Part shown: positions 1 to 64,000 of the stretch, one piece after another | How positions within the stretch are numbered: the stretch's first letter is position 1 | How the letters are laid out: every line of letters starts with the position of its first letter | From: Heptranchias perlo | Taxonomy: Eukaryota | Reading direction: 5' to 3' | DNA: 64,000 nt | Assembly (NCBI RefSeq): GCF_035084215.1 | Contig: NC_090361.1 | Coordinates: 2,108,001-2,172,000 of the forward strand | The notes under the pieces: model-generated | Databases searched by the model: none | The model's input: only the letters and a program-made list of their open reading frames with translations | Told to the model about the DNA's origin: nothing | Made by a program: the position numbers and the translations under genes

Positions 1-544
1 GACTTCATTCATTTAAAGTTAGTATTCTGGATGTCATGGTAAATAAAAATTTTAATTTTTTTAAATAAAAAGCCAAAGAAATAATTGAAATAAATTAAAG
101 AGACAGAAGGGAAAAGTAAAACAAATTTTTAATTTAATTTTTTTTTCAATGGCCAAAAACTATTAAAATAAGGAGTAATATGAGACGCCACATTTTTAAA
201 AGTTAATTTTTTAGTTATTTGGCAGTCATTAAGACTTGCTGTGCTTTTAAAACATCGTTTAGACCTGGTATTTTTAAGCGTACTTGTTTGGTGGCGTAAT
301 TAGTTACTTTCCAGCTGGGCAGATAAGCAAGTTTGCGATTTTTCAATGATTTCTCTGATTGCAGCCTGCGACGGCCCTTTAATTCGAAGCTGTCGTATCG
401 CCAGTGATGAGAGCAGTGAGTTCCGGGTTTCCCGGTTTTACTGCGCGTGTGCAAACGCTGGAACTCACTCCTTCAATTCACCACTAAAACCGGAGAGCTC
501 TGTTCAGCTCCTCTGTTACTTCGGGAACGATTTCTGGCCCAGTG

Positions 545-1000
545 ACTTATTCAGAGATGAAGTTTTAGAGGTTTTTGTAGTGAGAATTCAAAGATGGGAA
601 ACACAACACATTCCCAATCTTTGCGTGTAATGTCCCATCGGGAATTACAGGGGCTGCCTTGTGATGGTTTCTCTCTATTTACCCAATTGCCTCTGGTGGG
701 AGAGAGTCCAGAACAAGGGGGCAGAACCTTAAAATCAGAGCCAGGCTGTTCAGGGGTGATGTCAGGAAGCACTTCTTCACACAAAGGGGAGTGGGAATCT
801 GGAACTCTCTCCCCCAAAAAGCTGCTGAGGCTGGGGGTCAATTGAAAATTTTAAAACTGAGATTGATCGATTCTTGACAGTTAAGGGTCACGGAACCAAG
901 GCAGGTAAATAGGGTTAAGATACAGATCAGCCATGGTCTAACTGAACGGCCGAACAGGCTCGAGGGGCTGAATGGCCTCCTCCTGTTCCTATATTCCTTC
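545..1000 (+). mobile_element. Degenerate CR1 3' end
   Basis: CR1 ORF2 C-terminal and 3'UTR motifs (cagatcagccatg...ggctcgaggggctgaatggcct). Confidence 0.7.
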
Positions 1001-1799
1001 TCGATAGTTCAAAGTTAAGGGCCTCGATTTTATTTTGCAGACTCTCTGCCTTCAAGAGGGAGCTGGACTGGGGCAGAGATCGCATCAGAGAGACGGTCAG
1101 TGGATTAACAGATAACATAAGGTCCATCTGATCTCCTGGACTGGTTTCAATCACCTGAGGGGGGGGGGGGGGGGGGTTGGAGAGGAATTTTCAGGAACAT
1201 TTTTTCCCCCTTTATTGGCCCTGGGGTTTTTGCCTCTTCCGGTGGGGGTGGGGTTTTTTTAGCCGCGATGCTCCAGACATCACGAGTGTGGGGCAGGCCT
1301 GATGGACCTGCTGGCCTTTTCCTGCCCGTCATTATGTTTGTAAATAGGTTCCCATCAGCGCTACGGTCAGAAAATCTAGGCCAAAGTCTCTGTCTGAGTC
1401 ACACAGGCCACAAGGTCCCGGCTTTCATTCCCAGCCTGCACCGAATTAACTCATTTCTGCCGGGGCAGCAGTCAGAATGTTACAACTGGCCACATCGCCC
1501 CAGGGTTCGGGAATGGGGGAAGAGAAAAAAGAATCAGCCAGAGCTCCAGGCTTTGATGCTGCTCCTATTGGGAACAGGCGAGGAGAGGATCGGCCTTGGC
1601 TGGGACAACGGGCACTTTAATCGCAAAACAATGGACATCTGGGCAAGGCACCAAAAGGCAACCGGTGTCCGCAGACCCTCGTCTACAACATAGGAAAACG
1701 TCCCGAGGCGCTTCACAGAGGGTCAATCAGACAAAAATGGACACCGAGACAGAGAAAGAGACATTAGGAGGGGGGGGATCTTAAAGCTCAGTTGTCAAA

Positions 1800-1990
1800 G
1801 GGGGCGAGGGAGGCAAAAGAGAAGAGGGAGAGAAAGGAAAAAACTAATGTGAAGGATGAGGGAGAGAAAGAGGGGGTGAAAGAGAAAGAAAGTGAGAGAG
1901 AGAGAGAGAGAGAGAGAGAAAACACAAGCAAAAACAACAGATAAGAGTGACAGAGGAGAGATAGAGAAAGAAAAAGGGAGAGGAGAGCAA
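1800..1990. repeat. GA-rich low-complexity tract with (GA)n
   Basis: Purine-rich tract; (GA)n at ~1894-1919. Confidence 0.85.
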
Positions 1991-2285
1991 GAATGATCAC
2001 AATATAAGCTTTGTAAACATACCAGTACCCGTGTCCCTAACCAGTGGGACTCAACAAGACAGGAATTCTTTCATTGAAACCAGTGCAAAAAAGTTTGCAA
2101 ACTTGTGGATTAAACTGACTGTACAAAAATAGAAAAGCACGGTCTTTAATTATTGATGTTTGCACGTAGCAAAACAGTGTCCTTGATTTTGAAGTTTGCA
2201 CGGGATATTTAGAACTGTATGGCTTCACACTGCACCCAAAGGTGCCTTTAACCACTGAAGAATTCTCAAATTGTTTCTCAATCAA

Positions 2286-2490
2286 AAAAATACTGTGGAT
2301 GCTGGAAATCTGAAATAAAAATAGAAAATGCCGGAGAAGCTCAGCGAGTCAGGCCGCGTCTGTGGAGAAAGAGAGTCAACGTTTCAGGTTGGTCATTGAA
2401 GGGTCATCGGCCTGAAACGTTAACTCTGCTTCTCTCGCCACAGACGCTGCCCGACCCACTGAGCGTTTCCAGCATTTTCTGTTTTTCTTT
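2286..2490. mobile_element. Old fold-back repeat, probably Penelope-pLTR derived
   Basis: Imperfect inverted arms (~2316-2392/2404-2486) with a degenerate ...GAAGGGTCA..CCTGAAACGTT hammerhead-like core; related degenerate copy ~38130-38335. Confidence 0.55.
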
Positions 2491-2578
2491 CTCTCTGAAG
2501 GTGGGGTCACCGTGAATAAAACTCAGACAGTCAGAAAGCTTTAACAGAAATATTCACTGGAATTTGATTGTTCCTTAC

Positions 2579-2651
2579 CTTATATGGGGTTAAATTAACA
2601 TCTTTCCAGAGTCCTTTGTCATAAGCTAATCTTCTCCATCTTTTGCAAACT
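2579..2651 (-). CDS. FBXL12: FBXL12 coding exon 2
   Basis: tgtttccag|A GTT TGC...TAT AAG|gtaagg; 73 nt; (R)VCKRWRRLAYDKGLWKDVNLTPYK. Confidence 0.85.
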
Positions 2652-5600
2652 CTGGAAACACAAAATTTGAATGGCTCGGCTTAGCAACTGATCACAATCA
2701 CGTCCTGGCTGTTCCATGTAGTAACTGATGTCAGCTTGGCTCTGTTAGTGACGCTCTTGCCTCGGGGTCTGAAGGCTGAGTGTCCGAGTCTCACTCCAGG
2801 ACTTCAGCGCATAAACTAGGCCGACACGCCACAGAAACAGGAGGAGGCCATTCAGCCCCTCGAGCCTGCTCCGTCATTCAATTAGATCACGGCCGATCTG
2901 TACCTCAATTCCATTTACCTACCATTCCCTTGATACTCTCACCAAACACAAATCCATCGATCTCAGTCTCGAAAACTCCAACTGACTCCCAGCAGCAACC
3001 ACCTTTTTTTCTGGGAGGGGGGAGAATGAGAGTTCCAGATTTCCACTACCCTTTGTGTGAAAAAGTGCTTCCTGATTTCACTCCTGAACGGCCCAGCTCT
3101 AATTTTAAGACTGTATCCCCTCATTCTTGATTGCCCCACCAGAAGAAAGTTTCTCTGTGTCTATGCTATCAAATCCTTTAAACACCTCAATCACATCACC
3201 CCACAATCTTCTTTACACAAGGGATTACAAGCCGAGTCGTTGCAATTTGTCCTCAATTTAACCCTTTAAGCCCTGGTATAATTCCAGTGAATCGGCCCCT
3301 CCAAGGCCAATATATCTTTCCTGAGATGCGGTGCCCAGAGCTGTACCTGGTTCTCCAAATGGGGTCTAATCAGAGCTTTAAATAACTGAAACATAACTTC
3401 CTCCCATTTGTAATCCAGCCCCCCAATGCAGTACTGAGGGAGTGCTGCCTTGTCAAGGACGCAGGGCACAGAGCTCCATGTGATATCCGAAGAGCAGAGA
3501 ATGCTCCTGGAATTCTGGCCTACATTCCTCATTCTGCTATCACCCACCCAGAAACAGTTCAGCTGGTGGAGAGAGCTGTTACATTTACCTTACAGAATCG
3601 TCACTGACCTTCAAAAAGGAATTCATTGTGCAAAGTATTCTGAGACATTTTGATGTGAACAGTGTTCTATAAATGAAAGTAAGAATCATTTGATTTTGCT
3701 TTTGGCTGGGGGAGGGAGTGGGGGGGGCGGGTGAAGCTGGAATCCTGGACATCTCCCCTCTCCTCTTCCCCAAACACAAACAAGAAGGAATTGTGGAAAT
3801 AAACACGTCTAACATTTCCAGAGCCTCCACGGACAGCAATTAACCCCCACATTGCACAGGAGTGATTTCAAAATGACTCAGCAGCTTCTTGCACCTCATC
3901 CTGAAGTCACTGACTCTCCCTGGGGTACAGCCCCCCCTCCTCCCCTAAAGGCACTGACTCCCCCTGGGGTACAGTCCCCCCTCCTCCCCTAAAGGCACTG
4001 ACTCTCCCTGGGGTACAGTCCCCCCTCCTCCCCTAAAGGCACTGACTCCCCCTGGGGTACAGTCCCCCCTCCTCCCCTAAAGGCACTGACTCTCCCTGGG
4101 GTACAGTCCCCCCTCCTCCCCTAAAGGCACTGACTCTCCCTGGGGTACAGTCCCCCTCCTCCCCTGAAGTCACTGACTCTCCCTGGGGTACAGTCCCTCT
4201 CCTCCCCTGAAGGCCCTGACTCTCCCTGGGGTACAGTCCCCCTCCTCCCCTGAAGTCACTGACTCTCCCTGGGGTACAGTCCCCCCTCCTCCCCTAAAGG
4301 CCCTGACTCTCCCTGGGGTACAGTCCCTCTCCTCCCCTGAAGTCACTGACTCTCCCTGGGGTACAGTCCCCCCTCCTCCCCTAAAGGCACTGACTCTCCC
4401 TGGGGTACAGTCCCTCTCCTCCCCTGAAGGCACTGACTCTCCCTGGGGTACAGTCCCTCTCCTCCCCTGAAGTCACTGACTCTCCCTGGGGTACAGTCCC
4501 CCCTCCTCCCCTAAAGGCACTGACTCTCCCTGGGGTACAGTCCCTCTCCTCCCCTGAAGGCACTGACTCTCCCTGGGGTACAGTCCCTCTCCTCCCCTGA
4601 AGGCACTGACTCTCCCTGGGGTACAGTCCCTCTCCTCCCCTGAAGTCACTGACTCTCCCTGGGGTACAGTCCCCCCTCCTCCCCTAAAGGCATTGACTCT
4701 CCCTGGGGTACAGTCCCTCTCCTCCCCTAAAGTCACTGACTCTCCCTGGGGTACAGTCCCCCCTCCTCCCCTAAAGGCACTGACTCTCCCTGGGGTACAG
4801 TCCCTCTCCTCCCCTAAAGTCACTGACTCTCCCTGGGGTACAGTCCCCCTCCTCCCCTGAAGGCACTGACTCTCCCTGGGGTACAGTCCCCCTCCTCCCC
4901 TGAAGGTGCTGACTCTCCCTGGGGTACAGTCCCCCTCCTCCCCTGAAGGCACTGACTCTCCCTGGGGTACAGTCCCCCTCCTCCCCTGAAGGTGCTGACT
5001 CTCCCTGGGGTACAGTCCCCCTCCTCCCCTGAAGGCACTGACTCTCCCTGGGGTACAGTCCCTCTCCTCCCCTGAAGTCACTGACTCTCCCTGGGGTACA
5101 GTCCCCCCTCCTCCCCTAAAGGCACTGACTCTCCCTGGGGTACAGTCCCTCTCCTCCCCTGAAGGCACTGACTCTCCCTGGGGTACAGTCCCTCTCCTCC
5201 CCTGAAGTCACTGACTCTCCCTGGGGTACAGTCCCCCCTCCTCCCCTAAAGGCACTGACTCTCCCTGGGGTACAGTCCCTCTCCTCCCCTGAAGGCACTG
5301 ACTCTCCCTGGGGTACAGTCCCTCTCCTCCCCTGAAGGCACTGACTCTCCCTGGGGTACAGTCCCTCTCCTCCCCTGAAGTCACTGACTCTCCCTGGGGT
5401 ACAGTCCCCCCTCCTCCCCTAAAGGCATTGACTCTCCCTGGGGTACAGTCCCTCTCCTCCCCTAAAGTCACTGACTCTCCCTGGGGTACAGTCCCCCCTC
5501 CTCCCCTAAAGGCACTGACTCTCCCTGGGGTACAGTCCCTCTCCTCCCCTAAAGTCACTGACTCTCCCTGGGGTACAGTCCCCCTCCTCCCCTGAAGGCA

Positions 5601-6702
5601 CTGACTCTCCCTGGGGTACAGTCCCCCTCCTCCCCTGAAGGTGCTGACTCTCCCTGGGGTACAGTCCCCCTCCTCCCCTGAAGGCACTGACTCTCCCTGG
5701 GGTACAGTCCCCCTCCTCCCCTGAAGGCACTGACTCTCACAGCCTCATCCCCACCCCCAGGACAACCAGCAGCAGATCTGTCAGCGGGAAAGACCGTGTC
5801 CGGAGTGAGATTCAGGCTCAGAAACAGGCGGACGGAGCCTCAGACCGACAATTTATCCGGAGTTGGGAACTGACAGTCCCCGAAATGGGCGATAGGTGAA
5901 GGGGGGGGGGGGGGGGGAGTGTCGCCCGGGGAGAGGCGGCCCCGCTGCGGCACTGGATGTAACGGACCCCGGTCACTGATCCCCGGCCTGTCCGGCTCCT
6001 CAATGTAACGGGACGGTCACTTGAACCGATTGAAGCCCAGACCCGGCCGACACATCACACACACCCCCACCCCCCGGGCCGGGCCTGTACCCCCACCCCC
6101 CGGGCCGGGCCTGTACCCCCACCCCCCGGGCCGGGCCGGGCCTGTACCCCCACCCGCCGGGCCGGGCCGGGCCTGTACCCCCACCCCCCGGGCCGGGCCG
6201 GGCCTGTACCCCCACCCCCCGGGCCGGGCCTGTACCCCACCCCCCGGGCCGGGCCGGGCCTGTACCCCACCCCCCGGGCCGGGCCGGGCCTGTACCCCCA
6301 CCCCCCGGGCCGGGCCTGTACCCCCACCCCCCGGGCCGGGCCTGTACCCCCACCCCCCGGGCCGGGCCGGGCCTGTACCCCCACCCCCCGGGCCGGGCCT
6401 GTACCCCACCCCCCGGGCCGGGCCGGGCCTGTACCCCTACCCCCCGGGCCGGGCCTGTACCCCCCCCGGGCCGGGCCTGTACCCCCACCCCCCGGGCCGG
6501 GCCTGTACCCCTACCCCCCAGGCCGGGCCGGGCCTGTACCCCTACCCCCCAGGCCGGGCCGGGCCTGTACCCCACCCCCCGGGCCGGGCCTGTACCTGCT
6601 GATCCGGAGCAGGTCCCGGGTGGACAGGTAGGACAGGATCTCCACCAGCACATTCTCCGGGAGCGAGTTCAGTGTTGCCTTTTCACCCAACATTGTAGCC
6701 AT
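2579..6702 (-). CDS. FBXL12: F-box/LRR protein 12, 5' part (coding exons 1-2; rest beyond left edge)
   Basis: Exons 6702-6596 and 2651-2579 splice (GT-AG, phase 2) to MATMLGEKATLNSLPENVLVEILSYLSTRDLLRISRVCKRWRRLAYDKGLWKDVNLTPYK. This F-box matches the recalled human FBXL12 N-terminus (LPDSVLLEIFSYL...RISRVCHRWKRLVDDRWLWRHVDLTLY). FBXL12, FDX2 and RAVER1 all lie on human 19p13.2. Confidence 0.8.
2830..3420 (-). mobile_element. Degenerate CR1 3' fragment
   Basis: ORF 3266..3547 contains LFKALIRPHLE..VQLWAPHLRKDILALE; 3'UTR motif ggccattcagcccctcgagcc. Confidence 0.75.
3900..5738. repeat. 43/44-bp minisatellite, ~42 copies, in FBXL12 intron 1
   Basis: Unit CACTGACTCTCCCTGGGGTACAGTCCCTCTCCTCCCCTGAAGG. 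Confidence 0.98.
6065..6595. repeat. GC-rich 25-31-bp minisatellite starting at the FBXL12 exon 1 donor
   Basis: Unit CCCCACCCCCCGGGCC(GGGCC)GGGCCTGTAC. Confidence 0.97.
6596..6702 (-). CDS. FBXL12: FBXL12 coding exon 1 (F-box N-half)
   Basis: ATG at 6702 (AAAATGG); 107 nt; donor CAG|GTACAG. Confidence 0.8.
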
Positions 6703-6785
6703 TTTCAGGGATTAGATACAAAGCGAACGACAACATCCGCGTTATGGGGAAAGGAGGGTCCCGCCCTCCCTCACCCTCCCCCGGC

Positions 6786-7216
6786 CTCCCCGCACAGCGC
6801 CCCCCGCCGGCCTGGAGTCACAGCTCCTCCCCCCACAGCGCCCCCCGCCGGCCGGGAGTCACAGCTCCTCCCCCCACAGCGCCCCCCGCCGGCCTGGAGT
6901 CACAGCTCCTCCCCGCACAGCGCCCCCCGCCGGCCTGGAGTCACAGCTCCTCCCCCCACAGCGCCCCCCGCCGGCCGGGAGTCACAGCTCCTCCCCCCAC
7001 AGCGCCCCCCGCCGGCCGGGAGTCACAGCTCCTCCCCCCACAGCGCCCCCCGCCGGCCTGGAGTCACAGCTCCTCCCCCCACAGCGCCCCCCGCCGGCCG
7101 GGAGTCACAGCTCCTCCCCCCACAGCGCCCCCCGCCGGCCGGGAGTCACAGCTCCTCCCCCCACAGCGCCCCCCGCCGGCCGGGAGTCACAGCTCCTCCC
7201 CCCACGGCGCCCCCCG
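6786..7216. repeat. 41-bp GC-rich minisatellite, ~10.5 copies, just upstream of FBXL12
   Basis: Unit CACAGCGCCCCCCGCCGGCCGGGAGTCACAGCTCCTCCCCC. Confidence 0.97.
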
Positions 7217-7289
7217 CAGGCAGGCCTCCCCCGACAGCCCCCCCCACAGGGCAATCCGCATTAAAGGGGATCCATAATCCTGTAAATAA

Positions 7290-7990
7290 CAAGAACAGGA
7301 GGAGGCCATTCAGCCCCTCTATTCAATTCGATCATGGCTGATCTGTTACTCAACTCCATTTACCTGCCTGAGCTCCACAGCCCTCGACACCCTCACCCAG
7401 CAAAACTCTAGCGATGGGTCGTGAAAGCTCCAATTGACCCCCAGCATCCACAGCCTTTTGGGGCAGAGTTTTCCAGATTTTCTCTACCCTTTGTGTGAAG
7501 AAGTGATTCCTGATTCACGTAACAGTCAATGCTCTAATTTTGAAGATTCTGTCCCCTTGTTCTTGATTCCCCCACTAGAGGAAATGGTTCTATCAAATTC
7601 CTTTTATCATCTTAAATGCCTCAATCAGATCACCCCTCAATCTTCTAAACTCAAGGGAATATAAACCAACTTTAAGCAACCTCAGAGTGCGATCAGTCAG
7701 GAGTGACAACTAACTCAAGCATGTTCCTCCCCTCTCCTCCCAAGACTGTTTTCCCTTCCTAATCCTATGTGGGGAGATTTTATTGAGTTTTTGCACAATA
7801 ATGGAAGGACTAGATTGTGTTTACATGGACCAATTATGAATATGTTAGGGAGGACCAGGGGTCAGGCTTACAAGTTATGTAAGGGCAGAACGAGGCTGGA
7901 TGTTTGGCGGTTCTTTTCTCAGAGAATGGTGGACCTGTGCCTGCTCGTGTGGTGAACGCCGATTCTTCAAGAGAGCTGGACCAGAGATCA
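7290..7990. mobile_element. Two degenerate CR1 3' fragments (minus 7290-7680, plus 7765-7990)
   Basis: CR1 3'UTR motif and RTRGQAYKL..RLDVWRFFSQR. Confidence 0.6.
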
Positions 7991-8901
7991 GCTGATACAA
8001 AAGATAGGTACCGTATGATAATCAGGGCCAGACTGCTCTCCTGGATAGTTTTGGTTGCCTAAAGGGGTCGGAGAGGAATTTTCCAGTTTTCTTTCCCCCA
8101 ATTGGCCTGGGTTTTTAATCTGGTTTTTCACCTTTCCCAGGAGATGACAAAACTCCAGGTGGGTAGGGAGTATCTGTATTGTGACCAGGCATCACAACTG
8201 TGTGGGACAGGAGGAGGCCATTCAGCCCCTCGAGCCTGTTCAAGCAGATCATACCTGAACTGTACCTCAACTCCATCTACCCACCCATAGCTCCATGTCC
8301 CTTGATACCCTCACCCAACAAAAATCTATCGATCTCAAAGAAGAAAATAAAACCAGAAATACACAGCAGGCAATATCTGAAAAGATTTGCAGGTCTCGGA
8401 TGAGTGGGACCCAGGGGTTGGGGGGGGGGGGGGGGGGGAAGGGGAAGGCCTGGTGGTCGCTCTGCCTGCCTCCTCGTCTTTATCTTGTCTGTGCCCGGGT
8501 GGCCCAGGAGAAAGAACACGCGGTGCCCATCGGAACGCTCAAGGCCCTCCCCGATCGATGGGCACCAGACCCTAATTATATATTCGATCACAATCACAAT
8601 ATACGGATTTAGTTTACGTTAAACTTCTGTCAGTTTGATTGGATCGCTGTTGGATTATTCTTAGTGCTGCCTCCTAAAGGGGGTAGTCACTGATTTCCGC
8701 TCGATGACAAGAGGGTCCCAGTGTCACCTCCACTGGTCCAATTAGAACAGGCAACACCTGAAAAGAGAAGTTAATGTTTCAGGCGCAGACTCTCACAAGA
8801 ACTCAACGCAGAAGCTCGAAAGAGGCCTTGGTGCCTGTTTTAGTGACACTCCTGCTTCAATAAACACATCGCAAGCAGCGGTGACAAAATAGGTCTCGAG
8901 T

Positions 8902-8907
8902 TTTATT
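8902..8907 (-). terminator. Candidate distal FDX2 polyadenylation signal
   Basis: AATAAA on the minus strand after an AT-rich tract; alternative signals at 11356-11361 and ~10294. Confidence 0.3.
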
Positions 8908-9889
8908 GTAGATTATACACATCAATATTTTATGTAACAAAATTTAAATAAATTCCAAATATTTAAAATCCAGCCAATTACAAGCTGTAATTTTAAAAAA
9001 AAACTTTTCTGGCACATCCCAAATAACAGGAAGGAACAGGACACCAGAGCTGTCGTGAGATATTGTGACATATTTTGAGGTTTGACCTTGATATGGATTA
9101 CAGCAGTTTGCCAACTGACCGTGTTGCCAGCACAGTGCTGTTTGAGAGGCTGAGCGAGAGGATGCTGCAGACTATCTGCAGACCCACAGTCTGACTTACA
9201 CAGAAACTGTTCCGAGGAGGAGGATACAGAGGGTTTGGTGAATTACAAGGCAGCCAGTGATTGGGGTGGGGGAAGTGTTTAGATCGAGCTATAGATCATC
9301 AGAACAGAGCTGTAACGGTTTATCCCGTGTGGTCAGAAACACGGGACCTGTATGTTTGTAAAATGCATTTGAATCGATTATATTTTTAATACAGCTTGTG
9401 GGGCCAGTCCTGTTGGTAGATTAAGAGGGCAGAATCTTGCAATCTTCTCAAGGGTTTTATACTGGAACGCAACCAAACAGCAGAGCTGAACAAAGTACCA
9501 GAGATGGTGTGTCGCACACCCCTTCAATGGCCACATGGCGGTGGCATATTCAACCCAACAGACCCTGATTCAGTCCCTGGACGAGGTTGTGATGAGTTAA
9601 CCCGCCTCACACTGTGGAAGTGGATGGGGAGGTTGTAATTTGTCCTCACATTCCAGGACAGAGAAGGGAAAAAATATCAAACAGGGTTCCCTCTAATAGT
9701 TCACCGAGTCTCTCCTGTCACAATCAGCAGAGGGTGACTCCAACTCTTCCAGTATCAAGTCAACAATCGTGTCTAGGCTGTTGGTCTCCAGAGGTGAAGG
9801 TGACACTGAGATGACACGTGATGGATGATTGTAACCAAGTCTCAATCCTGTGTGGCAGAATTAGTAATCTACCAGCTGAGCTGGCCTGG

Positions 9890-10100
9890 ACCCCCTCATT
9901 ACCCACACCACCAGGCCCGGCCCGGCCCAGACCCCCACATTACCCACACCACCAAGCACGACCCAGACCCCTACAATACCAGGCACGACCCGGACCCCCA
10001 CAATACCCGGACCCCCCACATTACCAGGCACGACCCGGACCCCCACAATACCCGGACCCCCCACAATCCGAACCCCCACATTACCAGAGACGGCTTGGAC
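9890..10100. repeat. Degenerate C-rich tandem repeat
   Basis: Recurring CCCCCACA(T/A)TACC(A/C)GG(CACGACCCGG) units. Confidence 0.8.
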
Positions 10101-11976
10101 CCCTACTTCCTCCCCTCCCCCACACCGATCGGCCAATAGCACGATTCAGTATCTCAGCAAAACACCAGGTGTGAGCGCCATAAACTCTCAGACTGGCCGT
10201 GTCTATGACACCACACATTTACTGACACACAGTATATAATACACTCTGACTGGGTTATGACCCTATAACCAACATCCATCACAATAAACCGTGTTTATTT
10301 AAAAACCAGTAACTATACAGGGCAGCAGCGTGACTCTGTACTTGGTGTCAGTATCCCGGGCTGGTCTGGGGGGGGAAATAAACAGCCACGTTCTCGCTCC
10401 CAATCACTATCCTGGACCCCTGCGGTCTGCAGGACCAGGCTCAGCGGTGATGCTCCACATGGTGGAACAGCCGACTGACACCAGGCTCATGCTCAGAGAA
10501 TGTGAAGAGCCACCCGGGAGAGGTGCTGACGGCCAGTCCCCACACTATGGGATGCTCAGAGCTCTGGGGCAGGAGGGACCTCACTGAGGTTTTTATGAGT
10601 TACTCTGAGCCTCACCCTCACATTCTCTGATGCTGGAATCCCAGAGAACTTTGCAGTCATTCCCAGTAATCTGCTACTCTGCAGGTCGATAAATCTCACA
10701 CATGCCACGAGCACCTTTCATTTTCCGGACACCCCCGCTGCACTCACGTCACAACTTGCTCCTTATTTTTCTGAAATTCTTGACCTTAACAATCTCCTGC
10801 TGTGACATTGCTCCCCCTCATGTTGTGTATCCGATGACTGTGTACAAGTGATACAGCCTCCGCTGTGAGGCGACTGCAGCCTTTCAACTTCCTGGTTATC
10901 ACACGCCCACCTCGGTCGGCAGATATTATTTTATATATTTATGCCCAGAAACTATCGTCCTCTTCATTATAAAAGGAGGCAACTCTCAGAATCACAGAAC
11001 GTTCTCTCATTCCAACATTGCTGGGCAGTAACAAGCTTTACAGGGCTCATCGAACGAACGACAAGGATTGAAATGCTAACCACAAAGTCCCAAATCACGA
11101 CAGTTTGACCGATGGAGAGCGATGGTGTCAACAGCGGTGGTCAGAATGGGGAGGGAGCAGAGAGTTCCAGGAACAAACCAGCATTCCTTGTACTTATTTG
11201 AGGAGTTTAATGGGACATAGTTGCACGCTGATGGTTGTCGCTCTCAGTGTTTTGTCCTTTTGAAAGGTGAGCAACTCTCGAGCAGAGATATGGCACTTTT
11301 ATAAGTTCCAATCCGTCCAACGATTCCCAATAATTACATTCCTAAAACCGGCTCCTTTATTCCTATGGAATAACGTGACTCTGGTCTAAGGGTGAGGGAG
11401 TCTTAACAAGGGAACCGCGACCCAGACACCAGAAGCGTCCAGAGTAAACGTGTTTATGGGGGTCTGGATCCCTGACTAACTCACTACCCAGGCCGAGACT
11501 TCAATCACTCAACTCATCACTTGCATTGATCTAATTAGCACCCAGGTAATAACTTACAAGTTGCTTTGAAATCCTTTGCCCAATTCCACAGCCTTTAAAG
11601 GGTCCGTTTTCAACCCAAACCAACAGAAAAACAGCGAGACAGAGTCAGAGAGAGAGACAGAGAGGGAGAAAGAAAGAAACACAACAAAAATCACTAAAAG
11701 CCCTGAACAGATAATTGTTTCCAAATCTCACATTATTGGCTAAAGGCACAACTACCAGGTTTTTGTTGGGCGGGGGGGGTGGAAATGAGGGTGGCCCCCG
11801 CCATTTTCTTGCCCATTCTAAATCGCTGAATTGCTTCTGGTGTCCCTCCCTCCCCCGTCTAGGTGTGTACGCCTCTCTGTTTGGTGCTGGTCCATCTTCC
11901 AAGGAGTTATGCATTCGAAGTATTACTGGAATGATGTGACGCTTGCTGTATGCCATAAGTACACGGCCAAGGCCCA

Positions 11977-17745
<5,769 letters not shown>

Positions 17746-17840
17746 GACAGGCCCAACACGTGACCCGCGCCCAGTGACGTCAGCACAAGCCTCTTAAAGG
17801 GAAAGTTGGGAAATGTTATTAAAGGGGCGGGTCTGGGGTG
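17746..17840 (-). promoter_or_regulatory. FDX2 proximal promoter
   Basis: E-box CACGTGAC 17757-17764, full CRE TGACGTCA 17775-17782 and GC-box GGGGCGGG ~17824, immediately upstream of the ATG. Confidence 0.6.
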
Positions 17841-17984
17841 AGATTTAAAAAGAAATTTCCATCATGTTTTCTAACATCAAAGCCAAAAAATTACGAAATT
17901 CTGCAATTCCTCAAATGTTGAGTTTTTCAAAATAACAAATATTTTCTTCCATCTTTTTTCAGCTTTCGCAACTTCTGGAATGTT

Positions 17985-18412
17985 TGTGAATATTTACACA
18001 CGGTCCCTGAGTGTGAGTGTGTGAATATTTACACACGGTCCCTGAGTGTGAGTGTGTGAATATTTACACACGGTCCCTGAGTGAGTGTGTGAATATTTAC
18101 ACAAGGTCCCTGAGTGTGAGTGTGTGAATATTTACACACGGTCCCTGAGTGTGAGTGTGTGAATATTTACACAAGGTCCCTGAGTGTGAGTGTGTGAATA
18201 TTTACACAAGGTCCCTGAGTGTGAGTGTGTGAATATTTACACAAGGTCCCTGAGTGTGAGTGTGTGAATATTTACACAAGGTCCCTGAGTGTGAATATTT
18301 ACACACGGTCCCTGGGTGTGAGTGTGTGAATATTTACACAAGGTCCCTGGGTGTGTGAATATTTGCACACAGAGTCCCTGGGGGTGTGTGTGAATATTTA
18401 CACAGGGTCCCT
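17985..18412. repeat. 35-bp minisatellite, ~13 copies, upstream of FDX2
   Basis: Unit GTGAATATTTACACA(A/C)GGTCCCTGAGTGTGAGTGT. Confidence 0.97.
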
Positions 18413-19716
18413 GCCCTATAAAGTTTGAAAAGCACTGTAGCCTATTGCTTGAGATTTGCCAAAATTGTGGATAGGTTTGAGTTGTGTATATTTATATTGA
18501 GAATGTTGTGTCATGGATTCCTGCTGTCTCCTTGCAGTGCTCGCCTTCACTGGCCAAGGGCACGAACCTGAAACTGCTCCCAGGCCCATCAAACAACAGT
18601 CTAAAAGCACCTTTACACAACAGGAGCTCAATTCAGCTGCACCAGCATAACAGAAGGTTGGCATTGGCCGTCAGCAGTTGATGGTAACTGTTGTATTTTT
18701 ATTATACACAAGATGGCGATAGAATGGGGAATGACTGAAGAAAATGACTCCTCAGACTGACCAGAACCTGCATCGTGATTGTTGACATAGCAAAAGTGAA
18801 TGGGAAAAGTTGAGAGCAATTTACAATGGGAAAAGTTGCCAGAAATGCACCTTATAGGAAATGAACTTGAAGACTATCTGCACAATCTTAGACATTTAAT
18901 TGAATGCAATTTGCACATTCCTCTCCCCTCCAAGTTAGCTGTGGGACCAGCTCTTGTGGACAGCAAGCTGCTCACCAAAGACAAACTTTTCTTTCATCAT
19001 TTCAATTTTCTCCCTTTCACACCTGAAGGCTCAGAATCCTGTTTGGAGGCCTCTGTAGTCAAACCCTATGTTACAGCCTGTGCAGGAATCCCAGGATGTC
19101 CCCAAGGCAATCAGATTTCTGTGTGTATTGACGTACGAAGATGTTATTTGTGTGCGTGTGGATGCGTTTTCTGCAATAGCACTATTTTAATTGAGGTAGC
19201 AAACAATGTTTCACAAGTTAATTGAACTACAATTTTAGCAGGTTGAGAGACCACAGGGCACCTCAGCTGAGCCAGACTCACACTTTACATACACGCACTG
19301 AGCAGCAAGTGACTGGACAGCGATCAGGAGCAGGAACCAAGGCTGATTGCTTCCCCACTCCAGCCCCAATGTGTCCAGGGCTCACGTGCTGCTCCAAGTG
19401 AGATCAGCTAACTTGGTTCAGAGCAACGGCTCTGACCAGGGACAGTCTCAGGTCTGTGCGGCACAGTTCCACATCTGACAGTATGTTTATCAACTGGACT
19501 ATCAGGGGTCAGAGTAGAATTGAACAGCACTTTGATTCAACTCAAAGCTAGGAACAGCCGCATCAGATTAAGACAGTCAGTATTCTCTCTTCTGTGCTCA
19601 GAAAACTGTACGCAATAATAATGAAGATCTATATAAAAAGGACATTGGCAGTGACCAGGCAAATTTTAAAAAAGTTTTAAAGAAAACAAGCAACAGAATT
19701 AAGAGCAATTTCGAAC

Positions 19717-19722
19717 TTTATT
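19717..19722 (-). terminator. Candidate RAVER1 polyadenylation signal
   Basis: AATAAA on the minus strand followed by a GU/U-rich tract (ctgttgcttgttttc); implies a ~3.1-kb 3'UTR. Confidence 0.45.
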
Positions 19723-22700
19723 AGAGATGTAGACTGTACTCTCCAAACATGAAATTGCATTATGTTCCTACTCAATTACACAGCTGAACTTTTTTTGTCC
19801 AATGATTAAGACATTCCCATCTTTTCAGGCCCTTTATGGCATCTGCCACATCCCACGTAACAAGCAGTCTCCCAGGCCTCTGGAGCACTTGGACCAGCTA
19901 CAAAGCCAACGAGCTTCAGTGTGACTGGCCCATCACCAGCTGCCCCCTCCTCCCTCCAAAGCATGTGGAAGAGTTTTGTTTTTGAGGAAGGGAGTAGCAG
20001 GGAGAGAGCCGTCGAGCATCTCCTCACCTGGACACGGCCAAGGGGCTGAATGACCTACTCCCGCTCCTACGACGGCACAGCCAAAATCAGGGACTCAATG
20101 CAGGGCATGTCACAGGAATGTGGCCTATTGGTCACATCTATTTCAGGCACAAGCTGCACACCCTGTACTATTCCTGCTTCTAAATCAGTGGCAAGGGACA
20201 GTTTGTTAAATTAACCATTTTAATTACACAAGCCATCCCCAGCTTCATCTCTTCTCCCAAGGTGCCCCAAGTGATGATTCGTTACAAGTCAGCCCATACA
20301 GCTCATGTCATCAGGGTGTTCTGGTATAACGCAGCCGAGCCCAATCCTGTCTTCACATACACCTTCCAGCAGGGGTCACTGGTAACCATCAGAAGCAGCA
20401 ATCTTTGCCAACTTACCCTCCTCCCCCCCCCCCCCCCCCATTCACTTCCTAGTTTGAGGCCAACCTACTGGACCATCATGACCATGTTAAACATGGCTCA
20501 AAATCCACACACCCTTCTTCAACCGTTTCCCTTCAGCAGGTGAACCACAGAGACGAGGAAGGTCTGAGGTTCGATCCCCAGTCTTCTGAGTTAGCAGACC
20601 TTAAGCTGGGGTGCTACAATTGGCCATGGTTTGGGGGGAGGAGAATTAGGGCTGGTGTTAATTACTATTCAGTTTCTCTTCCTGGAAAGTGAGCAACAGG
20701 CGAGGGCAGGGTCAAGCTTTGGCTGGCGATTCCTCTTCTCTTTACCTCCTCCACCCCCTCAAGTACCCTGTCAACACTCACTATCCAGGCCCACATGAAC
20801 AGGCATTTTGGTGGGTGTGGAGGGTCACCGACGATCAAGAAACCACATGCCAGCAAGGATTCAACACCTCGAGTGAAGAGGAGAAAATACTGAATTAGAA
20901 CAGACTTTGTATTTTGGTTCCTATACATTTAGCCAGATTCTGGACATTGTGCCAGTTATATTTGCCCAGAGTTCTGCTTGTAACATGATCAGACTAGAGT
21001 CAAAGCACTAAGTAATGTTAAAGGGCTGGGCACTACACAAGTAGAATAGAACAAGACTGTATTGGCGCATAGGACCCTTTTATTTTCTCTCGTACTGGGT
21101 GCTTTGTTTCCTCAGACGCAATTTGTTTATGCACAGCTTATCAGAATTTTTACTGGCCTGTTTGTTTTGGTTGACATTTTTTGCTCCTCTCCCAATGACT
21201 CGCATCCCAGCCCAGCAAGACAAGCGTTCTCATCTGTAAGTCTTCACCAATTTTTGGTGGTTGGGGAGTGGGGGTGGGGGTGGAGGAAGAGAAAGAGATA
21301 AGAAAGGTTCCCAAAGATGTTGTGTATGTTTATTTCCTGCAGTTTCTCCCTGTCCCCTCAACCTTAGGGGAGAGCAGTGGGCATTTAAAGGTGATCTGTT
21401 TTGAAACTCCATCGTGCTGGTAGTTGCATCTTGCAAATTGGATAAATGCTCCGAGTGAAATTAGTTTACTTTCAACTTGGGTCTCAAATCCAGGAATTTC
21501 AAGGACCAGATGTGCGGTAAAAATGAAAAGAAATTCCATCACTAACGAAGCATGGAGGCAAAATAGACATATTTACCAGACAATACAAGCAGCGCAGGTG
21601 GTTAATGTACTGCAAGGCAACTGGAAGAGACTCACAACCCCCTGCAGCTTTAACCTGCACACAGCATCGTAACAGGGGCTCGTGTTTGCAATAACCGCGA
21701 TCTTTTTTTTAATTATATTTACATTTTTTTGCCACTAGGTTCCGCACTTGCCGGTTTAGGGTGTTTGCTCAAACCTAGTGGAAAGTTGCCTGACGTAAAA
21801 GGGCCACAGATAAACCGGCATCAGCAATTCAACATCTAAAGTTTTTGCAGAACAGAAGTTGTGATAAGTAGAAACAAACACTGTTGTGTACACACACGCC
21901 AAATGAAACAGGAAAGACAAAATTAGTTACCCCAACTACTCTGAATTTAAAAAAAAAAGGAAAAAGGGACAACCATGTAACCCTTTTCCTGCAAATAAGT
22001 CCCTAAAAATTACAGATAAAAAAAAGGAACATTTCTAAATTAAAGGCAAAAGTAGAATCACAGAATGAAATGAAAAATTAAGGAAAAATACTAAAATATA
22101 AACCTACAGATGTTAGGGGTATGCACAAGGACTGAAAACCAAACCAGCTGGAGTCAAGATGCACCTTAAAAGGACAGGGTGCAGTACAATTTTAAAAAAA
22201 GGGGGAAAAAAACTGACTAAATTAATTCCCATCCCGTGAAATGTTTGGTGGAAGTTGCACAGGAGCAGAGTAAATCACCAGAGAGAAATAACACCTTACA
22301 CTACTGGGCTTTAAAGTAAAATACTTGCTTAAAACACTGACTGATTAAGTGGGTATTTTGATGCAGCACTGCACACTGAGGGGCCATTTTCCAGCTAGCT
22401 CAGAGAAAAGGCCAAAGCAACTTTTTTGTTTAACGGGTATTATTACTGGGTGGCAAATTTTACAGCCCATTTCACGCATTTTTAAACTTGCAATGGAGAA
22501 AATGTAAAATAACCACTGCACTTCTGAGGGAGTGTAGTTGGAGGCCCATTACTTCCCCACATCATTCGCTGGCCCCACAGCTCAGCCAACCACGAGGTAG
22601 GCGAGAAGGCAAACATGGTGATTTTCACCTCACCGCTCATTCCCTCCCCCTCCCCCACATTTGGCCATTGTGGTTGACACTCAGTCAGTTCTACAAGTTC

Positions 22701-22864
22701 CAGCCTTATGCATACCCCAAATTCACAGATACAAGTTTCCCCCTCCCCTAAACATTAAAAAAAAACAGAAGATTTTTGACACAGATTAAAAACATCTGTA
22801 CAAGATTTACACCCTTAAGCGAAAAATAGCCACGTCATTCTAGATGGCAACGCCAAGTCCCCAG

Positions 22865-23011
22865 CTAAAATATCCTCTTCCTCTTCAGGTAAGAGTCAGC
22901 GTAGTGGCCGCCCAGGCCTTGCGAATGCTGGCCAATATAGCCTCCCTCTGGGCTGGGCTCGGGTGATGGGATCAGGTGAGAAGCAGCACGCTTGTGACCA
23001 ATGAGTGGAGT
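22865..23011 (-). CDS. RAVER1: RAVER1 exon 17 (last coding, C-terminal NLS)
   Basis: [48 protein letters not shown]. Confidence 0.97.
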
Positions 23012-26000
23012 CTGGAACAGAAAGAATTATCATCTGGAGTCCGATGTTCAACCAACCCTCCCCCTCTCCACTCCCTCAAACTTTCAACCTTCACTGATTA
23101 CAAATTACCAATATGAAGTCCTCATCTGGAGCATATTATGGTTTGGAGCTCCATCGGGCATCAAGTTTGCAAGAGATAATACTGGATCCAAGGAATCGAA
23201 ATTGCAAATATAAAACCCTGGTGTAGGGATATACTTCTAGGGGTTTTCTAGCATGTTTTGGAAACATTGCATTCAGCAGGTCTGCCAGTGACCATTCCAT
23301 TTTTCGGGTTTTGCTCCAGATATTTTCCCCTTGGGTTCAGCACTCAGTGAATGAGCCAGCATTGCCCACAGCCTACTCAATATCTTAGTAACTTGTAGTG
23401 AGCCCAGGGGACAAACAGAAAACCTTCAACACTAGTTCCCTGGTTAATTGACGTGCTCTCACTTAATCTTCCTGGATTTGTCACTCACTGCTGCCACAAT
23501 CGATACCAGCCAATTCAGCACAGACGAACCCGGTCTGTATGACTGGCATTAAGTGGTGTATTTACCAGAGAAAGTTCACATTCTCCACCCCTTCCCTTTT
23601 TATAAAAGGAAAGATATTTTTCTGCCTTTTCATGAACTTCACGACATCCCTGACCAAAGCGAGGGTAAGTCACCTCCTCCTTCCAGGTGTAGAGTGTAGC
23701 CCTGGTAACTTCCCTACCGATGGTAATTGGCTGGGTTTGACACTCTGCCATTCCACGAGGACATGGCTGGGATCTGCAGCCCTACATATGGATGACTCGT
23801 CCCAAAACAGTCCTTAATTAAATACCCATTGAGTGACTGAGTTTAATTCCTCCTTCAGTGGGTTTCAAGGAAAACACGATCTAGTCTGCAAGTCAAATGC
23901 TTGAATTAGTGTGAAGTGATTTCTACCTGTTTATTCAGGATCCCCAGAATCTCAAATCACTGCCTATTTCACAGACAATGCTCCACAAATCCATATTATT
24001 GTGGTTATAATGTAGTCTGTATAGGCACAATGCAGACACGCAACATAAATAGAAATAAACAGAGTCAAAGACCTACGAGAACAGTTACCTTCAGCATGCA
24101 GCCTGGTGGGGAGCTGGAAGGCCGAGCACCTAGAAGTCCTGCCCCGGAGCTCAGCAGTGGATTTAACTGCAACAGAGCAGACGACAGTCACAACTCCAAC
24201 TCGCATAACGTCAGATTCATTTCCTACCGTGACACCAATTATTCCGTAATTCAAGGATTCTGAACACTGAATCGTCGGCCACCTTCCTTCCATAAAAGGC
24301 AGCAAAACCCTTCTCCCTCCCCACACCCAACATTCTGCCGACAAACCCTCTCTGAATCATCAGCCAACCACCAGAAGACAAATGCAGAAAAGTGCTCAGA
24401 TTCTCTCAGGTGAAAAGTAAACCTCACTCATTGAGAGGGGTAACGGATTATCGTAAAAAGGAGAACATTTACAGGTCAGCCATGAAACATGACCGCGCCC
24501 AGAAAAATCTCATGGTTAGTGGGATTTTGCTTTGCACAAATTGTCTGCCACATTTGCCTACGTGGTCTACAAAGCGATTCATTGTACGCGAAGCACTTTG
24601 AGATGTTTGAAGACTGTTTATAGCACCACAAAAATGCACATCCTGCTTGGTCTGGTGATACAATTCACTTTAGTACCAATGTGTGGTGCTAGAGGCACAA
24701 GAGAAAGGATTGTACCAGTGATTCTCCACACTTAGCAAGGTCGACGTAGCAGGGTGTTTCCCCACAAGGACAGGTGGACAGTCCTCCCTCCCTTTCTCAA
24801 ACCACCAACTCTTGCTGAGGTACACCTTCATGTAGACTGGTACTAGAAGGGCCATTCATCACGTGTTAGCCACGACACTGATGGCTGATTTGACTGTGGA
24901 GGGCAGCAGTCGAGCCTGATTCTATCCTCAGTTACACGAACACCCTTTACAGCAGGGATCACTGGTCACAGATCACAAGTGGGAACCCTGGATGATTTGC
25001 CCGTCCCTAGCCTGGGACCTAGAACCCAATCGTAGTGCCCTAGCTGAGATCAGCTAACTCAGCTTGGAATAGGGGGAAAAAAAAAATCAAACCTGGAAGA
25101 CTGAATATTAAAAGGATCTGAAGCACTCAGACCTCATACAACCCACAGGGCAATTGTAGAGCATTCTGAGCCAAAACACACTACCTGCACAATTAGAGAA
25201 CGTTGTGCAGCCCTAGAAAAATTTTTGATCAGCAAGGGTGTCAAAGGATATGGGGAAAGGGCGGGAAAGTGGAGCTGAGGTAAAAATCAGATCAGCCATG
25301 ATCTCATTAAATGGCGGAGCAGGCTCGAGGGGCCGAATGGCCTACTCCTGCTCCTATCTCTTATGGTCTTATGGGTGAAGATCAGCCCTGGATATCTGTT
25401 AAAGAAAGTGCGCCATAATGCATTCTGCTGTTATTGTTGCTCTACCTTGGTGGAGTAGCCCTGTCGGAGTCCTGCTCTTAAGCCACTAGAGAAATAGGAT
25501 GTGGGAGAGCCGGAGTACAGTGGAGGTGCAGCAGGTTCCAAATCATTGTAGCCACATGGAGTTGATCGCTTAAACAAGGAACAGATAGAGTATTAGCAAT
25601 CCTACACTTTAAACTTCTACTTACATTCAACTGACTGAAAGTCATACAAACCCCAGAACAGTCCAGGAGAAACAGCCAGAAACCCTGGCTGGTCTGCCTC
25701 CACTATTTCCCTGTTTCTTTCTCTCTCTCTCTCTCTCGAGGTGCATGCCAGGGGGCAATTTTAGCAGCACTGGCCACCTTTTGATGCATCGGCCAAGTGG
25801 CCATTCGTGTATAAACCCGGACTGTTAGTGCTGGCAGGCTATTTGATCATGGACTGCACTGCAGCCGAGCATGATCTCAACTTCATCTGAAATACACACA
25901 GATTCCCCATTACAGTCACTGGATAGGGACTGGGAGTGAAATCCCTGACTGATTCCCCCGCCAATCCCCACCTTGAGGACAAAGAGACCATTTGGAGAAC

Positions 26001-29000
26001 CCCAAATACCTCCCCTCTGAGCTGAGCAAACACACCAAAGACCAGGGATCGACCTGGAGCAGGGTCTGTATGGTTCTGTATGCTGCATTTTCTCATCTGA
26101 TTGCTAACTTTTACTAAACTGGCCCACTCCAATGTTCTATGCCAAACATTGAAGCTTGAAATTTTACTTTCTTAATTAACAATCGTGGCCAAGTCTTGCA
26201 AAGGAACTGTCCCCGACCTGCTTCACCAAGCTTTTGGTCACCAATCCTAATGTCCTTTGGCTCTGTCAATTTTTGTCTGTTTACGCTCCTGTGAAATGCC
26301 TTGGGATGTTTTGCTATGTTAAAAGTGCTATATAAATGCAAGTTGTTGTACTAATCTCAGTGTATTAACTTGAAGGGGTCTTTATTCTAATCCTCTACTT
26401 TCTTTACCTCACTTCGGTCAGATCCGTATCCTCCAAGTCCATGGTCCCGGGGCAGTGGGTATCGCTCCAGCTCCCTTTCCTAACAAAGAAAGTCACAGTT
26501 AGCTTGGTTTTTCCTGACAATATTTTCCCCTCTAAAGACCATCAACTCCTTTCTGGGGCACCAAATAACAGATTCCACTGGCACCCCATAACTTGTCCAA
26601 CTGACTATTATAGACAGCAGGTGCTTATTCGAATACGCAGTGCATCTTAACCGAGCCCAGTTCCATCTTCACCAGTCACTTTCCAGCAGCAGTTGTTGGA
26701 CAGCAATCACTATTGGGAATCTATGCATGATCTTTAACCCTTCCTGGCTCAGTGTTGCTGAAGCAGACTATAGTTGCCCAAACCCTGCCTGCCCGAGATC
26801 AGCAAACTCAACACAGGCTGGCGACTGAACTGGAAAGGTTCGAGTTTGCATGGCTCAGTGCTGCTGCACTTGGCAGTAGTGATTGCTGACTCTGCCACTG
26901 CACCGTATCATTCAGATGCAGTGTACCTGGAATTATACTTAGTGAAAGGAGCAGTAATGACTTGCGGCTGAATCTAGTAAGGAACAGTCCCTGGCGAAGA
27001 GTCAGATACTGATCAGTTAGTACGTTACCTTGAATGGTTTATTCTAATCAATTCCTTTGTAAGACTTACCTCGATTCTTTCACGTCCGTACCCCCGAAGT
27101 CCTCCTAGGCCAGTGTCACGTGGCAGCGAGTATCGCTCCAGCTCCCTTTCCTAGCCAGAAACAAACCTCAAAGTCAGACCATTCATTTCACTGTAGAAAC
27201 AATTTTTCTTGTCAAGGCCCTTTTCTGGTGTGACATTCCACAGTTACCAGCTGGCACCTCACTCAGGTGCCCATTACACACTCGTCAGTCTCAACAAGCG
27301 ACGGCACAGCATATTCAACCTTCACAGCATCAAAGCCAAGTACAATCCCTTTGCGCATGGGACACAGACCAGCAGCACAAACCCTGGCTAATACTGGTCC
27401 CCCCCAGCCTAGGGCACCGAGATTAACTGTTGATTCCAAACTACTGCCCTGGCTGAGATGAGTTAACTCAGTACAGTCTGGAGGCGGAATCGAAGGACGT
27501 CTGGCCTGTATTACTCAGCTCCACACCACACCAAGTATCAGGAGAGTTCTGACTGCACTATACCTCACTGCTAGATCGACATGGCCATTTGGCCCAACCT
27601 AGCTTATCTGTCCAAGAACCTACAGTCCCCAAGCACCCAGCTGTTTCAAAGGATTCCAGGGCTTTTGCCTCCACGAGATGTCTAATGCTCCCTTTCCTTT
27701 ATAAGATTTACCTCGTTTCTGTCACGACTGTATCCTCGAAGCCCAAGGCCAGGATCACGTGATGGTGGGTATCGCTCCATCTCTCTTTCCTGATAAAATA
27801 AAATTAAAGTTAACTCAAAATATATTGTCAGTTTTCTGCTCTCCCCTTTGAGGAGGTTGAATTTCTGTTGGGGTTCTGTTAGTCACCCTTCTGTGCGAGT
27901 CTCAACAGTAAATGCTGGAAATCTATTCTACCTCGATAAGCAGCACAGCCAAACCAAACCCTGCCCTCACCCGATACCTACACTTTCCAGCAGCAAATTT
28001 GTGCAGCAGATCCCACAAACAGTAAAGAGACAAATGAGCAGTTAACCTGAGGGATAAATGTTGGGCAGGACATCAAGAGAACTACCCTGCTTTATTTCAA
28101 ATTAGTGCCATGGGATCTTTTCATCCACTCAAGAGGACAACTAAGACAATGGTTTAACGTTTCATCTAAAAGTCGGCACCTCCAACCATGCAGCACCCTC
28201 TCAATACAGCAGTGAAGTACCCCAGTGCATTATAAAAGGTCTCAGAACATATCTTCTGGCAATATATTCCAAAATTCTACATTTTTTTTTTAAAAAGCGC
28301 TTTTCCACATTAATGTAAAATTGGAAGTGACCAACCCAGCTGGTGTCCCATTATTCCCAGTATCTTGTTGGCTTATGTGTTATTTCAATTGTCAGTATTC
28401 AACGTCATTTCCCATTTCAGTATTTGCTGTAAACAAACCGATTACCCAGTAGACCAGTGCCCTAAACTTGTAGGAAACGATAGAGGCTCGAAATGAGTGT
28501 TGGCAACATTAGCGGACAAACACCACCACTTCAGGTGTTTGTCCACTAATATTACCGTCTACAATTTCTAGCCTTGCTGTAAAAAGGATTCAGAAGGACG
28601 ACTGCCTGCTGTACTTTATTACAGCAGCATATTCTAGAAAAGGGACACGCTCAATTGCATTAAAACCCCATCATGGTGTTGCAAACTGGCAACATAAAAT
28701 ACATCCCTAACATACCTGTCCATAGTCCCTGTAAGACTGATTGTAATTGTCGTAGCTTTCAAAATTGCCATAACCCGACTGACTGCTGCCAGACTCTGGA
28801 TAGTCACTGATGCCAGATCCCTGTTGCATTCTGGAGCTGGAACTGGGGTAGTTTCCCAGAAGGCCAGTATTATGGCTATAGGACATTGAGTTGCTGGCAT
28901 TGGCTGTCAAGAAGAAACAACATTTTCAGGGCTAAAATGCAATATGCAGCACCGTAACATGCTGCCACGTAACTGTGTTGTGAGCTTTGATGCAGATATT

Positions 29001-32000
29001 TAAGACACCATGTTTAGCAAGGAAAATGATAGCTCAGTGTTTAAAAGGAAATGTACAAATCAGATTCACCATAACTTATTAGATCTCCTAAAGGAGGAAA
29101 TGAAACACAATAGGTTAAAATCTACCAAGAAAAGCTTCACAGAGTATACATTTAATGAGTCATCACATTCCTAATATGATGTAAACAATTGAAGCAAGTG
29201 ATTTGTCACGGCAAAATAGACAGATATTGTGAGGCAGTTACAGTATCTCACACCCTTGCATAGCTCGGTCATCCAGCAATCGCCATGCTGGCCTCTAACT
29301 GCTCAGCCCCTGGAGCTGTGCACTCAGGCGAATACTCTACACATTGACCAAGTAATTTGTAACACTACTTGCCTGTGGACCTTGAAATAAAGTCATACCT
29401 CTCGGTCAACACATTATGCTACACACTCTTCATATGTTTTTCTATTAACTGAGAATCAACACAGCAAAAGCTGAAAAGGAACTCTTCACTTCTCCCAACT
29501 TGTGGGCAGCCAGCACAGCTCTTCGATGGGCCATTCTGCACTACAAGCAAGATCTAGGCTCACACCCACCACAAGCAGTTTACAAATTCTGACCAATTTT
29601 CCAGTTCCCATTGACATTACACAGTCACTGACTGAAGTGTTTAAGAACCAGTAACAGTATCCAATGAGGGAAAGTAGACTTTGAACGTCAGTTGAGGCTG
29701 GGTTGCAGTTTGGTTTTTCTTTGATTGAATTCTCTCCATACCAGACAAAGTTCCCCATGATGGGGTGGGCAGGCAACTCCATTACCATCCACTGGGAGGT
29801 GCTCAAGTGCTGCAAGAACAAGTGAGGCGCAGCAGAGCAAAGTGAATAGAGTTTCACCAAGTTACACAGTGTGAATACACAGACCACACGGTCCAGGGAG
29901 GAAGTGGAGGCAGATAGTGTCGGCAAACAACGGGATAGATGTGTGTCAGGGAAAGGGATTTGGGAGTGGAGAGAGAGCATGGTATTGTGGAAGCAGCCAG
30001 CTCTGTGTCGACCTATTTAACCAAAAATTCACCCTCATTCCTCTATGGAGGCACGGGTCAGGTCAGGGCCAAGAGGGAAATCACGGCACTAATCCATATC
30101 TTCTCACTTCATGGCACATGATTTATGTCAATGAACTTCCGTCAAAGCTGGGGTCAGGAATCACCCCTCTGATTGGGGGTTCAGTAGATTGCAGTTCAAG
30201 CCAACAGGATTTCACTCCTTGAGTTTCACATTCATCAGACTATTTTAGGAAAGAAATTGCAACATTTACTACATTACCCCTTCCCTACACCCTTCAAACA
30301 CAAGTAAAATTAAGCTAACAGACTGCTCCTTACCAGGCAGGTTAACAGGGAACACACTTCGCAAATTGAGATATGGGTTCTGAGGCATCCGAAAGTCTTT
30401 TGGTGGTTCTCCCAACAGAGACGGCTGCAATACAAGATGCGGTAGTACATTATTTGTAGTGCAGTGTATCCCCTCCACGTTCTCACCACACCCTGTCTGC
30501 ACTATCCCAGCGAAAAGGGTGGCTAAATGTCCTACTCCGAGGCCTCCTCCAATCCCATTGCCTGAAACACACAAATTTGCTCTTCCTCCCTCTTTATGGA
30601 GACACGTGTGGGACTGCAGATGGAAACTCGCCCTCTAACACGGTGCTGGAACTCCACTGCGCTGCACTGTCCCAAAGTAGAATAAAGGTTCAAGAGATCA
30701 GGATACTATTTATTTTAGATACCTCCAAAATATGGTGTATCCTTTAGTTACCATCAGAAAAGCTGGTTAGCATTACCCCATTTTACATTCATTGTAGCTC
30801 TTCAAACACTTAAAGCAGCACAGTCTGGTTGGCAGTCCACCATACACCATCAGCAGGGAAGAAATGCAGATTCCATCTCCCACTCTGCTCCACTATTTGG
30901 GGGAGGAAATGTTGGGGGCAGGGGGGTCCACATACTCTCCTGCAGGAAGAGGGCACTCTCTCACACTATGTCAGCTCAATACTGTCAGTCAGAGAACCCC
31001 CCCCACTCCTGGTCACAAGCAAATGGTCTGTGGACCCTAAGAAACCAAAGACAAAGGGGAGTCAGTGATCTCAATCAAATTGCTTCATAACCAGGGCCTT
31101 CAGTAAATAAACTGAGGGAGCCTCAGTCTAGCTCACTGTAGACACAGATTTGGCACCAATGCAGACAATTTTGGCCAGATACAAAGTGCAAACAGAATCA
31201 AGAAACTGATGCACTTTAGTAGCGGCTGGGCTGTTTAAGGTTGAAACTCAGTTGTATGATTGGAGCAATGATTCCATTCAGAAAGTGATAGTCTTGCTAG
31301 TCTTAATGGCTTTATCCTCGTCCTAAAAATTCTTACCTTCTTCCTTCCCCGAGTATTTCAAAAGAGAGAAAGTTGCAAACCTAGCCATGCAATGTCCCTC
31401 TAACATTCCTACCTGTAACTTTTCTCTGTACCCTTTCTAATGCGAGATCATCTTTCTTGTGGTGACCACGATCAAGCATAGTGTTCCAAAAATATAGTTT
31501 GAACAGTGCATTGTAAAACTCAAGTATAACTTCATTTTATTCAACTACGGTACAGATCATGGACAAAAACCTTAGATAGGAACAGTACAAGTTTAAATTA
31601 CTCTGAGGGCTCAGTTAATATTCACAATCCATGAACTAATCTAAACACTCTGCTTGCATTTTACTCACTCCAAATTCTAATTTTGCAATGGTTAAAAACA
31701 CAAAAAATGACTAAACAATTAGCTGCAAGGAATTGATGAGTCCTGATAATACTGTATAAAAACAGAAAGCCCAGTGTGACTCCTGTAAACTATTTAAATC
31801 TTGACCTCTCACCCCTGATGTGGCCGAGCCAGTCTCCACTTGCGACATGTTTTGATTCCTCTGTTTCTGCAAATCACTGAGCACAGAGCCCAGAATAGAT
31901 GTGGGGATTCCTTGCAGAGGAGCCGGGGTAACTGGAGGAGGGCTAACTTGCCGCGATCGAGACGGATTCTCCATCATTCCCTGCATGTCTGCTGGCATTT

Positions 32001-35000
32001 GTCCAAGATACTGCTGGGATGGCATCGGCCCCATGGGCATCATAGGCGGCTTCATCTGCGCCTGTGCTATTTCAGAATTCAGTCCTGCAAGGGCCATAAA
32101 TGCTAATGGTGAGAAGATGGCTTAATTAAAATCAAGATTAAGAAGGAAACCCCGATTAAAACAAAGGTAAGTGTTGAATCAAATCATCCTCCACCAAGCC
32201 AGAATGTAACAGGGGAAGGTAGACTAAAGTGATGTCTATTGGTAATTGTAGTAATATAGCAGACATCAGACTTCTGCAATTCACCTCCATTGCTGTTTAA
32301 AAATCAATCTGCAATGTGCTACAGCACAATGCAGCAACAGAAGAGGCCAAGTCCTCTTGGCTTTTAAAGCATAACACATTCGCTCTATAATGGACAGGTG
32401 GGATACAACATCTCACTGATCGCAGCCTGGTTGATGGAAGGTGTCAACCTAAAGCCAATCCCTCAACCAAAGAGAAGCTGAGGAGAAAAAAAAGACACAA
32501 TCTTAAGTCTGCTCTTGTGGACCTCAATTTTGGCCATTGATGGAGATAGGCAGACAACTGGCATTATGGTTCCAAATCAATTCATGGCCAGAAGTGGTAT
32601 TTGGTAAAGAGAGAAAAATAAGATAGATATTAAAAAAAACACTCCATAGCTTCTAGTTATTACAACAGTTTGGATTAGAACAGTTGACATGGAAACATAT
32701 TGGGGATGCAAGGGCAAAGTGGGAATAGGTTCAGTGGTTCCTGAGACCGAAGCTGAGTTACAGAATTATACATACCTGTGGGCGATTCCCCAAGAAGTCC
32801 CTTTCCTGGTTGTGGAGGGGCTCCGAGCCCTATCGGGTTTTGCTGCAAAGCTGCAAGAGGAGATTCACCCAGAATCCCAGGCTTCTGTAAACATACACAC
32901 ATAGACAATACCGTTCTCTTATTTGAAGATGAAATGCTCAGTTTAATTGGTTACCGGGATAATGGATGCAGAAGTATTGCCTTCAATCTGATTCAAACGT
33001 ATGGCTGTGCAAATTACTAGAACACAGTGGAAAGTAGAACCCAAGTAAAAGGGAATTTCCAACAACTCCCCATCTCATTTATCTGACATAGAATCCCTCT
33101 TAGTTTTAGCCTCTAATCTCTCTCTTCACCCCCCCACCCCGCTCTGAATTTCACTTTTCTTTGCACCAAATATTCTTTTTCTCCTTCCTACATCTCCTTA
33201 TGTTGAAATTAAAATTATTTGCAGAGCCTCCTGCTCAACTCAATCTTTTGCAAATCATAACTGTGGGAAATCCTTAACCCTCGGTCTTCCTATTCATCCT
33301 ACATTCTTCAGTCTTTTAAAGCCCGAGCTTGGATCACCTAGTCATTAGCTCCCGATTTAACTCACCGATCCTTATCCTCCACCTTTTCCAAACACATTTG
33401 TATGCTACACCGTAAGCCTACTCCGACACCTGAGTCTCTCGCTCCATCATTTAAAAACATGATGCACAGCGACATCACAGAATGGTAAGAAGCAGGGGGA
33501 GGTGGGCTCTCCATAGTTGAATAACCCATCAATATTCACTGTCAAGGTTCCTATATGACGTTTCAAAGGGGAGCAAGGCCCATGAAACGGCAGCCTAGCA
33601 AGAAGGCAACGATATTCTGAATGATATCGGATGTCACTGATCTGCTCATCCTCATCAACTGATTTTATGCAGTCGGTCTTTTAATTTGGATTTCAGGAGA
33701 CTGACACCTGTGAACTCACATTTACACTGCTAAATCCAGCACACAGTTTCTTTCCCACTGCGAGTAGGATTTAGCGCAATATTAAGTGCCAGCTCATGGA
33801 CGCCAATGCCTTGGAATCTGAATTAAAACAGCATCAATGTAGAAGCAGCAACTGACTTGCAGCTCATTAATCCCTGTGAACTTTTCATCTTGCACACTTC
33901 ACTTGCTAAACTGGACTCAGTTTTTGCAAAGCCAGCTGATTATGGAGCAACGGTCATGGTGGGGGGGGGGCAACAAAGGCAAAGGGGGCATGGTATGAAA
34001 TGCATGGACAAACTAAGTGCAAATGGGGGGGGGGGGGGGGGGGTAGGGGATTAGAAGAATGGTGTTAACTGACACCATTCTGACTCAAAACACCAAGTAT
34101 TATTTCTAATACAGTTACAATAGGGAAAACTTCTTGGTAATGGAAAACAAGTGATGTGGGATTGGCGGGGGGAAGGGGGTGGGGAGAGAAGAGAAAGAGG
34201 GGGAGAAAAAGAGAAGAGACGGGCAAAATTCCACAGACACAGAATTATGGAGCAGGAGAGGCCCTGACTGCAGTTAACGTGACACGTGGCCTGATATCCG
34301 TCACTAGTGGGGTACTACGCCACTATCAGTTGTTCTCCTGCCAGAAGTTTTCACAAAAGTCAGTTTCACATCATTGAAGGCAGAGCTTGCCCAGACTGCA
34401 CAGCGAAACCTTTTTAGAATTTGATTAAAGTCATGTACATTTTTCTTTGAGTATGAGTAAATTGCACCTTCGATGTGAAATGGATTCTCAATTTGTACAA
34501 GTAGAGGGAGAAACAGATAAAGGAGGCAGAGTAAGATTAAAAATGAAGGGGGGGGGAGTGGGGGGTGGAGAAAAGAGAAAAGCAGAAAGCAAATCATTTC
34601 ACATGCCAGGCAACCCATTGTATTTCAATGGAATCCTGCACAACCCTGCAAAAGTCATGGAAGCAATTTTTTTTCTTGTATGAATGACAATGTGTGATCC
34701 ATACAATTTCACTGACTCAAGATCAGAATAATTTGACTTTAATTTTTTCTGTTCAATAAAACTGAATATATTTTCAACAGCATAAGTGATTACAGTGACT
34801 ATTACTCACCATTACTGACCAACAGCCACAATGAGCCCTTTCTCAGTCATAGTAATAATTGATACTTGGTTTCTTCAACTTTTCTTCCAATTATTTGTAC
34901 CAAGTAAGCCAAACTATCATCCACTTAATCCGAATAAAATTGTGCAGCCAGGCTAAAATTAATGTGATCAGTACGTACTGTAAATAAAATAAAGGCAAAC

Positions 35001-38000
35001 CCTAACACGACAATCTATTTGTTGTGGACTTACATTGAGGAATGCCTGGTTCTCCTTATTTTGCATCAGCTGGGTCCGAACCAGGTTCTGCAGAAAAACT
35101 GGGTTCCCAAGCAAAGCATTCTAGGACAGAACAAGTGTAGGGGGAAAATGGGGAGCGGCAGAGAATGAAAGATCAGTCATTACATGAACAGATAAACAGA
35201 AGAGTGCAAGAAAAATAGTAAAAGCTATCAAATTCCATAGCGAGAAGAAAAAAAAGACACCTTATTTAATAGGTCCCAATAAACTATTCACCATCCTATG
35301 AATTCTGAAAGCAAGAGACAGAGCTATACAGGATATCATTCATATCCATTAACCAACTTTTTACATGACTGAACTAAAGGGGGAGGAGAAGGAGAACTTT
35401 AAACGATATATCCCCATCTGAAACTATATAGGGGTGCTGTCAGGTAAAACAGAGTTTCATTCTTCCTCTCCATTCCAGCAACTTGCTACAGTCCTGTCAT
35501 GTTGGCCCTCAAGGTAACCATTCAACTGATGTGTGAGCTTGTCAGCTGCTGAGTGTTAGTTTTAGTGCTGCACTGTATAAAGCAGTCCATCGTAACACTC
35601 CTGGACTCCCCAACGGCTTGGCGGTATATCCAATACCTGATGGAGTACTGAGCTATAAAGACAAGGATACAGGTTCGATACCTCGTCTGTGCAGGGCGAG
35701 CAACAGAAATGCTGCATTCCGCATCTCACACACACAGGATCAAGTGCTGCTGTGATGCCCCCCATTGTTAAGCAACCTGGTAACATTCACTGTCCAGGTT
35801 CACACTTGATGAACAGCCACACGGACAGTGGAACTACACCCAGTGAGAGTCACTAACCAAGAAAGGAGAGGAAAACTGGAGGCGAAAAGAGACAGACAAT
35901 CAGGGTTGCAGTGTTCTGGTTCCTGGGCAGCACCGGACACATGCCACCTGGGATCAAATTATTCCAGGGAGGTGGAAACAACTTTCCCCTGACAACTGTT
36001 AAGGGTTGAGAGTGAACTGCGTTTGGGCATTCTGGACCAGATTCCTCGAGGAAATTAAATCCACATCAGAGCAGTGGCAGTCTGAACACAGTGATCACAC
36101 TAATCCACTCAGTAGTACCACAGTTATTATACCACAATTCAAAATAATTCTGTAACTGTAACAGACATCTGCGTTCACTCCACTGGTTTACAGAACTACA
36201 GCAATTATAAAAAGATAGATGGGTGGGTGCCTTCAGAGACGTGCAGAAATGTGGAGAAGTTTCAACTATAAATTTATTGGGTCATTCACAGCACAATTAC
36301 TTAAGGCCGACTTGACTTTTGTAATCAATGGAATGACAGGGGGCTGATTGTGTTGCTATGCAATCAGTCACACATCACTTGCATGAGAAAGCCCTTGTGT
36401 AAGGCTCCAAGGTGGCTCTAACTTCACCATGTGGAAGAAGTTGTGCAATCTCATTGTATTTATGATAAGGATAGACAGCAAGCCAGCAGAAAAAAAACAC
36501 ATTGATATGCTTGGGAAAGATGCTTAGAGGTCAACGTACGAGCAGGCGAGTGCTCACTACTGCATGTGACCTAGAAGTTTGATTCTAATTACTGGATGTA
36601 AAGTAGGGAGAAAAAGATCAACGCTGATGGTGCATAGGTTGGGGTGGGGGGAGGGGAGAAAAAAAGTTAGGAGAGAAAAAGTATAAACAGGCCAGCTTGA
36701 TGCCTTATCAAGTTATAGTCAAGCAACTGGGTCTTCATTAATTTAATTGAAGTGAACAATCAAATACTTGCATCATCTAAAGTAAAAACATTTGCCTATA
36801 GAAGCCCCATTGCACACACCATACAACTGCTGATACACTAGGGTTATGGTGCATACTCTGGGTTTTAAAGTTCTATACTAACATATACAACCTGCCATTC
36901 TCCCACAGACTAACACCCACCAGAACATGCTCATTACAATGAGGCAATAATGACAGAATGTCTGGGTGACTGATGTGTTTCAATAGTGTTGGTTTTGACA
37001 CCAGCTCATGGCGAGATGTCAAAGGCACAGGGGTGACCCAAACCCACATTCACTAAAGTCTTGAAATTCATTCAAAATGTTAGTTGTATACAACTAATAC
37101 TTTCCAATTGAGAGTACAGACTACAGTGCAAGTGGCACACCTGAGACAGGAGAATATTTCTGGAATCATCCTTCTAAGAAAGCTTTCCCTCACTGATTTG
37201 GTAGATAAGTGCATGCAGGCCACAATGTCCCAGGTTCAATTGCCAGTCTGTATGAATTAGTTGATCTCAGCCAGACTCAGCCCCCTTCCACAAGGGAGGA
37301 GCAACAGAACACAAGTCAGGGCTGCCGGACCCAGTCAGTGTCCAGTGACCATGCTGAAAAGTGCGTGTCCAGTCAGTCCAGAATGGGGCTCAGCTGTGAT
37401 GCTCTCCACAGTCAAATACTCTGCCATCACTCACCATCTAGGCTCACACCTGTCGACTGGTGCGTCCAGAAACCGTGTCTTGGTATGACTTCACAAAGAG
37501 GGGAGGAAATTGGGGGAAGGGGAGCCATTGTAGACTGACATAGTAGAGCCATTACAACATTTAACCTCAGAACGAACCAATCTCCAAGTACTCAAAGAAA
37601 TTTTCCACTCCATTAAAGAACTCACAAATAAAGGTTAGAAACAATGCTGCACACTTTTTAAAAAAAAAGTAGCTGCAAAATGTAGGAAGTCTGCAAGGAA
37701 GGGAAAGCAAAAGCAAGTAATGGAATGGAAAATGTATCCATTTTGGTACAGTACATCCTACACATGCTAGGTACATGCTGCTAGTTCTGTTGTGTAATTT
37801 CTGCACAACACTGATTTGCAAGACGACCAACATACAATGAGCTCATACACTTCATCTGACAATCCACAAGGCCGCTGCATACTGAATTAAATATTTTAAA
37901 TTTCCTAAAGTGCACGTACCATGGTCGACCGCTTTTAGCCTACTGCATTGAAATCACATTCTAAGAAGAGTAGTTCCCGGAGGGTTTAGATTAATATGAT

Positions 38001-41000
38001 TGGATTTGGATTAATGACAGGGGAGAGGAGTCGACTACATCATACTGTCACACCCTAAATATCAAAAGGAAGAGTTGCCACATTTTATCAGCACTGTCCA
38101 ATCCCATCCCAGTTTGTTTTTGGAGAGAGAACAGCAAACGCTGGAGATGCCCAGATCATTCAGCATCTGAAAAAGGTACGTTTAACATTTCAGACGGGTT
38201 CCTTCAGGACACAGTTAAGACGGATTATGTGTATTCCTCTGATGGGTCACACCTGAAACATTTAACCCATCTTTCTCATTCGGATACTTATCAACCTGCT
38301 GGGCATCTTGTGTCAGATTTCCAGTATTCATTCAAGTTTTTTCTTTTTATCTCCATTTGGCAACAAGATACCAAACTCAGCACTGTCAAGCCAATGGGCA
38401 GGGAGCAACATGTCCCATTTGTACCATATTATAGAGGGGCTTAGTTTACAAACAATCTGGACAGAAATCTGCAGGACAATCTTCCCACAGTTAAATATAG
38501 AATCATAGAAGTTACAACATGGAAACAGGCCCTTCGGCCCAACATGTCCATGTCGCCCAGTTTATACCACTAAGCTAGTCCCAATTGCCTGCACTTGGCC
38601 CATATCCCTCTATACCCATCTTACCCATGTAACTGTCCAAATGCTTTTTAAAAGACAAAATTGTACCCGCCTCTACTACTGCCTCTGGCAGCTCGTTCCA
38701 GACACTCACCACCCTTTGAGTGAAAAAATTGCCCCTCTGGACCCTTTTGTATCTCTCCCCTCTCACCTTAAATCTGTGCCCCCTCGTTATAGACTCCCCT
38801 ACCTTTGGGAAAAGATTTTGACTATCGACCTTATCTATGCCCCTCATTATTTTATAGACTTCTATAAGATCACCCCTTAACCTCCTACTCTCCAGGGAAA
38901 AAAGTCCCAGTCTGTCTAACCTCTCCCTGTAAGTCAAACCATCAAGCCCCGGTAGCATCCTAGTAAATCTTTTCTGCACTCTTTCTAGTTTAATAATATC
39001 CTTTCTATAATAGGGTGACCAGAACTGTACACAGTATTCCAAGTGTGGCCTTACTAATGTCTTGTACAACTTCAACAAGACATCCCAACTCCTGTATTCA
39101 ATGTTCTGACCAATGAAACCAAGCATGCCGAATGCCTTCTTCACCACCCTATCCACCTGTGACTCCACTTTCAAGGAGCTATGAACCTGTACTCCTAGAT
39201 CTCTTTGTTCTATAACTCTCCCCAACGCCCTACCATTAACGGAGTAGGTCCTGGCCCGATTCGATCTACCAAAATGCATCACCTCACATTTATCTAAATT
39301 AAACTCCATCTGCCATTCATCGGCCCACTGGCCCAATTTATCAAGATCCCGTTGCAATCCTAGATAACCTTCTTCACTGTCCACAATGCCATCAATCTTA
39401 GTGTCATCTGTAAACTTACTAACCATGCCTCCTAAATTCTCATCCAAATCATTAATATAAATAACAAATAACAGCAGACCCAGCACCGATCCCTGAGGCA
39501 CACCGCTGGACACAGGCCTCCAGTTTGAAAAACAACCCTCTACAACCACCCTCTGTCTTCTGTCGTCAAGCCAATTTTGTATCCAATTGGCTACCTCACC
39601 TTGGATCCCGTGAGATCTAACCTTATGTAACAACCTACCATGCGGTACCTTGTCAAAGGCTTTGCTGAAGTCCATGTAGACCACATCTACTGCACAGCCC
39701 TCATCTATCTTCTTGGTTACCCCTTCAAAAAACTCAATCAAATTCGTGAGACATGATTTTCCTCTCACAAAACCATGCTGACTGTTCCTAATTAGTCCCT
39801 GCCTCTCCAAATGCCTGTAGATCCTGTCCCTCAGAATACCCTCTAACAACTTACCCACTACAGATGTCAGGCTCACCGGTCTGTAGTTCCCAGGCTTTTC
39901 CCTGCCGCCCTTCTTAAACGAAGGCACAACATTTGCTACCCTCCAATCTTCAGGCACCTCACCTGTAACGGTGGATGATTCAAATATCTCTGCTAGGGGA
40001 CCCGCAATTTCCTCCCGAACTTCCCATAACGTCCTGGGATACATTTCATCAGGTCCCGGAGATTTATCTACCTTGATGCGCGTTAAGACTTCCAGCACCT
40101 CCCTCTCTGTAATATGTACACTCCTCAAGACATCACTATTTATTTCCCCAAGTTCCCTAACATCCAAGCCTTTCTCAACCGTAAATACCGATGTGAAATA
40201 TTCATTCAGGATCTCACCCATCTCTTGTGGTTCCGCACATAGATGACCTTGTTGATCCTTAAGAGGCCCTACTCTCTCCCTAGTTACTCTTTTGCCCTTT
40301 ATGTATTTGTAGAAGCTCTTTGGATTCTCCTTTGCCTTATCTGCCAAAGCAATCTCATGTCCCCTTTTTGCCCTCCTGATTTCTCTCTTAACTCTACTCC
40401 GGCAATCTCTATACTCTTCAAGGGATCCACTTGATCCCAGCTGTCTATGCATGTCATATGCCTCCTTCTTCTTTCTGACTAGGGCCTCAATCTCCCGAGT
40501 CATCCAAGGTTCCCTACTTCTACCAGCCTTGCCCTTCACTTTATAAGGAATGTGCTTACCCTGAACCCTGGTTAACACACTTTTGAAAGCCTCCCACTTA
40601 CCAGACGTCCCTTTGCCTGCCAACAGACTCTCCCAATCAACTTCTGAAAGTTCCTGTCCAATACCATCAAAATTGGCCTTTCCCCAATTTAGAATTTTAA
40701 CTTTTGGGCCAGACCCATCATTCTCCATTGCTATCTTAAAACTAATGGAATTATGATCACTGGTCCCAAAGTGATCCCTCACTAACACTTCTGTCACCTG
40801 CCCTTCCTTATTTCCCAAGAGGAGGTCAAGTTTTATATATTCTTATTAGAAAAGCATTACAGCACATTAGACTAACTGAGTCACAGAACTGATGAATTAT
40901 CCAGTTTATGCATATCCATTCCATCATGCAGCAACTAGCCAACTTGAGTGTAACTGTTTTTCCTCCCTTCTGGTGGATATGCAGCACTGATCACTGCATT

Positions 41001-44000
41001 GGTCCAGACCATCATTCTGTGAGCTGGAGTTAATATTTTGCACTTGGCCTGTAACCATTAATCAGCCATTTCAAGCATAGCAGAGCAACGTGAAAACTAT
41101 GGGGAGGTGATTGGATTACTGAAAAACAAGTTCCATTTTGTTGTTCTTTTAAAAATTTGAAACCAAGTTAAATGAAATCTGTGACAAACCAATATGGATG
41201 CAGAATTGCAGAGCTGCACATTTCCACTGATATCACAAGCATCACTTTTACACTCTGAAGCACAGGAACAAGGCAGCACCGACAGTACCAGCAACTGCAC
41301 AAAGCTCTCTTAAGGACAATTAGGACTATAGGAAAAATCTGATGAAACTATGGTAGAAGTTGGTGCTTAAGTTCCGTGACTTCCCGTAACACTGATCTCT
41401 GCCAGCACTGGCATTTAAAGTTGCAACATCCCTGCAAGACAATAGCACAGGTTTGCTCTTCTGGGAGAGGGGATGGAAGGGAAGAGGAGGAAAAAAGAGC
41501 AATGTTATCACCGAAAACACTAAGCCTTCAAAGACAAATGTAATTCCTTCAGTTGCCATTAAATAGCTTCTACGGAAGGTTCAAAGCAAACACTCAACTC
41601 CCCACTAGCCTGTTTACAATTACATACATGTGTATTAGGGGAATTACCTGGGCTTGGGCTGGGTTTTGGCTCTGTAAGACCAATTGCAAGAGGGCTGCAC
41701 TTAAACCAGGATTCCCCAGCAGGGGCATTGATGGCGCAGCTCCCAGAATTCCTAAGGAAAACAAAACATCTTGGTTAGCACCCTTGTTCAGATTTTCCAC
41801 AGCTAAAGTTACTTATTCATTAATGAAATGCTTTCATATATTTGGAAATTAGACGACTGCATCAAAAATTATTAAAACCTATTTTATAGTAATTTATAAA
41901 GAAAGTTTTGGGAGCACAAGATGCACTCCAGGCTGTCAAAAATATAGAAAAGCTTCCTTTTCTGACCTGGAGCACCTGGCATTTGCAAACTTTCCACATC
42001 ATTCAGAAATTAAACTACCACCTAGAAGGACAAGGGCAGCAGACGCATGGGAACATCATCTCCTCCACGTTCCCCTTGAAGTCACACACCATCCCGATTT
42101 GGACATATATCACTGTTCCTTCATCGTCGCTGGGTCAAAATCCTGGAACTCCCTACCAAACAGCACTGTGGGAGCATTTTCACCACACAAACTGCAGCAG
42201 TTCAAGGCAGCAGCTCACAACCACTTTCTCAAGGGCAACTAGGAATGGGCAATAAATGTCGGCCTTGATAGCGTCGCCCATATCCCAAGAACTAATTTTT
42301 TTTTTTAAATCGACAAGGAGTACAGATTCATAGCTCCTTGAAAGTGGAGTCACAGGTGGATAGGGTGGTGAAGAAGGCATTCGGCATGCTTGGTTTCATT
42401 GGTCAGAACAATGAATACAGGAGTTGGGATGTCTTGTTGAAGTTGTACAAGACATTAGTACGGCCACACTTGGAATACTGTGTACAGTTCTGGTCACCCT
42501 ATTATAGAAAGGATATTATTAAACTAGAAAGAGTGCAGAAAAGATTTACTAGGATGCTACCGGGACTTGATGGTTTGACTTATAGGGAGAGGTTGGATAG
42601 ACGGAGACTTTTTTCCCTGGAGAGTAGGAGGTTAAGGGGTGATCTTATAGAAGTCTATAAAATAATGAGGGGCATAGATAAGGTAGATAGTCAAAATCTT
42701 TTCCCAAAGGTAGGGGAGTCTATAACGAGGGGGCATAGATTTAAGGTGAGAGGGGAGAGATACAAAAGGGTCCAGAGGGGCAATTTTTTCACTCAAAGGG
42801 TGGTGAGTGTCTGGAACGAGCTGCCAGAGGCAGTAGTAGAGGCGGGTACAATTTTGTCTTTTAAAAAGCATTTGGACAGTTACATGGGTAAGATGGGTAT
42901 AGAGGGATATGGGCCAAGTGCAGGCAATTGGGACTAGCTTAGTGGTATAAACTGGGCGACATGGACATGTTGGGCCGAAGGGCCTGTTTCCATGTTGTAA
43001 ACTTCTATGATTCTAAGCCCTATTTAAACCACTTCCCAACAAAGTACCTGGCCTGAGCAGTGGGCTTAAAAGGGAAAGGCCAGGTTAGCAGCTAATCAAT
43101 TCTACCCCAAATCAGCCATGCACAACACCATGGTAGACTACCAAGGATAAAAGATGAGCTGCAGCATTGAACATGCAATAATAAAAATACACTTGGAAAG
43201 CTTTAAAATAGAGAAAAGGCAAGGAGTTGGGATTGAAATGCTAGAACCGTCATGTCTAAAAAGGTGAAGTATGCTCGATCGGCCTACTCACGATCTTACG
43301 TTCCCATGACACGGTACTTTTGGTTTTTTTTGGTGGGGGGGGGGTGGTGGCGGCGTCAGGAAGAGGAAAGTTTGAGACTTGTAGAAAATAAAAATTGATT
43401 TAATCTGCATTAAAAATCTTGCTATTGCACACATAGCCTGTCCACAATCTTCTCTTCCTGTTCTCGTGATTTCTGGTTGTGCCTTTTATGTCAACATATA
43501 ACATTGAAAGTGCCTAAGTAATCAGTTACAATGGGAATTCCCTGTGTAAACAGCCTCTGGTGACAGTGATAGTTACAGACTGTGGCCACTTGTAACCTGT
43601 ACCACTGTACCCTGACATATTGCAAGCAACCCCAAGGGAGATACACTAGTTAGGAATAAACACGTCCATCACTGTGGCTCATGTTGGGCCTTGAACCTCA
43701 CCCTGCTGTGCGCCTGTGCCTCCGTGAATTAATGGGTTTAGGAGAAGCTGCAGCGTCGCTGGATTATTGAGGCTGTTCAGAATCTGCACAGGATTCGGTT
43801 CTGGGAGAAGGCCCTTTCCACGGTTCATTGCCTAGGACAAGAATTAAAACAAATAACGGCAAGATTCAACGACTAACTTAACAGTTATTAGAAGCAAGCT
43901 TTGCACTTAGCGAAATACTTCATGGAACATTCATAGGGATTGTATTGGAGTCTTCCCTTCGTAACTGGCATGATTTCTCTTTCCCCCATCCCCCAAAACG

Positions 44001-47000
44001 GGAAATGCAGATGTAAGGAAATCCAGTTCCACAAGCACTGTCAACCCTCTGATACCTTATCTAACGGCCACGTGAGTGAAGACAGTATTTCAACAGGCTA
44101 TTAAATCACGAGGGCATTGTGGTGAAGCAACGTCTCCCTGATCTATAGTATTATCCGTTTTACTCCAATCTGCCATCACTTAAAGCCAGAATGTTAGTGT
44201 TTATGGACTCACCATAGCTTGAGCTGCTATCAGGGCAGGAAGCATGCTCCGCCCTGGGGGTCCAGGTGCACAGAACGAGACCCGAACGTGGTTCCCGCCA
44301 ACCCACAGCCCGTCCATCTCCTGCTGCACTTCCTCCGCATCATCCGCAGCTTCGTATTCAAGGACTGCGAAGCCTCGGAATTGGCCATCAGGTCCCTGCG
44401 CCAGCTACACAAGAGAGGGGTGCAGTCCACAAGAGATTGAGATGGGGTAAGGGGGACAAAAAAAGGAAAGAAAAGCAGACAAATGTAAGTAGATGATCAG
44501 TAATAAACACAATATTCAGTGACAGGTGGTTTGCTTCACTGAAATTCCTAGGGAAAATGATGCAATATTTATCAGCAGGACAATGCATAAAAGCAGTTTA
44601 TTCCACCAGGTGCTGAAGTACATAACCATTTACAATTTGCTAGTGATTGTGACAAGTTCTCCCATCTCCCCCCCAAAAGCACAGTCTTGCTGGGCTTCAG
44701 TTGCACAGGTGCTGCCTGCCCACTGGCCATTCTTTACGTACGAGCTAGGCTGTCAGTCTATTTGACTGTGGAGCATCATAGCAAGCCTGATACGGTCCTT
44801 ATCCAAGTGGAGGCCTTGGCTGATGTTTAACCCTTCTCCGAGCCCAAAGGCCAGCTGCAACCTCAGCAGATTGAGAGCACAAAGTACGTGGTGAAAAGGT
44901 CCTAGAGAGGTGCTGATAAGAATAGGTACTGTTCCCAGCATGTGTCATCCAACTCATCACAGGCCAGGGATTAAAAACGGGAAGATAATTGGTCTGCATG
45001 GCTCAGACTCATCCTGGACTCTGCATTGGTCAGCTGAGCCAGACACCGAGGAGATTAATTCTTGATATAAAAATCGAATCCAGAGCAGTTTCTATGACAG
45101 CAACAAATGCATTTATAAACTGTATTGCGATGATCAAACTAGAAATTCAAACTTATGCTCCTTTTCATGTGGGAAAGTTTGAAATCCCTCTACAAATGTC
45201 ACAATCACTCCTTCCTGAATCCAATACCATCATTTTAATCTTCAATTCTTCACACAGAATTTCTTGTGTTGATGAAAGCTAGCCTGATGTGGCAGTCCAT
45301 CGTGTGAGATGTGGACAGTGGAAAGTGACATTAGTTTTTTTTTGTAGCTAATATAAATGAGTTTTTGTTCACTGCCAACTTAAAATACATCAACTCTACC
45401 CCATAACTAAAGAGAAAGGAGGGGGGATATCAAATTGATGAGTTTGTTTGTAAACTGTAATGCTTAGAGGGACAGGCTGAAACAAACATCCTGTTGCCAA
45501 GTGGCACATAACCAGGACAGGAATGAGGGAAATTGCCATTATCCCAAATCCTATAAAAGGAGTTACAGCACCTATTCTAATCAGCACCTCTCAAGGACCT
45601 TTTTCACACTGTACTTCATGCTCTAAATCTGCTCTTTGAGGCAAGCCTGAGAACAGAGATTGTGTGGAGAGATCCCATTCCCTGGAACTCCCTCCTTAAA
45701 CCTCTCCGCCTTTAACAACCTCTTCCAAACCACATCTCTCTGACCAAGCTTTCAGTCACCACTCCTATTCTCGCCCATCCTGGCTCAGCGTCTTTTTTTA
45801 CCAAAGTCCAATTGAGGTGCCGTGGAGGGGTTCCTTTTGATAAATACAAACTGTTATTGTAGAGACGATCCCCCTGATATTCCACACCAGTGATATGAAT
45901 GTGGACAGTCAGCTGTAGCAAACAATCCCCATTTATGTTACACACTTATATCAAGGGAAAAGGTACATGACGTACTCGTGCCCAGCCAGTCTCTTGCCAA
46001 TAGTGAAACAACAGAAAACACCAACATTCAACTAAAAATGAGTTTCTTTATAGCATTTAGTGATGTCAGGCAATTCAGCAGAAATTAGTTCTTCAAATTC
46101 AACCCACCCCATATCACAAGATGGCCTATAGTAAATCAGTATTAAAGTGACATCTAGCTGTCCAGCAACCAAAACCATTGCGCAAGAGATGGGGCTTGAA
46201 ATAATTGCTGCAAAACCACCAGTGGAAGTGTCACTGGTCTACAGTAAACAATGTGAAAAAAAATCATATTGTTCTTCCAGCAAACAATATAAACCGGCAT
46301 TCGATGAACACTAACTTGCTGGAAGTGGTTTATAAGAAGCCTGCACAAACTCTGCATGTTAGAGCAGTGTGTCAAGACCCTACGGACATGTACCAACTGA
46401 TCCATTAGTCGAGTCAGTGGTCCTGGTAAAGTATTGTCTGAGTTTAACAGACTTAGTTTCTTGCCCTAGCGGTTCCAGTCGTTCACTATTATTTGTCTTA
46501 TTTTCTTCGCTGTATCTACAGCTGAACGATGGCATACCCAGCTCTGCTATCCCACCTGACAGATACGATAAATCTGTACTGATTTATAATTACTGGATCA
46601 TTGTGGGGTAATCCCCCAACCCACCAAACCTTCCCACCGCCTGATACACTATTTCGATGACAGGAAGTGGAGAGCAGACTGCATTTTATGTTACAAATTA
46701 GAGTTCTAAAACAGCACTGGAATAGAAACATCAGTACAAGATAAATCACTTGAGAATCAAAATGCAACATCTGTGCCTCTTTCCATACATGATTAAAAGT
46801 TTGAAATGTGTGCATAAATATTTAAAATAATCACTCATCAATTACCAAACAAGTGCTGAGCATCTGGAGTGGTCAGCAAGGCCTAAAGGTGGAAGGGGGG
46901 GGGGGCGGTGGCTTTTGAGAGGTAGAATAGAAGGAAACTGAAGACATACATCGAGTTAACTTTGTAAGAGCTGGTCAAATAGCAGCATTTTCCCCCCCAA

Positions 47001-47815
47001 CACTCAGATGTTCCTCAGTCACATTCCCAGGTAATGTGTGGTGAGTGGGACTGATCTATAATAATTTAAAGGGAAGGAAGAAAGAAAACAAGAGCAACAA
47101 CCCTTGACCCTGAATAGATCAGAATGTGCAGTGAATCTAACAAATACAGTGACGATTGCTCTCTGGTTTAAAAAGAAAAGCCCCCCCAGACTAGTCTTGC
47201 ATTTAACATTGCCCACTTCCCATAACCATTACTCTCATACCTGACAGTAGGTTGGCTGATGGACACAACTGAAGGCCTGACTGAGGGCCTGCAGGTCTTT
47301 ATAATCATGTGGGAGTTTGTCCACGCACAGGCACTTGGAATGGATGAGGTCAAGAGTCAGTTGATTCACATCTGTCCAGTGAACATACAGGGTTCGTGTA
47401 CCCAGCTGTTTTCCGAGAAGTTCCGATTTAGCACGGGCAGCAGAGTCCTTCTTCATGTATTCCACAAAACCATACCCTTTTGAGTGTCCAGAAAACTCAC
47501 TGTAGACAAGGAAACACCGCTCCAGGTTCCCAAAAGGCCGCACCAGCTCTTCAAACTGCTGCTGACTGAAGGAGAGAGGCAGGTTTGCAATGCACAGCAG
47601 AGCATCAGTGGGCTGCAGCTGAACTGAAATCTCTCGGTCCCGTAGTGTTGATTGGTGAAATTTCTCAATGGCAGAGTTTGCTTGGTCCCCGTTCAATAAA
47701 GTGACAAAAGCTAGAAATAAACAAGAAAAGGAAAGACTAATTTAACTGACTTTATCCAACCTTATCAATGCCACAGTACAGTTCTGTGGCTGTCAGCAGC
47801 TCTTGCCACATTGAC

Positions 47816-47873
<58 letters not shown>

Positions 47874-50800
47874 GGGGAAATGATGAGTTGACCCTGTCCA
47901 CACTTTCCAGCGCAGGGGGGAGGGGGAAATCATTGGACAGTGATCAGTAATTGTGCTTTGTTGCTCTCAAGGGGCATGAAGCCTAACTCTACCACTCTCA
48001 CTGCTACCACAGTACAGGAGAACGAACTACAGGGAGTTCATTTCTCCAACTGGTGCTAAGGTTCAGTTCCACAGGTGCTGACATCTCTCTGGGTGCCTCA
48101 TCTAAGTGATCCTTCATTACTGTACTGTTAACAACATGCATTTATATCGTGCCAATGTAGTAAAACATCCCAAGGTGCTTCACAGGAGCATAATCAGACA
48201 AAAACTGACACCAAGCCAAAAAAGGAGACATTAGGACAGGTGACGAAAAGCTTGGTCAAAGAGGTAAGTTTTAAGGGGCATCTTAAAAACGAGAGGCGCG
48301 GAGAGGTGTAGGGAGGGAATCCAGAGCTTCGGGCCGAGATCGCTGACAACATGTCCACCAATGGTGGGGCGAGGGTTGTAGGCTGGAAGGGATTGCAGAG
48401 ATAGGGAGGTACAAGGCCATGGAGGGTTTTGAAATTAGCATCAGCCTGGAACTTTTCGATCTGAACAGCTAAGCAGCAGACCAAGTGGTGCATTTGCCGA
48501 CCCAGCCATCAAACCTCTCCTTTTAGTTCAGTTAGCTCATTCAAATGATTTCCCACATTCAAGATTTGTAATAGTTAAAACTGAACCACAGCACCAGTGC
48601 AGTGCAATTCAGACTGGTACAACATACCAGGCAGTACCAGTGCAGAGCAAAAACTACTGGTGCACCATCCAAATCTACTGACATTTTCACAGATGCAGAA
48701 GTTATACACAATTACAACATATTGATACCTTGTAAATTACTCCCCCACCCCACCATTTAATTGCATTTTTGAAGAAAACAAAATGCAGTTTTAGAAAGAT
48801 AAAATTGACTAAACCAAACCACCAAAAGTTGAACTGTTATTCTTTAAAAGACTATAAATGTTACATCTCACAGGCCATAGCTAGGACAAGACAAACAACT
48901 GAGAGGGCTGGAATGACGATCTCACCATGTGAGGAATCAACAGCACAAACTCAAAGCCTCTCACTGTCAGGATAAAGCAACGACTCATCAAATGCACGTT
49001 TTGCCATTTCCTCCTTAACCATGGACAACGCCACTTCAGTTATGTACCAGGAGATATGCACAAGCAACCTCAGGTAATTGGCTAAACAAATTTCCCCTCA
49101 ACTTGGGGGAAGTGCACAGTCATAGCTTTGTACTCAGCTTGGAAAGGGTGCAAGGGGCAACAAGACTGATCCGAGTGCAAAGGGGATGAACTGTGGGCGG
49201 GGGGGGAAAGACTACAGAAGCTTGATTTGTACAGTCTATAAAGAGGGTGGTTTAGTTGAAACCTCATTGAAATAGATAAAATATTAAAAGGAAAAGACAA
49301 GATAAACCCAGATTATTACTTTAATGTACACAAAGAAAATTGAACCTGACATGTGGAAATTAGTGAAACCAGGAAAAGCTTCTTTACACCAAGAGTGATA
49401 AATGTTCAGAATAATCTGCCAAGAAAAAAAGGCAGGAAAAAAAACTTGGGTCATTCAAATTACAATTGGAGGCTATTACTGGAGAGGGATAAGCTTTAAT
49501 GTTCAGAATGGCCTTTCCCCATCCTTGACTTTTCTTCCTCCCGCAACCTTATGGACTAATAAAGATCAGAGATCTTCCATGTGGGGTACTGTACCTCAAC
49601 ACTCCAGGGTACAAAGCTGGGGACTACAGCATGTATTTATTACTTATATACAAGTCAAGCAGTTTTAGATCTCAGGCTTCCCTGAAATCTAAGCAACTGT
49701 GGGCACAACAGAGCACAGGACACTCACCTGTTCCTTTGTACTTGTCCACAAAACAATATTTTAGATCATACTCGCTCAGCAGTTCATAGACCTCCTGTAA
49801 TACAAGACAATATTGATGAGGAATTTTAGTGAAATTAAAAGTTAAAATTGCACTTTCTGGTTTGAGAGATTTAAAAATCCTTCAGTCTGCTCCTTAAGGC
49901 TAAAAAGTAGCAAATGCTGTACAAAACCAATTCATGTAAAAAATGTAAGGGCTCCTTTGATCATAGAAATTACAACAGTAGGCAGCCATTTGGCCCATTG
50001 GCCCTGTGCTAGCTCTTCAATTGAAGCTGCCACTTCCCCACATCCTTCAACATTCTTCATTCAATTCCCTTTTAAGTGATGCAATAGTCTGTGCCTCAAT
50101 AGCCACTTATGGTAAAGCATTTCATGTTCTAATAACCCTGTGAAAATATTTATTTAACCCTTTGTTCATTTAGAGATCATTCGGGGTCTAAGCCCGTTAG
50201 TGATGTACCAATCAGTTGGAAACAACCTTTCACTGTTCACCCTCTCCAAACTTTTCAGAATTTTGAAAACTTTACTGGGTTGCACTTAACCTTGTGTTCC
50301 AGTGATAAAAGCTCCAATTCTTAAAGCCCTTCTTCATAATTATAACCCTCTGATTCCCGTATCATTCCAATAAACCTTTGCTGTAGCTTTCAATCAGTCC
50401 AATATCCTTCCAAAAATGAGGCATCCAGAACTGCAAACAACACACCAATTGTGGCACAGCCACAACTGCTCTTACTCGCTCGTGTTCAAAGCACCCACTT
50501 ACAAAACCAAACCCCCTTGGCCTCTATGGCTTTTTCGACCAACTTTCATTCTTGAAAGATCTATGCAACGGCACCTTAATAGTTCAGGGAATTCAGCCAG
50601 TGTGTTGCTGATCCAGACCAAGAAGGCCCTGGGTTCATGGTTCTGTGGTGAGTTAGCCAGTTTTAGCTACAACATTGGTAGTCATGGCATAACTGGCCTC
50701 AGTACACTCCTGCAACATCTACATGCAGTTCTCTGGAACACCCACTGAAAGCATATATGTGCACGGACAGAACCAGGCTAAATTTTGACATCCCTTTAGT

Positions 50801-53800
50801 CGAATAGCTAATCAACACTCAGGAACAAAGAATGGCTTGCCAGCTGAGGTCCTGGAGAGCACCTGGTTCCCCGTGGAACTGTATCCCAAAGTGAAATCTT
50901 TGGACAGAGGAGGAAAATTGACAAGAAAAAATGTTACCTATGCTGCTCACTGTTAACATGACTCACTCTGACACTCCCTCAGATTTTCCAGTGTGGAGAA
51001 AGTACCTGATTCTCTTCTCACAACTACTCAGGAAGCACTATGAGGAACTATAATGTTACACAACAGCCTCCTGTAGCAGAACAATGACTGCCTCTCACCT
51101 GGACAGCAAGCAAGGGGCAGATAGATCACTGAAACCCTTTTAAATGCAAGTGGTTTTGCTTCGTTTGAAATGAAGGCAAAAGGAGAGTGTGAGCCCCGAG
51201 TTCCTTACAAGCTCTTCACCTGGATCAATACAAAATGCTTTCTGCATGCTCCATATTTTTGTTTCGGATATGGTCAGTCAGGGGCTGGTCCCGAGTATCT
51301 TTTTAAATTCACACCATGCCACACAATTGAAAAATGCTATTTTTAAAGAATGATTGAAAGCAACAAATCTCGATTAACCGAGTGTTTATTCAGTCTGTCT
51401 GAAAATAAGGCGTGCCAGTAAAAGGATTAAAATTACATGTAATTTCAAGATTATGGTCCTTGCAGACTAAAATGCTTTTGGTCACTGGCAACAATACACT
51501 GCCTCGACCGTGCAGCTTCATGATGCATTCCTCCGCACTGGTACTAAGTAACATTCTGTAATTTAATACATCCGACACTGATTATTTGCCGTGACAATCG
51601 GCACGATCATTCTTGATCAACGCGCAGATGCTTTGTTACAAAGTGTGGACATCAACTCAAAAAAAGTTTAAAATCATGTCTTCACCCCGATTTTCCCCCC
51701 TCTCCGATCAAGTTGCTGACTCATTCTGGGATTATAGTTCCACAGGCATTGGCTGCTCTCTGGGACTTAGCCCAAAATCTCATTCTTCACGTGGGCACAG
51801 ATAGTGAGTTGCAGCAGCTCTTACAAAGACAGTGCACGTCTGTGGACGTGGGCAGGGAGAATATTACAGCCAAACTTAATCTTGTCTTCAGCCAACTCCC
51901 ACGTGTTCATTTTCCAGCAGCAGGCATTGGACAGTGGTCAGGAGCACAAACTTTGACTGATCTTTCTCCTCCAGAACCCAGAGCTAAACCGTTGTGCTCA
52001 TTGACTGCTTCGCCTGGGATCAGCTAACTCAGCATAGACTGATCTTTGGACCCTCCTTACTGAGTCTGACTCAGGACTCCATCAGAACAGTTCATTCACC
52101 CATCTCCCCTACATCTCCCAAACTGTTTAAGGACCGGGGGGCGGGGCAGCGAAGAGAAAGAGAGACAAGAAAAGGAAATTCACATTGGTACAGATAAATA
52201 GGACAATGAAAATGAGATACACATTGGCTATAAAGTTTCACCAGAAAAATGTTTACTGAAACAGATGTGAGCACAACTGAGACTGTTCAACATGTAGAAT
52301 ACAACTTACATTAATATAGTGCCTTTCACAGTGAAACATGCCAAGGTCCTTTAAAGGGGAGGTGGCAGACAGTGAGGAAGTCGAAGAGAGTCAGAAGGTC
52401 AAGCCCCCACTCCAGAGACTTCAGCACATCATCTAGGCTGACACAAGTAAAGGAGTGCTGCACTGTCATAGGTACCATCTTTCAGATAAGATGTTAAACC
52501 AAGGCCCTGCCTAAGATGGTCATAAAAGACCCCATGGCACTATTTCGAAGGAGAAGGGAAGTTCTCCCTAGGTCCTGCCCAATATTTATCCCTCAACCAA
52601 CATCAGTGAAATAGATTATCTGGTCACTTATCTCATAACTGGGATCTTGTATAACATAAGGTTCAACAGAATATTCAATTAAAAAGTCTCAAAATTTTAC
52701 AAACCACAGAAGATGCTGGAAATTGACTGCAGGCCCATCAAGATGGGTGAACCTATTGGGTCTACACCCTCCGAGTACTGGAAATCACAAACCTCTACAA
52801 AACTGAGCAAACCAGCAGGCAAGAGGAGAAAGAAAGAACAGGCAAGATCTCACATGCCTAGCACAAAAGAAGACAGTAGTGGTTGTTGGAGGCCAATCAT
52901 CTCAGCCCTAGGACATTGCTGCAGAAGTTCCTCAGGGCAGTGTCCTAGGCCCAACCATCTTCAGCTGTTCATCAATGACCTTCCCTCCATCATAAGGTCA
53001 GAAATGGGGATGTTCGCTGATGACTGCACAGTGTTCAGTTCCATTCGCAACCCCTCAAATAATGAAGCAGTCCAAGCCCGCACACAGGAAGACCTGGACA
53101 ACATCCAGGATTGGGCTCATAAGTGGCAAGTAACATTCGCGCCAGACAATGACCATCTCCAACAAGAGAGAGAGTCTAACCACCTCCCCTTGACATTCAT
53201 CATGTGGAGATGCCGGTGATGGACTGGGGTTGACAACTGTAAACAATTTTACAACACCAAGTTATAGTCCAGCAATTTTATTTTAAATTCACAAGCTGCG
53301 ACAGCATCAATACTCAACACCAACAACAGCCAATCTCCGGAAGCCATCCTACAACTCATCCGCTTCATCCTGGATCACAATGTCTTCACCTTCGATAACC
53401 AGTTCTTTACCCAAACACACGGAACAGCCATGGGGACCAAATTCGCACCCCAATACGCCAACATTTTCATGCACAAGTTCGAGCTGGACTTCTTCACTGC
53501 ACAGGACCTCCAACCAACGCTATACACCAGATACATCGACGACATTTTCTTTCTATGGACCCACGGCAAGGAATCACTGAAGAGACTACACGATAACATC
53601 AACAAGTTCCATCCCACCATCAAGCTCACCATGGACTACTCCTCAGAATCAGTTTCTTTCTTGGACACACGAATCTCCATCAAAGACGGGCACCTCAGCA
53701 CCTCACTCTACCGCAAGCCCACGGACAACCTCACGATGCTTCACTTTTCCAGCTTCCACCCTAACCACGTCAAAGAGGCCATCCCCTATGGACAGGCCCT

Positions 53801-56800
53801 GCGAATACACAGGGTCTGCTCAGACGAGGAGGAACGCGATGGACACCTACAGACGCTGAAAGACGCCCTAGTAAGAACGGGATATGACGCTCGACTCATC
53901 GATCGACAGTTCCGACGGGCCACAGCAAAAAATCGCATAGACCTCCTCAGGAGACTAACACGGGACGCAACCAACAGAGTACCCTTTGTCGTCCAGTACT
54001 TCCCCGGAGCGGAGAAACTACGCCATGTTCTCCGCAGCCTTCAACATGTCATCAATGAGGACAAACACCTCGCTATGGCCATCCCCACACCTCCACTGCT
54101 CGCCTTTAAACAGCCACCCAACCTCAAACAGACCATCGTTCGCAGCAAATTACCTAGCTTTCAAGAGAACAGCGTCCACGACACCACACAACCCTGCCAC
54201 GGTAACCTCTGCAAGACATGCCAGATCATCGACACAGATACCACCATCACACGAGAGGACACCACCCACCAGGTGCATGGTTCATACTCCTGTGACTCGG
54301 CCAACGTTGTCTACCTCATACGTTGCAGGAAAGGATGCCCCAGAGCATGGTACATTGGCGAGACCATGCAGACGCTGCGACAACGGATGAACGGACACCG
54401 CGCAACAATCGCCAAACAGGAGGGTTCTCTCCCAGTCGGGGAACACTTCAGCAGTCATGGACATTCATCCACCGACCTTCGGGTAAGCGTACTCCAAGGC
54501 GGCCTTCGAGACACACGACAACGCAAAATCGTCGAGCAGAAATTGATAGCCAAGTTCCGCACCCATGAGGACGGCCTCAACCGGGATCTTGGGTTCATGT
54601 CACGCTACACGTTACCCCACCAGCGAACAAATGTTATCTGTTTTTAATATAATGGGTCATTTGCTGGCTTTCTCTGCCTTCCGGATGTTTCTGCCTCTCT
54701 CTGTTTTTTTTCCTGTTTGTTTTTTTGTTGAATGTGTATTCGGGGGGTCTGCAGGTGACACCTCTCTGTCTGAACACGGTGATTGCCTTGGCAACGGGCA
54801 GTTGCAGGGGCATTCTGTAAACACCATGTATTGTTCTATATGTATAAATGCGTAGGCTTCGAGGAGCTCCTGAACATTTACCTGAGGAAGGAGGAAGCCT
54901 CCGAAAGCTTGTGAATTTAAAATAAAATTGCTGGACTATAACTTGGTGTTGTAAAATTGTTTACAATTGACATTCATCGGCATTACCATCGCCGAATCCC
55001 CCACCATCAACATCCTGGGGGTCACCATGGACCAGAAACTAAACTGGACCAGCCATATTAATACTGTGGCTACAAGATCAGGTCAGAGGCTGGGTATTCT
55101 GCGGCAAGTGACTCACCTCCTGACTCCCCAAAGCCTTTAGCTCCAACAACACAAGAAGCTTGACACCATCCAGGACAAAGCAGCCCTCTTGATTGGCACC
55201 CCATCCACCACCCTAAACATTCACTCCCTTCACCACCGTCGCACAGTGGCTGCAGTGTGTACCATCCACAGGATGCACTGCAGCAACTCGCCAAGGCTTC
55301 TTCGACAGCACCTCCTAAACCCGCGACCTGTACCACCTAGAAGGACAAGAGCAGCAGGTACATGGGAACAACACCACCTGCACGTTCCCCTCCAAGTCAC
55401 ACACCATCCCGACTTGGAAATATATCGTCATTCCTTCATCGTCGCTGGGTCAAAATCCTGGAACTCCCTTCCTAACAGCACTGTGAGAGAACCTTCACCG
55501 CACGGGCTGCATCGATTCAAGAAGGCGGCTCACCACCACCTTCTCAAGGGCAATTAGGGATGGGCAATAAATGCCGGCCTCGCCAGCGACGCCCACATCC
55601 CATGAATAAATAAAAAAAAGTCAACCTGTGTTATAAAGAGACAGTAAAACTTCAGTTATTTCTGCCAGAACTTTTTTTTCTATATAAACAAAATCCAGGT
55701 TTTATTGGCCTGGCCTCTCCTGAATATGGCCAGGTTCATCATTTTGGAGAAACAAAATTCAAACAAATGGGGTCGGTTTAGAATTCTTTTGTCTTGATAG
55801 TCACATGTTTCCCGCTTGCATGTTTATGGCTATGCTTTGGTGCAAATGAAGATACTGAATTGCATTTTGGAATCATGTCCCCAAACAGCCAGACCAGCCC
55901 ATCATCTGTGCAGCAGTGCCACAACAAGCTGCTGAGAAACTAGACCCTGCTCCTAGAAATTACCCAGGTACAATTAACAGCAACAACTTCATTTAAACCT
56001 GGTCCAAGGCTTTTTGAAGCACAGAACTCTCAAATTAAAAAGGAGCTATGTGCTTTAAATTAAGGAGAAAATTTAAGAGTCTAAAATCCCAACAGAACCT
56101 TCAAATTTATTACTAATTACCTTTCTCTGATGTCAATGGTTGAGTCTCAACCAAGTACTTTATATTATCACATCATCCATCACAACATGGGGTAAAAGTA
56201 ACAAAATGAGAGGCTGGAATACAGGATTTTGAACAAAATTTTGGAGTTTTAAAAAAGGTGCAGGGGAGAGAAAACAGATTCAATTGCAGTAAGAATTTAT
56301 AAAGAGTGATACTGTTCATGTAAAGTAAGTCTGCTTCAACAGAAAATTTAATTAGAAAATACTCCTGCTCTTAGCTCATGAGTTCAGTGAAATGCACGTT
56401 TCTCCACCAAGAATATACCATAATATGAAGTCTTTGTCATGCTCCATAAAAGCTTACTGGATTGCTAACAATTACTAATAAGTTTCCTTTTATGAATCTG
56501 CTCCCATCCCTTGTCGCCACACCGCATTACATTCCATCCTCCCAGACAATGCACTTCCAGATATTCTCTGTTTACTCTACACTATGTAGAATCTTCCAAC
56601 CTGTGGTTGAATTTCACAATTTCATTAAGCCCTGTAGCTACACTGTTCCCTTAGCTCGCATCACCTGTTTCCAGACTGCCTGACAATGAACGTGACAGAA
56701 TAGCACTTTCAGGACTGAACATCCTAAGAAGTCTTAACGGTGACAAATAAGGAAGCAATAGTTTTTAATTTATTTAAGCAAGCCTAAATCCCACTTTAAA

Positions 56801-58633
56801 TGCACCAGACTCTCTGCTTTTTGCAACCTCACAACCATTTAACCCAGAGATCACCTGATTACAAGTTTGCAAAATTGGATCATTTTATCAAAAACAAGGA
56901 ATTGTCTTTTTAAGAATACGAGAACTGGTAATGGGCACTGGTTGGTGAGGTCAGGCATGAAGCTTTTACCCTTTCTGGGATTTAGGTTCAAATCCATCCT
57001 GATCTGTCGGCACAAACACTGAAAAGCTCCAACTGGAAAGTCAGTTTAGCTGAGGTGCAGAGTACAAGTGTCAGTAATTCTATACTGTCTGTCTCACTCA
57101 GTGGCAGCAAAGATCTCTAGTGGCCAAGATTGGAGTGGAATCACACTGGTGTCCATGTGTACAGTGGGGGGGGGGGATGTAATACTATTTTGGTTGCAAT
57201 TAAGATACCTGGTTGAAGTAACAAAGGAAATGTACTTTTACCTGGCTGAGCTTGATGCTAACACTAGGTGAAAGAGGCACCGACTTCCCACGCTTTCAAG
57301 GAGCACAAAAAATTCAACAGTTACCATCCATTAGTGAGGGTTGTGTACATCTGTTGCGAATCACTAAGATAACAAATGGGCTAGAAATGCAAACTGTGTT
57401 AATGTTTATTTTGTGCTGCTCAAACAGATCCCAAAATACACCTAAAAACATATAAACATCGGTCTTCCAAGAGTTCTTATTTGTTTCTTCACCCAAGTAT
57501 TTAGACACACTGAAAAAAATTGTAAGTACATATGGAGCACTAACATGAGATGCAGCATTTTGCAGAGGATGGATAACTACCAGAATGAAAACTCAGTAAC
57601 TTGATGTTAATTATACAATTACATCAAAAAAGATTTACAAACTCCTCTCAAGGGCAGTACACTTCTATAATAAATTCCAATTTTTAAGATGACTCGCATA
57701 GTGTCCCAATTAAATCATTAAAACTCAAGATATTCGGGGAAATCCGGTGAGTTTATTCCATTTAGCAGATTTTTGAGTGTGATTTTTAATAAGATTATGG
57801 GATCTAACAAACTAACCACGTCCTATTTTCTTGGAAAATATACTGAATAAATTCTGATAGAAGTTCCTAAACCCCCTTTTCCACAAACCGATTAACTTGT
57901 TGTGCAGTTGCAGATTTTAATCCTGATTTCTAGCTCTCTCTCCCCCCCCCCCCCCCCCCCACACCTCCTCCCCAACTAAATATCTCCCTTTTTTGGGACA
58001 GGAAAGGGTAGAAAATGAAAAATTGTGAAACCAAAAAAAAAAAATATTCAGCTCAAAGCAAAAGGAATCAACAAATCAATCTGGAGAAATATAAAGTCAC
58101 TGGAGCCCCGGGATCAAAAACGCTCCAACTCGACAGAGAAACAAAGAGCCGGGCCCATTTGCAGCCTTTGCTGACGTCGGCAGCGCGAGCGCTCGGCGGG
58201 CTTTGATTGACAGCGGCGTTCCATCTGGGCCTCGGCCAGCGCCGCCCGCCCGCCCGCCCGCCACAAGGCCTCGGCCCGATTCTCCCTCACTGCCCGTTAC
58301 CTGGGTGATGATGTCCGACGGCAGGTTCCTGATGATGATTTTCCGCCGGTTTCGGAACTCCCGGCAGGTCCGCTCGAGCCGCTGCTCCTTCTCCTCGGCC
58401 TCCAGCGCGGCCAGCGTCTCCTCCGGGGTCCGCCGATGCGACGCGGCCTCCTCACGCTCGAAGCCGCCTGCTTGTCCTCCGTCGGTCTCCGGCCCCTCGC
58501 CCGGCCACTGCTCGTCGTCCGGGAATCCCTCTCCCTCGCCCTCTTCTTCCTCCTCCCCCCGGTTACTTTCCTCATTTTCACCGTTTTCCCTGAAGTCGCT
58601 CGCCGGCGAAGTAACGAACACGGTCGCAGCCAT
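22865..58633 (-). CDS. RAVER1: Ribonucleoprotein PTB-binding 1 (Raver1), 17 coding exons, ~873 aa
   Basis: Three RRMs (exons 1-4), PRI motifs including SLLGEPP, and C-terminus [22 protein letters not shown] matching recalled RAVER1. All exons are GT-AG with compatible phases (sum 2622 nt). Adjacent to FDX2 as in human. Confidence 0.95.
24089..24166 (-). CDS. RAVER1: RAVER1 exon 16
   Basis: [26 protein letters not shown]; 78 nt; ttgcag/gtaact. Confidence 0.87.
25446..25568 (-). CDS. RAVER1: RAVER1 exon 15
   Basis: RSTPCGY...[25 protein letters not shown]; 123 nt; recalled human [19 protein letters not shown]. Confidence 0.9.
26408..26479 (-). CDS. RAVER1: RAVER1 exon 14 (tandem paralogous exon C)
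   Basis: ctttgttag|[24 protein letters not shown]|gtaaag; 72 nt. Confidence 0.8.
27070..27150 (-). CDS. RAVER1: RAVER1 exon 13 (tandem paralogous exon B)
   Basis: tctggctag|[27 protein letters not shown]|gtaagt; 81 nt. Confidence 0.8.
27712..27789 (-). CDS. RAVER1: RAVER1 exon 12 (tandem paralogous exon A)
   Basis: ttttatcag|[26 protein letters not shown]|gtaaat; 78 nt. Confidence 0.8.
28716..28903 (-). CDS. RAVER1: RAVER1 exon 11
   Basis: [20 protein letters not shown]...[10 protein letters not shown]|gtatgt; 188 nt; phases fit. Confidence 0.82.
30334..30424 (-). CDS. RAVER1: RAVER1 exon 10 (PRI3 SLLGEPP)
   Basis: [30 protein letters not shown]; 91 nt. Confidence 0.95.
31813..32084 (-). 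CDS. RAVER1: RAVER1 exon 9 (alternative in-frame acceptor at 32102)
   Basis: [19 protein letters not shown]...[15 protein letters not shown]...ATSG|gtgaga; 272 nt. Confidence 0.8.
32776..32884 (-). CDS. RAVER1: RAVER1 exon 8
   Basis: [36 protein letters not shown]; 109 nt. Confidence 0.92.
35034..35120 (-). CDS. RAVER1: RAVER1 exon 7 (symmetric 87-nt exon, RAVER2-like)
   Basis: tgtcctag|[29 protein letters not shown]|gtaagt; phase 0-0. Confidence 0.75.
37215..37520 (+). mobile_element. Old tRNA-derived SINE (many copies, e.g. 19280-19500, 20560-20790, 24850-25070, 25700-26090, 44660-45050, 51830-52080)
   Basis: Recurrent B-box-like GGTTC(G/A)ATCCC followed by tgagttagctgatctcagc; shared internal segments. 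Confidence 0.55.
38497..40833 (-). mobile_element. Young 5'-truncated CR1 LINE (747-aa ORF2 remnant) in RAVER1 intron 6
   Basis: RT motifs with FADD changed to FTDD; SDHN end of the EN domain; TTCTATGA-type tail. Confidence 0.95.
41648..41751 (-). CDS. RAVER1: RAVER1 exon 6
   Basis: [35 protein letters not shown]; 104 nt. Confidence 0.92.
41990..42300 (+). mobile_element. Old LINE 3' fragment (same family as 55330-55618)
   Basis: Shared sequence ...cctagaaggacaag...gtcaaaatcctggaactccct...ttctcaagggcaa. Confidence 0.75.
42316..43015 (+). mobile_element. CR1 3' fragment, same subfamily as 38497-40833, opposite orientation
   Basis: ORF 42338..42937 is nearly identical to the C-terminal 199 aa of ORF 38575..40818; same 3'UTR and tail. 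Confidence 0.95.
43702..43831 (-). CDS. RAVER1: RAVER1 exon 5
   Basis: [43 protein letters not shown]; 130 nt. Confidence 0.93.
44213..44404 (-). CDS. RAVER1: RAVER1 exon 4
   Basis: [18 protein letters not shown]...[25 protein letters not shown]; 192 nt. Confidence 0.95.
47241..47710 (-). CDS. RAVER1: RAVER1 exon 3 (RRM1 end, RRM2, RRM3 start)
   Basis: [11 protein letters not shown]...KGYGFVEY...QPTYCQ; 470 nt; tttctag/gtatga. Confidence 0.97.
47819..47871. repeat. (GT)n microsatellite
   Basis: ~26 GT units in RAVER1 intron 2. Confidence 0.98.
49728..49794 (-). CDS. RAVER1: RAVER1 exon 2
   Basis: [22 protein letters not shown]; 67 nt; ttacag/gtgagt. Confidence 0.95.
52400..52650 (+). mobile_element. 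SacSINE1/Deu-domain-like SINE (other copies ~3420-3660, 24430-24650, 28045-28230, 62185-62460)
   Basis: Recalled Deu-domain-like core gtgctgcactgtc..gttaaacc..catggcactattt..aatatttatccctcaacc..agattatctggtca. Confidence 0.6.
53202..54966 (+). mobile_element. Penelope-like retroelement (RT + GIY-YIG, Neptune-like), 5'-truncated, with inverted pLTR and 12-bp TSD
   Basis: ORF 53430..54647: MGT..AP.YANIFM, RYIDD, Cys linker [14 protein letters not shown]...WYIGET...R...H GIY-YIG. 60-bp inverted terminal copy 53238-53297/54906-54965. TSD TTGACATTCATC at 53190-53201 and 54967-54978. Confidence 0.93.
54877..54915 (+). ncRNA. Minimal hammerhead ribozyme motif in the Penelope pLTR
   Basis: UUUAC-CUGAGGA-AGGAGGAAGCCUCC-GAAAGCUU-GUGAA. 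Confidence 0.7.
58301..58633 (-). CDS. RAVER1: RAVER1 exon 1
   Basis: MAATVFVT...[19 protein letters not shown]|gtaacg; 333 nt; CpG island. Confidence 0.92.
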
Positions 58634-58790
58634 CTTGAATTAGCAACAGGATCACCGCTTGTCATTGGCTCGACAAATTAAATCGGCACGTGAGCGGGCA
58701 GTGACCGCACTGCCGAGTAATACGGACTCTGATTGGTTCATCCGCCGAACGATCCTTCCGCTCTTGTCAGGTCTCGCGAGATCTGTTGGT
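58625..58790 (-). promoter_or_regulatory. RAVER1 CpG-island promoter
   Basis: YY1-type CAAGATGGC over the ATG, two CCAAT boxes (58664, 58732), CACGTG 58687-58692, palindrome TCTCGCGAGA (BANP/ZBTB33-type motif) 58772-58781. Confidence 0.65.
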
Positions 58791-58919
58791 TGAGGGTTGT
58801 TTATTATTTGGTGAAATAAACAATTTGGGAGGAAATTCCTTCACCGAGTGAGTGGGACTGACACAGGGAGGGGTTGGAGCAGATAACACTGAGGAGGAGG
58901 CTCGATGCAAAGAAAGGAA

Positions 58920-59865
58920 CAGAATCATCGAATGATGCAGAGCAGAAGGAGGCCATTCGGTCCATCGAGTCTGTGCTGGCTCTTTGGAAGAGCTATCCAA
59001 TTAGTCCCGCTGCCCCGCTCTTTTCCCACTGCCCCGCAAATGTTTTGCTTCATGTATTTATCCAGTTCTCTTTTGAAAGTTGCTGTTGAATCTGCTTCCG
59101 CCGCCCTTTCAGGCAGTGCATGCCTGATCCTCACAACTCCTCGTGTGGCCACTGGTTCTTTTGCCAATCATCTGAAATCTGTGTCCTCTGTTTACCGACA
59201 CTTCTGCCACTGGAAACAGTTTCTCCTTTTATACTCTGTCAAAACCGTTCATGATTTTGAACACCCTCATCCCTGGCACCATTCTGCACCCTCTCTAAGG
59301 CCTTGACATTCTTCCTTAAGAATTGAACACAATACTCCTGATTAGGCCTAATCAGTATTTCATAAAGGTTTAGCATAACTTCCTTGCTTTTGTACTGTAT
59401 GCATCTTAAAGAAAAGGGATCCAGTATGCCTTTTTAACAGCCATCTCAATTTGTCCAGCCCCCTTCAAAGATTTGTATACATACACCCTCAGGTCTTTCT
59501 GTTCCTGCACCCCCTTTAAAATCGTACCATTTAGTTTACATTGCCTCTTCTCATTCTTCCGACCAAAATGAATCGCTTCACACTTGTCTGTGTTAAATTT
59601 CATCTGCCATGTGTCTGCCCATTTCACCCAAGTCCTGGTCATTTATATATATAAAAAAGAGCAGTGGTTCCAATACCGACCCCTGAGGACCACCACTGTA
59701 TACTTCCCTCCAGCCTGAAAAACCACCATTCACCACTACTCTCTGCTTTCTGTCCCTTAGCCAATTTTGTATCCACGAAGCCACTGCCCCTTTAATCCCA
59801 TGGGCTTCAATTTTGCTCACAAGTCTATTATGTCGTACTTTATCAAACACCTTTTGAAAGTCCAT
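58920..59865 (-). mobile_element. Degenerate CR1 fragment
   Basis: MDFQKVFDKV..WIQNWLRDRKQRVVVNG..PQGSVL and WQMKFN.DKCE..HFG. Confidence 0.85.
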
Positions 59866-60140
59866 GGAGGGATATGGGGCAGGGTGGGAAGAGATACTTC
59901 GAGTGGGAGTGGTCTCCTGTGGAGTATAAACACCGGCATAGACCAGTTGAGCCAAATAGCCTGGTTCTGTGCTGTAGATTTGATACAAATCCCCCAGAGC
60001 AAAGGAGGACATTCCCGAGATCCTTTTGTCTTCTCTTCTGTTAATTCCTACTGCAGTATTGGACACTTTCTGTTGCCTCTAGCCCAAGTGGCTGATTGAG
60101 ATGAGCCAGTGGACGAGGCTGTAGTTTACATTAGATGCCA

Positions 60141-61682
60141 TCAATCAATCTTTGAGCACTCTCCTTTTGAGACGGTACCAAAATTGACCCACCTAAACTG
60201 AAATAATGTCCGGGTTATTCCCCGTATCTGCCCGGTCAGATCTACGATGCAGCGAATTTCTTCCGGTGCCCTCTAATCCTGAAAGGCTTTGAGCAAACTG
60301 ACGGATGCCACCTACTCATATTCAACAACCCCGAGCGCATAGCAAAGCTCTGGACACAAGCATGCACCTGGAGAGATCATTCCCAACGATCTTATGCGTT
60401 CTGAACCTCACCAAGTGCCCATTCCAATGTGTAAGCCCAGGCCAGAGGCGTCCAATCATTTGGAGCAGTGTGCCAGATCGTTAATTACACCTGGTGTGTT
60501 GGCCTCTCATGATTAATTTGCTTTTGAGTCAGACAGAATCATGATTAAAAACCATATCCATGTCCCAATCTATTTTACACTTAGAAACATAGGAAAATAC
60601 AGGGCCAGAAAAGACTCTCCGGACCATTTGCCAGTCCCAAAAATTCATGCCTTTCAATACCTGGTAGTGACTAGCTACCAAAGTTAAAATCCCATAATAG
60701 CAAGTTGTGAAATTGAATTCAATAAAATCTGCTAATTTGTGGGCAGGCACCAAAAAAACAGCCGTGAAAACTGCTGAAATGTTGTGAAAACCCAACTGGT
60801 TCGTTGATGTCCTTCACGGAAGGGAACCTGCCACCACTACCAGATCTGACCGACATATTACATAGAATTTACAGCACAGAAACAGGCCATTCGGCCCAAC
60901 TGGTCCATGCTCCACCTGGGCCTCCTTCCACCCTGCTTAATCTCATCAGTATAACCTTCTATTCCTTTCTCCCTCATGTGTTTATCTAACTTCCCCTTAA
61001 ATGCATCTATGCTATTCGCCTCAACTACTCCTTGTGGTAACAAGTTCCACATTCTCATCACTCTCTGGGTAAATAACTCCTGAAATCATGAACTGTATTC
61101 ACATTCTGAACCAATCATAACAGTCTTTTAAACTCTCCTCCCTTGCACCAACATTTCAGGTCAGTTATGTAGTCTTTGCTGCAACTAGTTCCTGATAATT
61201 ACTGCTACATAATAAAAAAACATGAACATGTCACCCACTGTTGTCAGTTAGTACAAAATGTACACATCAGACAGCCAAGCTTCCTCCACTTTGAACGCCC
61301 AACTGCCATGTGATATCCCAGCGCAGTAAATCCATATCATGGGGGCACACAGAAACCTATCAGAGGATTACTCACAGAAAAAAAGCCATTATGTTGTCTC
61401 AATTTTAAAAATTATAATTTAATTTATTTACATCTCACATTAACTGACTGTACACTGAGATAAATGGGATTTGATGATGTACAGAATAGTAAGCCAGTTG
61501 AATATGAGCAGGTGGCACCCATCAGTTTGCTCAAAGCCTTTCAGGACCAGTGGACACCCGAAGAGATTCACTGCATTGTAGATCCGGCGGGGAAGATACG
61601 GGGAACAACCTGGACATTATTTCAGATTTGGTGGGTCAATTTTGGCACCGCCCCAAAAGGAGAGTGCTCAAAGATTGATTGA
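60141..61682. repeat. 186-bp inverted repeat pair (60141-60326 / 61497-61682)
   Basis: Manual alignment: 164/186 identical, no indels. Confidence 0.9.
60860..61075 (-). mobile_element. CR1 3' end fragment
   Basis: RMWNLLPQGVVEANSIDAFKGKLDKHM plus 3'UTR. Confidence 0.75.
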
Positions 61683-64000
61683 CAGCTCGTAAAAATAGTG
61701 GATCAGTTATTACTTCAAGATCCCCTTTTTTATCTGATAAAGCATTCTGCATCTTTGATAAATTCTTACCAACACTCCTCGCAATTCAGAGGCTTTATGG
61801 AAAATGTCACAATTAAAGATTAAATAAAAGGGTAAAATATACAACAGCCTTATGTCAAGTTAAATCATTGTTGCGGGGTGGGGGGTGGTGAGACACACAC
61901 AGGGAATAACATTTCTACTGAGTCACCCATCAGGAGCATAAAATCAGGAAATTGCACAATCCCAGTCCATGATTTTCTGTCCATTGGACTTACCAGATGC
62001 AGAATCACTGTCTGGGAGTGCTCAGTTCCCTAACACGCACTACGGCCAGCAGCTAGCACAGCAGAATCTTTACAAACTGTACGTGTGTAGTTGATTCTGA
62101 ATGTCCTCTGAAGTGGCCTAGCCAGCAACTGCAGGTGCACATTGTGTTAGGATAACTAATGCCAGAGGGGGATATCGGGGCAGGGTGATGCTCAGTTGGT
62201 AGCACTCTCGCCTCTGACTTGAGCACATAATCTAGGCTGACACGCCCAGTGCAGCCAACATTTATCCATCGACCAGTACCAACAAAATAGATTATCTGGT
62301 CATTCATTAATTTACTGTTTCTGGGATCTTGCTGTGCACAATTTGGCTGTCACATTCACCTACATAATAATAGTGACTACATTTCAAAAGTAATTCATTG
62401 GCCGCGAACGCTTTGGGGCAACCTGAGGATATGGAAGGTACGAAAAATGCAAGTCTTTCTTTCTTTCTATCCTCACTTGTGGCAGCAGTATTTGCACACT
62501 CTGTGCACCATATGGTGCGTGCTCATTGTGGTTATACTGGCAGTACATAAAGGGTTAGAATTATGTCAACTCTGAACTTTATACAGCCTCGGGGTCCGAA
62601 AACCATTATGTTTATTTCAATTCAGGAGGCTAGTTTTAAAGAACAGTAAAATGATGTGAAAATGTTCTCACTGTTATCCTTATTTCCCACATCTGCATTT
62701 TCTTCCCTGTTGAGTAAATCCTCTGGGATAGGGACCGAGGGCAGCCCTCCAGCACCTCACCCAAATGGCCACAATTCACGTGTGAGTCGAGATAGTGAGC
62801 ATCGTCAGAGTGCACCACAAGGACTGCAAGGGTTCAAGGAGAAGGCCCAGCACCACCTTCTCAAGGGCAACTAGGGGATAGCCAATAAATGACGACCTTG
62901 TCAGCAACTCACACATCCCGATGAATGTTTTTTAAAAAATGCATTTTCCAACAGTGGTGATTTGGCGCCAATAAGAGAGAGCCCTGACTGAATTTACCTC
63001 CTTAGTCTGAGGCCAATTGTATTGGCTGAGATCAGCTAACTTCATGCAGATGAGATCAAACTTGGGACAACTTCTGGTCTGAATGACTCCGTTCCACCTT
63101 TACCAACTGAGCCATCGGGGAAACCACATCTTTGTTATTCTTCACTGTCCTCCATTGCGCACAGGTCAGAAAACAAGGAAAACCAGACAATGGAAGTGAA
63201 CAGTTTATTACTTTCGGAAAGAATCACAGAGATGCTGGGACATTACATGTCCTAAAAATATCTACAGCAAAATTAACAAAATAAAACATTGCAGAAAAAA
63301 GTGAATTTGCATTTGTGCCCAGTTCAGAACAGTGCAAAAGAATTATTTACATATAGTTCAAATAAAATGCATTTTTAATTCCGAGGCCCATTTTCCCTTA
63401 ATCATTGGTAACATAATTTAACATACAACAAAATTTGTGTCATTCTCTGCAGTAAATAAAAACCCCATTCTACAGTCCATCTTCAGCACTGCCACTCACC
63501 GAATCATTAGATGTTTGGTGAGATGTGCTGAACCCCTGCCCTAGTTGTGCAGCTAAAGTTATTTTTTAAATGTAAAAATGGATGAAACACACACGACCGC
63601 TTGCCAAAAGGACAGGGTGTAGCTCGAGGATCTTCAGCGTCCATTCAGAGTGGCAGATATTAGTTTTACACGTTAAAGGAAAGGAAACTGTGTGGTGAGG
63701 AGATGCCCACATCATCGAGCAAGGATTCTTTCCCCATTCGTTGGGTGTTATCAACCACAACGCAGGAGTGAAGCTGACTGAAGCACAACATTCATGGGCA
63801 AACAAACAGCGAAGGGCAAACGTGAGATCTCAAAGTCTGAACTGGGTTTGTTCCCACAACACGAGGACCACAGTTGCTGATTCCTGCCTGCCAGTCGGCA
63901 CGACCAGCCAGTGACTCAAACTCGAGGGAGGCGGGACTGGAGGGTTCACAATTGGGACTTAAACAGGCGAGTCTTTTTATTGTAAGATATGAATATTCTC

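Follow-up and report, generated by a model that had tools for sequence, protein, structure and literature searches.

Three short exons that follow one another in the gene for the PTB co-repressor RAVER1 raise the question of whether they are copies of one exon and, if they are, whether transcripts carry them together, singly or in alternation. They lie in the window, by which we mean the whole 64,000-nucleotide stretch of Heptranchias perlo DNA under analysis (contig NC_090361.1, positions 2,108,001 to 2,172,000 of the forward strand). The original prediction had assigned them to RAVER1, and this gene call was borne out by the 100% identity of a window exon to the named RefSeq RAVER1 of H. perlo. 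The protein model XP_067829055.1 maps to 58633-22865 in 17 exons, and the last exon gives a RAVER1-type C-terminus, matching named RAVER1 records, unlike a RAVER2-like match from a marmot. The features of the gene that concern the triplet are as follows:

22865..58633, minus strand: coding span of RAVER1, 17 exons, with the 3' boundary of exon 6 approximate
30334..30424, minus strand: exon 10, encoding PRI3 (SLLGEPP), a PTB-binding motif of high affinity
28716..28903, minus strand: exon 11, Y/S/G-rich, phase 1-0, with an extra PRI-like motif (GLLGNYP)
27712..27789, minus strand: exon 12, copy 1 (78 nt, 26 aa, phase 0-0)
27070..27150, minus strand: exon 13, copy 2 (81 nt, 27 aa, phase 0-0)
26408..26479, minus strand: exon 14, copy 3 (72 nt, 24 aa, phase 0-0)
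25446..25568, minus strand: exon 15, phase 0-0, the first exon past the triplet
24089..24166, minus strand: exon 16, with the PRI4-position motif (GLLGARP)
22865..23011, minus strand: coding part of exon 17, the last, ending in KRKRIF and a stop

Pfam recognised three N-terminal RRM_1 stretches and nothing else, with the folded region at about residues 70-345, and AlphaFold2 confidence was low from residue 376 on. The triplet makes up residues 682-758 (77 residues) of XP_067829055.1, all three exons mapping at 100%, and lies in a region that is predicted to be disordered, as had been supposed (pLDDT 25-31 at residues 681-760). Three RRMs, PRI motifs, a long disordered C-terminus and the KRKRIF end are common to vertebrate RAVER1 and this locus. 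The triplet sits between PRI3 (SLLGEPP, residue 590) and the PRI4-position motif (GLLGARP, residue 809), both placed with a search pattern that we take to describe PRI motifs. In mouse Raver1, PRI3 is the high-affinity and PRI4 the low-affinity PTB site according to the available text of PMC3420021.

The extra PRI-like motif of exon 11 was found in 4/4 chondrichthyans scanned (as GLLGDYP in the chimaera) and in 0/4 bony vertebrates scanned, and is possibly an additional PTB site. Elsewhere in the gene, an exon of 87 nt (29 aa) at 35120-35034 on the minus strand is the sole difference named between the two H. perlo models and is also skipped in isoform models from sharks, sawfish, sturgeon, bichir, gar, lungfish, lizard and bird; judged by these models, it is a widely shared RAVER1 cassette exon. 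Two of the runs used below for splicing gave this exon no cover, and no weight was placed on that. The surrounding DNA holds long reverse-transcriptase-like open frames of LINE type (40842-38578, 13071-14939 and 53268-54644), two of them within RAVER1 introns; the frame at 53268-54644 has a GIY-YIG-like end and is presumably of Penelope type. GC-rich minisatellites with units of 43, 26-31, 41 and 35 nt occupy 3900-7221 and 17985-18413, and a run of N at ~17275-17459 marks an assembly gap of 185 bases close to where a neighbouring minus-strand gene begins (~17750).

The positions, lengths (78, 81 and 72 nt), peptides and phase 0-0 of the three exons were as the original prediction gave them, and all three carry the AG acceptors and the donors (exonic GAG followed by gtaa) that it described; the acceptor of copy 2 has its AG with a rather G-rich pyrimidine tract. 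The spacing, put earlier at ~640-670 nt, is 671 and 639 nt from start to start, and the introns around the copies (11-12, 12-13, 13-14 and 14-15) measure 926, 561, 590 and 839 nt. Pairwise DNA identity among the three copies is 75-79%, and the triplet is the only long family of direct repeats in the 24-31 kb part of the window. Two of the donor-side intron flanks matter here and below:

27020..27069, minus strand: donor-side flank of copy 2, with AATAAA at +27; its paralogue is the copy 3 flank
26355..26407, minus strand: donor-side flank of copy 3, with AATAAA at +22

Among the 105 pairs of donors in the gene, the flanks of copies 2 and 3 rank first in similarity (shuffle p=0.0005) and those of copies 1 and 2 rank fourth, a weak result (shuffle p=0.011), while the similarity of copies 1 and 3 in the same comparison is not significant (p=0.18); the acceptor flanks are borderline or non-significant (p=0.05, 0.10 and 0.88). 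The donor-side element once thought common to all the copies is thus shared by copies 2 and 3, weakly by copies 1 and 2, and not significantly by copies 1 and 3. The proposal of an in-frame duplication of exon plus flank was right, with the flank part established for one pair and suggested for another. Separately, introns 11 and 13 share a 15-nt match that was considered as a trace of duplication and rejected, being non-collinear with a second short match.

Evidence on splicing came from assembled contigs of two samples, covered by four of the eight runs listed. Rare variants are dropped in such contigs and 52 weaker joints lay beyond those listed, so that skipping in particular tissues may have escaped notice; the runs are not on record as RNA, and the contigs were taken as mRNA because GT-AG introns are skipped in them. 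Three runs of one sample each gave one contig in which exons 11 through 17 are linked by all consecutive GT-AG joints and which shows 0-1 differences from the window. A fourth run, from another organism and study, gave the same chain 11-12-13-14-15-16-17 with a diverged copy 1 (6 nt fewer, in frame, and two synonymous changes), one amino-acid change in copy 2 and one synonymous change in copy 3, as read by hand. The junctions 11-12-13-14-15, which the original prediction had proposed to count, are accordingly joined consecutively in both samples, and in the transcripts seen the copies are spliced in together and are not mutually exclusive. The tandem arrangement of homologous exons alike in length and phase, together with one predicted intronic stem, might have suggested a cluster in which one of the three exons enters each mRNA, as the original prediction had allowed; however, direct 12-13 and 13-14 joints in contigs of both samples contradict mutual exclusion, nearly all protein models hold the three together (see below), the 561 and 590 nt introns present no steric obstacle, and the frame is preserved when the copies are included together. 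We give such a cluster hardly any credence.

Protein models tell of the same co-inclusion. The full block of 76-86 aa is present in 57 of 59 elasmobranch models from 21 species, copy number being scored from block length and one skate cluster of 27 members being represented by the 15 among the matches listed. The other two each skip one copy: Chiloscyllium punctatum X2 is without copy 1 and Carcharodon X2 without copy 2. None of the 59 has one copy or none, and both H. perlo RefSeq models (XP_067829055.1 and XP_067829056.1) include all three, with no in-frame skip of a copy in either. The routine array of zero to three repeats that the original prediction put forward is unsupported by these counts (three copies in 57/59 models, two in 2/59), and the occasional skipping of a single copy is likely to be real but minor. 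A more regulated arrangement, in which copies are skipped singly by tissue or stage and the number of repeats is dosed, with an RNA stem maybe hiding the copy 2 donor, would suit the phase 0-0 of every copy and the two models that skip one; the unbroken full-inclusion contigs of both samples and the lack of any model with zero or one copy argue against it, and we consider it unlikely.

The stem invoked for such regulation involves one further feature:

26191..26209, minus strand: 19-nt intron site, complementary at 17/19 positions to the copy 2 donor flank (27067-27049), forming a predicted stem

The duplex of 27067-27049 with 26209-26191 has a predicted energy of -27.6 kcal/mol that 0/60 shuffles reach, and across the 37.6-kb gene just three inverted matches of this kind, itself included, join sites within 1.5 kb of each other; the donor pairing of copies 1 and 3 was no better than shuffles. 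The predicted stem could mask the copy 2 donor or loop out copy 3. As support for regulated skipping it is nevertheless offset by two other RAVER1 donors, for which the same test gives -27.0 and -28.4 kcal/mol, and by the position of the partner site ~860 nt downstream. The donor-side flanks listed earlier hold AATAAA 27 and 22 nt past the donors of copies 2 (~27043-27038) and 3 (~26386-26381) on the minus strand, and among the 15 donors scanned only these two are so followed. Since the flanks of copies 2 and 3 are paralogous, the pair counts as one event, and it could have arisen by chance; if intronic polyadenylation occurred at AATAAA, the C-terminal KRKRIF end would be removed.

Three copies were found in 21/21 elasmobranch species (13 sharks and 8 batoids), mostly of 24, 27 and 24 aa, with exon 12 (copy 1) at 24 aa in 17 of the 20 species other than H. 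perlo. In a tree of the modules built on 27 columns, all 63 elasmobranch modules fall into a single branch (100/99), as do the modules of copy 3 (96/97), while copies 1 group weakly (20/21) and copy 2 is not one branch; the copy class was recovered across the shark-batoid split for 61 of the 63 modules. The triplication is likely to have been one old stem-elasmobranch event of ~384-280 Ma, the bounding dates (384 and 280 Ma) being those given in the accessible portion of bioRxiv 10.64898/2026.02.13.705779. A recent, species-specific duplication was rejected, the three copies being present in all 21 elasmobranch species seen. The triplet is restricted by lineage, as the original prediction had it, with the qualification that the lineage takes in all elasmobranchs seen and that RefSeq models already include it. 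Between the window copies, dN/dS, for which a calculation had likewise been suggested, is 0.18-0.26 (dS 0.63-0.98, dN 0.14-0.17, over 24-26 codons per pair), and this value of ~0.2 indicates purifying selection on the copies.

These results bear on whether the triplet is a neutral accident that drift could fix because a disordered linker tolerates it, and that has been kept only through constraint on frame and general composition. Symmetric disordered exons duplicate readily, as described in the part of PMC3632108 that is available, one skippable copy suffices in most bony vertebrates, and lineages differ in copy number (1, 3 or 6), all of which would be in keeping with drift; however, three copies, mostly of the same three lengths, have been kept in 21/21 species for >250 million years with copy-specific residues, and dN/dS is low, so that we regard a purely neutral origin and retention as quite improbable. 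Variation within the clade was also seen: in Pristiophorus (sawshark) models copy 2 gains 5 aa through an alternative donor, the peptide resembling the start of the window's intron, and in skates (Amblyraja and Rhinoraja) an expanding run of ER dipeptides opens copy 1. A metagenome scan for orthologous DNA returned 270 pattern matches, of which 0 were confirmed.

The original prediction treated the repeat as one not known from mammalian Raver1. A reading in which mammals lack the module was rejected: one weakly similar, single-copy exon occupies the slot in mammals and in other bony vertebrates. In bony vertebrates the slot holds one segment of 23-27 aa, its bounds given by clean isoform deletions in Anolis and the axolotl. 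For 10 of 14 single-copy bony vertebrates, a hidden Markov model of the shark and ray modules peaked higher in the matching slot than anywhere else in the protein, and shuffle p<=0.05 was reached in 10/14, with scores of <=10 bits; the reverse model gave p<=0.05 for 18/21, 15/21 and 10/21 of copies 1, 2 and 3. The slot peak was also obtained in the coelacanth, Xenopus, Discoglossus, Ascaphus and gorilla, and the best peak fell outside the slot in three other frogs, salmonids and a bat skip isoform; no RAVER2 protein seen had a module peak above 1.3 bits. With scores this low, homology rests also on position, length and inferred phase besides sequence, and from these together we infer that the elasmobranch copies descend from the one exon of bony vertebrates, which is skipped at times. 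Of 131 scorable models, 11 cleanly lack that exon, with one further ambiguous (38 of 169 ids were not scorable for its presence), a count that lends some support to regulated skipping. A single exon was seen in mammals, reptiles, birds, amphibians, the coelacanth and ray-finned fishes, whereas elasmobranchs have three, with more Arg and Glu; the named matches included no record from a lamprey or hagfish.

Two further lineages depart from the single exon. In the African lungfish Protopterus annectens, residues 662-815 of RAVER1 X1 (XP_043940509.1) hold six tandem modules of 20-28 aa in the slot of the shark triplet, and one module (module 3 or module 5) is skipped in each of the RefSeq models X2 and X4, a likeness to the elasmobranch skip models that would also suit regulated skipping. 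The lungfish modules score up to 13 bits against the shark model (4/6 at p<=0.05), but they are rich in Lys, Ser and Tyr whereas the three of elasmobranchs are rich in Arg and Glu, and they fall outside the elasmobranch branch in the tree. Because the coelacanth, tetrapods and ray-finned fishes are single-copy, two separate gains are more parsimonious than a single gain followed by four or more losses, and the lungfish expansion is likely to have been independent, as far as one species can tell (no other lungfish was among the 120 matches listed). In the chimaera Callorhinchus milii, a tandem repeat of Tyr, Glu, Gln and Asp at about residues 590-685 of RAVER1 lies just upstream of a single diverged module, the one 27-aa candidate for the slot, which is not significant against the module model (p=0.15). 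A simple tie of these expansions to giant genomes is doubtful because the axolotl, whose genome is giant, is single-copy.

The linker after PRI3 measures 180-190 aa with 17-20 Tyr in four elasmobranchs and 114-130 aa with 3-10 Tyr in ten single-copy bony vertebrates, and Tyr in this linker numbers 23 in the lungfish and 28 in the chimaera. On the sequences compared, the linker has become Tyr-rich in three lineages, elasmobranchs, lungfish and chimaera. The PRI3-PRI4 linker might accordingly be seen as an evolutionary dial for sticker valence, raised convergently three times under selection for more multivalent RAVER1-PTB assemblies and tuned by tissue through skipping, a proposal to which we attach a low probability. 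If the three expansions did share a reason, they would offer a natural allelic series (1, 3 and 6 modules) relating repeat number to PTB co-repressor function.

The explanation that we favour, and think probable, is that a phase 0-0 exon was copied in tandem on one occasion, in the common ancestor of sharks and rays, and that its three copies, which are spliced in together, lengthen the disordered PRI3-PRI4 linker and add weak multivalent contacts. A symmetric exon in a disordered linker would duplicate without shifting the frame, and duplication by unequal crossing-over would have been tolerated because the exon is symmetric. The copies would then have been kept, as a rule all in the same mRNA, which makes the stretch after PRI3 ~60 aa longer with added Arg and Tyr, the 77-residue block being predicted to be disordered and made of Arg, Tyr, Gly and acidic residues; occasional skipping of a single copy may have been inherited from the ancestral exon. 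Arg and Tyr are typical weak-contact 'stickers', and the most likely effect of the added ones is a putative increase in the avidity or residence of RAVER1-PTB assemblies. Lengthening of a floppy, sticky linker is likely to be a more apt description than an either-or switch. A role in tuning condensates, raised in the original prediction, would be hypothetical. A tuning of perinucleolar compartments, suggested earlier, is weakened since human RAVER1 joins these compartments through its disordered region in a PTBP1-dependent manner and is dispensable for building them, according to the available text of PMC11039986. The locus offers a tidy, dated case of a skippable exon multiplied and retained in a conserved splicing regulator, and a marker for the shark and ray clade; it also indicates an overlooked small skippable exon in mammalian RAVER1.

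The triplet is real, annotated in RefSeq, old, clade-wide and made by an ordinary mechanism, and it is apparently unremarked: we found no description of the shark RAVER1 repeat among titles and the starts of abstracts of the top 5-25 papers listed per query, with few subscription papers covered. Compared with known kinds of sequence, the block, with 16 Arg, 0 Lys and a net charge per residue of -0.03, has the balanced charge (1:0.7 to 1:1.3) and the excess of Arg over Lys of arginine-enriched mixed-charge domains, which in the available text of bioRxiv 10.1101/771592 are defined by at least 60 aa and a fraction of charged residues of at least 0.7. Its best 60-aa window has a charged fraction of 0.48 (0.40-0.50 in 8 species), below that cut-off, so that the mixed-charge repeats of the original prediction fall short of the published definition and a reading as such a domain was rejected. 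Like the mixed-charge domains of nuclear speckles, the triplet exceeds 60 aa, is near-neutral, uses Arg without Lys and carries RE/RD dipeptides, but unlike them (bioRxiv 10.1101/771592) it contains much Gly, Tyr and Pro. The closer likeness in kind is to symmetric, disorder-coding tandem exons (PMC3632108), with which it shares co-included homologous neighbours, and from which its mechanism is no different: the copies are phase 0-0, neighbours are 75-79% identical and pLDDT is 25-31. Most tandem duplicated exons become constitutive (PMC8373072). The exons 4a/b/c of SLC12A1 and those of Drosophila Dscam1 (PMC8373072) likewise form a cluster of homologous exons, but those are mutually exclusive, whereas the three of RAVER1 are co-included.
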